A stretch of 64,000 nucleotides of DNA from Lingula anatina (lineage: Eukaryota; Animalia; Brachiopoda): the NCBI GenBank assembly GCA_051362555.1, contig CM120647.1, positions 18,080,651 to 18,144,650 of the forward strand. The letters are read 5' to 3'. The position numbers were made by a program, and so were the translations under genes. Below, piece after piece: positions 1 through 64,000 of the stretch; the first letter of the stretch is position 1, and every line of letters starts with the position of its first letter. The notes beneath the pieces are model-generated. The model was not told the DNA's origin. It saw nothing but the letters and a program-made list of their open reading frames with translations, and searched no databases.

Positions 1-917
1 TAAAATTTCCGTTTAATTATAAGGCACTACAAAACTCAAAATCCATTTCTATGGCAACTTCGTTACCCGCACGTCTGTACCTTTACACTGACACTGGTAG
101 AATGCTTGTAAATATGTCTGAACTGGACATCAGCGCGCACAGTTTCAGCGGAGAACGAAAGATGCAGCTTTTGGCAAAGGGCAACTGAGTTTGCATATTT
201 CCGGAAAAAAATGAAAAAGATCACGGCATTATTTACAGGGCAAGATAAAGAATTAAACTGTGGAAATTGTTACGAAAAAAAATAAATTTAATATTTTTTT
301 CTTATTTAAAATGAAAATAATATAATTTCGGTCTCCTTTCTCTATGTGCGCTGTTGGCTAAGTTTGTACTGTATATGTTGCTATTTAAGTATTATCACGT
401 GGAATGTACAACTTGCTCTGATTTCTGCTTCAGCGGACTTCGCACCTGTGCGCCTAGTCAGATTATTACAGTGTATATCAATGTTGAGAATAGTGTACTG
501 AATATTATTATTCCTTTTATGAAAGTTAATGTTATAGATGTATGTGTGTACTTATCAAGAGGTTAGAATTGTACTAGTAGAAATTGGAAGCACGTGAAAA
601 AGTCCGTTCGAGTATTTATCAGAGTGGCTTGCTTATTCTCCAGTATTTTTGTATGATGTTTTATACTTTGCACGTAAATTTGGTATTTAAAGACGAAATA
701 ACAATGTATTTTCATTCCAAATTTAAAACATTGTAAAATGTATATATTTTTTTTTTTATTGTTTTTTAAAAGTTAAATAGAAATACTTTTGTCAGAAATA
801 TTCATCTTCTGAATATACAAAACGAGTCTTTGGCACATTAGTACAAAGAAAAAAATCCCGAAACCTTTCGTTTCGAAAGGGTGACATATATAAGAGTTTG
901 ATTAGTGTCCTCTTCAG

Positions 918-3900
918 TTCCAGAGATACAGCCACGTGACTACAAGCTCTACAGCAAAAGTCACATTCCGGGGATTCTCAACACTTATTTGGAGAATCGG
1001 ACCAATCTTGACCCACTTTCGTACGTCGCGGCAGCAAGCGTGCTGCCCATGCGCACTAACAACTACGTGGTAGAAGACCTCATTGATTGGTCCAGCGTTC
1101 CCAATGATCCCATTTTCCAGTTGGTGTTCCCACAACCAGGTTAGTCAGTTGACAGTATTTTGCAATACAATTATTATTATTATTATTATATTTTACATGT
1201 ACATTCTCACGTGAAACACGTCTCTTACGAAATTCTATGCATTTAGTACAGAAGCAGTGTTCCTTTAAAACCGCACCAAAACAGCGTCAGTTACCCTCAA
1301 ATCTCGGAGTAATTCCTCGTTTCAGGTATGCTGTCGGAGGAGGGTTTGGCGGACGTGCGCGACCTTCTACGACGTGGAGTGACCCGTACCGTTCTGAGAG
1401 AAACAGTGGAAAAACTAAGGTATGGTTGCAGCTGGCCCACGAACGCTTTCCAGCTTTGTGACGTCATACTAGAATCGGTGACCAAATACAGCACCCTTAA
1501 AAGTTACGCGTTGTTAAACAAGGTACAGAAAAAAAAAGACGTTTTGAAGGTTCTTCATGTACAGCGCAGGCCCTACTGAATTTTTTCTCAACATTGCAGG
1601 GCGGAGCTTAATCCACACCCAGCCAATCAGAAAACTCTAAACGTACCACGAGTCAATGGTCAAGAGCTTCCCGGCATGCAACACAAGTATCGGGAGACGG
1701 TCCTGTTCTTCCCTTCTGAAGGCCAGTTTTGCCAGGTAGGGATATATACAGCGGCTGAGTCAAGATTCGTCCCGTAAATACAGTGCATTTAGTACTAGTC
1801 TATATGAGGTGCTCCTCAATATCGTTTGAAACCATTCTCATGATTGCGAGTGTACACGTTATTTATGTTTAAAGACTTTGTCAAAAAAGTCTAAGACGTA
1901 AACATCGAAGACTGCTAACGACAGTTAATATCCCCATTTTAGTAGATTGTCAGTAAAAAGCATAATTCTTTGTCCTTGCAGAATAATTTATACCTTCTAA
2001 CCAAAAAGAAGGCCTCTGTTGCCGGCAATGAGGCCAATTTTATCGTGACCTCTTTGAAGGGACTGGCTTGTCTACTGAGCTGTACTCACTAGCATTCTGA
2101 GCCGTAGCAATAGTCCGAAGGTTCAATAGTCCGAAGGTTCATTGGTCCGAATATTCACTATAGAACCTTCGGACCAATGAACCCTTGATTAAAAAATCGA
2201 TGAAAATGTTACCACTTTTCGGACCAATGAACCTTCGGACCAATGAACCTTCGGACTATCGAGACGCCCCCATTAACAGCTGTTAACTATGAAAGTCGTA
2301 AGCCTGTGACCACTTTCTATAGATCTGTGAACAGAAATGTCTCAGCCCGGTTTGGATGGCGGCGTTGTGAACACATTACAACGTGACGTCAACATTACGT
2401 CATGACGTCACATGTATGCCGTCAGTTTGTCAGTACATGTGCAGGGTACTAATAAGGCTAATTTAATGTAATTTCAGGCTTTTTGCACTTACTGTTTCCG
2501 TTGGGCCCAGTTTACATCTGTGGGCAGTCAACAACAGTTTCAGAGCACTGACGGGGACCTTCTCCGGGCATACCTGCGCACGAACAAGTGTGTCAGCGAT
2601 GTGTTGTTCACTGGTAAGCTGTGATAGATGTTTTGGGAGAGAGGGAAAGAGGGAGAATCAATGGCGTGAACACCTTTATGCTTTTCCAAGAACGTGCATA
2701 TGCGCAAGTACACGTAGGTTCTACAAGTACATTGTATACCCGACGTGCTTGCCATCGGTGCCCAAATTTCAAGAAGGGCCTAGTCAATTATCAACCCAGT
2801 GTTTCATTTCATATACACCACTGATGGTAGAAATATCTGCACATTAATATTATAACTAAACATTCGTTAAACACACTTATGTCTGATTTCTGGCTTAATC
2901 CAGGTGGCGATCCCATGGTAATGACGGCTCGTCAATGGCAGCGGTACCTTCTTCCCCTGATCAATGACCCGACACTGGACCACGTGGCCACTGTCCGCAT
3001 TGGCACCAAGTCCATCGGCTACTGGCCATACCGGTACATCTCGGATTCGGACTCCGACGACATTCTGTGGTTCGTATTGACCTTTAAGCCAGGCCCGTGG
3101 GCAGTTGGGTTCGGGGTGGGGTCGAAAGAGAAGACCTGAAAAGGTCTAAGTCAAATTTCAATCTAGGGTCTGTACCATTTTTCAAGCTTGAGGAGGGGGA
3201 AGAAAAGCCCACTTTACCGAAAAAAGAAACCCCCTTTAAAATTGCTGGCTACAAACTTATAATGCTGTTATCACCTCACGATATTTTGACCACAAAAGAC
3301 AACGAGAAGACGTTACCAGTAACCTTTTACGTTTTTTTTTTCGCAAAACAGAAAAAAATTAGCTAATAAAACATGTACCACCACTAAACTAATTAATTAA
3401 TTAATAAAGGAAGCGATTTTGTCATTCCTTTTAAACGAAAAATATTGTCTTTTGCGCGTTTCAGGTTGTTAGAAAGAGTGGTGAAATCGGGTAAGCATCT
3501 GGCCATCATGAGTCACTTCTCGCACCCGCGAGAGTTGAGCACTCCTGTCGCCCAGGAAGCCATTAGACGTATCCAGATGACGGGCGCGACTATCCGCGCA
3601 CAGGCGCCACTGATCAGACACGTGAACGACAACCCGCAGACGTGGGCGGATATGTGGCGGTTGCAAGTAAGACTTGGAATCATCCCCTACTACATGTTCG
3701 TGGAACGAGACACGGGCGCAAAACATTACTTCGAGGTTCCGTTAGCGGAGGCTGTGAAGATCTACCAAGAGGCCTCGTCGAGCATCTCCGGTATCGGGAG
3801 AACGGTTAGGGGACCGTCGATGTCAGCGTCCCCCGGGAAATTGCACGTGCTGGGTACCGCCACGCTCCAAGGTGAGAAGGTCTTCGTGCTCAAGTTCTTA

Positions 3901-4107
3901 CAAGGGCGGAATCCTGCCTGGACGGAGAACCCATTTTTTGCTCAGTACGATCCCAAGGCAAGCTGGCTCAGCGACCTCAGACCGGCCTTCGGGGAAAAGA
4001 AGTTTTTCTTTGAAGACGAACTTGAAGAGATAGAGCGCGCCGAGACGTCATCAGGGGCGCTGTACCCGTACCCTGAGGGTATGGAATACAAAAACATGAT
4101 GCTATGA
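918..4107 (+). CDS. kamA: KamA-family radical SAM protein (lysine 2,3-aminomutase-like), spliced; exons 918-1139, 1326-1419, 1600-1735, 2478-2613, 2904-3069, 3465-4107; first coding exon not resolved (candidate ORF 51-189, ATG at 51 or 114)
   Basis: Six exons join in phase through GT-AG introns to give about 465 aa with no stops. Motifs: LNPHPANQ..NVP, GMQHKYRETVLFFP, CQ|AFCTYCFRWAQF (CxxxCxxC), VLFTG|GDP, RIGTK, HFSHPREL, QAPLIRHVND, PYYMFVERDTG, GPSMSASPGK (candidate PLP lysine). Confidence 0.9.
2108..2262. repeat. Small foldback/MITE-like element made of inverted 16-bp subrepeats
   Basis: Left arm repeats (aatag/attgg)tccgaaggttc. Right arm carries the reverse complement tcggaccaatgaacct. 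Lies in the intron that splits the radical SAM motif. Confidence 0.65.
3090..3252. mobile_element. Degenerate copy of the caggcccgtagc MITE family (see 42519-42685)
   Basis: Shares caggcccgt..., tcgaaaga, aaaaaagaaaccccctt and aaattgctggctac with the complete copy. Confidence 0.6.
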
Positions 4108-4560
4108 GCTCATTTCAACTCTGTGTTGGGCGCTACTCGTCAAAGTGCGACAGATGAATCTGTGTAACAACGGACTTATTTGTAAACAGGAGCAGTATGA
4201 ATAAGACTGTATGAACAAAATGTAACATAATCATTATAAATAACTGCTATCACTCATGTGTGATGCCATATCATTATGCATGACAATCCTTTGTATAGCT
4301 AAAGTACTTCAACTTTGTATATTCTAGATTACATGATAAGCTCTTGTATAACTACTAGACTGAAGTTTTGTATATCCTAATTCACATGACAATTTTTTAT
4401 ATAGCCACCGGGCTGCAGTTTTGTCTCTGAGCTGCTTCTTTGTACATCGTAGATAACATGACGATTGTTTATATTAATAGATTCTAAGCTGCAGCTTTGT
4501 ATATCCCAGATCACCTGATGAATCTTTGAATATCCTAGATCACATTTTGGTTCCTCATTC

Positions 4561-4745
4561 AGCTACAGGACTGCAGCCTTGTACATCCTGGATCACATGA
4601 TCCTTGTATAGCTGCAGGACTGCAGCCTTGTACATCCTGGATCACATGACCCTTGTATAGCTACAGGACTGCAGCCTTGTACATCCTGGGTCACATGATC
4701 CTCGTTCAGCTACAGGACTTCAGCCTTGTACATCCTGGATCACTG
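4561..4745. repeat. ~49-bp minisatellite, about 4 copies, with more degenerate copies back to ~4270
   Basis: Unit agctacaggactgcagccttgtacatcctggatcacatgatccttgtat repeated head to tail between the convergent 3' ends of kamA and MED30. Confidence 0.85.
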
Positions 4746-5057
4746 CAGCTTATATACACTCGATAACAGAGTGAAACATTTTGTCCTTCTTTTCATTATT
4801 AACAGACAAACACATACTACTGTTTCCATATCATTTATATACAGTATATACATACATTAAATCATTATGGAAGGGATCTGTTCAGAGCATACCTATTGTT
4901 AATAAAACATTCCTCTCCATAATGTTGCCTTTTATTTCTTCCTTCAGACACCAAGTTCATAATTTCATTTGTCATGATTTCACACTTTCTTTTTTTTTAT
5001 CCAGGGACTCATCATATGTTAGTCCAGAGTTAATTAAAAAAAAAAAAAAACTGCAAA

Positions 5058-5753
5058 CTACGTTTTTCTCATGGCAGCCATAGTATTGATTTCCCAGATA
5101 ACCGTCCGCAGCTGGTCTATTATTTCCTTCAGATGGCGATTCTTGTTTCTGATTTGCTGAAATGGTACAACAAAGGAAATGGGTCGATTTTAAGTCGATT
5201 AAACCCGGAGAAACAAGAAAAAGGTCTGGACTTACTAGAACCTGAGACAAGTTGTATTGGCCCTGATATGCAAAGTGTTCAAAGATAAAGATTTTACAAA
5301 GTGTTTTATAGAATATTCAAAGGCTAACATTAATGCCACAGGTAAAGAAAATTCCTGTTATTTACCAAGGTCAAATATTTATGAAATTTCCAACTGGTAC
5401 GCTAGTAGAATATCACAAAATATGGAAATACTAGAATATCAACTTAAGCTATCTCACTGCTTTATATAGTTAATATTAATACACACACATGTAGTCACAC
5501 CTAACACATCTGCTGCTACATCAATGTTTTACATACTACCACAACTTATGTTCACAACATCAAACACACTGTCACACCGCAGGTATCTCACTATTTCTTA
5601 TATTGTCACAACTAACACAATACATCACACAGACATACACCCATTATCTCTCAGTCACACCTAACACAGTGTCACACTGACCTCTGCTATTTGTCACATC
5701 TTACACACAGACACCTGCTCTCTCTCTATTACACTTCACACAATGGCCTGCTT

Positions 5754-5801
<48 letters not shown>

Positions 5802-7133
5802 ACCTCTGCTATCTCCCTGTGTTCTTCAGAGGAGTATCTAACTGCTTCTGTGGCATGAGCTCCACCGTCATCAACCTCTGGACCATTGATGTATGGGATC
5901 AGACTCTATAACAAATTTTACAGGAATATAATCAGATGGCAATAGACCAGGCCAAGAAAAAAAACAACTTTCCCCTGAACTTTGCCTTCACTGTAAATAT
6001 TATTTCTTAATTTTTAATTGTTTTTTCAACAAAAATGAAAAATAGGAGAAAAAGAGGGAAATTCAAATCCCAGCTGGAGCTTTGTTCTAGAATCATTCTC
6101 AAGCTAGTAGATGAAATGAAAGAAATTAATTTAAATGTCAAGATTTTCACTTATGTCTATCTGATATGCCTCTGATTAAATGTCCACTGTTCATTTTAAA
6201 TTAATTTCTTTTTATTTCCCTTTTATATCTCGACTCCTGACCTACCGAATAATCCCAGTTTACATGTGCACTTACTTCTGTCTGTTTGGTATCAAAATGC
6301 TGACATATTTCCTGGACTTTGTTATACATTAGGCGTAGTTTCTTAAATGAGACCTGTATGGCTTTCATGTGGTCCTCCAACTTGGCCTTCTTATCCTGGT
6401 ACATCTGTACACTGTTCCCTGCTGTATTGTTAGGAAGCTGCGGAACACAATTAGCACAGTAATTATTCGCAAATTATAAACATTTCATTTATTGTATTTT
6501 TTTATTTCAAGAGCTTCGGTACTCATACCCAGGTTTTACTGAAACTGAGGCAAAAGTAAGCACACCACCTGTGCTATATTTTAGGGCAATACTTGCAACA
6601 ATGAAAGCCAAGATTTGTAGTTTCTGTGAGCTCACATCATTTAAAATGCACTGTGTCTGACTCTAAGAGAGACCATGAACTGCCAGAATTGTGTATCTAC
6701 CAAATGCACTTTTGGTTTGGGAGTCAAACCCACATGAACACAATATGAAATCACAGACTCTAGGGGACATGTGTCCTAAAAGACCATATAGGATTTTGGG
6801 CCAATTTCTTAAAGTACCAACCTTCAATTGGTGAAGAACTTGAAATATTTCCAGTGTTTTCTGCACTATTTCTTGCACTGTTTCCTGGCCTGTCTTGCAC
6901 AGTGAGGCTGTGTTTACGTCTTTAGTTGGAGAGGCCAGCTGTGTCTGACCTTGACCTCCCCATGACCCCTGACCTTGATGCAGAGATCCCTGGTGGCTGT
7001 CACTGAACTGTTGTTGTAATGATGGTGGTGGTTGCTGATGCATCGCTGTGCCACCTGGTTGATTGTACTGTTGCTGCTGTTGTTGCCGTTGCTGTTGATA
7101 CTGGTACTGCTGATATGGCCCTGGGTTTGCCAT
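5058..7133 (-). CDS. MED30: Mediator subunit 30; exons 7133-6822, 6437-6276, 5905-5804, 5156-5058
   Basis: Spliced translation: VNTASLCKTGQETVQEIVQKTLEIFQVLHQLK|LPNNT..KLEDHMKAIQVSFKKLRLMYNKV..E|SLIPY..|QIRNKNRHLKEIIDQLRTVIWEINTMAAMRKT*. Matches the MED30 pattern, with a Q-rich N-terminal extension. Confidence 0.93.
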
Positions 7134-7724
7134 TGTGGTATTCTTAAAGCAAAGAAAACAAATGTGGCATACTGCTTCATTTATCCATTTATTTATTATT
7201 ATTCATTTTTTAAATCAGTATACACTAATATACACAGCTGTACCAGTTCAGGCATCAGTATGACAAAAATGAATAAACGTATCAAAATAGGTCTCCATAT
7301 ATTGATTGCTATATATAACCGGGCCCCATATATAAATTTCACACACGCAGATTTCCCCTAAAATACATGTGGCACGCCCCATGTGGGATACTGATTAATT
7401 TTCATTAAAACCAACGACAGTACTGTACATGCGTACGTACGACAACTATAAATTACTGCCGTTTTATTACAGACTTCACAGGCAATAAAAACATATAGTT
7501 TGATCGAGGAACGCAGCTAAAAAAGTGGACATTTATCACTGAATGCAATACATTTTTTAGGTTTCTTAAACATATGCATCAGGTCACTGTGCTGGCACTG
7601 ATGCACCGTCTTTGAATCTGGTCATTTTAAATGTAAAGTTAAAATTCAACAGAAATTATCTAGACGAAGAGAAATGCTTTCAGCTGAGAACAATGTCAAG
7701 TGATGTAGCACTTTTTATGCTTAC

Positions 7725-8090
7725 CGCACTGAGCCGGCTCTTGGGCGATATAGCAGGCCGATCAACTTATGCTAGGAGAAATAACTACCGGGCACACACA
7801 AAGCACTTCAAACCATGGGCGCCGCCATTTTTATTCTGGCATTGAGGCTTGAACGAGAATTTGCAAATCCTCAAATGTTTTAGGGAAATACCTTGAACAA
7901 TGTCTATATGTTAAATATCATGATTTATTTGGTTCAAAATATATTCTTTTTTGTCTTAAGAACCGCCTTTATTACAGATATAGTCCCCCGTCTCTGGTGT
8001 CCTTGTGCGAGAAAAAACGAGATTTGAAGGAAACCACGCCATTTGCCTATGATCTCAAGGTTAGAGGTTCGAGTCCCAGCAAAGCGTAAA
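7725..8090. promoter_or_regulatory. Probable bidirectional promoter between MED30 (-) and GTF3C2 (+)
   Basis: Head-to-head genes and locally CpG-rich sequence. YY1-like GCCGCCATTTT at 7821-7831 and CGCCATTT at ~8037. Candidate MED30 5'UTR donor (cttac on +) at 7720-7724. Confidence 0.6.
8066..8077 (+). promoter_or_regulatory. Isolated RNA polymerase III B-box (GGTTCGAGTCCC) in a tRNA-3'-half-like context
   Basis: Exact match to the GGTTCGANYCC consensus. No A-box or acceptor stem visible. Lies about 360 bp upstream of the GTF3C2 ATG. Confidence 0.7.
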
Positions 8091-8438
8091 GTTACACGGT
8101 TAGTAAAATTTACTGTTCATCATGTATCATTTTAATCTTTTTGGCAAGAATCGTTCCATTTAATGTCGTATTCATGTGTGAATGATATTGATACGATAAA
8201 TAAGGCACAGGGAATGTTGAACTGTTGAGTGTTGGGAAATCGTACATTTTAAATATAATACTGCCCATGGAGTAATAATTAAAGTACAATTGCAGTGTGT
8301 TACATCAGTTATTAGCGCTGACACCACCTCTGCAGCTGACATATTGTTCAACACCAAGCATTTGCAAATTGAATTTAATTATAGGACTAGTCTGGTCAAG
8401 TGAACCAGAGCAGAGTGGCTATAAAGAAGTGCCTTGGC

Positions 8439-10697
8439 ATGGAAGGCAGCAGTAAACCTGGAGAGAAGGGTCAGACAACTCTAACGGAGGGGGACCATGA
8501 CCGAGTTGAGGTTTGTATCACAAGGTGCCCTATTGAGTGAAACCCGACTCAATGCAGCTCCTACAACACCACAGACTTTTAATTATAAATTAATGAAATA
8601 CTAGTAAGCCGTCATTAATAATTAATTGTAATTTTGATTATTAAAATAATTAAAATTAATTAATTTATTTATTGGTGTCTGTTAATCCCAGGTGGAGAAC
8701 CAGGTGAGTGATGCCCCCCTCCTCCAGACAAGGCGTACTGGGCAACTGACCCAAGTCAAGTCCTCCCCTCCCACCAAACCTGGACCAAGGTGGGAGAAGG
8801 GGGCCCATCATAAAGAGATGAAGAAAATGAATGGTAAGTTGATTGTTTTGATATTTTGTCTTTTTTTCTGAATAATAGCAATAATCAGGGATGAGATTTT
8901 TTTGGGGAGCCAAAATATCATCAGTCTTCTCTAGGCGGCTCCCTGGACCCTTCATCATATTTTCCAATTTTTTCACAAAAGGCAGTTTCATAATAAAAGA
9001 ATAGATAATTGGACTTAAAAGATTTGGAAAATGGTTTTTGATTAAGATTTTGTGAAAATGAAAAAGATTATACAAAATGTGGTAAGAGAACTAGATCAGG
9101 TGAAATTTTGTCTTCTGGTTTGACAAAGAAAAATTTGAGAAATCTCCAAAAATTGAAAAGACAAATCCTGTTTCTTGCACAACAGGTGATCAAAGCCCTA
9201 CCACAGTAGCTAAAACCAAGGGGGAAACTGACTCTGAAAGTCAACCACATAAAACAAAACCAAAACATGCCCTTGTAAGCTCACCAGAAGCAGTAAGGGG
9301 AAAAGTGCCAAAGAAACGAGGCAGACCACCAAAGAACAGAACAGTAGAGGGCACTCCCCACCAAGATGAGACCACCCCTGACTCTCAGAAATGTTTAAAT
9401 GGATCAGGAGCTGGCAGATTAAGTGGCACAGGTAGTTCTTCACTCATTGAAAGTGGCAGTCCAAGTAATAGTGGAAATGTTGAAGTGCATGGCAGCAAAA
9501 GGAGGAGGGTTCAAAACAGAAATTCAAGTTCTTATCCTGAAGATACAAAGAACACAACTCAAAGTTTTTCTGAAAGTAAGGAATCTCAAGAAGACAGTAG
9601 CATGTGTGAAGCTTTTGATGAGAAAGGAGCAGAACATGAGGGATTCGAAAAACAAAGAGATTCAAGTGAGAGAAAGCGACGCGGAAGATCTTCAAAGAAG
9701 TCTCCCCTTAAGACAACTTCCTCATCTGATGACAGAAATGCATCTGACAATCCAGTATTGGAAAATAGCCAGTTAACAAAGTTTTTAGATTCAGTGCATG
9801 AAAATTCTGACAATTTGACTTTGTCTGGGAGGAAACGGAAGAGAGGACGTCCCAGGGGTGAAACGGGTGCTAGCACTGCTCAAAGGGAAGTGGAAATACA
9901 AAGAAGTCCTACTGATTCAAAGGTAGAGGAGAATGCAGATCAGACATCTGTGGCTAAAATTGACAATACACATGATGAAGATACTCCCACTACACCTGTT
10001 ATGAAAAGGAAAAAGGGACGGCCCAGGAAAATTCAACCTGATAATTCTGTGATTGACAGCTCTGTTATTGATACTTCAAATGAAGGGGTGGGTTTAAACG
10101 AAAAAAGTGAGGATGTGAGTATAAGGGGGAGGGTTAGGAAAATAGGAGGCAGCACTATCATAGGACAAGACAATAAGCAGGAGTTAAACATTGATGACTT
10201 GGAGGATCATATGGATGAAGATGAAGATGGGATAGATGGGGACACTTTAGAAATGCAAACGTCTACCCCTAGGGGGAGGGGCAGAGGAAGGGGGCGGGGC
10301 AGTGGGAGGGGGCGGGGCAGAGGAAGGGGGCGGGGCAGAGGGAGGGGCAGTAAGCAGGTGTTAAACATTGCTGGTTCAGAGGATGATGTGGATAAAGATG
10401 AAGATGAGAGAGATGGGGACACTTTAGAAATGCAAACATCTACCCCCAGGGGGAGGGGCAGAGGAAGGGGGCGGGGCAGAGGGAGGGGCAAGGGGTGTGG
10501 TATTCCTTTTCCTGGAAATCAGTCTCCAATATCTGACACCAGTGGAAGGGGAAGGGGGAGGGGACGGGGAAGAGGCAGAGGAAGAGGAGCTACGCCTAAG
10601 AAAGATGAATCTGAAGTAAGTATATTCATTTAGTGCAGTACTAGCATTCATAAGGAAAAAAATAATTTTTATACCTTATTCTATTTTTCTTCTTACG

Positions 10698-10729
<32 letters not shown>

Positions 10730-13700
10730 GAGAGTGATGATATCTTACCTTTCTGTCAAATATTTTCACTGTGGTGATTGTTGGAATTATTTGTAAACAA
10801 TGCATATAGGAATAGGAATTTTGTAGTTCAGTTGTACATTTTATTGGTGCTTCGGGTATTGCTGCAGTTTGAAATAATTAGCAACACATGTTGGCATTAG
10901 ACTTCTAGTGTACTAATAATAAGATTTAAAGATAAATTGTATAAATAACTCACTTAATGCTTAGTGTCTCTAGAGATTATTGTTGGGAGATTCATTTTGC
11001 ATAAAGAAAATAGAGCTTTGTATGAAGCATTAGTTAAAACTAGTATTATGCCTGTTTTGGATTTGTAGTTTGAGAAGAATTGTCCCCACTGTAAGGAGGA
11101 ATTTGCAGTGCTGCAGAATTTGAAACGCCATTTGATGGTTGAACATGCGGCCTTGGTAATGAATCCGTTTTGTTTTGCAGTTTCCTACTTGAATTTGAAC
11201 AAAATCTTTGAGTTACCCAATAATTTTGTAGTATCCTACAAACCTTTACAAACTTTGTCAAAGTGCTCAGTATACCAAGGATATTTAAGTTTGGAAGAAT
11301 ATTATTAATATTTTTTTTTTAATATTCATCATTAAACATCTTATACTAGTTTGTAGATAATTTAATTTGTCAATTGATGCATGATATTTTCACAGCATGT
11401 AATGTAATTTGAATTTGAGTTTATTGTTTTTTATTTGAGATTTTTTAAAGGTTTTTTATTACCCTTTTCAGTGGACCCCTGAAAACCCTAGCGGTGACAC
11501 GGACAGACCTTCACGGCGGAAGATCTTTAAAACTCTCAGGAAGATACATTGCCCACAGTGCAAAAAGGAATTTAAAGTGTTTCCGTACTTTTGCTTTCAT
11601 TTGGACTGGTGTGGCAGGGAGGTAAGAGCTATTTCATTAGAAAGAAGACTTTGTTTGTTATGACAATTTTAAATTTGTGATTGAATCTTTAAAGTAAAAG
11701 GTTAAATCTGTCATTTTTCATGCATGAAGTGAGTATGTGCCTGGGTTGAAGTGAAGTTCTTGTTTGATTTTTCTTGAAAAATGCAATTTTTATTTGGGTA
11801 AATCTTTCTAGGAGGTCTGTTATAATTAAGATATAACAAAATGTAATGTCATGTTTTATATTTTTATACATGTATGATGGAACATGACAACTTAAATAAA
11901 AGCATGGCTTTTGTCTACCTTAAAGGTATTCCTCAGTCTTTGTGATTTCAAATCAGTCAAAGTTGGTGCCAAAATTCAAATCAAATGTGTTTTCAGAACG
12001 AGATGGCGACATGCGACATATGCGGCAAGCAGTACAAAGCAATGTGGTTGCAGGCACATACGCGTGAGGCGCACACGGCCAAGAAGCCCAAACATGGCAG
12101 CGTGGTGACAGAAGAAGAACCAGAGGGGGTAGCTGTCATGGAGGACGAAGGGAAATTAGGACGAGGAAATAAAAGAAAGGCTGCTTCTAAGTTAGTAGAT
12201 ATTAGGTTATGAAAATTTAAGTAAAGCTGCCTCTAAGTGAAGGTGAAAATATAAAAAGTGACTGCCTCCAGGCAATTAGAAAAAAAGTTGTGAAAATGTA
12301 AAAAAGACTGCTTCCAGGCAAGAAGAAAAAAGTTGTTAAAATGAAAAAGTAAGAAGAAAATTAGGTTGAAAAAATAAGAAATAAGTTGCTTCAAGTAAGT
12401 AATTAAATAAAAAGAAGGCTGCCTTAAAGTGAATAAAAATTAGGATGTGATAATAAAAGAAAGGCTGCCTCTAAGTGAGAAGAAAATAAGGTTAAGAAAA
12501 TATTTGAATAAGCTTCATGTTTTTTATTAAATTTCAGGGCATTGACCAATCTCCACAACTTGGCTGCTGATGTAGAAGATGCTTTTCAACAGACAGTCAG
12601 CGAGATGTCTTTATTGAAGGTTTGTATAGGCACAGTCAGAATTAAACCTACTTTGACTTTAATCAATTTGTGGACTTTATTTATTCCACCTTTTACGGCC
12701 TGAATTTTGTCTACCTGCAAGATGTCATAATGGCAGATTTGTACTGAATCACAGTTAAATTCCTGCCTATTCCTGTCTCACCACACCTTCTCTTGACTAA
12801 CCTACTCTGGCATAAATTCCTAGCTATTAAATCTTACCAATATTTGTATCTAATATCTGATTTTATTGACACCTAATGTTCCCCTAATTTTGTCTCATAC
12901 AAGTAACTTAAATCAATAAATTCATCCAAAGACTTGATGCATGATATCAACAACGTAATTATTTTATATCCCTTAGTAAAAATAAAATCCTGAATGCCAT
13001 TTATGAATTTTCCATGTAACATATTAGTTTTACCAGTATTTTATAGAAGAAGGCATTATTTATAATGATTATCATTAAGATGTAACATAGTGTAATTTCA
13101 TAATAATATATATACTTTTTTGCTTTTTCAGAAATTGTTCCAGGCCCCTCCATTGGCAGAAGTGACATCAGAGTTGTTGAGAAAATGGAAAGAAACCACT
13201 GGGCAGTTGGACTGTCCATTCAAGGTTAGTCTTTCAGCCACTGACCAAGCCCTGGTTCACAAAAAAATTAAGTCACTTTCCTGGCTTAGTAGACTAGGAT
13301 TGCCATGAGAGTGCTGTTACACTGCCCCTGATAGGTTAAGATGTGCCCATGTGATCATGTAGCCTTGGTTATTAAGTTCTTAGCCATGGAACCTGACTGG
13401 TAAGCCAGAAATCATGAGTTTACATTATGCAATTTCTGTTTCTATATCCTCGTAATTTTTAACAATGTCTCATCCTGTTTCAGAGTGAAGGTTGTGCTGC
13501 CACCTATACTACAATTCCTGGCATGAGGGCACATTTCGTGAACTGCCAATACAATGGCCTGGAAAGCCACAAGTATGTTTGTTTGGTGTGTAAGAAGGAA
13601 TTCAGCTCCCAGGCATCTGTCATTTATCACATAAAAGGGAACCATGAATGGGTAAGGCTGCACTCGGAACCTGTTTGGTTTAAATTGTTTTATAAAGGCT

Positions 13701-16700
13701 TGTTGCTGAAAGTGGGCATTTTGTTTGTGCTTAGATTTCATGGCCGTGGTGTTGTGGAGGATGTGAGGATTATTGTCACCATATCTTTGACCCCATTCCC
13801 ATAGATTTTAGATCGATCTATTCCTGTGGGGAGTCTCACTAGATTACTGTCAGCTTGGCTGGCTTAAGCGTCTGTCCCGCCTACTAAAAGCTGTAAGGGG
13901 GTAATTAACTATGGTGCGCGCACGGCTGACTGCAATTTAGCGTGAACCCCCTAGGAGTTAGGTCGATCTAAATCAAAATCTCTGGATTGATCTAAATCTC
14001 TGGGAATGCACCCTTTGTTCTCTTTATACAATAGATATTTGTGGGACTTTAGGGCAGAATGTCCTCAGAAGACCATAAAATCTTGTGTAAATCATACTAA
14101 GACTAAATACCTGTAACTTGATTGTGACTGTGTCCCAAAGGCGTGGAAATTATTTAGTAATATGTAAATTGTTGTGAAGTGTTAACATTATGTCATAGAA
14201 TTTTTGAATGCAAAGTTGTGATAATTTCTTGCTTTATCTTAATTTTTGTTTTATTTTTTTCAGGAAAGTAAGAAAAAGAAAAAGACCAAGAAAATGGTAA
14301 GTTTTTTTTCAGAGTAGATCAAATACTGGATGGTAAAAAGATACTATCCCATACACATGTAAGTGAATAGAAATTGAGATATCAAGCTTTAATGCTCATA
14401 ATTAGTCCATACTCACTCTTGTTATGACAAACTTCTTTTAGCCAAAAACTTGGGTGATTTAAGCTAGATCAGAAACATAAGCTAACAAGGTGAAAAATTG
14501 AAGTGATTTACATTTTCCTTTGTGAAATTAATGTATTTTTAGTATTTGGCTTTAAAGAAGTGAACATACAAGAGAGTATCCAGTAAGTAAAGTTCTCCAG
14601 CCCCTAAGTGCGCTTTGGACTTATTCCAGCCTTAACTTGCAGGCAGCAGATGACATGTCAAAATAAGAACCATTCTTCTCCGTAAAATTGGAATAGGTTT
14701 CACATTTGGATAGGATGATTTAACATTCAGGATTGAGTCGAGTTTGTGAAATTGTTCAGTGTTTAAACAAAGTCCGACATTGTTCCAGTGTGAAGACTTA
14801 GACTCTATAGCAGACGACATGTCAGATTACGAACCAAACCAGTCGGAAGCAGAAGAGGAAGAAGAAGATGACGGTTCAAGCGGAGTTTCGGAACACAGTA
14901 TAGGTAAATCAGAAATTGGGAGGAGGGGTGTGTGATTCCATTAGTTGGACATAATTGTCTCTCAATTTATTTTCATTTTATTTTATTTTTTAAATTTTAT
15001 TTTATTTCCTTTTAGTTTAGTTTAGTTTGATTTGGTTTAGTTTAGTTTAGTTTAGTTTAGTTTAGTTTAGTTTAGTTTAGTTTAGTTTAGTTTAGTTTAG
15101 TTTAGTTTAGTTTAGTTTAGTTTAGTTTAGTTTAGTTTAGTTTTCATTTTTGCCTACTTTTGATGTAAATAAACAAAAAGTATAAACAGGCCTACAATTT
15201 ACAATATTTGTCATAAAACATCAAAGTTGAATTTCCTTCTATTTTCCCTGTGTTGCAGCCTCAGAGCCAGAGACAGGCAGCAGGTACTTGAGAGGAGGAG
15301 GAGAGAGACCAATCAGAGGAAGGCGGTGTGACGAGAGAGAGGCCTTCCAATGGGGGCTGGAATTCCATCAGAAATACGACCAAGACTCGGCATTTGTGGA
15401 CTGGGTGCCAAGGAGTGACATGTGGACTGAACTCAGTGCTGAGTAAGTAATTTCAGATGGGGCAGTAGCCATATCTGTATGGGTGCTAGCCATATCCATG
15501 TGGGTGTTAGCCATATCCATGTGGGTAGTAGCCATATAGAAGTGGGTAATGGCCTAATCCGTGCAGGTGATAGCTATATCCATGTGGGTTTTATACAAAG
15601 TCATGTGGGTTGAAGCCAAATTTGTATGAGCTGAAGCCAAAGTCACTCAGACTGTGACAAAATTCTAATCATGATTTTAACACTGCAATTCATATTGGTT
15701 GACAGAATCACATTCATGGCTGTAGTCAATTCATATCACCTTTTAAATGATATCCTATTTCTAATCCAGAGAAGCTGCAGAATATCTTCCAAAGACTGAT
15801 ACCAGCCCCCAGTTTAAGGTGGTCCAGTCCTCAAAGCAACGAGCTACAGATCCTCAGACACTGTCGAAGTTTTCTGCCTGCTCCACTGGTGAGCCTTACA
15901 GATGTTTAATTATTTAAATTGTCATAAAAGTGTTGATTTTTAGATGTTATTGTGGTTTGTACTTTTTTTGGTACCAGTATATATTTTTAATGTTTGTTTT
16001 TCTATCACAGTTATTTATGTCTCATAATATCTAGTACAAATCTGCATGTTTCAGAAAATTCCTTCAGTTTTTTTGTTGGGGGTCCAGTGAAGTCATTATC
16101 ATGGTGTCCTGTGCCAATCAAGATATCAACCTATCAGATGCTGGCTGTTAGTTGCCATAGAGACATGGACTTTGTCAGTCCTGTGAATGGGGTCTACTCT
16201 GACAAAGGATGTGTTCAGATTTGGGACTGTGGAAATTTGGAAAAGAAACAGTAAGTTAAATATTGCATATAAATCTTCAGGAACCATCTAGGGCCTTCTG
16301 TTTGACCAGTTCTGATTGTTTTCAAATATAATTGTAAGAAGTTGAAAATAAATATTAAAAGATCTTTTTGAGAAGATATATATTTTAAAATGATTTTTAA
16401 GTGCTACACGCATATTATGAATCAACACATGCTCATGTCAGAAAGCATGTTTTTTGTTAGTGAAACAATCTAAAAATTGTTTGAAGAAGTAAGGCACTGA
16501 AAAACAGTAGGTGAATTTTTTAAAATTTGAGAATAATTTTATCCATGTTTCTCACCCTCCAGAGTTAGGCTACCCAAGCTGTCCCTAGGTATTGCACATG
16601 AATATGGCACCGTCACCAGCCTAAAGTGGTGTCCAACTGGTGCTTTTATTTCCTCGGATAAGGTATGGGTTGAGGTTATTTATTTTAATGATTAAAATAA

Positions 16701-17993
16701 GCAGAAGAAAACATTTTTTAATTTAAAAAAGGAACACAACTCTGTTTATCTTGTTAAATTTAGTTTGTGTCTCCTTTGGTATAAATACAGCACCAATAGC
16801 CACTATTATTATTTTTATTTATATATTTTATTTTATTTTTTGGAAGTGAAAGCAGTAACAGCAATTCTTTTCACTCAGCATTTCTATAACTATTATTAAG
16901 TTTTTATCTATTAAAAAAGCACTTTTTTTCAGGTCTGTGAGGAAGGAGTTTTACCAAGATTGGGTCTTTTAGCTCTTCTCTGTACAAATGGACTCATTTA
17001 TATTCTAAGGTATGATAGCTTGGAATAGTGATGACCTTTGCAATGTACATTTCCTAATGTTTGTAGGCAAGAATAGAAAAAGTACATCCAAGTTTTTACT
17101 AATGAACTGTTACTTGAAATAGGTATTGTATTCTTCGATTTTTCTTTTCTAGTAAAGTATTTTAATTACATTTTTATACAAAATAAGTTATGATAACTTT
17201 AATTATTTTCCCAGCATTCCTCATCCAGGAAGTCTATCAGAGGTCAAAGGTGACTCTGAGAAAGGGGCCAAAGAAGACTCTCAGAGAGATGTCAAAGTCT
17301 TTCAAGCAAAGCCAACTGTGATATTAGATGCCTTTTACAAAGGTAGGAGGAATACAGGAGATAATGGAGTTTGACCAATTGTTTGGGCCACAACTAGCTG
17401 AGGCAAATGTATCTCAACAGAATTATATGTTTGCGTGTTTGGTTTTTAGCAGGAAAAATAACAGCCTCTGTGGTAACTGTATTCTTTCTCATCACCTAAA
17501 AAGTTAAACTTGGCACATGAATATAACTTGGCATGGTATTGATACTGAGCTCTTTTATATCATTTTTGTAATCACTTGAAAACAGACATATACTGTAACA
17601 GTATCACTGGTACTTTAAGCTAGCTGGGGTCATTACAGCATTAGATATGGTGTCAAACTTGTTAAAAGTTTTGTGTCTGTTTTTGTTTTTGGAATTTGTA
17701 CAATATGGAATAGGGTCTCACTTCACTTAACTAAAGAAACCATTTTTTTCCTTAATCAGTGACTTTTTTAAACATAACAGTACATAACACTGTCATATGA
17801 AAATATGTGAATGTCCTTCCATTTCAGCAGACTGTGATACTGAGAGGATCCAGTGTATATGTATGGACTGGTCCTATAGTGATCTCTCTCTTCTGGCAGC
17901 TGGTCTTACTGATGGTGGGTAGGGTGCTGAATTTCCCCCTTTTTTATTAATCATTAGGTACTTAAATTGCCTATTTCTGTCATGAAAAGAGGC

Positions 17994-18032
<39 letters not shown>

Positions 18033-21000
18033 TGGATACGTCTAGAAATGTTATTGCTGCTAAGATTCCTTAATAAAAACTGAGACAGGTATATTTTGAA
18101 ATGAAGGAAAAAATACCAAAATGAATAAGATAACAGGTACTCATACATATTACCCTTTTCTGCTCATGTAAAGTAATTCCAGTCAGCAATGATTGACTTT
18201 AAGTTAGTTATAAGTGTTTAGTTTGAGATTAGAATAAATATGTTGCAGGATCCTTAGCCATATGGAGTCTCACCACCGCCAGCTCTCTCCTGAAAAATGA
18301 AAATATAGATGGCGTTCAGGTGCTTTACCCCTATCAAGTCTTCAACGTCCATAACTGTTTAGTTCGTTCCGTCACCTGGTGCCCTTTTTCATCCAATCAC
18401 ATTGCCACATCTGGAATGGAACGCAGCGTGAAAATTTGGGACCTGCGTGATCCAGAGAGTCCTTATAATCATAGTTGTACACCTTTGATGAAATTTGGGA
18501 ATATTAATTTCGTTAAGTGGCCAAAGTACTGGTGTGGACTTTACCTGGCAGCTGATGATTTGGCCTGGTAAGTGTCAAAGGGTGTGGTGCATTTCATTTT
18601 TATGGTACACTGTACATATTTAAGGTAGTAAATCTATTACATGTAACAAAAATTATGAGCTCAAGCAGCAAGGTTTTGTTACTTTAACACTTGTAATTTA
18701 TTTAATCTCCCTGATACATTACTTGTGGGTAAACTGTTTATAGTTGATGTGAAAAGTGTAGTAAATTTAGATTAATTGTAAGACAAAGTTCATTTTTTAA
18801 ATATCTTTGTTGCAAGTTTTATCCTATTTATTTTAATAATAAAAATTTTATTAATTTTGGATAAAGTGTTGTTTTTGATACTGTAACACACATCATCACT
18901 GGGAATAATGATATTCGATAATATCAGATGTTCATATGTCACATGATCCATCACATGGCCCATCACATGACCCATCACATGACCCATGCTTTCGACTTCT
19001 ATTTCAGTTTTGGTCGTAACAGTACCAGGTATACAGAGTGTGGTTACTTTGGTTATACACCCAAGACCATCCTGCCCCATAAGTCATTTACCTGGGTAGG
19101 TATTTGTATACAGGGGTAGCGCTAACACTCACCAGTTTAGCCAAATGCTAAAACTTATTTAAATTGGCTAAAGAAAAAGGGCTTGATTTGACTTGTTTTG
19201 TCAAATTATAACCATTTTGATAACAAATTGACAAAAAAAGTGGCGATTTGGCCAAGTGAAACAAATTGCTAGCGCTACCCCAGGTATATATTTATATATC
19301 ACATAGTGCTGTGCTGGGATTAGGATAAACTTACACATAAACCAAAGCCAGTCCAATTAACGTCATAAGGAAAACTGAGTGTGTAAAATAAACCAGAAAT
19401 TCAAAACTTAATTCAAAAAAAAAAAAAAAAAAATGAGAGACAGCTTATTTGGTGCCTTTTAGTGTAAAAAAAGTATGACTCAACTTTTTTGCTATATGGT
19501 TTGTTTCTCTCATGTCATGTCATCTTGTGGAAAACCAGCAGATTTTCAGAAAAATTGTTTGTAATTGTTGATACGTAACTCCATTTGCCCGCCAGAGTGT
19601 CATCATTATAAGAAAAATGTTGCTAATTTTCAAAAAGAAAATATGAAAAGAGGTGACGACCATTCTCTCTCAGTGTTGCAGAAACTTGTGCGAGAATGTA
19701 GGCATTATCAAAATGGCAGTGTCATTGTATTTTGATTTTCAGCACTGTACATGACCAAATGGCAGTCTTGATGTTTAATGTATTATATACTGATTTTGAG
19801 CGCTGTACATTTTTAAAATGGCAGTCTTGGCATATAATAATATAGCTTGATTTTTAGCACTGTATGTTCTCAATGTGGAAGTCTTGGTATTTAATGTATA
19901 TTTTGATTTTCACTACAGTTTGTGTGGGCATTCTCAAAAAGGCAATCTTACACCCCATTTCCATAGATTTTTAGATCGATCTATCCCTGTGGGGAGTCTC
20001 ACTAGATTACTGTCAGCTTGGCCGGATTAAGCATCTGTCCTGCCTAATAAAAGCTGTAAGGGTTTAATTAACTATGGTGCCCGCTCGGCTGACTGCAATT
20101 TAGCGTGAACCCCCAGGGAGTTAGGTCTATCTAAATCTTAATCTTTAGATCGATCTAAATCTCTGGGAAAGCACCCGTGGTGATGTATTGTATATTTTAA
20201 TTTTCAGCACTGTACATTCTCAGACTATCTTAACATGCTGGTGGACTGCGACTCGGCCGGGGAGGTGATGGCATGTGTCCAGCCTAGCCTCATGATGGTG
20301 AACAGGGACACCAAAACCTTTGCAAGGAGACGCTTTGTAAGTTGATAGGGATAGAGAACCAGAACACCGTCTTTGCTTTTGTTGTTCAGTTGCACATATT
20401 TCAGTTGCACAGAGAGGTGGTGGTTGAATAATTGTGTATGTTGAACAGTCTTGTAACACATAGCTATAACACCTATACAATAGGATTTCTTTAGCCAGTA
20501 AATGAGAAATTTCTTTTTTATTGTTTTATCAGTTTTCATTTACAAGCTTTAAAATGATTTCCGGCTTACTCTGTGCTCATAAACTGCTGCATATGTTTAA
20601 TTCATCCCAGTGCATTTTATTGCACATTTTGTCTTCAGAAAATCACTATTAGTTCCGCATTTCTTCTTTCAGAATACATACTGTTACATCATATGAAGTT
20701 AGTTTTGATAAATTGATAATCTTGGTTGATAACATTTCAGGGCATATATCATGTTGACCTGGAGACCCTTAAACATCCAGAGAACCAGGGGCAAGATCCT
20801 TCCTCCTCATCTCAACCTAGAGACAGCAGCAAACACGGGAAGTCAGTCAATGAAAATGGAGAAGAGCTTGAGGAAGCAACCAATCAAGAGGCAACAGAAA
20901 TAGCAACAGCCAATAAGAAAAGCAACCAGGCTACAACAGCCAATAAGACAGCAGTAGATGCTAACAAATCCAAGGCTGTGCCAGTGACTGAAAGTTACAG

Positions 21001-21699
21001 TGATGCAGTGTCAAAATATTGCTTGGTTTTTAAAGAAAAGCAGCTGGTAAGTCAACAATGTACATGTATATCTGGTGGATTTAAAAAAAATACAAAAGAT
21101 TCGAGAAAAAAAAAACCTTGAACATTGGGCTTTAAAAGCAGCAGAGAATTCATCATCATTAAATCTTTGGTTCATGGGCAGATTAGAGTGCAGTAGTACA
21201 TATGCCTATGCACATACATATATATTGAATTTGTATATTTGTATCGTGTTTATTCTAGAGTAACATACGACCTGATCCAAGGCTGCAGAACTTTAAAATG
21301 AACCATGATCACCTGGATCAGTTTCCACTGCAGGCAATCTACCAGGTGAGTCTTTGTCTCTCCCCAAAGATTAGGCAGTTTTCCTTTCATATACTAGTAC
21401 GTCCGCCATATTTAGGTTGTGGCTTTGTAAAGCCATATGGCACAACTTGATGTGAATGTGGCCATATTTGATCCACTGATCTGTTAGTCCCCTGTTCTTA
21501 ATGCGCTCAGTGACAAAGTAAATTGGCCTACTTAAAATGGATATATTCGTGATAACATTTCCAGGTAAGCAGTAACAACAACATGGGTTCTCACCTGTGG
21601 GTCGCCAGCGCGGGACAGTCTGGGATAGTCCGTCTTCACCACGTCACTGGACTGAAGAGGCCGCAGCATGCCAGGATGATGGAAAACACCAGAAAGTAG
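8439..21699 (+). CDS. GTF3C2: General transcription factor IIIC subunit 2 (TFIIIC110/TFC6-like WD40) with N-terminal AT-hooks, RG repeats and ZNF512-like zinc fingers; exons 8439-8510, 8692-8833, 9186-10615, 11472-11621, 11997-12190, 12538-12619, 13132-13224, 13484-13651, 14264-14296, 14789-14903, 15259-15442, 15770-15888, 16055-16250, 16563-16662, 16933-17009, 17215-17342, 17828-17914, 18249-18567, 19008-19095, 20208-20336, 20741-21046, 21259-21345, 21565-21699
   Basis: Exon phases are compatible throughout. GTF3C2-type motifs: DWVP..W..LS.EEAAEYLP, FFVGGPVKSLSWCP, IAHEYGTVTSLKWCP, LPRLGLLA, IPHP, WD repeat HNCLVRSVTWCP..VKIWDLR, and C-terminal AIYQV...WVASAGQSGIVRLH. Confidence 0.88.
13791..14012. 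mobile_element. ~220-bp MITE, copy 1 (copy 2 at 19952-20176)
   Basis: Two highly similar intronic copies. Subterminal inverted motif ccc..agatttagatcgatcta / tagatcgatctaaatctctggg. Confidence 0.75.
15009..15142. repeat. (TTTAG)n microsatellite
   Basis: Directly visible pentanucleotide array in a GTF3C2 intron. Confidence 0.95.
19111..19283. mobile_element. ~170-bp MITE with ggggtagcgcta TIRs (inverted copy at 59685-59861)
   Basis: Termini caggggtagcgcta...tagcgctacccc. The internal sequence recurs reverse-complemented at ~59.7-59.86 kb. Confidence 0.7.
19952..20176. mobile_element. ~220-bp MITE, copy 2
   Basis: Near-identical to 13791-14012. Confidence 0.75.
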
Positions 21700-23362
21700 T
21701 CTTCTGTTTAACTCTCTGCAGACAAGTTTTATAATATGAAAATGATGGCATCTTTGGACATTCTGACATTCCCTGTAATGGGTTCTCCACATCTGCTTCC
21801 TAATTTGCGATTTTGAACACTTGGATGCGACTCTCGTACTTTTAATGCAGGCAATTTAGTTGTCAAGTTCAGCATTCTCTGGGTGTTCTGGTTCAGTTTC
21901 GTGTACTGCTCATCATGGAAGGATCGAGACCTTAAGCTCTACTTTGCTCCAGGGTCACCGTTTTGGGACAATCATATGTAGTGCAATTTTATCAGTAATG
22001 AAGGGCTTTTATGTTCAGTTTTCTGTCAAGAATCAGCATATGGGTCTGTCTTTTTCATAAAATGTTTTAAAAAACATGGTGCAAAATGTGTATGGACATT
22101 GTTTCTTGCCTTACCCTACCTGGAATTTCTTCCTTCTGCTCAAAAGTTAAAAAAGCAAGGAAAGAATTTCCATTCGACTTACTGACTGAAATGTGGACTG
22201 TGATGCATACTTCTTGGATATTTAAGTCCTGGAAATATTTCGAATTCATGGAAAATCTGGGTCATCAATTTTATTCCTTAGTTCTAAAATTCCACTTATG
22301 TTCCTTTGAATATCAATGACTGCATTTTGTATGTGTAAGCCAGTGACAAAGAATTGCTCAACAAAGAGCAATGTTATTGTTGTTCTGTTTTTGATTTAAA
22401 TATTCATTATTTGAAGGTAATGGTTTAAGCATGTATTATTTGGCCATGATAAAGTTTGATTTTATTGAATCTTTTCAAATATTAAGTGAGGAAGAGATAT
22501 CCAAATAAATTCAGCCTTGTCAACTCCTTAGTTCAACACTGAAGTAGTTTGTTTGTTAATGAATGAACTGTTCATCACACATAAACTTAGCGGCATTGCA
22601 CAATAATTGGCTTTCCATGAACAAAAATGCCTTAAATAACAAAAGAGTACAGTGCCTCTCATACAGAGATCAAATATATGACACTTTTAATTGAGAGAAC
22701 AATTTCATTTTACTTAATTTTCAGTATATTTTTTGACACTGTAAACCACACCAAAAGTCTGCTGCAACAAAGTAAAACATTTAATTTTATTTATCAAATT
22801 ATTATATATTTTATTTGCACACATTTTATCTGGACATCTCAAATATGCCAGTGTGATGGAATGGAGAAAATTGATCATATACAAATAAAATAATAAATAA
22901 TATGCAAAAAATTCATCAACAGAAAAGGGCAACCCAAACATAACAATAACAAATTGTACTGAAAAATACAAAGACGTGATGATTAGATCTCTGTTATTAC
23001 AAATCTTCAAACCCTGAAAGTTATTGTAATTTCTACCCACTCTATGGTGATCTGTTATTCTCTATAAAAACGAGCATTGAAACTTCAAACAGCATATGAT
23101 AGAATTTGCATATATTTGTAAATCTCAGCTTCTGCCTCTCTGCCTAAGAGCCCAGCTAATGCATCAGTTCAGAGAGCAAGTACGAGTAAACAGTTGTACA
23201 AAACACTAAAACTAGATTGCATACATGTTTCTATGCCAGTGAAAGCCCATTTAATGCATCCATTTTCTTATATATTGCTCCAGAATTTCCTCTATCTTCT
23301 CAAACAGACAAAAAGAAAAGAAAAAGTAAAAGTTATAAAGAAAACATTTTTAGAACGTTAAA

Positions 23363-24759
23363 CTATCTGCGTTTTTTCTTGCTTTTCTTCTCCTCTTTTG
23401 CTGGAGCCTGAGATAATCTTTCATATAAATAGTATAAAAGCATGAGAACAGCTGCTGGGATCAACAGAAACTGAAGAGTCTTCAGTAGTTTCCCTTCAAC
23501 GGTTTTCTTAGTCAGTCCCACTAGCTCTGTATCGAAATGAAGAGTGGCTCCACCTGCAAAATAAGTTTTTTAATGTTACTTTAATGTCAGAAAGTACACC
23601 ACTGAAACTGCATTTCTAACTGTTTTTCCCAAACATGTATCTCTTATTATTATTATTATTATCATTTTTGCTGTTATTTTATTTTCTCATTATTTTATCA
23701 TCCTATTTATTCCTTTAATTTATTATTATCATTTGTAAATAAAGACACTACCTAGATAGCAGTTGAGTACATTTTAAGCACCCCTATTTAAACTATTATT
23801 TACAACATTATATAATATTTCATATCATTATATAACCACTTTTAATGGAGTCCGTTGGTCAACAGTATAAAAATATACTTTCTGCTATGTTAATAATATA
23901 ATAATAATATATTTATTTCGAGTCTAAAATCCATAAAATGTTCAATAGACTGTACAACATAAATACAAAGAAGTTTATAGATATAAATAGTTTAGATATA
24001 TATTATATAAATCAGAACTAGACTAAATTGTAATAAACAGTAATAAAAGTAAAAAACCCAAGGTTTCTTTAATGTAAAATTTAAAATTCATGAATAAAAT
24101 GTCTTAAAAATGTGAGTTTTCAATTCCTTTTTAAAAGTTCATAATTTTTCCCAAGGTAACCCTACATTGTTTCAGGTTCTTGGGCGAATTTAATAAGGAA
24201 TCTCATTAAATTGTAATGCATTCAAATTTAGTGCAATAATTATAACCTGGTATTGTACTCTACCTGGAATGACAGGGGGGTGCCCTTTTTTACCATAAGC
24301 GAGATGAGATGGAATGATAAGTTTTCTTTTCTCACTGAAAAAAGACCAGAAATACAAATAGGTGTGCAATTCCAAAATAATGATATATATGCAAGAGATG
24401 AAATTTACAGCAAAAGACTTCACTGCAAGTTCAAAATACCCAACATCCCATTAGGTTAATTTTTGTCTGAGTTCATAAAATGTCAACTCAATTAAAAGTT
24501 TGAAATTTTATTATGTGCGTAAGTTTGTAAAATTCATGTGAACAATAAAAAATTAAGAGTAACTCACCCAACACACATCCCTAAAATCCCTTGTTCCCAA
24601 CCTGAAATTATACAAATTATCAGCCAAAGGCACTACAAGCGTTCCATTTTCTCTCAAAGAAGCCATTTCTAGCTTCGATTATTCACTCCCCTTATTCAAC
24701 TTTATCTACCCATATTTCTTGTTCCACTCTCAATGAATCTATTCCTTTTTTATGCACCC

Positions 24760-24819
<60 letters not shown>

Positions 24820-24845
24820 CTCTCTCTCTCAATCTTTTTCACCCA

Positions 24846-24876
<31 letters not shown>

Positions 24877-27800
24877 CACCATGCCTCACCCTTCATGATT
24901 ACCTGGAATAACTTTCCCTGCTCCCAGTGTAAATGGCAGGGGTGACCTGCCCTCAGTGCGTGAAGAATCAAACACAGAACCATCATCTAATTTCCCCTGC
25001 ACATGGAAGAATACATGCAATCATGCAGTAAACAAATCAAAATAATAGTTAATCTACCTGTACAGTACATGCACTTGTACCTTGACAGCAGTACATTTAA
25101 GTCTGAACAATCTAAAATTAAAATGAAAAATTGCAGAAAAATTCAGGAGCCGGTTTTATCATGGTTGGATGGTTAAATGGCTGCTATCCTGATACCCGGA
25201 CCAGAATGTCAAGAATTATTTACTTTTCCACCCCTCCATGGCATTGTCCCTTGTAAATATCACCCTCACTGCTACTTCAACAATATTTAATTGTAATATA
25301 GCACATGTAAGTAAAATGTACCATTTCCCAGTGCCAATGAAACAGATTACAGACCTTACTAATGTTGAGCTACTTACACAATACTAGTACTAGAAACAGT
25401 TTAAAATTATGCCTTAAGAACTATTCTGTAAATATGCCTTTTGGTACACGTTGCAGTGAGGATGGGTGGGGGTGGGGGCGGGGGGGGGGGGGGGGGCGGT
25501 ACATGTACTTACCGTATAATGAACTTCAACATGGTCTCCGTCGCCTGCCTTTACACTGCAGTCTGTAGGCTTGTGCTGCGAAATAGAAATACGATTACAG
25601 ACATTGAACGTTAAGTAACTGTGGTGATAAAATGCAACATGAGGCTATTTCACACTATAGCACATGTACTAATACTAAAATCTAAATACAAGTAAGGGTA
25701 CCTCCCCCCCCCTCCCTCCCTCACACGACGAGCCTTATTCTGAGTAAAAAATAGAATTATTAAAAGTAGAAAATAAATTGCTGCTTGTAAAACTTGTAAT
25801 GCAGTGCGATGGCCAGTGACAGAGCTAGATCTGAAGTTCAATGAACTTATTTAAAGTGAGAATTTGCTGCGGTATTAAGTGGTTATATTACACTACACTA
25901 GGTATATCACAATCCGCTAGGGGCGCTACAGTCGTAACTGTCCAGTGGCAGTGAAGTGTAAAACTGAAGTCGGCCTGCTGACAGCTCGCCTATGGCACCC
26001 CTTTTTTAAATCTCTCTTTTAGCGCCGCGTAAAAAACTAATACAAGCCATTAACTAAATAAGCTGTAAATCAAAGAGTAAAATCCGGTCACGTGATTTTC
26101 CCGTGTTGCAGTCTTTGAGAAGTTTCAGTTCAGGGTGTTTGAAGTTTTGCCTCGACAAAATGCTCAAAAATGTCAGGGAAGTACTGGTTTCAGTTTTTTA
26201 AAATTTATATCGAATAAAGTTTATGAAATTTGCAATATTATGTAAAAAAATCATGAAAACTAGAGGATCAGAGAGGCGATACCGCCTCCTGGTATAGTAC
26301 CACCAGCTGGGGCATGCGCATTTGTATGGGAAAGAAAAAGAAAGTGGGGCCCCACCTGTACGGTTGTGGTTGACAAGCTTCAGGAAATGCAGTAAACAAG
26401 ATTTTTTTTCTTTTTTTTTCTTTTTGTACATAATTATCATTTATAAAGAAATTGTGGGGAACAGTGAAAGGTAAAATTCAAGGTTATAGTAAGATTGTAA
26501 ATGTAGGACCTGGAATTTAAGCTGTTTACATACTGTAATGGGAACAATGTTTAATGTTTGTTCATTTTCAGGTTTAGCTTTGTTGCCTTTTATCCACCTA
26601 AACAAACCAGCTTAAAGGGATCATAACTGTTCTTATAAGATCTATATTTCACAGTAAAAAACACTGTGAAGAACTCATAGAAATATAATATATTCTATTT
26701 TACCACAAAAACGGCAGTTATAGCTATTATTCTGATATCTGAGCTTGTCTTTAGAACACATGACCTCCATTTATGACTATACTCTGTTATAATCTCTGAA
26801 AAGAGAAAAATACCAGGGACTAATTTTAAATGTAAAAATGGATTCATTAACCATTGGTAAGTATGGGAAAATTGTTGTTTACTCAGGAAAATTCATTTTT
26901 TGGCCAAAACAAAGAGCTATTATTTCTTTAAGTATTTCAGTATTGAAACTACGAACTTGGCATAAAAATAAAATGTCTTTGTACCTGTAAACTAAATGAG
27001 ATGTATATTTCACAATAAAAAGATTGTGAACAATTCATAGAAATATAATATATTCTGTTTTACCACAAAAACGGCAGTTAAAGCTATTGTTCTGATATTA
27101 ATTATTAATTATTATATTAATATTTTTACATTTATATGTTTTAATGTGTATTTACTTGAAATAGGTACTTTAATTGATTCATCACTTTTTGTCAAAACAT
27201 AGTTCTTGAAAGTGTAGCTTTTGAAAATAAAACTTTTTTTATTACAGAAATGACTTATTTTGTATAACATATGACTTCATCTTCAATTTTAACAGTACGT
27301 ACTAGCGTATCTCTGCCAGCTTTGGAGATATGAAAATTGAAAAATTTGTAAAATGCAGTTCCTGCTAAAAAGTAGTCCAAATCAAATTTAAGGTCACATT
27401 AACATATCCCATTCAATTTCAATAGCCACTGCAGGTGTATATGTGCCACTTTTGAATAACAAATAGGTCAAAGGTCAATTTCAGGGTCAAAATAAGAATG
27501 AAAATATACGACTTCTTATTCAAGTTCAATTGTAACTAATGGTGCATCCCTGCCAGGTTGAGAGATAAAAGGGACAAAAATTTGAAAGGTTCAGTTTATG
27601 GTAAAAAGTGTGTCAAAGGTCAATTTCAAGGTCACTGTTGGATTAACAGCATATGACTTCCATAAGTCAATAGCAACTTTGGGCTTATCTCTGCTAGGTC
27701 TGGAGATAAAAGGGAAAGAAAATTTGCAAGGTTCAGTTTATGGCGAAAAGTAGGTCAAAGGTCAATTTCAAGGTCACAGTTTGACTGCCAGTATATCACT

Positions 27801-29096
27801 TCCTATTCAAGGTCAATAGTAACTATAGGTGTATCTTTGCCAGTTTTTGGGTATTTCCAGAATAAGAGAGGATTTTCAGTTTTGGCATCTAAGTAACGGC
27901 TGCTTCTCCCGTGAAAATGCACTGATTGAACCCAATCTCCCAAAGATGAAAGGAGTCCCCAATTTTAACCCCTCACTGTAATATAAGAGCTTAAGTCTGT
28001 GTAGTTTCTGAAAATTGCCACAAACAAATATTTTTTTGCAGAAAATTCCCATTTTTAGACAATTTTGGCCTATTTGACCTTGAAATAAAAGTCAAAGGTC
28101 AAATCCAAGGGCATATTTAGAATCTTTACATATGACTTTCGGTCAGACTTCTATGGTAATTTTTCCCATAATTCCTTCAGTTTTGGAGATATTTGGCATT
28201 GAATTTTCAAAAATTTTGACAAGGGTGCATTTTCATGAGCTTCACGCCCAGGCCAATGCACCAACTGAGACCAAAAAAACAGGGGGTTCAAGTTGAGATT
28301 ATATGTAACCTAAATCCAAAAGATGGGAGCATGGGTCCATACCGTCTAGGAGGAGAAGCGGTAACGGTGACTTGTATCCGGCGCCAGAACATGGAGCCGG
28401 CGGAGCCGCAGGAGCCGGCGGAGCCAACGGAGCCGTACGACACGGGTCGGGACTAAAACCATGAGTACCGCCAGCGTACACGCTGGTGGTACTAATTAAA
28501 CCATGCGAAGTATAGTTTATTTGATGCGCAATATTTATAGTACTTGATCTGCACGGAAGCCATCCCAGCCATGTGCTTGTGCGGTCGCCAATTTGGGTTT
28601 GTTTCCGGGTCATTAGATTAACATACAGCCATAATTGCCCTAATTGGTCACAAGCAATTTGAGCTGCAGCTACAGCTGAGTGATCACCGCTGGTCAGTAG
28701 TGACAGGTTTTAAGCTGAAAAGTGTGGACACTTTTGGTGCATTTTTGCAATAAAAAACTTCAATATCTTTGTTGCTTGTAGGAATATTAAAAAAATTCCA
28801 AGTGATTTCATCCGGTTTTTACATTACCTTTCAGATGATATAAGTATTATAATTTTCTGATCAGTTTGAAAATTTTTCTGATATACCTAACTACACTACA
28901 GCTGTCGGGTTGCAGCACGAAAATTAAAACAGTTATATTATTACTATACAATGTCACAATTTCTCTTTCTTTGCCCCAGAATCATGCAGCTTACCTCTGT
29001 AATTATTTGGAGTTCCTTCTTCTTTTTAGCACACTCGACTATCAGTAATGAACAAGTTATATACTGCAGTGCAGTCCACAGCCAGCGTACGTCCAT
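23363..29096 (-). CDS. FKBP11: ER membrane FKBP-type peptidyl-prolyl isomerase (FKBP11-like); exons 29096-28995, 25575-25513, 24996-24903, 24601-24568, 24334-24264, 23553-23363
   Basis: Signal peptide [27 protein letters not shown] domain GDHVEVHYT|[22 protein letters not shown]|[12 protein letters not shown]|[15 protein letters not shown]|[11 protein letters not shown]-terminal TM segment ([16 protein letters not shown]) and lysine-rich tail distinguish it from soluble FKBP2. Confidence 0.88.
26258..28496 (-). mobile_element. Non-autonomous Helitron/Helentron-like element, copy 1 (in FKBP11 intron 1)
   Basis: Both ends are shared with 43135-45023. On the minus strand, a GC-rich hairpin (GAGGCG...CGCCTC) precedes a terminal CTAG. 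The other end has the hairpin AGTACCGCCAGCGTACACGCTGGTGGTACT. No TSD seen. Internal ~145-bp repeats. Confidence 0.7.
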
Positions 29097-29215
29097 GTTT
29101 ATACACGTTGATCGTCACCTTCATCGCAATTAGGTCAAGGCCGTCACAACTATCGCATTTAAGCACAGGCTTCAAACAACTGCGCATGCACGAAAAGTGC
29201 GCTGTTTGAAATATA

Positions 29216-30525
29216 TGGAACGCCATCCACGCAAAAAATCAGACTTGCAATTTAATAGCCAAATAACATTCTAACAGCCTACAAGAAATCTAACAGTGGT
29301 CAAAATAATCTAATAGCCAACTCATAAAATTTAACAGTGTTAAAAAATCTAATAGCCACTCATAAAATTTAACAGCGTTAAAAAATCTTACAGCCAACTT
29401 ATAATCTTACAGCCAACTTCTCAAAACAGCCAAGTGAGCATTTTACGCTAGAGGTCACTGCTGTCACGGGTCTATCCGTGGACAGCGCGTAAAGTGATGA
29501 CGTACGTCTTTAAATATGAATGTAACTCCCTGTGCTTGTAATATATTCTCTTTTCTGTATATGAACATGTAACATAAAGATAAACTCCCAAGTACGCATA
29601 TGTTTGTCCTAATTGAATATTTTATGTGGTTTTGATATTAATCTGGAATGAATTTAGCGTGAAAATGTAAATAAGCAAATTAAGCCTCAGTATACATAGA
29701 ATTATTTCCCCATTGTTTTGGTCCCTTTACCATATTTTTATTTTATAATAAAAATCTTTCCAACAAAGCGTTTGTTTTATCTTGTTCTATATATTAAATC
29801 ATTTATAAATATATGTTTCTAAAAGAATCATTTTAAATAGAACGTTCACTGTCATCCCATCGGTGATTGTAATGCGATGAACGTTGGACTTGTATTACCA
29901 TCGTAGTAAAACATGAGACTAGTGACCATGCATTGGGTGAAATTAGGTCACAGTTTTGATTCATGCATATGCAGATTACGTCCAGTTGCGTCCTATGATA
30001 GGACAATGCGTCCTAGGCACCGCCATGTTTTACCCTACGCGATGTAACCTTGCATTACTTTGTGCGGGTGTTTGAAACTGAACACCGTTTTCTTGTGCAT
30101 CTTTCGGGAAGGAACTCCACGTATTCCGGTGGCAAAATACTCTTTTATATTAGTTCTGATTCGACCTTCCATCCACGTAATGTGGATGTTAAACAACATC
30201 TCTCCATAGAAGTAGAGATCTCTCAGACTTCAGATGACGTCATCACTTTACGCGCCGTCCACGGATAGACCCGTGACAGCAGTGACCTCTAGCGTTAGAT
30301 GCTGACTTGGCTGTTTTGAGAAGTTGGCTGTAAGATTATGAGTTGGCTGTAAGATTTTTTAACGCTGTTAAATTTTATGAGTTGGCTATTAGATTTTTTA
30401 TCACTGTTAAATTTTATGAGTTGGCTATTAGATTATTTTGACCACTGTTAGATTTCTTGTAGGCTGTTAGAATGTCATTTGGCTATTAAATTGCAAGTCT
30501 GATTTTTTGCGTGGATGGCGTTCCA
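29216..30525. mobile_element. Foldback-type non-autonomous DNA transposon with ~290-bp TIRs and TA TSD
   Basis: 29214-~29503 is the reverse complement of ~30237-30527. Arms contain short internal subrepeats (aatctaatagccaactcataaaatttaacag). Flanked by TA on both sides. Confidence 0.85.
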
Positions 30526-31857
30526 TAGTAATAAACAAGTTGGTGAAATTGACAAAGCCTGCCGGTGTTTACCGTCTGGTTGATTATATTTCATTTGCTC
30601 TCTGGTGTCTTTTTGAAAGTTTATATTAGAAATGTTTTATTGATTTTATGTTTTAAAAAGTAAATCCATCGGAATTCCTTAGAATAACATTTATTTTAGC
30701 TTCATTACAAGGGGATCCCCATTGTATTTATAGTGTTATATGTGGCCCCAATTGGGATTTTTCACCCCTCCCCCACTCTTGATACATAAAATGCGCCATG
30801 TGCCAGATTGAAAATGACGTTGCAAAATGTATTTAAAATCGTAGGAAGGTTAATTGCAGATAATGCTGCGAGGACATTCTTGTTCCAGGGCGAACTCGGC
30901 CAATATAAATTTTTTAACTTCGTCTCCCGGTTTTGCAGCGCCAGTTCTAATTTTTGAAAGCGAGGCAATGGAACCAAACAATACGACGCAATTTGTAATC
31001 TCGTAAAAATTGCTATTTTTCAATAAAGACTATAGCATGGAGTAAATTGAAATGCGACTCTTTTATTATCATGATCTTTAATAATCATTAATATAAAATG
31101 TACGATTGAAGAAGTTCTTGTTCCCGGCCTTTTTATTAACTTAATTGATTTTTTAAAGTATTTGGAGATTAAAAACAAAAAAGTTGTCTGGTTTCATATC
31201 GAGGCACTCCGTTTCGTTCGTGTGCTTCGCATTTACGAAATAGGCCACATTGATTATCCACACCAAGATGTTAGGCTACATTGTACGTTCATGCAGGTAC
31301 ATGAACACACATCCAAGTGTACCGGTACATGTACATGCAAACAAACGTTCAATATTGTTCTAATGCATTATCTGTTCAATATGAAGATTTAAAAAAAATA
31401 GAATACACCCAAAAAAGGGGAAAAAATGAAGAAAAAGGACCTTCAAGGAACGCGATGAACGTACGTACGCGTACACACATGTATACTGCCATATAGTAGG
31501 CCTACATGTATGTCTTTCAAACTAGATAAACTGGCGAATAGCGGGGGCCCCAAATTTAATACATAACAGGCGTATCCCCAATACTAGAAGTACTGTTATA
31601 TGTAAAGATAAAATCTGGAATATGTAAAGATAAAATGTTTCATTACTCCATGACAGTGCATGTATAGGTGGAATGAATAATTAAGCGTTTATACTTCGTG
31701 TGTGAGGACATGCAGGTAGCTAAAAGCACACAAATAAAGCAAACTCTGGTTAAGAAAATATCATTTTATTTCTTTTTAAACAAAGTATGTACCAGCAGTT
31801 AGTAAACGTTTAAAATACTTGTAATATTTCTGAAATCCTTTTTAAATAGATACTAAT

Positions 31858-31908
<51 letters not shown>

Positions 31909-32688
31909 GGTATATATGCCTACTTATTATGTTCCTGTCAGTGTACATTTGGTAGGCCTGCGTACGTTAACATGCAAATCACTGAATTATAATATAGATG
32001 TAGGCCTACTAGTAGCTCAGCCATGGACTGATCCTGGGTTCATTAGGCCTAATGCATTGCCCTGACAGCTACTTGAAGATAACTCGTCGGCAACAATTAA
32101 TTAATAATCCCTTTTCGTTATCCTGATTATCGCTTTTGATGGCGTTATATTAAGTTGGCAGTCATCAAGATTTGTTGCGTCTTCAGTGGGCAGGACTGTA
32201 TTACGCAAATACTTGTACAATTCAATAAAAAACCTTTTATACATATTAAAAACACATCTAAAAAACAAACCACAACGCTTTTTCATGTTGAAGAAATATG
32301 TTGACACTCTTCCAAATGACAAGGAGAAATTGCAAAAGCGTTTTATAAATATATATATACAGGTTGGTTCATGTCTTCCACTGTTCTTACATAAGACTAT
32401 TGTTTTTCAAATAAAAAAAAAGTTTCAAAAGATGCAATAATGCATATATAGGTCCAAGTAAACACAATAGGCAGATTCTGAACACAGATTCTTGTTTTTG
32501 TTCTTGATTAAATATAAAAACGAACGTTATAGAAAATATCAGAATTAGCCTATATACAGCAGCTAGGTACCCGGTTCATGTATATAAAAAATCACAATGT
32601 GATCTTTAAAATGAGAAGAAAAATTTCTTAATACTTCAAATTAAATCATGACCATGAACAAAACATTATCTTTGAAAGAAAGTTTCGT

Positions 32689-34228
32689 TTAGTTGATTTT
32701 ACAAGACCGCGAGGTTCCGTTGTACACGAAATCTCCCACTGCGCAGCTCCACGATGGCCGCGCCACGAGCTGATCACCAGGCGCCAACTGAAAAGCGGGA
32801 CAGCCAGGAGTGGACGCACCACTTAACATAGTAGTCATAAAGCTACTTGCAGTCGCAGCAACAGTGGCCATACAGGTGTCAAACAGTGTCAGATATGTAT
32901 CATTCTTTGTCGGTGTTAAGATTCCACTGAAGACTATCATTTCACCCTGAAAATATAATTTAAAGAGCATGAGTTACTTGTAGGCCTACTGGTATACACA
33001 TTTTTATTTGTTTCATAATATTGTGCGAAATCATACAGTGGTACTGGTAAAATTAGTCTGCAGGTTATAAAATATGAAAATCATTTTCATGAAAACATGG
33101 CACAAATGTAGAACTTCAGTACAAAGAAAAAGAAATTTAGATTCAGGTTTATCCGTATTGTTCATAGGGGGGCATAAAAGGCCAGTTTACACCCAGCAGT
33201 CAAAATGTTAGGCCCCTATTATAACGTTACCATAAATAACCAAAAACATTATGGTAATGTTTTAAAACATGTTGTGTTTGCTGGATATTCTATTAAAATC
33301 ACTGAAACAGGCTTAATATGTAGCCTACCGCTGTTATGACAATGGTAACATAGCAAAATATGGGTGTTTAATTTCTCTCTCTAATAAAACCTTTTCAATA
33401 AAACCATGTCTAAATATGAAAACTGCTAAAATCTGAAATAATACGTACCGCATTTTGGGACATGTTAAACTGTACTTCAAATCCGGGTTGCAAAGTGTAG
33501 GCGCATGACGCACTGATAGCGCCGATAACGATGTTTTGATACTGGGTCAAAAATTCTTCGGCTTTCTTCACATAGTGTATTGTGCATGTTTTATTTAGTG
33601 GGCCGCTCCATGTTATCCCATGAGAAAGTTGGAAACGAAGTTCTGGTTCTGTAGTTACTGAAATAATCGTCAGGCATAATCGAGGTTTTTTTTAAATCAT
33701 TTTCTCATATTTGATTGAATCGTGAACAGGATCTGCTGTGCATATTTCTTACGTAGACTATCAAAGTTGGAATATGGACGTCACAAAAAAATTTACAAAT
33801 CAGCTAGAAAGTAGACTGACTAATAAAAATGTGATTGAGTCACTGTTAAAAACTGTTGAACTCATCACTTCACTTGACTGGCCTCAGATTAAGGCTTCAT
33901 TCACATGCAATGTCTATTTTCTAAATTCTATTCGCGGCATGTCTTACGATCACTGTCTGTGCCCTGAATATCCCGCGGCGTAATTACTGGCAGCGCGAGC
34001 CCAGTTACTATAAGTTACTATAAGTAACTATCTCGCGCTGCCAGTAATTACGCGGCGGGATATTCAGGGCACAGACCGTGATCATAAGATAGCGCGAATA
34101 GAAAATAGATTTTTAGAAAATAGACATTCCATGTGAACGAAGCCTAAATGTCAGTCTGTCTGTCAGAATAACATGTTACATACTGAGAAACATACAAGTT
34201 GATATTCTGATACTGAAACTCACACTTT

Positions 34229-34278
<50 letters not shown>

Positions 34279-37200
34279 CTGCTATACTTACTTGGAGTTT
34301 GGCATTCCCGTCCAGTGAATTCTGGTCTACACAAACAAGTGACGCCATAGCGTTCTCCTGGATTTTCTATACAACTGCCTCCATTGTAACAAGGCTCTAA
34401 TGGACACCTGCGATCAGGTCCTGTGACAAAAGAAAAAAAATGGGGGTCAATCTTATCTAAATCGTCTCAAGTAATTAAATTTTCTTTCAAATCTTTTAGA
34501 TACAATCCAAAAGGTCTGGTTGAGCCTTTTATGTTGTTTAGAAAAACATGTCTTAGGCCTCATGAGAACAGACGATCCGAGTGCCAGGTGATCTGCTGAC
34601 TAAATATGTCCAACCACACTTCATAAGAGACGCCGCCGATTCTTGATGGTCTCAACGCCTCCACACGTTCTGTCGCTGCAGGGGCCTAGCAATTAAAACT
34701 CGGAGCTGAGATTTTATCCCTACTCCAGTATAATGGCAGAGGACCATCAGGACTCGCGGGCATTTCTTTTGAAGAGTCGATGCCCATATTTACTGGGCGG
34801 ATCAGTTAGTACTCAGATCATGTATTCTGAATGGGGCCTGAAATTAATTACACAATTTTACTTTGACAAACTGTAAACTCTGATAAATAATGAAACATTT
34901 TAAGTATTGGTAGAAAAGAACATTTACACTGAAGTACCAAAATCATATTTCACGTTTCCATTTACATGTTTATACATTACCCACAAAGAGTTTAATCACA
35001 TAGATCAATGTCCTATAGTTACATCTAGTCATTTGTTCATCATGTCTTAGTCATGTATTAAACACATGTTTACTAACCTGTGGCACGATCACACCAGCCT
35101 ATCCTCCTGTTATATTCTGAGTAATTGTCGTGTTCACATTTCCAGTCTACAGTTAAATACACTTGTGCAGTGACAATTGCAGGACAGTTAAGATAACGAC
35201 CAAAAATGTGAAGTCCACCAAATATTGAATTGATCTTTTCATGTATTGGTTGTATAATACCCCCAACACACGATGCAAGTTTTGAACTTGAAAGACCCCT
35301 TGACATATACATAAAGCTGGTCTCAAACGGATTCTGGAAGTAAAAAATATAATGACATTTGGAACAGTGTATACATGTTGTAAGTGAAAATGTAAATACT
35401 AGCTAAGCATTTATCCGTTATTGACTACTCGCTTATATATATATATATATATACAGTACATGACATTTAATATGGAATATTTCAGTTTCGAAGGTATGCC
35501 TATGTAAAAATGCGTTCTTTTTTCAAAAAACTTCGATCTCAAATAAGATTTGTGAATGGAGAAGTGTGTAGTCAGGTGTGTCGCTATCAATTAACTGACT
35601 TCCATGTCTGTTGCGCTGTTACATTATGCAATATGCAGTGATTTAATTCGGTAGTGTTCCTTTGGGCTGGTCAACGCTTGGCTTAGGCAGAGCTTGGTTA
35701 TGTAAAAAAATATCCATATATCGGCAACTACGTATACTGCAGAGAAGAATTTGAAATTTTGCATGCTAGCGGTCAGTTTTGTAGTGCGTTAAATGGGCTA
35801 AGTAGTGCTTTACATATTTGTTAATCTGTGGCAGAATGGCGCGAAAAAGACAGACATTTCCAGACAGATTATAGTGCCAAACGAAACGGATCGCACAGTT
35901 TTATAGAGTAATGCTCAGACTGATGGACTTACACAGAGATCACACCCAATTTATCAAGACCCACCGTCATACGCTGTTGCAACTAAACAAAAACCATCCA
36001 GTCCGTTCAGAACGAGGGGTAAATTGCTACCAAAATGCGTTCTTCAAGGCCCTTAGCGAACACCAAACTGCTTTTAGCAGGTAAGAACCAGACGACCTCC
36101 GAGGTACCCACTGTAAACAGCAAAACATCGTCGTCTGATTCTATAATGAATTGGGGCCATGGCCGTTTCTGGGTAGAACTCTGAAACCGCGTGGCTTTCT
36201 TTATTGAGGTTAGATTTCACCTGTACCACCCAACTAGTCAAAACAGAGTCTACAGACATCTAGAAGAGGCCTACGACGAAACATGTGCCGCGTCTTAAGT
36301 GACACGGGTCATTGACAGCATCAGTATTTGGAGTGGATACCACATTGGTGCCAAAACGCCAATTGTAATCATAACGAAAACCTGAACCAGATCAAATAAA
36401 GGAATAATCTGGGAACCACTTGACCATCATTTGATAGGGGGCGCCTTAGGAACAATTTTAAGTTGCACGGTGAGATTGCTGGTTCACACTGAGCACTTAT
36501 AATAGCAGATAACTTACAAAACCAAGGGAATTCATGAGCAGCTACCCTGGTCATCAAAATCGCCACATTTGAACCGCAAAGACAATATGTGGGTAGGCCA
36601 TTACTCTCCGAATTAACGGCCTACATGTCCTATAACAAAACTGGACCAAAATAGACAATTTTTGACCGATGCCTGAAATATTATTCCTAATTGAACTCTA
36701 AAAACCTATTCCAAGTAATAACTTGCCGCTTGATGTAACAGCGACCGTTACTGTGACTAGACACTGACATGACGGTCCTTTTTGGAGCGTGTAACTCTTT
36801 TACAGATGATAATTAGGAAAGTATGGAGATCCAAAATCTCTTTTAATGGGTGTCTTATGACATAGAATAGGGAATGTATTTCTGTTTGCTTCACTGTCGA
36901 ATTCAATCAATGAACTGATGTCACCATGACATCAAAAAGATAATTTAAAGTTATTAAAATACGATTTTAATCCTCATTCTCATTTATCAGTCAGCAAAAT
37001 AGGAAAAAACTGATGAAAAATGATTTGGAAAAAAATATTCCATACTAAATGTCAAGTCTATATATATATATGTCCGTCTTTATAACTTCATATGCATATG
37101 CATTCCTTACCTTAGACATTACTGACTGATTAAGAAGTGTCATATTGACTGGGTGAACATAAACATGGTCTTCCCTACAGGCACCGTCAACAAGTCCAAC

Positions 37201-37917
37201 CATTTCTGCCCTCAAATTAGAAAGCTGGGTTAATGCCTTATCTCTGTAGCCCCTAAGGCAGGTAATATTAAGACCAGTGAGGTTAAAACTTGGATGGAAG
37301 TTCAGTACCAGCGATGGAGCTGAAAATTAGGGTAAAAGAAATGAAATGGGACAAACATTTTAATTAGCGCCATTAACTATTCATGATTTATGCCCGTCTT
37401 CAAATATTCCAAGGTGCAATTATTGTATGAAACTCTACATCTGCTGAAAATAAAAACACATTTTTATAATTTTAAAAAAAGAATTAGTAAATAATTATGC
37501 TAAAGAGCCATATTACTTGAAGATCACTATACCAATAATACTTACTTGGTCTGCAGTAATGAGTGACTGGATCCAGACCAGACATATTGAAGCAGCGAAA
37601 CCCAGAATACACCTCTGATGTCCCACGTTTTCCCAACTCCACCACTTTACGACATTCAGCTGTTGTGCTCAAAGCAGATGTATTCAAACCAGAGAACAAG
37701 TTTCTGATGGCAGGTTTCAAACTCTCTCCACATGTTGACACCAGGTTTGGTGTGATGGGTACCCACCACCGGCGGCTCCTAATTCCCAGAGTCAGTCTGA
37801 CCTTAACTGAAGTCTGAGAGGAAAATGAAATTCAAATTTATTGGTAATTTGAAGTTAAGAGGGGAGTGGTGTGTACTACCAATGTCATCTATCAAATTAA
37901 ATTATTATTGTTTATTA

Positions 37918-37966
<49 letters not shown>

Positions 37967-40900
37967 CTGTGTAACTGATATATAATTCCATTAAACATAA
38001 AAAACACATCGCCAGTTGGACTAATGCAATGTTATCTAAAAAATTGAGAATCTATGATTATTATACCAAATAAGCCCAACTTTACTATCATTAATACATC
38101 TTTCTTTACACTGAACAGAACATATCCTGCCATTTTCCAATTAAAAATTAAACATTCATGATTTGGGGTACAGAATGTACGAATAACTTACCAGTGTTCC
38201 ATTTATTTGCACGTCAGCCAGTGCTTCAACGATAATTGCTCTGCCATCATCGCCACAACTTAAGTTCGCAGCATGAATTAATGAAATTGTGATCCCACTT
38301 AAGTGTTCCGTAGTGCAGTTACTAGCCGTGGTTGTATTGAATGTGTATAAATGCTTAAAAACATAATCTGAAAAATGAAGTAATTTTTTTAAAAATAATA
38401 TATATATATTAATATAATTTTTGTGGTGGTGTCTACAGTTCTTCCTTGTCTACTAGCTACACACACACACACACATTAGATACACAAACAAACACACCCA
38501 TGCATGCACAGATCGACACACAAGCATCCATATGCCCATTTTCACGATATTTGTCTGTCTACTGGTTTATCTGTATTCGTAATTGATTGTAGCCCAACAT
38601 GATCTTTAATTTTTTTAATTTTAATTAATATTAGTTAAAACTTACATGGGATATAAGAGTTAGCAAGGGACCCAACTGAAATGTGAAATTCAATTGAATT
38701 ATTGAAAAAGTTCAATTTATAATGACATACATGTATGTCTAGTAATTGCAGTCAAGAAAAATGTGTTTAAAATATAAGAATATAAAATGTACGTAATTAT
38801 CTTACAAAACTTATTTCCAGGATGGGCTCTGGATTAATCTATGTAAATAAGGCATCAAAACATGCAGTTTCTGCAATAAAATATTTGAAATGACCCAAAC
38901 AGTTTTAATAAAGCCCAAGTTATATTTCCTTCATCCCGAGCAACTTGTGTACTTATAAACAATAAACTGCATTTATAAACAATGAACAGTTTGCTTTTTA
39001 AAATGATGTATATGTCTTATATGCTGAAACTTATTTGTACCTGTATCTTCTTTACAATTGTCTTCATCTTTGGAGTAAACAGATTTTGCATCAAAGCAGG
39101 TTTTTTCATTGGTGTCCAAGATCTGCGGCTCAGAAGAAATGTTAAAAGTACAGTATTCGCTGTTGTGCATACCTAAATATAGAGAAAAAACTATTATTTG
39201 AGCTACTGTGTTAAGTGAGCTGCTACATTGTGTTCTAGATAAGCTGGTACACTGTGTTAGATGAAATGGAACAATGTGGTATGTGGTATCGTTTTAGGTG
39301 TGCTAGTATTTTGTGCTGTGACATTGGTGAATTGCATTAGGTAAACTGGTACAGATTAGTATTGGCTGGCATATTGTGCTTAGTGAACTAGTTACTGTTT
39401 GAAAGCATGTTTCAACTGAAGTTACAAGTAGATAATGTAATTAAGTGTCTGAAACCTTTATTGCCCCTCCTGAATACCAACGGGGAAGAAATAAAATCCG
39501 TCATCATAACTCACCTGTCATGATCAAGCAATAAACCCCATATTAAAGTCTAGACTAATAAGCACTGGGCTTCAGACCCAGGAAGTTTAAAGTCACACAT
39601 TTAAATTGCCAAAAATACTCTGTATATGTATGACTACGGAGCTTTGTTAGTATCATATTAATAACATTTCTTATTTTCATTTAAGTTTTATTATACGGAA
39701 TTTTCACCGCGGTGAAAATTAATTCCCACCGCGGTGGAAAATAATTTTCACCGCGGTGGTAATTCCTGGCCATCCCGGCCCGGGTGATGCATACATGTAG
39801 GTTATATGAATCTTTAAATTACCAGATGTCTGGGAAGGAAGTTGATAAAGACACTCACATGCACATGCACGCGGTTTAACCGGTCTATGTGCCAATCATC
39901 CCAGGAATGTGGAGGAAGCAGGCAGTATTCGCATAGATTAAAAATCACCGAAATGCTACAATGTTGTACGTCGCTTTTCCCTTTCTAATAACGCGTATTA
40001 TTGGGAATATTGGTAGAAAGAAACCTCTCCGAGGAAACCGAGATTACATCTATTAAGATAAGATGTATGGGCAAACACATCACACAAATATTTAAAAATA
40101 CATTGTCCAAAATAAACGTTAAGTATTTAGTAATAACAATGGGATTCTCTTTGCATAAAACTGCAAGCGGGACTTTAATTATATAGGTGGTAAATATAGA
40201 TGGGAAACCTAAGTTAACGGCAGTGACCCCACGAACAGATCCAACAGCCTTGTGTATGTACAATAGTATGCACCGTGATGGCATCTGGCAAATGTAAGGT
40301 TCTCATTACCTATTCATTACCCGGGCCGAGATGGGCAGGAATTACCAATTTTAAATTATTTTCCACTGCAGTGTAAATTATTTTCACCGCGGTGACAATT
40401 ATTTTCACCGCGGTGAAAATTCCATAAAATAAAACTTAAATGAAAATAGAAAAAAGTTAATATGATACTAACAAAGCTCCGTATATGACAACAGGAGAAC
40501 TTAAGAAAGATTGGTGTAATAAAGCCTATATTTCAACTTGGAGTGTGTTACTTTGGCTGCATTTAGATCAGGGGACTAACCACCCTGAGCTTCAGAGCTA
40601 ACTTGACACTAACCTTTTCACTGTAGCCTATCTCCATCGTGTCAAGTAACCTCTGACCAGATTCGAGTGCCCCCGCCGCCCGCCAATCAAATTTAAAGCC
40701 CACACTCAATGACTCATTGAACGATCTAGCCAATGAACGCGAATGAGTCAAAGCGCGCTTTGTTCAAATCTGGACCAATCAAAGATAAGGCTGAATATCA
40801 GGGACTTGCCGTAACCTGTGGGCAGCACGCAAAATACATCATCCCTCAGTAGATAATGATGCAGGGCATCATACTGTTCTGGTTTCAATTCCGATATACT

Positions 40901-43900
40901 CCATGCTTTCTTTGTGTACGGTTATGCACTTGGAACCACTCGGAACTACTCGGATGTCTCCGCACTCAACAATAACTATGTTGTTAGTATGGAGCTTGCG
41001 GAATCAGCCGAGGATTGCTGATTGACGATCAACCAATCAGCGTTTTCACCAAACTTTGGTGAAAAATTTTGAAACATGGATTCGATTGGCTTATATAAAA
41101 TAGGTCAAACTATTTTCGTCAGAGGTTACTTGACACGATGGAGATAGGCTACAGTGAAAAGGTTAGTGTCAAGTTAGCTCTGTAGCTCAGGGTGGGGAGT
41201 AACTAGTCCAAGGGTCAAAAAGGACTGGCCCACTTGAATACTTCTCCACAGGGAATCTTTTTAAATGTCTATTAGTGGATAAGACGGCAAGCTTTTTATT
41301 GAAAAATGCAAGTTTAATTACTTTTAAAATAATGTGGATTCAAAAAGTCAATCTTGCCTCAATATTGAATAACTATTGACATGCCAACATTGAACTGTGG
41401 TCGTTGAATCAAAGTTGACTCAATGTTTTAATCAACATCTAAACGTAACTTTCACAAAGTTTCAACATTGACTCAACATTTGTGCCTGTTGAGACAGTAA
41501 TTTACCATTGGTAACAAGCAAATTTTGCTGTATTGCCAGAGAAAAGTTGTGTGCACACTCCATGTACTTTGCGCTGGTAATATCCTTATGCTGGACAAGT
41601 GCACCTCTGACTTGACAGTGTCCCTGAAATAAAGTAAAATTTATTTTGGTTTTTACAGTTTACATTGTACTATTGAAGGGTGTGTGAAGATGCAGGTTAG
41701 AGAGAAAACGAGCATATCCAAACATGCCTGTAGAAAAGGGTCCCATTGCAAAAGGGGGGAGGGTAGTGATCACAGTTCATGGAAAATAAAATCATCAACT
41801 TACAAATCAGAGTCAAGATAACTCTATTCATACCTCATTCAAAATGCAGAAAGAAGAGTTGAAAGTCAAGATTCACAGAGTATATTATAATGGCATCATT
41901 TATCAAATGATGAAAAATAAAAAAAAAACTCATTCGCAAGCCAAGGAGTCACACTTAATAATGAATGCTTCACGCATCTTTAAGAAGTGGATTTCAAGGT
42001 AGAAAGTATATTATGCTTTAAAAACTGCATGTTTGTATTTAAAACTGTGATTATCAATTTTGATTTGACTCGATCAATTCGAAGCTGACTTTCAAAAACG
42101 TATTATACTCACCACATTTGGGGTACCAGGCCAAGGCTGACAGGTCATAAGTTGCCGAGAATTCCAAAGTCCAAATATTGAGTACTCAACTGAGCTGCAA
42201 GTCTGGTGCAGCTTATCAGTAATATCCCGGTTGTTGCTTTGACTGAGAATTCCACCACGATAATGTTGCAAACACTGGACATGCTCTGGGGTGATACTAG
42301 TACCAGTAGCTGTCACATTAAATTGGAGTTTTAACACTTTGGATGTAACTGAAAATATACAAATAAAGAAAGAAATCTTCTTAACAATTAATGCAATCTG
42401 TAACTGCACACGTGCAGTTGTTTCAATTAACTTAGATTAGATCAGAGTATTGTAGTGAGATGTGTTCATGTGTCACATGACACAGTTATTAAGTTGAACT
42501 CAAATCACTTAACACAATCAGGCCCGTAGCTAGGGGGGTTCGGGCGGTTCGAAAGAAATACCCCTTTTTGCTGGGAAAAGGTCCCCTCTGGGTAAAATTT
42601 GATCTAGGTACATGAAGTTTTTATGGGGAAAGGTCCACTTTTCCAAAAAAAGAACCCCCTTTTGAAATTGCTGGCTACGGGCCTGACAATGTACCTATAT
42701 ACATGTAATATGAAAAAAGTGATTTACCAGGTACACATGTCCCATTGTCTTCATTCCCTCTCAACACTCGTCCCATGCTACACACTAGAGATCCATTGAA
42801 GCTGACATTTGCTGAGGTGAAAGCAGGGCAGTTGTACATTGTGATATTCTGAAGTGCAGATTTTGGCCCTACACCAAAATTTGCTCTAAAGAATGCAAGC
42901 AAATTCCGTCCACATTCACGGACCTCTTTTGATGTCAGTGTTTCATTGACAAGAAATTGGTAACTGTGACTAACTTGGATGAGCATCTGAAATGTAAGAT
43001 TACCTTTTTTCCAAAAAATCCTGAAAGGTAGCAATTCAAAATATGACCTCTGAAGAAAAAAGCAGAAAAGGTAAGGTGCGAAAAGTTAATTTTGACTGAG
43101 TGGAGTCAAACAAATCAAATAACTGTAAGAATTCAACTAGAGGATCAGAGAGGCGATACCGCCTCTGGATATTGTACCACCAGCTGGAGTAAGCGCATTC
43201 TCATGGAAACCCCACCCCCAAAAAATGAACACCACCACCAGTCTTGTGCTTGACAAGCTCTATAAAATGCAATAAACAAGTGTTATCAAAATATGCACAA
43301 AAAAATAAATAAATAAATAAATAAATAAAAAATATTGAACAAACATAACTGTTCAAATCAAGCAGATGTTCAAATTGAGCTGTATTTTCCTAACACTGAT
43401 CACTCCTGTGATTTTCTAGACAATAGGCTTATTGGTTTTCCTTGAAATGCGTTATCAGTATTGCATATTTGCTGACAAAAGAGAAAACCTAGGGACAACA
43501 GTGGACAGATCTCTGCTAGTTTTGAAGATATGAGGGGCAAGAAAATATGCAGAGTTCAGTTTGTGGTGAAAAAGTAGGTCAAAGGTCAATTTCAAGGTCA
43601 CAGTATATGACTTCCTATAGAAGTTCAATAGAAGCTATGGGCATTTTTTGCCAATTTTGGAGATATGAAGGCCAGGAAACATGCAAAGTGCAGTTCATCA
43701 TAAATAGTAGGTCAAAGGTCAATTTCAAGGTCACAGTAAGATTGCCAGTATATGACTTCCTATTCAAGTTAAATAGTAACTTTGGACTTATCTCTGCCAG
43801 TTTCCGAGATATAAGGGATAAAAAATTTGCAAAGTTCAGTTCATGGTGAAAAGTAGGTCAAAGGTCAATTACAAGGTCACAATAAGACTGCCAGTATATG

Positions 43901-46900
43901 ACTTCACTATTAAAGTTCAACAGTAACTATATGGGTGTATCTCTGCTAGTTTTGGAGATATAAGGGTTGAAAATTTTGCAAAGATCAGTTCATGGTGAAA
44001 AGTAGGTCAAAGGTCAATTTCAGGTTCATTATTAGATTGCCAGTATATGAATACCTATTCAAGTTCAATAGTAACTATGGGTGTATCTTTGCCAGTTTTG
44101 GAGATATAAAGATCAGAAAACTTGGGTGCAGTTCATCATGAAAAGTAGGTCAAAGGTCAATTTCAAGGTCACAGTTAGATTACCAGTGTATGACTTCCTA
44201 TTCCAGTTCAATAGTAACTATGGGCTTATCTCTGCTAATTTTGGAGTATTTCACATTTTCCCCACTGAATATTGCGATGTTGTAATATTTGATATAGGGC
44301 AACGCCTAAACCATATTAAAAACAAAAAATGGACACCACCCCCAGTATTGCACTTGACAAGGTCTACAAAATGCAATAAAAAAGAGGTCTCTGGCATTTA
44401 CCGTTCCAGATTTAGAGCGAGTTTTCAGTTTCGGTATCTAATGGCTGCTTCTCCAGTGAAAATGCACCGATTGACCCCAAACTCTCAAAGATAAAAGGAG
44501 TCCCCAATGGTAACCCCTCACTATAACAGGAGAGCTTAGGGCTGTGTAGTTTCCAAAAATTAGCACAAACAAATATTTTTTTACAGAAAATTCCCATTTT
44601 TAGAAAATTTTGGCTTGTTTGACCTTGAAAAAAAGGTCAAAAGTCAAATCCAAGGGCATATTTGGAAACTCCACATATGACTTTCGGTCAGACTTCTGTA
44701 GTAATTTTTCCCATAAATCCTTTGGTTTGGGAGATATTTAGCATTGAATTTTCAAAAATTTTGACAAGGGTGCATTTCAACAAGTGTCACGCCCAGGCCA
44801 GTGTACCGACAGAGACAAAAAAACCAGGGTGTTCAAGTTGAGATTATATGTGACCTAAATCCAAGAGATGGGGACACAGGTCCTTGCGGTCTAGGAGGAG
44901 AAGCGGTAACAGTGACTTGTTTCCGGCGCCCGACTGTGGAGCCGGCGGAGCCGGCGGAGCTGTACGAGACGGGTCGGGACTAAAACCATGAGTACCGCCA
45001 GCGTACACGCTGGTGGTACTAATAACCAAAAACAACTTAAAAAATGAACTGAAATGACTTTTTCGACATTGAAAAAACTTTTTCAGGTTCACTGTACATT
45101 ATATGACTAAATGACAATAATTAAGGCATCCTATTTGACAATAAAGAACTACATTGTGTTAGCATTAAGCGATTTATCACCTTCCTGTCACTCATGACTG
45201 TCTTTCCTCTCAGAAATTCAATTTTTGCGATGTTCAGCCTGCAGATACGAAGACCATATTCAGGAACGTTGACTACAAGCCCTGAATGCCAGTGAACATA
45301 GGGACTGCGCTGGTAGGATTCATCAAGTGAAGTTTGAAACTGATACAAGCAGCCTTCAGAGAAGTTTACGGTGTTTGGAAAAGTAAAAATGGCTGTGATC
45401 TGGAAACCTAAGAATAATTCATGTGTATATGTATATCCTTGGTTTTGTATTAGGCCAGGCTGCCTCCAGGGCCATTGGTTTTATAATAACAATTATATAA
45501 CATTTATACAGTAGTATAGAATTTCCCAGACCATCAGTGTTAGGAATTAAAAACAACAATTGGATCATTGGAGCCAATCAATGGATCAATACATAGTTGA
45601 ACTGACAATATATTTTTACTGTTTTAAAGCTATTTTTCAATTGTTTTGGGCAGAAGAAATAGGTGTGTTTTTTGATTCAGCTGGGATCTTTGACAAGCAT
45701 ATAGACAATGTTTGTAAGTCGGCATCTTTTTCACTGTGGAGAATAGGGAAGATTCGGAATGTACTAAATATAGAAACAACTGCAAAATTAGTTCATGCTT
45801 TTATTACATCAAAACTAGATTATTGCAACAGTATTCTTTTTGGAGTGAGTGACAGCAAATTGAAAAAAATCCAATTGATTCAAAATTCAGCAGCCAGATT
45901 AGTTAAAAAGATAAGGAACCAGAGCTTGGATCATATCACTCCAGTGTTAAAGGAATTGCATTGACTGCCAATCAAACAAAGAATTTTATTCAAAGTGTTG
46001 TGCATAACTCTTTTGAAAACAATTTTATACTCAATCACTGTGAAATAGACAGAAAATGCAACAAATTCTATGGAGACCGGGCTTTTACTGTTTATGCTCC
46101 AAAATTGTGGAACAAATTGCCTTTTAGTATCAGAGCTGAAAGTGACTATAATACTTTTAAAGCCTGTCTTAAAACTCATCTTTTTAAAGAATTTTATGGT
46201 TAGTGTTCCTTTAAACCTGTTAGTTGTTTATCATTTATTAAGAGCGAGCTTGGGTTAATTTTAGTAGTATTTTAAAGTTATATCAATAAATTTTCTCTGC
46301 TTTCTTTAATTAATTTTATCAGTAAATGTTAAAGTATTTTAGTATTGTTATTTTTAGACTTTTTTAATTATTTGTAAAGTGCATTGAAATGTAAAAAATG
46401 GAATGCGCTATATAAGAAATAAATAAATATTATTATTATTACTATTATTATTATTAAGAAACATGATGGTACAGAAAAAACTGCAGAAATTTCCAGTTCT
46501 ATGATAACAGATGTATTGTGGATATTTTTTCTTGGCAATGAAGAAGTTGTGCATATCAAAAATTATTTGTTAATTACAATAATTTTAACTTTCCAAAGGC
46601 CTACCCTGCAATGCGACTTTAAGGAAAAGTCCAACAATGTGTTTACATACCTGGTATTTCACCCACTGGTAAGTCAGTAGGAGCTGGAAAGGAAGAATGT
46701 TTATTGTATTAATTATGCGTCTTAATCCAGAATGAAGAAAAAATTATACAGTCAGTAATGGATCTCTGTGGAAGGAGGGATGGGAATAGTGAGGGCACAC
46801 ATTGGATACATCTATGATATTGCTATGTATACTGAACAAAAATATAAATGCACGAAAGAATATGTAGATTTGTTTTCATATATGGAACTAGAGTATATAG

Positions 46901-49900
46901 CCAAAAATAACAGCATATTTTTCTCGACAGATAGACATGACTTTGAGAGCATTAGGGGAAGTTCAAAAGCATATAGTCCAAGAGTTAGGGCATCAAATAC
47001 ACCATGGGGGTCAACATCCTGAGTTCACAGACACCATTAAGTTTGTGCAGAGCAGTACACCAGCGGCGCATGGACATCACTAAGTTGTCAACACAGGCCT
47101 AAGGGATATTATCCCATTCCTCCTGGAGTGCTACTCGCAGTTGGCGAACATTCTAGAGAGCTGGAACATGATGGCTGAAAACTCTGATCCAGAACATTCC
47201 ACAGGTGTTTGTTACCAGTGTCTCTGAAGCGTGTTCCCAGACGGCTGACAGTGGAATGATGCACATTCAGGCATGCTGCAACTTCTGTTACTGACAAGCC
47301 AGCATTGAGCATGCTGATGACATGCTCCCTCATGGTTCCAGACATCTGTGGCATGTTGACAAGTGGCAGAAATACACATTTTGGTGTGTCCTTTTATTGC
47401 CTAGACGGTAGAGAGTGTCTGTGTATTGGTCTTGCAGATTGACCTCTACTCCGTCATGCTCCATTAGTCTTATGGGTGTAAAAAAACTTTGAGTATACTC
47501 ACGGGGAGCAGCCAATTGAAACCAGACCACTATAATTGATCAAAACAAATCCATCAGTTCACAAATAAACCATCAACCTGGGCATATTTCATGATTATCC
47601 ATTTCAACTGACCATTTTAGTTTCGTGTGTTTATATTTTTGTTCAGTATAATAACACAGCACATGTAGATGGAACTTGGCTGACCTCACAATTCTCTTGA
47701 ATTTCATATTGTGCAGCACTACAGCAACAATTGTGACATATTGTTTCTTCTTTTTTACAATTTCAATAATATACATCATTGCTAGTATGATATTCAACAA
47801 AAATCCTCTCTGTAAGGTTTGGTGGTGTGTGTATAAAAGTAAACATGCACTAGGCAATGTTGTACATGAGGCTTCTCCCAGACAAGCCGACCCTTAACCT
47901 CTTACTCATGATACAGACTGTTCTTGCAGATTGGGACAAGGCTTTGTGTGGTTCTCTGGCACTACAACCTGCGCCCCTCTGCAAAAGAGAGCACATTCAG
48001 GGAGGCATGTACTGCTTCACCTAGTACATAGGGAAAGACCTAGATCTTAATAAAGCCCACACCTTCCTGACAAGCTAGTTGTGGCTGGCAGGCTGTCAAC
48101 CTCAACCGTAAGAAACAAGGAAAATGTCCGATTCCTGGAATGTGAGAACATTCCTGGTCAACTCTATCTCAGACTGCCCCAAGAAATGCTGAGAAATGCA
48201 CTGCACTTGTTGTGAGAGAACTTCAGTACTACAATCTAGATCTAGTGGTGCTACAAGAATCAAAATTGCCAGGCACGGGTGAACTAAAAGTTATTGGTGG
48301 TGGTAATTTATATGATGAGGTTTTGACAGTTTATTTTACAATGTGAGAGATGTATGTATGTTACGAGTGGTGCACGTGGTGCTTTTGTCCGTAAAGCAAC
48401 AAAGATAATAATATAGGAAAAAGTCAAAGGACAAAAGTCCTGATCAAATTTGAGCCATTTTTAGGAAAAATGTACCAAATGGTAATTTAATTAAGGGAAA
48501 GGACACTTAATAACATAATATTTCAAAACTCTCTATGTATTCATTTAGAACTATCCTTCAGCTGCATAATGATGCAGTTTTTTTTATTTATCTTATTAGT
48601 TTTTCATAATAAGGAGGTTTTCCTTCTCCTACTCCCATCTTTTACTGTTATACAATGGGGTGATATAAAACATCAATTTTTATAAGGAAGCTTCTGATTT
48701 AAAAGTGCTACCACATTTAATCTGACTTCTGACTAAATGGGCTTTGGCATGATATACTAATAAATCTTGGCCACCCAACTGGTACCTATGGCAAAAAAAT
48801 AGGGATCTATACTGTACCAGCCGGTGCTTCAAGAACTGTTTACATGTATATTTGATATATACGTATATATGTATATTTGATATATAGTTGGCAAACGTAT
48901 GCCACAATTTTTTTGCCAAAATTTGCAAAGTAGATAGAAATTTGATTTAGTTTGAGTAATAACTTTGTGTATGCATCATTTTTGAAAACTATTAGACCCT
49001 TGACTAACCTCAGATTAACTGTCAGTTTGTCTGTCAGAATAACACGTGTAACACACTGAGAAACATACTGATATTCTGATACTGAAACTCGCATTTTCAA
49101 AATAATTTAAAAAAAAACAGTGCAATACTAACTTGGAGTTTGACATTTCCGTCCAGTGAACTCAGGTTTACACACACAAGTGACACCATTGGGGTCTCCT
49201 GGATTTTCTATACAAGTGCCTCCATTGTAACAAGGCTCTGACCGACAGCTACGACCAGGTCCTGTGACAAAGTATACAAAACTAACTTCAACTGTTTTTA
49301 AAATGATCCAGCATTTTTCCTATATCTACGTATCTGATTGCCTAAATCACTTGAACAAGTTTTAACTTAACACAAAAAACTGATTTTAACATTATCAAGT
49401 TTCTGATAATTATCTAATGAAAGTGTTGCTGATTCATTATATACGGCAAGTTTTTTCTTCTGGTACATGTACCTGTATAAACTAGACAGATCATCATGGA
49501 CACACTGCCTGACAAAGTCACGTACATGTTTGTCATGTGTAATTAAGTCACGTGTTGGTAATGTGTTACGTAGTTATTATGCATTAATCATGTACATGTT
49601 ACTCATGTTAGTCTAGTTTACTAACCTCTGTCAGCATCACACCATCCGGTGCTCGAGTTATATACTGGGTTACTGGCTAGGCTGCAATTCATGCCAAGTG
49701 ACACATTTACTGGTCCCATGGTGATTGCAGGGCAGCCTAGATAATGGCTATAACTGTGAAGTCTGCCAAATATTTTACTGATACTTGCATTTATGGGTTG
49801 TAAAATGCTCATAACACACGATGAAAGGTTTGATTTTGAGAGACCACCCAGCGAGATGAAATTATATCTGGTCTCAAATGGGTTCTGGAAGGAAAGAATA

Positions 49901-52900
49901 AACATTTTCAATGTCACCCCAGTAACATTGTATATATACAGTTGTAAGTGCCGGTATTGAAATGATGACTGTTCAACGAAAACTAATAACAATTAATTCC
50001 TAATATTAAACAATGTTTATTTACTCATGTTTTATCACAATTTTCACTCCCAATTTTTTTATGAGGGAATAGCAATTCTGAACTTTTAGAAAAAACTACA
50101 TAGAACATAAATCAGTGTTTAAAACAGGTGAGTCATTCATACACGTATTCTTTACCTTAGATAGTACAGACTTATTGAAAAGTCCTGTACTGACTGGGTG
50201 AACATAAACATTGTCTTCACCACAGGCTTTGTCAACGAGGCCAACCATCTCTGCCCTTATATCATAAAGCTCGGTTAATGCCTTTGTTCTGTATCTGTTA
50301 AGGCAGGTGGCATTCAGACCAGTGAGGTTAAAATTTGGATGGAAGCTCAGTAGCACAGATGGAGCTGAAAAGTAAGATAAAACTTCTTGCAAATTCGCAA
50401 CAAGTTTGCACCATGTTTGTAACAAATTTGTGAGAGAGTTTGTGACAGGCCTGATATTTTGCTAAAATTTAAAGCACAATGTCTTACATGTAACACCATA
50501 AAAATCTCTCATCAGGCAATTTTCCTCATATCTAAAACAGTTATAGTCATATACGATACTACTGAGGCACATTAAACCAAAATTACTGTACCATTGACAA
50601 TAATAAAGTCTATTCAACCATTTTACATATACACAGCTATAAATAAGCAGATAAAATGGAAACTGTTTTACTATCTAGGGTTTTGAAAAAAAATGGACTG
50701 AAATAAAACCGGCACAATAAAGTATTGGTAAAACTACAAATTTTTGAATAAAAAAGATGAGGCAGCTTTTTTTAAAGCAGTTGCTTCTTTTAAAAGTAAA
50801 AAGTCTGAATTTGCTTTGGAGAAACTTCAGAGAGGTTCATTAAATTGGTGGGTAGTATATATCAATAAACACTTACTTGGTCTGCAGTAATGAGTATCTG
50901 GATCCAGAGCAAACATACTCAAGCAACTCAATCCTGCATCAGCAACCATTATTCTATGTTTTCCCAACTCCACCATTTTACGACATTCAGCTGTTGTGTT
51001 CAGAGCAGATGGATTCAAACCAGAGAATAAGTTACTGACCACAGCTTTCAGACTATCTCCACACCCTGACACCAGGCTTGGTGTGGTGGGGCCATATGTG
51101 CCAAGTACTAGCAGTTTCAGTTTGATCATAACTGATGTCTGAGGGGAAAAATTATAGCATGAAGTTAGAGAGGCATGGGCTAGCTGTCTCCTGAGATGAG
51201 TGCCACCAGCGTCATCATAAATTTCTCAAATTTGTTATTTTTTTATGTCTTCACTGTTTACAATATGTCCAAGCATTAAATAACAAAATAATGCAATGCC
51301 AGCAGAACTATATAATATCATTTGAAAAATAACAGTCACAACTGATCATGATTTACTTAAATGAGTCCAGTTTGACTTTTAGCAATATTTCATTCCTCAT
51401 GTTGAAAAATATTTTTCTGAAAATACATTTTAACAACAGAAACAAAATGTATTAATAAATATTGAGATACACAGTCTTAAATGAAATTTACCAGTGTTCC
51501 ATTAATTTTTATGAAACTCGGGGCTCTGATGATTGAAACAGAGGCACCACTACTACAGCTTAAGTTCACAGAACCAAGTAATGAAGTTATGATCCCTCCG
51601 AAGTGTTCTCTGGTGCAGTTACTAGCCATGGATGTATTGAATGTATATGAGAGATTAAAGAAATATTCTGAAATGTAATGAAGTTATTTTATGAAATTAC
51701 TAAATCTGTTTTAATAATTAAAATACTACTTACAAAGTGTTAATAATTAAAATACTTCTTACAAAGTGTTAATAGTTAAAACATACTACTTAAAAATTTA
51801 AGGTACAGACAAAGACACTTAATTACAAATGTTCATCTGTCTATATTTTTATTCAAAATTGCTTGTTACTCTATGCAATCATATATAAAATGACGTACCT
51901 GGAGCTATGGTATTAGCAACAGAGCCAACTGAAATGTGAAAATTAATGGAGTTAGTGAAAAAATTATAATCATAAGTACGTATAGTAAGTAATATTGAAA
52001 TTGTGATTCAGGAAAGACAGAAATACACTGTACCTCTGTTTGTAAAAAAAAGAATAATGTGTAAATAAAAAAATGCTGCATCTGACATTTAATTTCCAGT
52101 TTTAGTTAGGCCTACATATTTGTATTAAATTTTGTTTGATAGGGATCGTGTAGCAAAGTGAGCATCACCTACTATACAACAAAAACAAATATGTGTCAAA
52201 CAATTAAAGCAATACAGAGCTGATACACATGTAAGGGTAAACAATCATATTTGATATCAGTTAACATCATTTTTATACTGAAACTTGTATTTTTCAAAAA
52301 TAACAACAACAACAACAACAACAATAATAATTATAAGTATGATACGCAATGTAAAACCACCCACTTGAAGTCTGGCATTTCCATCCAGTGAACTCAGGTT
52401 TACACACACATGTGACGCCATTGGGGTCTCCTGGATTTTCTACGCAACTGCCTCCATTGTGACAGGGCTCTGACGGACAGTTACGACCAGGTCCTGTGAC
52501 AAAACATAAGAATTTCCATATAAGTCTCAGACTCTTTTAAAGTATGTCAAGTTATTAAAATATTTTTCAAATTTTTATTTTTACATACCACCCAAAAAGT
52601 TTGGTCGAGTCTTTTTGGTTTTGAAAAGCATGCAAGTCTAACCTTACAAAGTTATATTTTGAGAAACTGTAAAATCTGATAAATAATGAAACATTTTAAA
52701 CAGTGTTAGAAAGAAAATTTACAAAGTACCAAAATCATATTTCAGAGTTGATTTTTTATACACATTAAGCTATAGAAAGGAAAAAATGGTCAGTCACACA
52801 TGTTGTTATCACATGGATCATTATCCTAATTACATGTTAGTCATATGTCCTTCATATTTTACATGTAGTCATATGTTAGTTATGTGTTGATCACACATTC

Positions 52901-54482
52901 ACTAACCTCTGTCAGCATCGCAATATCCTGTGCTCTTGTTATATATTGGATAATGTGGTAGATCGCACTGCAAACCTTGAGTTACATTCACTGGTGGTGT
53001 GGTAATTGCAGGGCAGCTAAAATAACCACTATAACTGTGAAGTTCACCAAATATTGTATTGGTCCTTTCATGTATGGATTGTATAATTCCCCCAACACAT
53101 GACATAAGTGTTGATTTTGAGAGATCACCCATCGGAATAAATTTATAGCCGACCTCAAATGATTTCTGGAAGGACAAATAAACATTCGTTATATTATTCA
53201 GGTACTTGTACATACATATTCAAATACAGTAGTAATTAAGTATTGTGAATAGACATTTTTTCTTTTATCTTTTAACATTTAATTAATAATATTTAAGTTA
53301 CTTGTTGGCGCAGCTGTTTTTTTTTTCTTTACTCAAGATATATTAAAATATGTTTTTTTCATTTTTCAAAAAATTATCTACACTAGTACTTTTAAAAATA
53401 TTGTTTGAAAAAACTACAAAGATCTTAAATCAGTGGGGTGAAAATCAGGTCAGGCATTCCCACATATATTCCTTACCTTAGACAGTACAGACTGATTAAA
53501 AAGTCCTGTACTGACTGGGTAAACATTAACATTGTCCTCCCCACAGGCTTTGTCAACAAGTCCGATCATCTCTGCCCTTACATCATAAAACTGAGTCAAT
53601 GCCTTTGCTCTGTATCTGTTAAGGCAGGCAGTATCCAGACCAGTGAGGTTAAATTTTGGATGGAAGCTCAGTACCAGTGATGGAACTGAAAAGTAATTAA
53701 GATAAATCTTCTTACAAATTTGCAGTAAGTATGTGACAAATATGTGAGAGAGTTTGCAGCAGACCTGTTAGTATAGTTAGTTAAGGAAAAGTACAGGAAC
53801 CACAATGTCGTGTCTGACATAAAGATAAAAAAACATATTTTATGCAGTCATTTTATGAAAAAGTATGATATAAGGTGTTCTGGTCGGATAGTTCTTGAGT
53901 ATTGTGGCGGCCTCTCTATATAAAGCAGATGCAAAGAAATTAACTATACAATTAGAAGTAATTAAAGTTTGCATGCACCCACCTTAGATACGAAATTATT
54001 ACATAAGCAATCGGAATTGATACCTTGGAGGAAATGGGGAGGATCGAGAAGGCGATTGGGAGAGAATTAAGGAGCATGGAGCAGACGTGATTTCAGGGAA
54101 CTAGGAGTTGGAGATTTCATTTAGAATATGAAGCAGCAGAGCATCGACGAATAAATTGTTTAACTGGTTATATGTGGACTTTGGTTTTCTTTGTGTGACC
54201 TTAAGTAAAGCTGACATGAATCTTTATAGATTGTGTTATCCACTAAGTAATGTGCCATTTTGAGCCCACACTTGAATCCAGCGTACACAATTATAAAAGT
54301 TTAGGTCATTCATTCCATATGTATGAAAGGGATCATTACAACAAGGTGTTAGTATTGTAAAAATCTCATTTCTGATGAATTGTCTTCATACATGAAATAA
54401 TTAGTCAAATACCACAATCTTGAGGCACATTACGCTACAATATCTGCATTACCGACATTAATTAACTTAAGTTTATCCAATC

Positions 54483-54549
<67 letters not shown>

Positions 54550-57500
54550 GTATATGTATATAATGAACATAAAATGGAAATCGTTTTACCATCTTGGGTT
54601 TTAAAAGAAATTAATTGAAATAAAACCAATAAAAAAGTTATTTAAAATCAAAATTCAAAGTACACATTTACTTGAAAATAACTAGACAAAGTTCATTAGC
54701 AGGGTGAGTACAATGTAGTGTTGTCCTTAACACTTACTTGGTCTGCAGTAATGACTATCTGGATCCAGACCAAACATACTCAAGCAACTCAGTCCTGCAT
54801 CAGCAACCATTATTCCATGCTTTCCCAACTCCACCATTTTACGACATTCAGCTGTTGTGTTCAGAGCAGATGGATTCAAACCAGAGAGTAAGTTACTGAT
54901 CACAGGTTTCAGACTATCTCCACATGTTGACACCAGGTTTGGTGTGGTGGGGCCAGACGTGCCAAGTACTAGCAGTTTTAGTTTGACCTTGACTGTTGTC
55001 TGAAGGGTAATGGAAGTACGTATTTAATTAAAGTTAAGAGAGGTGTGATGTATACCTCATGCACCATTTCTTAAGTTAAAGTATAACGGTTTATTATTTT
55101 TATTATTATTATTATAACATTTTACATCATTATTTTCACTGTGCTATATATTAAGATATTACAGGGTCAAGCATAAAATGAATACATCGTCAGTTGGACA
55201 AATGCAATATCATCTAAAAAAGAATCAGGATTGTTTAGTAAGTCCAGATTAACTAATTTGACTTTCTGCTTCTTTATATAGAGCAAAATACGTATGTCCT
55301 TTACCAATGAAAAAATAACTTTAAGAACCAATAAAGCAGATATCACTTAATATTTGCGTGCAAATGAAATTTACCAGTGTTCCGTTAATTTTTATGTCAC
55401 TCGGAGTTTCGATGATTGAAACAGAGGCACCATTACTACAGCTCAAGTTCACAGAACCAGGTAATGAAGTTAAAATTCCACTTAAGTGTTCCTTGGTGCA
55501 GTTACTAGCCATTGATGTATTGAATGTGTATGAGAGCTTAAAGAAATATTCTGAAAAATAATGAAACGCTTTTCAAAATAAATATCATTTTTATCATTTT
55601 AGCTCTATTGTCGACAGTTCTTTCTGTCTAGTTACACAAGCACAGATACATGCACACACTCAATTTCAAACACCCATCTGTCTGTTCCCTTATTCAAAGT
55701 CTTTGCAACTCTATATATTCATTAACTTATTCATTATATATATAACCTTCACTTACCTGGAGCTATGGCATTTAACACAGGGCCACCTGAAACTTAAAAA
55801 ATTAAGTAAGTAGATGAAAAGGTACACGTTATAACAAGCTTGTAATATTTTTCAAAGATTGCAGTAATGAAAAATTTTAAACATTTCAAAAATAACATGC
55901 AATTTATCACATTTGTTGCAGATAACTTTTCCAGAAAGGACTCCCAATTTCTATGAAGTATTGAGTGGCAGACTTTGTTCAACTTGCAATTCTGGGATTG
56001 ATAAATATATGTCAGTTAGGTAGCAAAATAAGCCGTATCTGCCATGAAACATCCCAAAATGTGTTAAAAAGTTTAAGTGTTATATTTATGTTTTCTTCAT
56101 CCCGAACAACTTGTGTGGTTCATCCATTTATGAGATTAAATGACAAATGCTATATATACACTCGTATTTGATTGTCAATTGGCCTATTAAAACAACTTTT
56201 CTTAAACATGCCATAATTCATAAAAAAGATATTTTTATATTTAACATGGTATAAACATGGTATTCCATAAAAAGTGACACTGTATACTAAAATATGGAAT
56301 TGCAATAATATAATGAGCCTTTTTTTTTTTTTTTTTCTTTTTTTTTTTTTTTTTGACAATGAAATTTGACTTTTGAGAATAAAAACAGTACTGCTTTCTA
56401 TTTGTAAACACTTACTTGGAGTTTGGCATTTCCATCCAGTGAACTCAGGTTTACACAAACAAGTGACGCCATGGGGGTCTCCTGGATTTTCCATACAAGT
56501 GCCTCCATTGTAACAAGGCTCTGACGGACAGTTACGGCCGGGTCCTGTGACTAAAAAAACATAATTTTCATAGAGGTTCAGAAAATATATATAAACACAC
56601 AGAGAAACAGAAATATTTCTATGTATAAAGAGCAATTAAAATTAGCAAGGGTTCAATGCAGCAACCTCATCAATATATCATTCTGAAATATTTTAACTAA
56701 ATCGTAGTGTTTATAAGCAACAACATCAGTAATTTGATAATGACACTTGTTTGCTTTGCATGGTTGAACTGCTTAATAGATTTGTACCTGTATCTTTACA
56801 ACTGTCCTCTTCCTTGGAGTAAACTGATGTTGAATCAACGCAATACTTTTCATCAGTGTCCAAGATTTGCAGGTCAGAACCAATGACATCAGGACAGTTT
56901 CCACTGCTCAGGTTGTGCATACCTAAACATAGGGAAAAAAGCTGTTAGGTGAGCTGGTGTTAAATTAACTAATACAGTGTGTTGGGTGAGGTGACTCATG
57001 TAAAGTAATGGATGAACCACACAAGTTGTTCGGGATGAAGTGAGCAGCTGGTGCATTATAGATGGACAGGTACATTGTGTAAGATGAGTTGGTACATTGT
57101 ATTAGATGAGCTGATACATTGTGTTAGATGAGTTGGTACATTGTGTTAGATGAGCTGATATATTGTATCGGATGGTCTGGTACATTGTGTTGGGTGTGCC
57201 AGTGTGTAATTAACATGTTGTGATATTGTTGTACTGTTTAGGTAAACTGGCACACTGCATTGAGTGAACTGGTGAAAAGATTTGGCATACTATGCTTACT
57301 GAAATGGTTAATTATTTGAAATTATTTAATTATTTGAAAACACTTTTCAACTTTCAAAACAGATTTAGCTGCAAGTTATTACAAGGTTGAAAACATTATC
57401 ACACATTTTACATACCAAAGGGAAGGAATAAATTGTTTAATCATAACTCACCTGCTAGTAATTTTCCAAGGGGCAGATCTTTTCCTATTACCAGAGAAGA

Positions 57501-59494
57501 GTTATGTGCACACTTCATAACATAACAACGAGGAGGAATGAAAAGTTGTCTTCACAATATTCAACTACCACTTTTCCCCAATCACAGTCAATGTCTACCT
57601 AGTTGAAAACCCTATTGCACACTTGCATACAAGTGCCTACAAATAAGTCATTATGACTCACCTGCCAGTAGTTTTCTAAGGGGCAGATCTTCTTTTAATG
57701 CCAGAGAGAAGTTGTGTACACACTCCATGTACTTCTCCCAGGGAATATCTTTATGTTGGACTAGTACACCTTGAACTTGACAGAATCCCTAAAATATTTT
57801 ATTTATTCATGTATTTTTATTATTCTTTTTGTTTGTTTAAATTATAGTTAACAATTGAAGGGGGTGTGTGCAGGCATACATTGTATGAAAGAGTCTGCTT
57901 GGTGTATGCACATTTATGAACAGTGACGACCAAAAGCACCTGTAGAAATACTAGTATTAATAGAAAAATTGCCCATAAAAATATGACTCATTTTATTCTT
58001 GCAATTTGACACAAAGTTGTACATTTTAATATTAAAATATTCAAAATAAATAACTAAGTTTGATTCGAACCAAGAAGGACTAACATGCAGCATATTTATA
58101 CTCACCATACTTGTGGTGACAGACTGACAGCTGACAAGTGGCAGACCAGGCAGACTCCTTATTGTGTAATAAACAGAATTGCAGGCCTGGTGCAGCTTAT
58201 CATTCATATCCAAGGTATAATTGTTGAATCTTTGATTGATAAAATAATTGTAATAAGTGGACCAGCAGTAGTTATGTGCTGAGGAGTTTCCAGCAGTTGT
58301 CAAAGTAAACTGGAGTTTTAACACTTTTGATGGAACTGAAAATATAAAGATACAAAATGGAGAATATATATCTACTAAATACAATCAAATAAATAAAACA
58401 ATAGTACCAATAAATATTTAATTAATCTATTTATTATTTTTTTCTTGGGGGGGGGGGGGCACGTATTGATGAGTTGCTATATGATGTTCCATCGATTCAG
58501 AGTGTTACAACTTGGTCACATTGTGTTCATCAGAGTGATATACTCATGACAATAAACCAGATCACCTAACACATAGCACATGATAAGATGCTCCTTGAGC
58601 AAAAACTGGTTTACCAGCTACACATGTTCCATTGTCTTCATCCCCTCTCAACACTCGCCCAATTCTACACACTAGAGATCCATTGTAGCTGACATTTGCA
58701 GAGGTCAAAGCAGGGCAGTTCATGGTGGCTGTGATGTTAGGCAGCATAAATCCTGAACTAAAGTTTGCTCTCAAGAATGCAAGCAAATTCTGTCCACATT
58801 CACGAGCCTCTTTTGATGTCAGCTTTTCCTTGGCAGAGAAGTAGTAACCATAACTCATCTGGATGTGAACCTTAAATGAAATAATAATTTTTCTCAAAAA
58901 TCCCTAATTGAGGACAAGTGTTTATAAACACTTGATTCAAATGTGAACTTTAAACAATAATGAGGAAAAGATTAAGTGCATAGTGTTTAATTTAACAACA
59001 CTGGATCAAAGACTTCAAATTACTTTGAGAATTCAATATCTCTGCTTACATATATTTTATTTTATTCAGTTTCAATTACAAATACAACTTTAAACATGAT
59101 CAAAAAAGTGACTTTTCAGAACTTCTGAAACAACTTTTTCTGGTATGATTGACTATCCAGGCATATTTTAAAATCAATAAAAATATTGTTTAAAAATTAA
59201 GTGCACATTCACCTTCCCGTCACTCATGAATGCCTTTCCTCTTTGAAATTCTATTTGTGCAGAGTACAGCTCACAGATACCAAGATTATATCCAGCAAAA
59301 TTGACAAGTGGTAAATATGGGTTGGAACCAAAGTAACTGTACTGGTTGGTTGCATAGTAAAATGACAGTCGGAGCCAATGCAAGCAGTCTTCAGAAAAGT
59401 TACCAGGTATTGGAGCAGTTATAATAGTTGTGATCTGGAAACCTGTGAATAAGATAATTATGTATATCATAGTGGATGTCAAGAAAGAAACACC

Positions 59495-59536
<42 letters not shown>

Positions 59537-61999
59537 AATGCTTGGGCCTTTTACATCAATAATTTACATAAATTGTGATTCATGGACCAGATCTATGTAA
59601 GTGTCCAGTTTGAGATTCAATTTTCTTGCCTCTTGAGTCTTTTTTTTTTTTTTTGTGGACATCAGACACACCACTGGTCAGTATCTGGGGTACGTAGCGC
59701 TAGCAATTTTTTTCACTTGGCCATATCACCACATTTTTGTCAATTTGTTATCAAAATGGTTATAATTTGGCTGAAACATGTCAAATCCAGCCCCTTTTCT
59801 TAAGCCAATTTCAGTCAGTTTTAGCATTTGGCTAAATTGGTGAGTGTTAGCGCTGCCCCAGAGTATGTTGTACATGTAGATGTGACATGCAATAGTGCAC
59901 CAAACATCTGTACAGTACATCACACACAATTCACTGCTTGTGGTGTACGTAATTATCACTACCAAAAAATGAGAACATAATTTCACTGGATCTGAAGGTT
60001 CCAAAACCAAATAAGCTTGATGCTAAGGTGAAATACATACAGGTATCTGCACAACATCACCACTGTACAGTGAATGCATGGTGTTGCAATAAATCTCATA
60101 CATATATACTCTCACAATAACAGTGGGTCGACTTAGGGTAAAAAAAGTAGCCAAATCATGGCACGGCAGATAAATTTTGCATGTGGTTAGCTTTTGACAT
60201 TCTAAATCAATCTAATATTGATGTAGCCCTTTGGCAAATTCTACCTCTGACAAATGACTACCAATTTAAGATTTTTTTTTTTAATTTATACATACGTTCC
60301 TCTATTGGTTTGTTCAAATAAAGTTGTTCCTCAATGTTTATTCTCCATCCTTATTACCAATATAATGCATGTGTCAGAAAGCACACAATATTTCTTTGGA
60401 CATTTTGAAAAAATCCAAGATGGCCGCCATTTGCCATAGGTTACTATAGTACTTGTACTGTACACATACAAGGGGTTTTAACTGATGCCAACTACCAAGG
60501 GAATTAAGACAATCATTGCCCACTATCAAAATTTTCAAAAAGTCCAAGGATATACTCAATTGCTCCCTGCCAGACATGCGTTATATGGGCCATAACATAC
60601 CATCAATGCAGAAAACAAAATAAAAATACTTGTAGCTGGCATTAGTTGAAACCCGTGCACCCTAGTATTAATTAATCTATTACTACAGCTATTCTCTGGA
60701 AAATGGTGGCCATTTAGGAGTTTTTCAAAAAGTCCAAGGAAAGACATTAATTTGCTCCCTGCCAGATGTGCATTATATGGGTAATAAGGATGTAGAAAAA
60801 AACATTTTTATGAAAACCAATAGAGGCATTGTTATAGAATTACTTTATAATTACTCTGACTATATAAAGACCTAAGCTGCAGAGTTTAACGTTAGTGAAA
60901 AGTACTATTATATGTTTCCATACCTGGTTTGTCACGCGCTGGTAAAGCAATAGGAGCTGGAATGAAATTACATTTATTACATTATATTTAGGGCTTATTT
61001 CAGGGTGAAGCAACAGTACATTCAATAGTGGTTCTCTGTGGAGGAATATGAGGGGAAAGGGGACAAAATTGATCCCATGCATGAAAAATTCATATTCGAC
61101 TGTCAAATCAAAAATTATGCATTCTATCTCTGAGTGCAATTTTTTTTAATCAAAATGAATTCTCAAATTAATGAAAATGTAAATACATGCTGTGGTAAAT
61201 TATCAATCAAAATGCACTGTTGCCTTACGCACACAAAATGTCACTTACTTGGATAGGGTGTTGTTGTTCTGGGGGAGTCAGCTGAAATAGAATTTACCAC
61301 ATTGTAGAATCAATCTATAACTCTTCACACCAGGAAAATAACATTGTTTTCAATGGTAAAAAATAATTCAGTTTAGTGCCATCCTCAAGCTGATTGGGAA
61401 TCTATGAAAATTAAATGAGCTGACTGACACTCTTTGCAGGATCACTGTTGGTATAATAAGCTTAATTTATCTAGCTTACAGTATTATAAAGGTTGCAACT
61501 CTATCAACATCATATCTTAATTTTTATAATTATGGTAGAGTCAACTTTGATACTACGAATGCCTACTATATATGTGTACATATATACATGCAGTAGTTTT
61601 AACGTAATGAATTAATCGCTTAAAACAACAAGCAAACTACAGCAACCCAGCCCTAAAAAACCTTGTTAACATTTGTCTTCATCCTCAAAGTAATACTTGC
61701 CTGGGTATCATTGTCTCTAGATACACAGAGTATTATTTATATGTGCAACTTTTGTCTCTATCCTTAGAGTATTACTAAATTTGGTAACAGTTGTCTTTGT
61801 ACTCTAAGTATCACTTACCTGGGTAATATTTGCCTCTATCCTCAGAGTATTACTTAATTACCTGGGTTACACCTGTCTCTATCCTCGTAATATCAATTAC
61901 ATAGATAATATTTGCATAACTAAAATTCAAGTATCACTGTCAAATTTATGAATGTAATCCAGATATTTTTCTTTATGCCTCTGCCTGACTACATTATGC

Positions 62000-62032
<33 letters not shown>

Positions 62033-63742
62033 GTGAAGCATAGGAAATTACAAGTGAACTTATTCTAAACTGGATCCAACTTAATGTATAGTGTATGCAT
62101 CTGTTCTTCATCCAAAAACTATACTATAACCTCTCATTTGAAATTGTTAATTGTGCCACTTACTTGGAATGGGTGTTGATTTTGTGGAGTAGGCTGAAAC
62201 CAAAGAGAAATGTCCATGAAAAAAATCTATCAACTAATGTTTTACACTCTAAAATTAATATTGTACAGCCATATGTTTTAAGATTAAGAATCAGTTTTGA
62301 TATATGATATTGAAATTGTTAAGATTCAAGAACAAGAACATTTTCACACTGTTCATACCTATACTGGATCCAACATAATGTGAATATATGTGACTATTCT
62401 TTTATTGAGAGTTCATTTAATACAACTACTTTTTTGGCAAAATTGTTTTTTTTAATGAAGTGAAAACTGAACATGTGGCATTATAAACATACATCAGTAA
62501 ACACTTACTCCATAATATTTGCCTTCATCTTCAGAGTATTACCTACCTGGGAGACATTTTTCTTCATCATCAGTGAATTACTTATCTGGGTAACATTTGT
62601 CTTTATCCTCAATGTAGATAACATTTGTCTCCATAACATATAGCAGATATATGTGAGTGCCCTATATGATATTTAATATTTTTGCCTTTTACCTGGGTAA
62701 CATTTGTCACTATCCTCAAAGTAATCTGAGCCCTGATCATAACAGAACTTCTCATCGGTGTTCAAGATTTGAGGCACAGATCCACTGAGATCTGGACAGT
62801 GGCCATAGGTATGGTTGTTCATGCCTGTGAAATGGATTACATGTACATCTATTGTTGTACGACATTTCAGTAACATCTTAATCACGCAATAATCTATTCA
62901 ACGTATACCTTAATAGTTGAAAACCTAAAATAAGCAAAATAAGTCAATATCTGCTACTTATGGGCGTATGTTTTATGCAAATTCAGAGAAGTATTAATTG
63001 TATTATTACCAGTAATATTAGGAATAGGAAAGTATTAACAGCTTTTAACATAATTAAACTACTATCATTTTCCCAATAACAGTCTACTTAGCTGAATACC
63101 CTGTTGCACATTTTGCATACAATTGCAAAAAAAAAAATAATAATAAAAAAAAAAATAATAATGATAAGTAACAGTCACTGATCATGACTCACCAGCTAGT
63201 AGTTTTCCCAGGAGCAGATCTTGTTGTATTACCAGGGAAAAGTTGTGTGCACACTCCATATATTTATTCCTGGGAATATCTTCATGCTGAACTAGTACAC
63301 CTCTTACTTGACAGAATCCCTATATTATATTATATTATATTATATTATATTATATTATATTATATTATATCCAAATGTTTCCAAAAATATTACATCAAAA
63401 GTGATCTCACAAGAAATAATTTGTAGCCATTTCATATCTGCAGAAGCATCATACCTTATTCAAGAACACTTGGACAAAATAAATGGAATGACTCATTATA
63501 CTGGAAGCAACTTACCATATTTGAAGTAACAGGGTGACAAGTGACAACTGGCAGATTAGGAAGTCCAGTGATTGTGTAATCATCAGAGTTACAAGCCTGT
63601 CTTATCAAGTCACCAAGATTAACAGAATAAGATTCAAATCGTTGATTCATGATGTAGCTATAATACTGCCAGCAGTCCCTGGGTGTTGACGTGTTTTCTG
63701 ATGATGTCACATTGAACTGGAGTGTTAGCACTTTGGATGGAA
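32689..63742 (-). CDS. Giant modular, probably secreted glycoprotein (5' part outside the window): 12 copies of an unrecognised ~150-aa six-Cys module, 4 EGF domains and Pro/Thr-rich micro-exon linkers; 38 exons: 63742-63516, 63319-63193, 62824-62693, 62193-62164, 61281-61249, 60956-60924, 59442-59213, 58870-58615, 58335-58106, 57788-57662, 56922-56788, 56544-56416(EGF), 55786-55757, 55550-55375, 54999-54738, 53685-53477, 53165-52907, 52493-52365(EGF), 51928-51899, 51667-51492, 51138-50877, 50364-50156, 49884-49626, 49261-49133(EGF), 46683-46651, 45407-45181, 42986-42728, 42348-42113, 41623-41506, 39172-39041, 38675-38646, 38367-38192, 37813-37546, 37319-37111, 35333-35078, 34420-34292(EGF), 33657-33449, 32946-32689
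   Basis: Every exon has AG/GT boundaries and lengths whose phases chain into one frame (about 2,120 codons) ending ...YNGTSRSCKIN*. EGF consensus CPSEPCYNGGTC..NPGDPxGVTCxCKPEFTGWKCQ occurs four times. Many NxS/T sequons and no C-terminal TM segment. Confidence 0.82.
33893..34144. mobile_element. Almost fully palindromic PIF/Harbinger (Tourist-like) MITE
   Basis: Arms ggcttcattcacatg.. and ..catgtgaacgaagcc pair over nearly the whole length. TAA TSD at 33890-33892 and 34145-34147. Confidence 0.8.
35454..37057. mobile_element. ~1.6-kb non-autonomous DNA element inserted in a (TA)n tract
   Basis: Inverted repeat tgacattta(a/g)tatggaatattt at ~35461 and ~37033-37054, with (TA)n on both flanks. 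Paralogous introns (49885-50155, 53166-53476) are only ~270-310 bp. Confidence 0.55.
39637..40481. mobile_element. MITE with long TIRs and TA TSD
   Basis: Left end cggagctttgttagtatcatatta...ggaattttcaccgcggtgaaaat is mirrored at the right end. Repeated caccgcggtg palindromes. Confidence 0.8.
40581..41194. mobile_element. MITE with ~77-bp TIRs and 9-bp TSD (Mutator-like by TSD length)
   Basis: caccctgagct...gtcaagtaacctctgac is mirrored at ~41118-41194. Flanks are GGGACTAAC and GGGAGTAAC. Confidence 0.75.
42519..42685. mobile_element. 167-bp MITE with caggcccgtagc TIRs and apparent 5-bp TSD (ACAAT)
   Basis: Perfect 12-bp TIR. ACAAT at 42514-42518 and 42686-42690. Confidence 0.75.
43135..45023 (-). 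mobile_element. Non-autonomous Helitron/Helentron-like element, copy 2
   Basis: Same termini as 26258-28496, with five ~133-149-bp internal repeats. Absent from the paralogous intron at ~58871-59212, whose flanks align across the insertion point. Confidence 0.75.
45655..46455 (+). mobile_element. 5'-truncated L2/CR1-group LINE (C-terminal part of ORF2 and 3' tail), decayed
   Basis: LVHAFITSKLDYCNS, LIQNSAARLV, HITPVLKELH*LPIKQRI, GDRAF..APKLWNKLP..FKACLKTHLF. Contains an in-frame stop and an internal deletion, and ends in an (ATT)n-like tail. Confidence 0.85.
46830..47648 (-). mobile_element. Internally deleted Tc1/mariner element
   Basis: TIRs tactgaacaaaaatataaa / tttatatttttgttcagta with TA flanks. 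HTH N-terminus (LNAGLSVTEVAACLNVHHSTVSRL..RFRDTG) joins directly to the C-terminal HLWNVLDQ segment, so the DDE core is missing. Confidence 0.85.
48128..48300 (+). mobile_element. RTE-like LINE endonuclease remnant
   Basis: Degenerate translation SWNVRT ... RELQYYNLDLVVLQESKLPGTGELK resembles the start of an AP-endonuclease domain. Confidence 0.55.
53806..54340. mobile_element. Probable solo LTR
   Basis: Begins TG and ends CA, with a 4-bp direct repeat ACAA on both flanks. Internal TATATAAA (~53916) and AATAAA (~54150). Absent from the paralogous intron near 50480. Confidence 0.5.
59685..59861. mobile_element. Inverted copy of the 19111-19283 MITE
   Basis: Reverse-complement similarity (ttagcatttggctaaattggtgagtgttagcgct). 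Confidence 0.65.
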
Positions 63743-63808
63743 CTGAAATGATAATTAACATGGAAAACTCTGTCAATTGATTAAGTTTTGAAGGCTTGTA
63801 GACATACT

Positions 63809-63863
<55 letters not shown>

Positions 63864-64000
63864 GAGATATACTTTCAAAATCAGGAAAATTGGGTAAAAT
63901 ACTCAGTAATACACTTTTTCAATTGAAAATTGAAATTAATTTAAAAGAATCATTTTCACTAAGTAGAGAGGTAATTAATGATATTTTCCCCCAAATAAAA

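Follow-up and report, generated by a model that had tools for sequence, protein, structure and literature searches.

The 64-kb stretch of Lingula anatina DNA analysed here, hereafter the window, carries on its + strand an aminomutase-type gene in six coding exons. Exon A (918..1139), the first coding exon in the window, follows an acceptor AG at 916-917 in phase 1 and has no start codon; exon B (1326..1419) is flanked on both sides by junctions seen in RNA reads; and exon C (1600..1735) ends on C149, the first cysteine of the CxxxCxxC motif. The other cysteines of this [4Fe-4S]/SAM motif, C153 and C156, lie in exon D (2478..2613) together with R158, at the position of R134 of lysine 2,3-aminomutase (LAM). 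Exon E (2904..3069) encodes the GGDP and RIGTK motifs, and exon F (3465..4107) encodes H268, R332 (codon 3706-3708), S369 (3817-3819), K376 (3838-3840) and the stop. The five introns are all GT..AG, and the spliced product has 464 amino acids plus stop, is free of internal stops and differs from the last 464 amino acids of RefSeq LOC106170480 by a single substitution, N29D. An earlier note on this DNA had read six in-phase exons for a protein of about 465 residues; that model holds, with all six quoted motifs present. A tblastn search of the 64-kb window gave no match to the 5' coding exons of the longer RefSeq isoforms; the exons further upstream, which encode the N-terminal extension, lie outside the window. 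RefSeq keeps the Lingula gene as an uncharacterised protein, and the amphioxus and Acropora copies bear an automatic aminomutase label.

Tail-to-tail with this gene lies MED30 (5058..7142, - strand; Pfam Med30 PF11315), which has spliced RNA junctions of its own and is a convergent neighbour that provides host context and forms no part of the enzyme. Its stop at 5058 is ~950 bp from the aminomutase stop at 4107, close to the distance of about 1 kb given earlier. GC and CpG values are higher in the aminomutase coding sequence (GC 0.54, GC3 0.64, CpG observed/expected 0.94) than in that of MED30 (0.46, 0.47 and 0.25) and in the large exon of the next gene (0.45, 0.35 and 0.24), a difference that the earlier note had pointed out correctly. 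However, the CpG ratio is also high outside coding sequence, in the introns (0.96), the upstream DNA (1.11) and an unrelated stretch at 28-41 kb (0.79), so that the signal is regional and gives no evidence for a bacterial origin; with introns and flanks equally rich, CpG richness was ruled out as a sign of transfer. Intron 3 contains a MITE-like, high-copy inverted-repeat element (2101..2274; arms of 49 nt, 90% complementary) with a summed contig depth of ~3e5 versus ~83 in its flanks. The element is polymorphic, since the empty allele, with a 2100-2275 joint, occurs in one DNA run.

Introns 1-3 are spliced in RNA reads of three studies, with 12 reads from 3 runs across the junction of exons A and B and reads from 4 runs across that of exons C and D. 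The search for RNA splice junctions that had been proposed was thus successful for these introns; the D-E and E-F joints are not among the listed RNA joints and are supported by the match of the product to RefSeq. RNA depth over the exons is low (~1-6x), and + strand RNA covers exon F in stranded libraries. These RNA data come from raw-read runs, the indexed runs listing no RNA run that contains the gene. One DNA run that looks independent covers the gene at an even depth (~81-85), half or more of the words recur in nine DNA runs from three studies, and 16 of 19 read variants are synonymous. No long read joining the gene to MED30 is shown, and the assembled contigs break at repeats. The Lingula gene is intact, transcribed and a genuine animal gene.

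The AlphaFold2 model of the protein (pLDDT 94.9) finds its best fold match in LAM (2A5H; Z 34.2 over 328 residues, rmsd 3.4), the next fold following at Z 14.2. On this model the protein is a member of the LAM-fold radical-SAM/PLP aminomutase superfamily, of which it displays the CxxxCxxC motif, a partial TIM barrel like that of LAM and the positions of the PLP lysine and the carboxylate arginine. A bacterial-type KamA identity, proposed from the first inspection, is not supported, as the protein scores below the cut-off of every one of six curated KamA-type families, among them KamA (TIGR00238, 113 bits versus 199.2), lysine 2,3-aminomutase AblA (TIGR03820, 91 versus 525.4), EpmB (TIGR03821, 85 versus 369), clostridial glutamate 2,3-aminomutase (TIGR04368, 76 versus 650) and arginine 2,3-aminomutase (TIGR04468, 73 versus 600). 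Pfam yields no family in the protein at E 1e-4, and in the five genomes searched no TIGR04368-type reference enzyme was above cut-off. The Lingula clade is separated from the classical homologues with a support of 100, and bacteria with a copy of the Lingula clade can also carry a separate classical copy.

The best matches of the Lingula protein are from Branchiostoma (65%) and Acropora (67%), then from protists and fungi, and its identity to bacterial proteins is 54-58%. Named clusters of relatives comprise Branchiostoma lanceolatum, floridae and belcheri, four Acropora species and Heterosigma; one brown alga is also found, and the named animal matches are confined to Lingula, Branchiostoma and Acropora. 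In an IQ-TREE analysis of 64 rows, calculated with LG+G4 only and with the bootstrap unsettled (0.967), all 31 bacterial rows stand apart from the eukaryotic rows (100/97), the animals group together (96/98) and the fungi (92/92) form basidiomycete and ascomycete branches. The sister group of the animals is Heterosigma with further rows (94/93), not the fungi, and the deep forks within the eukaryotic branch are weak (53-61); a larger FastTree analysis places this branch inside bacterial diversity. Forcing Lingula and row P0002 among the bacteria costs 56.6 lnL (p-AU 0.007). Judged from the read-through ORFs of coral-clade genes, which are interrupted at the acceptor ahead of exon A and at introns 1 and 5, three intron positions are common to these genes and Lingula.

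A domesticated transfer into Lingula, as first suggested, is contradicted by the Branchiostoma and Acropora orthologues, the shared introns, the single eukaryotic branch with fungi and stramenopiles and the AU test, and the fallback offered with it, a patchily retained ancient gene, fits the relatives in corals, amphioxus, fungi and algae. The maximum-likelihood tree proposed at that time agreed with an animal-inclusive eukaryotic branch and rejected a bacterial placement. Because corals, amphioxus, fungi and algae also carry the gene, an old inherited eukaryotic gene is likelier than a recent bacterial gift. A recent transfer into the brachiopod lineage, or assembly contamination, would explain GC and GC3 values above those of the neighbours as well as the degree of identity to bacterial proteins; it is nonetheless refuted by spliced RNA in three studies, DNA depth, the AU test and the introns shared with corals, besides clashing with five spliceosomal introns, the host MITE in intron 3 and the recurrence of the gene in nine DNA runs, and we concede it practically no probability. 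The Lingula gene likely goes back to an ancestor shared by corals and bilaterians, and inheritance within animals appears very probable. Instead of vertical descent from an early eukaryote with numerous losses, the patchy eukaryotic spread could also reflect one old bacterial transfer followed by transfers from eukaryote to eukaryote, which would leave the animal inheritance unaffected. Such a history would suit the three named animal genera, the grouping of animals with Heterosigma instead of fungi and the FastTree position of the eukaryotic branch, but it is unlikely in view of the basidiomycete/ascomycete split of the fungi, the weakness of the deep eukaryotic forks and the presequence-like extensions throughout the branch.

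These extensions, of at least 70 residues ahead of the core, are present in 27 of 47 eukaryotic-branch rows versus 3 of 139 other rows, and they are basic and poor in acidic residues in 25 of the 27 extended eukaryotic rows, amphioxus and corals included, and in 1 of the 139 others. The N-terminus of the Lingula isoform P0124 has 5 basic and 3 acidic residues in 25 and fails a simple presequence rule, and two Lingula RefSeq isoforms, like many ascomycete members, are devoid of the extension. In protist members the enzyme is joined to a 2Fe-2S ferredoxin of the ISC type (TIGR02007, E 7e-18). A mitochondrial location of the enzyme in Lingula is somewhat likelier than not.

Residue conservation was counted in 325 clade sequences. 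The three cluster cysteines are present in 321-322 of them, the arginine equivalent to LAM R134 (Lingula R158) in 318, and an arginine at the position of LAM D293 (Lingula R332), where the profile alignment is ungapped, in 305. The lysine equivalent to K337 (Lingula K376) is found in 319 and a serine or valine at the D330 position (Lingula S369) in 315, both equivalences resting on spacing and on the motifs of classical homologues because the alignments to 2A5H stop at residue 321-323. In LAM, D293 and D330 presumably bind the epsilon-amine of the substrate and R134 its alpha-carboxylate, K337 being the PLP lysine. At the two positions of these aspartates Lingula has Arg and Ser, whereas beta-lysine-type enzymes keep both Asp, and the Lingula segment 364-376 contains no acidic residues. 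The acids flanking R332 are conserved (E331 in 285 and D333 in 292 of the 325 sequences) and could take over its place under a one-residue register shift.

Beta-lysine-type clusters were approached through capreomycidine synthase within a single actinobacterial genus. Of the 301 genomes covered, 17 have a match to this enzyme and 48 a full-length clade member. Five genomes have an aminomutase within ~20 kb of the capreomycidine-synthase gene; it is classical and of the Asp293 type in 5/5 and is a weak match only (E 1e-10 to 1e-14). Genome G522 carries a clade member 41 kb from the capreomycidine-synthase gene, beside TauD and AurF genes, and the other 11 capreomycidine-synthase genomes show no linked aminomutase at E 1e-8. 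With all five linked enzymes classical, viomycin- and streptothricin-type beta-lysine enzymes were ruled out as members of the Lingula clade. Lysine, the substrate first put forward, thus found little backing: the scores under the KamA, AblA and EpmB cut-offs, the arginine at the D293 position and the classical enzymes of the beta-lysine-type clusters all oppose it, as do the segment 364-376 and the lack of AblB-type acetyltransferase, efp/epmA and kamDE genes among 96 scanned bacterial neighbours (out of 179 neighbour families). A lysine 2,3-aminomutase in the true sense, with beta-lysine as product, is accordingly quite improbable, even if LAM 2A5H is the only solved relative, relatives carry the database label 'lysine 2,3-aminomutase', the acidic residues E331 and D333 are conserved and some actinobacterial loci include lysine-modifying or GNAT genes.

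A different context is provided by two macrolactam-type clusters, with a clade member 49% identical to Lingula over 418 aa (E 5e-148) that in both adjoins a PLP enzyme of fold type I as well as an adenylation enzyme with its best PDB match in 5JJQ, which we take to be IdnL1. Excerpts of two papers describe 3-aminobutyrate macrolactam clusters of the incednine type with a putative glutamate 2,3-aminomutase, IdnL4 (PMC11284099, PMC10662134); according to those of the former, the IdnL4/IdnL3/IdnL1 arrangement leads from Glu to beta-Glu and on to 3-aminobutyrate, and IdnL4 activity was not seen in vitro (PMC11284099). As far as gene content assigns the slot, bacterial clade members fill the IdnL4 place of 3-aminobutyrate macrolactam clusters. 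A homologous PLP enzyme lies no more than two genes away in 8 of 78 other bacterial loci, from four phyla; apart from it no conserved operon was found over 80 loci, the other recurrent neighbours being genus-specific, and a conserved partner gene is lacking for most copies in marine bacteria. The Arg-type enzyme also occurs in clusters of other kinds, one of them with a lysine/ornithine N-monooxygenase, and in P0248 it is fused to an enzyme of that sort.

The same ancient gene might perform the same radical 2,3-amino shift on 2-aminoadipate, glutamine, a modified amino acid or a substrate specific to each sub-branch. We consider this possible but somewhat unlikely: members from actinobacteria that share the active-site motifs do occur in NRPS and hydrazine-type clusters, beside TauD and AurF or with a metallo-beta-lactamase fold and an FAD enzyme, and the marine-bacterial copies mostly have no conserved partner, but the near-invariance of the motif residues in the 325 sequences fits one main substrate, and the sole context with genetic and feeding data, as excerpted from PMC11284099, points to glutamate. 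A conversion of L-glutamate to beta-glutamate, not a synthesis of beta-lysine, is the reaction that the active-site residues slightly favour.

The explanation we prefer, at about an even chance, is that of a eukaryotic glutamate 2,3-aminomutase, hitherto overlooked, retained in a patchy manner and probably mitochondrial, that was inherited in animals and would turn L-glutamate into beta-glutamate. LAM chemistry implies a PLP aldimine, a 5'-deoxyadenosyl radical from [4Fe-4S]/SAM, abstraction of the C3 hydrogen and a shift of the amino group from C2 to C3. In the Lingula enzyme the substrate would form its aldimine with PLP on K376 while R158 holds the alpha-carboxylate, and the radical would take the C3 hydrogen and let the amino group migrate from C2 to C3. 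R332 would bind the side-chain carboxylate of glutamate, in place of the two Asp with which LAM contacts the lysine amine. The Fe-S cluster, the ferredoxin reductant and lower oxygen would be provided by the mitochondrial matrix, and the product may be either a metabolically inert solute or a precursor of 3-aminobutyrate. More tentatively, the coral-bilaterian ancestor, as well as fungi and algae, may have had a ferredoxin-fed mitochondrial glutamate 2,3-aminomutase, and some marine animals may make beta-glutamate. To our knowledge, beta-glutamate has so far been known as a solute of archaea and of a small number of bacteria, and the radical-SAM enzymes usually listed for animals do not include this aminomutase class. 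According to an excerpt of PMC8269262, beta-glutamate and glutamate are isobaric and the former is missed without HILIC separation; hence metabolome studies of animals may never have put its absence to the test. No study of the gene in animals was found in the open-licence literature. If true, the proposal would give animals (reef corals and amphioxus among them), fungi and algae a radical-SAM reaction not recognised so far and, with it, a pathway to a beta-amino acid, would correct the widespread label 'lysine 2,3-aminomutase' for a clade of thousands of members, and would offer further proteins with which to study an activity that, for IdnL4, has defied demonstration in vitro.

The Lingula protein shares with LAM (KamA/AblA of Clostridium subterminale, 2A5H) the fold, CxxxCxxC, R134, GGD, H230 and the PLP-lysine positions. 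However, their structural identity is 22%, LAM D293 and D330 correspond to Arg and Ser, the KamA partner genes are missing, and the Lingula protein has no Cys beyond residue 190, so that the C-terminal zinc site which LAM presumably has cannot form. EpmB and arginine 2,3-aminomutase resemble it at superfamily level only, and it is much longer. In the clostridial glutamate 2,3-aminomutase (TIGR04368) we take a basic residue to replace D293 and a neutral one to replace D330, the same substitution logic as in Lingula; that enzyme belongs to a different lineage, and glutamate use in the Lingula clade would therefore be convergent. In contrast to IdnL4-type systems, the Lingula gene is stand-alone, has introns and a eukaryotic N-terminal extension, and belongs to no cluster and has no decarboxylase for a neighbour (none of the IdnL3 beta-glutamate type beside it within the 64-kb window). 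The likeness to these systems, drawn via the aminomutases of the two clusters and not from IdnL4's own sequence, consists of a common clade, Arg at the D293 position and the GP[SV]MS...PGK motif.

The gene lies on the plus strand as six coding exons (918-1139, 1326-1419, 1600-1735, 2478-2613, 2904-3069 and 3465-4107) separated by five GT..AG introns. The exons join in frame into a product of 464 residues with no internal stops, in agreement with the intact, intron-containing gene proposed in the earlier note, and all the motifs quoted there are present. The last exon used as query matched Lingula anatina LOC106170480 at 100%, and the RefSeq isoforms differ from the spliced product at one residue; a search of the window recovered neither the start codon nor the N-terminal stretch (16-107 residues) of the longer isoforms. 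MED30 is indeed a close neighbour, tail-to-tail with the gene and with ~950 bp between the stops. The CpG excess also spans the introns and the upstream DNA. Gene-body methylation is established in invertebrates, and on this basis the CpG-rich gene may represent an unmethylated region adjoining methylated housekeeping genes. Intron 3 carries a MITE-like element (2101-2274) whose inverted arms measure 49 nt and whose internal repeats measure 16 nt; its summed depth is very high in DNA and RNA runs, and the insertion is polymorphic, since the DNA run X1 contains an empty-site allele. Upstream of exon A, positions 1-917 are covered by some RNA reads, and read starts pile up at 436 in RNA run X18, possibly marking an alternative 5' end for short isoforms without the N-terminal extension.

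Expression was analyzed in seven RNA runs from three studies, 6-30% of each run being read. Among the joints listed, the junctions of introns 1, 2 and 3 were spanned by 12 reads (3 runs), 5 reads (2 runs) and 19 reads (4 runs), respectively, and introns 4 and 5 gave no junction; the splicing that the earlier note had proposed to check is thus observed for the first three introns. A bin inside intron 4 had zero depth in three RNA runs. In stranded libraries the last exon was read from the plus strand and MED30 from the minus strand. Exon depth in RNA was low, about 1-6x. Among the exonic variants listed in two outputs 16 of 19 were synonymous, against an expectation of 23% (p 3e-8; with 35% taken instead, p 1e-5), which points to purifying selection. 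At least half of the sampled words were present in nine DNA runs of three studies (one run may be the source), and run X1 showed an even depth of 81-85 across the gene. The gene is a working host gene of Lingula. Most reads of runs X18-X20 (study P7) match the window at 90-99% and diverge from it more than those of the other two studies; these runs, labelled as the same species, possibly come from a distinct population.

Head-to-head with MED30, a large multi-exon gene on the plus strand (about 7700-21100) has Arg-Gly repeats, an exon resembling a zinc finger, and WD40 repeats (Pfam WD40); it resembles a TFIIIC subunit. The minus strand of about 32000-64000 holds similar, repeated EGF-like exon sets that look like tandem duplicates (Pfam EGF at 56153-56635); this region is CpG-rich at 28-41 kb and CpG-poor further on. 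A fragment at 45551-46227 resembles, by eye and with no Pfam match, the end of a retroelement reverse transcriptase, and one at 47112-47393 resembles a transposase helix-turn-helix (Pfam HTH_38).

The homologue search scored the best 7999 candidates and listed 120. Among those listed, the closest full-length matches were Branchiostoma (65%), Acropora (67%) and coral-like proteins, followed by protists and many fungi, and then by bacteria at 54-63%; the sequence clusters include three Branchiostoma species, four Acropora species and the raphidophyte Heterosigma. In a FastTree of 334 rows, a 47-row branch with support 100 holds every named animal and fungus and no genome-derived bacterial row. 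IQ-TREE on 64 rows hand-picked from these (LG+G4, bootstrap not fully settled) separated bacteria from eukaryotes at 100/97 and supported animals at 96/98 and fungi at 92/92. The domesticated horizontal transfer suggested earlier is not supported as an event in this animal: Branchiostoma and Acropora carry orthologues, and a topology that constrains Lingula and its sister row P0002 among bacteria is rejected (p-AU 0.007). Inheritance within animals since the coral-bilaterian split is well supported, and the ultimate source of the gene is probably bacterial. A clean species tree is counted against, because the sister group of animals is Heterosigma with further rows (94/93) and few animal matches carry species names. 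Last-exon fragments lacking species names group with animals (support 88), so further animal lineages probably carry the gene. Intron positions of relatives were read from ORFs on genomic or partly spliced contigs (31 fragments), with phases deduced from read-through translations rather than from DNA. Of the Acropora fragments, P0137 and P0141 diverge from the protein at the acceptor position that precedes exon A, and P0139 and P0143 do so at intron 1; intron 5 is the entry point of coral-clade fragments P0168 and P0485 and of four others (P0433, P0441, P0454, P0463). In one coral-clade gene the second intron of Lingula is missing and an intron lies at 146 rather than 150, so that positions are only partly shared. 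The deeper eukaryotic spread may reflect descent with loss or a history that includes transfers.

At least 70 residues precede the core in 27 of the 47 eukaryotic-branch rows versus 3 of 139 other rows, and 25 of those 27 have a presequence-like start versus 1 among the 139, by a crude rule of our own (first 25 residues with at least 3 basic and at most 1 acidic). The long Lingula isoform (P0124) has an Arg-rich start that fails this rule, and isoforms X4 and X5 are without the Arg-rich stretch; a mitochondrial location is hence read from the orthologues. Import into mitochondria would address the oxygen sensitivity raised in the earlier note. Four protist proteins (P0160/P0006, P0212, P0226, P0235) carry a 2Fe-2S ferredoxin, of ISC type, between the basic extension and the enzyme. 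Other fusions join the enzyme to a lysine/ornithine N-monooxygenase (P0248) or, in the eukprot protein P0413, to a region with a weak peptidoglycan-binding match.

Bacterial neighbourhoods were read in the best 80 of at least 593 loci, 78 of which yielded a complete ORF. A class I/II aminotransferase-fold enzyme lies at most two genes away in 8 of the 78, from four phyla, and shares 36% identity with the PLP enzyme that adjoins a clade member within a PKS cluster of type I. This cluster and a second one contain an adenylation enzyme with 5JJQ (IdnL1) as best PDB match. Their gene content agrees with the IdnL4/IdnL3/IdnL1 set, which would lead from glutamate through beta-glutamate to 3-aminobutyrate (PMC11284099). 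IdnL4 and IdnL3 serve as markers of such clusters (PMC10662134). Other actinobacterial contexts of clade members are unlike these and one another (NRPS; hydrazine-type with lysine/ornithine monooxygenase; TauD/AurF), so that substrates other than glutamate are possible. A TauD-like dioxygenase, an AurF-like N-oxygenase and a clade aminomutase form a recurring actinobacterial trio (loci L098, 9681-12842, and L116, 6692-9907). Beta-glutamate is known as an osmolyte with slow turnover in methanogens and a few bacteria, early NMR work having excluded an aminomutase route in methanogens (PMC1224877), and its concentration in Nitrosopumilus maritimus is as high as 730 mM (PMC8269262). Salt-loving genera contribute many of the closest bacterial matches, e.g. 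Thioalkalivibrio, Halomonas and Idiomarina, which fits a solute role but does not prove it.

The structure model (pLDDT 94.9) retrieved lysine 2,3-aminomutase (LAM, 2A5H) with Z 34.2 across 328 residues and a wide margin to the next fold, and 2A5H is the sole sequence relative in the PDB. The earlier assignment as a lysine 2,3-aminomutase is not upheld: the Lingula protein and six relatives all fall under the cut-offs of six curated KamA-type families, and the substrate site differs. In LAM, the side chain of the substrate lysine is bound by Asp293 and Asp330, positions that a basic and a neutral residue occupy in clostridial glutamate aminomutase. Nearly invariant among the 325 clade sequences are the cysteines of the cluster motif and the Arg that follows them, along with the His and the C-terminal Lys. 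At the Asp293 position, where the profile alignment has no gap, 305 carry Arg, and Asp does not figure among the six commonest states; the Asp330 position, placed by its equal distance to the lysine, holds Ser in 279 and Val in 36. Streptothricin- and tuberactinomycin-type clusters use beta-lysine; five aminomutases of clusters taken as such from their capreomycidine-synthase genes have Asp at both sites and fall outside the clade. A distant homologue outside the main clade (locus L111, 1534-2832, 31% identity) likewise carries Arg where LAM has Asp293, and is without Asp330. The Lingula gene is no animal-specific transfer and, on the evidence, does not encode a lysine aminomutase. The enzyme would work like LAM, whose fold, cluster motif and PLP-lysine position it shares, but differs at Asp293 (Arg) and Asp330 (Ser), and it may convert glutamate to beta-glutamate. 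Judged by sequence, its best placement is in the IdnL4-like subfamily; in the open-licence literature searched, the eukaryotic branch of this subfamily appears undescribed. With the aminomutase of the second macrolactam-type cluster, the one found through its 5JJQ match, the Lingula protein shares 49% identity.

What the first reader, a model, noticed from the sequence alone, without database searches (positions are those of the whole stretch)
8045..8080. Lone TFIIIC B-box at the 5' end of the TFIIIC subunit gene GTF3C2: possible conserved autoregulation
Seen: a perfect B-box (GGTTCGAGTCCC, 8066-8077) with no A-box or full tRNA, in the promoter/5' region of GTF3C2. Established: in budding yeast the extra-TFIIIC site ETC6 is a B-box in the promoter of TFC6, the GTF3C2 counterpart, and mediates TFIIIC negative feedback on that gene. 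Inference: this animal may use the same feedback circuit, and the site could also insulate or co-regulate the divergent MED30.
Basis: partly seen in the sequence, partly recalled or inferred. Interest (0 to 1): 0.75.

Follow-up and report, generated by a model that had tools for sequence, protein, structure and literature searches.

The report
TFIIIC site inside its own gene
In the lamp shell Lingula, the gene for one subunit of the tRNA transcription factor TFIIIC carries a perfect match to that factor's binding sequence in its first exon, which would likely let the factor limit its own supply as it does in yeast, but binding and conservation in other animals are untested.

Summary
The motif is real: GGTTCGAGTCC(C) at 8066-8077 is the only perfect B-box in 64 kb, with no A-box, tRNA or T-arm stem. 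The genes are GTF3C2 (+) and MED30 (-) of Lingula anatina, head to head, with start regions about 200 bp apart. RNA reads place the box inside non-coding exon 1 of GTF3C2, 0-35 nt after the read starts, not upstream. The region is single-copy in a whole-genome run, so it is not a young SINE head. Chance near one given start site is about 1e-4 to 5e-4, but the scan searched many windows. Conservation is not shown: the only relative covered is 5% diverged (no power); two distant animal loci with partial 5' coverage lack the box; human GTF3C2 mRNA does not rise after GTF3C5 knockdown; the yeast ETC 3' extension is absent. Best reading (0.42): TFIIIC binds here and dampens its own subunit gene, like yeast ETC6 but probably arisen independently. 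This scan reported similar lone B-boxes before, at fungal TFC3 (unchecked notes).

The parts
8066..8076 (+). Canonical B-box, same sense as GTF3C2, 22 nt before the exon 1 splice donor
   Evidence: covered by all 25 X13 reads laid (8067-8084), no variant listed
8033..8098 (+). Non-coding exon 1 of GTF3C2; 5' ends of reads ramp from 8033 to about 8067; donor GT at 8099
   Evidence: joint 8097>8384 (cut +1) in 21 X12 and 2 X15 reads; depth ramp in X13
8056..8090 (+). Predicted tauB footprint (-10 to +14 around the box)
   Evidence: inferred from the 35 bp of DNA assigned in the human tauB structure, B-box at 65-75 of 55-89 (PMC11811891, passages)
8037..8044 (+). CGCCATTT, YY1/initiator-like element at the 5'-most read ends (motif label recalled)
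   Evidence: longest reads begin near 8042 (X12) and 8043 (X18, from bin depths), and 8033
8049..8403 (+). 22-codon upstream ORF, spliced across intron 1, spanning the box; present only in the longest leaders
8385..8510 (+). GTF3C2 exon 2 with predicted main ATG at 8439
8439..18567 (+). GTF3C2 coding exons as far as modelled (1247 aa, C-terminus not modelled): 3 AT-hook-like motifs, zinc fingers, WD40 domain. Joins up to 9186 are shown by RNA; later joins are predicted
7725..7837 (-). Non-coding exon 1 of MED30, divergent; 5'-most read reaches about 7837 at most
   Evidence: joint 7142>7725 in 4 of 4 RNA runs and bin depths
6276..7142 (-). MED30 exons 2-3 (ATG at 7133)

Best explanation
A perfect, single-copy B-box sits in non-coding exon 1 of Lingula GTF3C2, and TFIIIC likely binds it and would dampen transcription of its own tauB subunit, a predicted negative feedback loop like yeast ETC6-TFC6. 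Shown: the motif, its place 0-35 nt after the read starts, the lack of A-box and tRNA structure, single copy. Inferred: tauB binds a B-box alone with high affinity and would cover about 8056-8090, the stretch that TFIID and early Pol II also need (recalled core-promoter knowledge); without an A-box, Pol III would not be recruited; surplus TFIIIC would therefore occlude initiation or block early elongation, and scarce TFIIIC would release the gene. The site more likely arose independently than descended from the yeast site.
For: Strict box within 250 bp of one given start site: p about 1e-4 (window background) to 5e-4 (local CpG-rich background), 0.003 for any of six subunits. 0 strict boxes in 293,827 bp of other, partly redundant GTF3C2 loci. 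One unbroken 2055-nt contig and no second contig from a whole 469 M-letter genomic run at 80% likeness. The affected gene is the orthologue class of the yeast autoregulated gene (PMC3334521; TFIIIC110 as WD40 tauB subunit). Same layout as ETC6: divergent intergene, and box in the sense of the gene (inferred from the table and YDR362C). No variant listed in the box in X6, X10, X12, X13, X15, which is weak.
Against: No binding data. No informative conservation: X10 differs at 7 of 138 nt, so an unchanged 11-mer has p 0.56, and 2 of the 7 differences are unlisted; organism B (X11) did not align. Of 49 related loci only 2 reach the start codon region, and neither has a canonical box. The yeast ETC extension is met at 0 of 3 invariant positions (by hand). 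Human GTF3C2 mRNA changes +5% after a 74% GTF3C5 knockdown (n=2, a tauA subunit). The finding was selected from some 250,000 windows, so one hit at p 1e-4 to 1e-3 per promoter can be chance. The loose box GTTCGANNC has p 0.035 per promoter.
Confidence: 0.42

Rival explanations
1. Chance motif in a CpG-rich promoter, picked out by a genome-wide look; unbound, or bound without selected consequence.
For: Local CpG o/e is 1.0 against 0.48 for the window, which raises the odds fivefold. Absent from 2 of 2 distant loci with partial 5' coverage. No derepression in human. Large look-elsewhere effect.
Against: p 5e-4 even with local background; 0 strict boxes in 294 kb of related loci; it falls on the very subunit known to be autoregulated in yeast.
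Confidence: 0.28
2. TFIIIC binds, but acts as a boundary or architectural anchor, or as a positive factor, for the MED30/GTF3C2 bidirectional promoter rather than as a brake.
For: Six of eight yeast ETC sites lie between divergent genes and ETC sites can act as boundaries (PMC3395662); mouse ETCs carry cohesin (PMC3245943). MED30 starts about 230 bp away.
Against: The box is not between the two start regions but downstream of the GTF3C2 start, a poor place to separate the genes.
Confidence: 0.13
3. Neutral relic of an old tRNA-derived insertion (SINE, Helenus LTR or tRNA fragment) of which only the box is still recognisable.
For: Lingula has tRNA-derived repeats: LinSINE1 (PMC4824008) and three Helenus families (PMC10886601); the Helenus-2_LAn LTR holds the identical 12-mer.
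Against: Flanks match Helenus-2_LAn at 6 of 21 upstream and 5 of 14 downstream positions (by eye); 2 of 5 T-stem pairs; no A-box; no Rfam hit; no second contig laid. A decayed copy would hardly keep a perfect box while losing all else. The LinSINE1 consensus was not seen.
Confidence: 0.12
4. The bases are shaped by Pol II core-promoter or leader-RNA needs (downstream promoter element, uORF), and the B-box match is incidental.
For: The box lies where downstream core elements lie; a DPE-like AGTTA falls at +28 to +32 from a possible start at 8063 (consensus recalled); a uORF spans the box.
Against: The box itself is not in DPE register with any YA start; such elements do not demand 10 fixed bases.
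Confidence: 0.05

Closest known systems
ETC6 in the TFC6 promoter of Saccharomyces cerevisiae (Kleinschmidt et al. 2011; original not readable, known here from PMC3334521 and passages of PMC4228148 and PMC3395662)
   Same: Lone B-box, no tRNA, at the 5' end of the WD40 tauB subunit gene; divergent gene pair; box inferred to be in the sense of the gene.
   Different: Animal host; box inside transcribed exon 1, whereas TFIIIC covers -150 to -90 at TFC6; no 10-base ETC extension; binding and twofold repression are shown in yeast and untested here.
Metazoan extra-TFIIIC sites (human, mouse, fly, C. elegans)
   Same: B-box without Pol III gene near a Pol II promoter, as reported for human, mouse and fly (summary in PMC6950938).
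   Different: Many are repeat-derived (Alu, CeRep3) or non-canonical; C. elegans sites have both boxes and avoid promoters. None of the passages read links one to a TFIIIC subunit gene.
tRNA-derived repeats of Lingula (Helenus-1 to -3_LAn, LinSINE1)
   Same: Identical 12-mer in Helenus-2_LAn LTR.
   Different: No A-box, no T-stem, unrelated flanks, single copy.

Membership tests
ETC site | B-box consensus | tested here: met
ETC site | No A-box and no Pol III gene around it | tested here: met
ETC site | Bound by TFIIIC without TFIIIB or Pol III in vivo | not testable with these tools
   needs ChIP or CUT&RUN
Yeast-type ETC (extended B-box) | 3' extension: G at 19 and GC at 22-23 of the 23-mer in 8 of 8 yeast sites | tested here: not met
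   by hand from the table: this site has A19, C22, G23; a GC lies one base early
Yeast-type ETC (extended B-box) | Conserved among related species | tested here: inconclusive
ETC6-type autoregulation | Site at the 5' end of the Tfc6/GTF3C2 gene | tested here: met
ETC6-type autoregulation | mRNA rises when binding is lost | not testable with these tools
   untestable in Lingula; the human proxy shows no rise
tRNA-derived SINE or Helenus LTR | A-box plus B-box in a tRNA-like head with T-stem | tested here: not met
tRNA-derived SINE or Helenus LTR | Multiple copies in the genome | tested here: not met
   1 contig laid from each of two whole genomic runs at 80% likeness; old, short, diverged copies would be missed
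LinSINE1 | Similarity to the consensus | not tested
   consensus not found in the 2 supplementary files searched; a third was not searchable

The most novel reading that the evidence does not exclude
TFIIIC sets its own level in animals too: lophotrochozoan GTF3C2 genes keep a B-box just inside the first exon, so that TFIIIC blocks Pol II on its own subunit gene. With yeast TFC6 and the fungal TFC3 cases, feedback on a tauB subunit gene would be a design that recurs across opisthokonts.
Probability: 0.2. Interest if true: 0.7.

Novelty: new variant of a known kind. Interest (0 to 1): 0.4.

Why it matters
How animal cells hold TFIIIC, and so Pol III capacity, at the right level is open; the commentary on the yeast work asks whether other cases of this autoregulation exist. 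A single, mutable 11-bp site in exon 1 makes the question directly testable and would give a defined function to a metazoan extra-TFIIIC site. As it stands it is one motif in one species, modelled on a known yeast circuit.

Tried and rejected
No whole genome is held, so no genome-wide BLAST or scan of the other five TFIIIC genes. tRNA or structured RNA: none. Protein word searches with two GTF3C2 exons found nothing, so no annotated Lingula GTF3C2 was retrieved. No RNA holder was listed in the run index; RNA evidence comes from raw reads that were laid. Organism B (X11) gave 0 contigs, which is no proof of absence. First alignment was too diverse for a locus scan; a closer one gave 49 loci, 47 of which do not reach the start codon region as far as I could map them. 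L005 has a box-like word with a mismatch at an invariant T in a CpG patch near 2940; not counted. Records behind the loci were not searchable. Kleinschmidt 2011 and Moqtaderi 2010 are not held. Eight paper searches listed no paper whose title or abstract start describes a B-box at an animal GTF3C2 gene; subscription papers are outside the library. The bases before the box reminded me of a tRNA variable region (recalled), but the Rfam scan and stem test did not support it.

Full report
Observation. GGTTCGAGTCCC is at 8066-8077 on the + strand. It is the only exact GGTTCGANTCC in 64 kb; four other sites have one mismatch. ARAGORN finds no tRNA, Rfam lists 3 matches at E up to 10 in 7200-9200, none a tRNA and none over the box. 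No strict A-box is present, and the five best loose matches have two mismatches. Only the two pairs inside the box itself of the five T-stem pairs can form, so the motif is not a tRNA arm.

Genes. Two minus-strand exons match Pfam Med30 and the protein is 99% identical to Lingula anatina MED30, which names the organism. On the plus strand, exon 16054-16251 hits only human GTF3C2 in the PDB sequences and exon 18242-18568 hits it collinearly among 241 WD40 matches. A library search with the first exon gave 163 hits. I looked up 20 of the 150 listed: 7 clusters carry a GTF3C2 name, the rest are unnamed or uncharacterised. A stop-free GT-AG chain of 19 coding exons from ATG 8439 aligns to amphioxus proteins of this group at E 1e-74. 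Joins beyond 9186 are predicted, not read from RNA.

Position. RNA reads from 4 runs (3 studies, 6-25% of each run read) show introns 8099-8384, 8511-8691 and 8834-9185 for GTF3C2 and 7143-7724 for MED30. The first intron is seen in 21 X12 and 2 X15 reads; X16 had no read in exon 1 and X18 about one. In X13, 25 reads cover exon 1, with 5' ends from 8033 to about 8067. The box is thus inside non-coding exon 1, 0-35 nt after the read starts and 22 nt before the donor. Illumina reads do not fix an exact start. MED30 reads reach about 7837, so the start regions are about 196 bp apart.

Chance. A strict box within 250 bp of one chosen start has p about 1e-4 with window background and 5e-4 with the local CpG-rich background; for any of six subunits 0.003. 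The loose GTTCGANNC gives 0.035 and 0.19. None of 293,827 bp of related, partly redundant loci holds a strict box. Against this, the finding was picked from a scan of some 250,000 windows, and I do not know how many TFIIIC promoters were seen.

Repeat test. Lingula has tRNA-derived repeats: LinSINE1 (PMC4824008, one passage; consensus not seen) and three Helenus families (PMC10886601, passages and supplement). Helenus-2_LAn contains the same 12-mer, but by eye the flanks agree at only 6 of 21 and 5 of 14 positions, and Helenus has the A-box and full T-stem that this site lacks. From a whole genomic run of 469 M letters, one 2055-nt contig spans 7950-8190 and no other is laid at 80% likeness. 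A young SINE head is excluded; an old relic is not.

Conservation. This is the weak point. Run X10 covers 8053-8190 with 7 differences; the 5 listed are outside the box and 2 are unlisted, probably near the ends. At 5% divergence an unchanged 11-mer has p 0.56. Organism B did not align. A metagenome scan gave 49 GTF3C2-related loci. Only L005 (6.6 kb before the ATG, first exon unmapped) and L002 (262 bp before the ATG) reach the start codon region, and neither has a canonical box. In human T47D cells, GTF3C5 knockdown (2142 and 1794 to 529 and 481) leaves GTF3C2 mRNA at 2202 and 2061 against 2042 and 2006 (PMC7014570, supplement rows). That is two replicates and a tauA subunit, so tauB binding may persist, but it gives no sign of feedback in human.

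Mechanism. In yeast, TFIIIC bound at ETC6 lowers TBP occupancy at TFC6, and loss of binding doubles the mRNA (PMC3334521, part 1 of 2 of the text; the original paper could not be read; passages of PMC4228148). [quoted passage not shown] Mapped here, tauB would cover about 8056-8090. From recalled core-promoter knowledge, TFIID and early Pol II need the same stretch. I therefore infer that surplus TFIIIC occludes initiation or blocks early elongation of GTF3C2, with no Pol III recruitment for lack of an A-box (0.42). Rivals are chance (0.28), a boundary or positive role (0.13), a repeat relic (0.12) and a Pol II element (0.05).

Comparison with known sites. It works like ETC6 in gene, divergent layout and inferred orientation. 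It is not a yeast-type ETC by sequence: all 8 yeast sites have G19 and GC at 22-23 of the extended box (PMC3395662, passages with table, aligned by hand) and this site has none of the three. It also lies inside the transcript. Whether it is an ETC site in the functional sense needs binding data. Passages of PMC6950938, PMC3245943, PMC13142402, PMC7014570 and PMC11343564 describe animal ETC sites or TFIIIC depletion without mentioning a site at a TFIIIC gene. Eight searches listed no such report; subscription papers and unseen supplements may hold one. Three unchecked notes of this scan describe lone B-boxes at fungal TFC3; I did not test them.

Verdict. A real, well-placed, single-copy B-box in exon 1 of a TFIIIC subunit gene. 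Feedback is the single best explanation but below even odds, and conservation is not shown. New variant of a known kind; interest 0.4.

Noticed in passing
window 11069-13651 (+); P0012, P0155: Lingula GTF3C2 has AT-hook-like motifs and zinc fingers before the WD40 domain. The amphioxus homologue scores above the Pfam cut-off for ZNF512_C2HC, the Lingula exon aligns to that region, and a piece annotated ZNF512-like shares a cluster with a piece annotated GTF3C2-like. Vertebrate ZNF512 may have split from an ancestral ZNF512-GTF3C2 gene (the two human genes are near each other, recalled). The 10 papers listed for both names did not address this in title or abstract start.
   Followed up: partly
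window 902-4104 (+): KamA-family radical SAM (lysine 2,3-aminomutase-like) gene, apparently in several exons, in an animal; the last exon scores E 7e-15 to TIGR00238, below the cut-off.
   Followed up: partly
window 7821-7831 and 8037-8044: CGCCATNTT, a YY1-like word (label recalled), lies at both start regions of the bidirectional promoter.
   Followed up: no
window 7596-7823: A few X12 reads of the opposite orientation to MED30 cover its exon 1 and intron 1: strand leakage or an antisense transcript.
   Followed up: no
window 6276-7750, run X18: A run under the same species label is mostly only 90-95% alike, with many fixed differences in MED30: possibly a cryptic species.
   Followed up: no
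window 32000-64000 (-): Several diverged tandem copies of a gene with EGF-like exons.
   Followed up: no
window 29214-30527: About 290-nt terminal inverted repeats, 97-99% complementary: a likely non-autonomous DNA transposon.
   Followed up: no
L016:2318, L017:2452, L022:6948 and 9253, L041:9335, L042:11152: SINE-like heads with A-box and B-box in or near GTF3C2-related genes of other animals.
   Followed up: no
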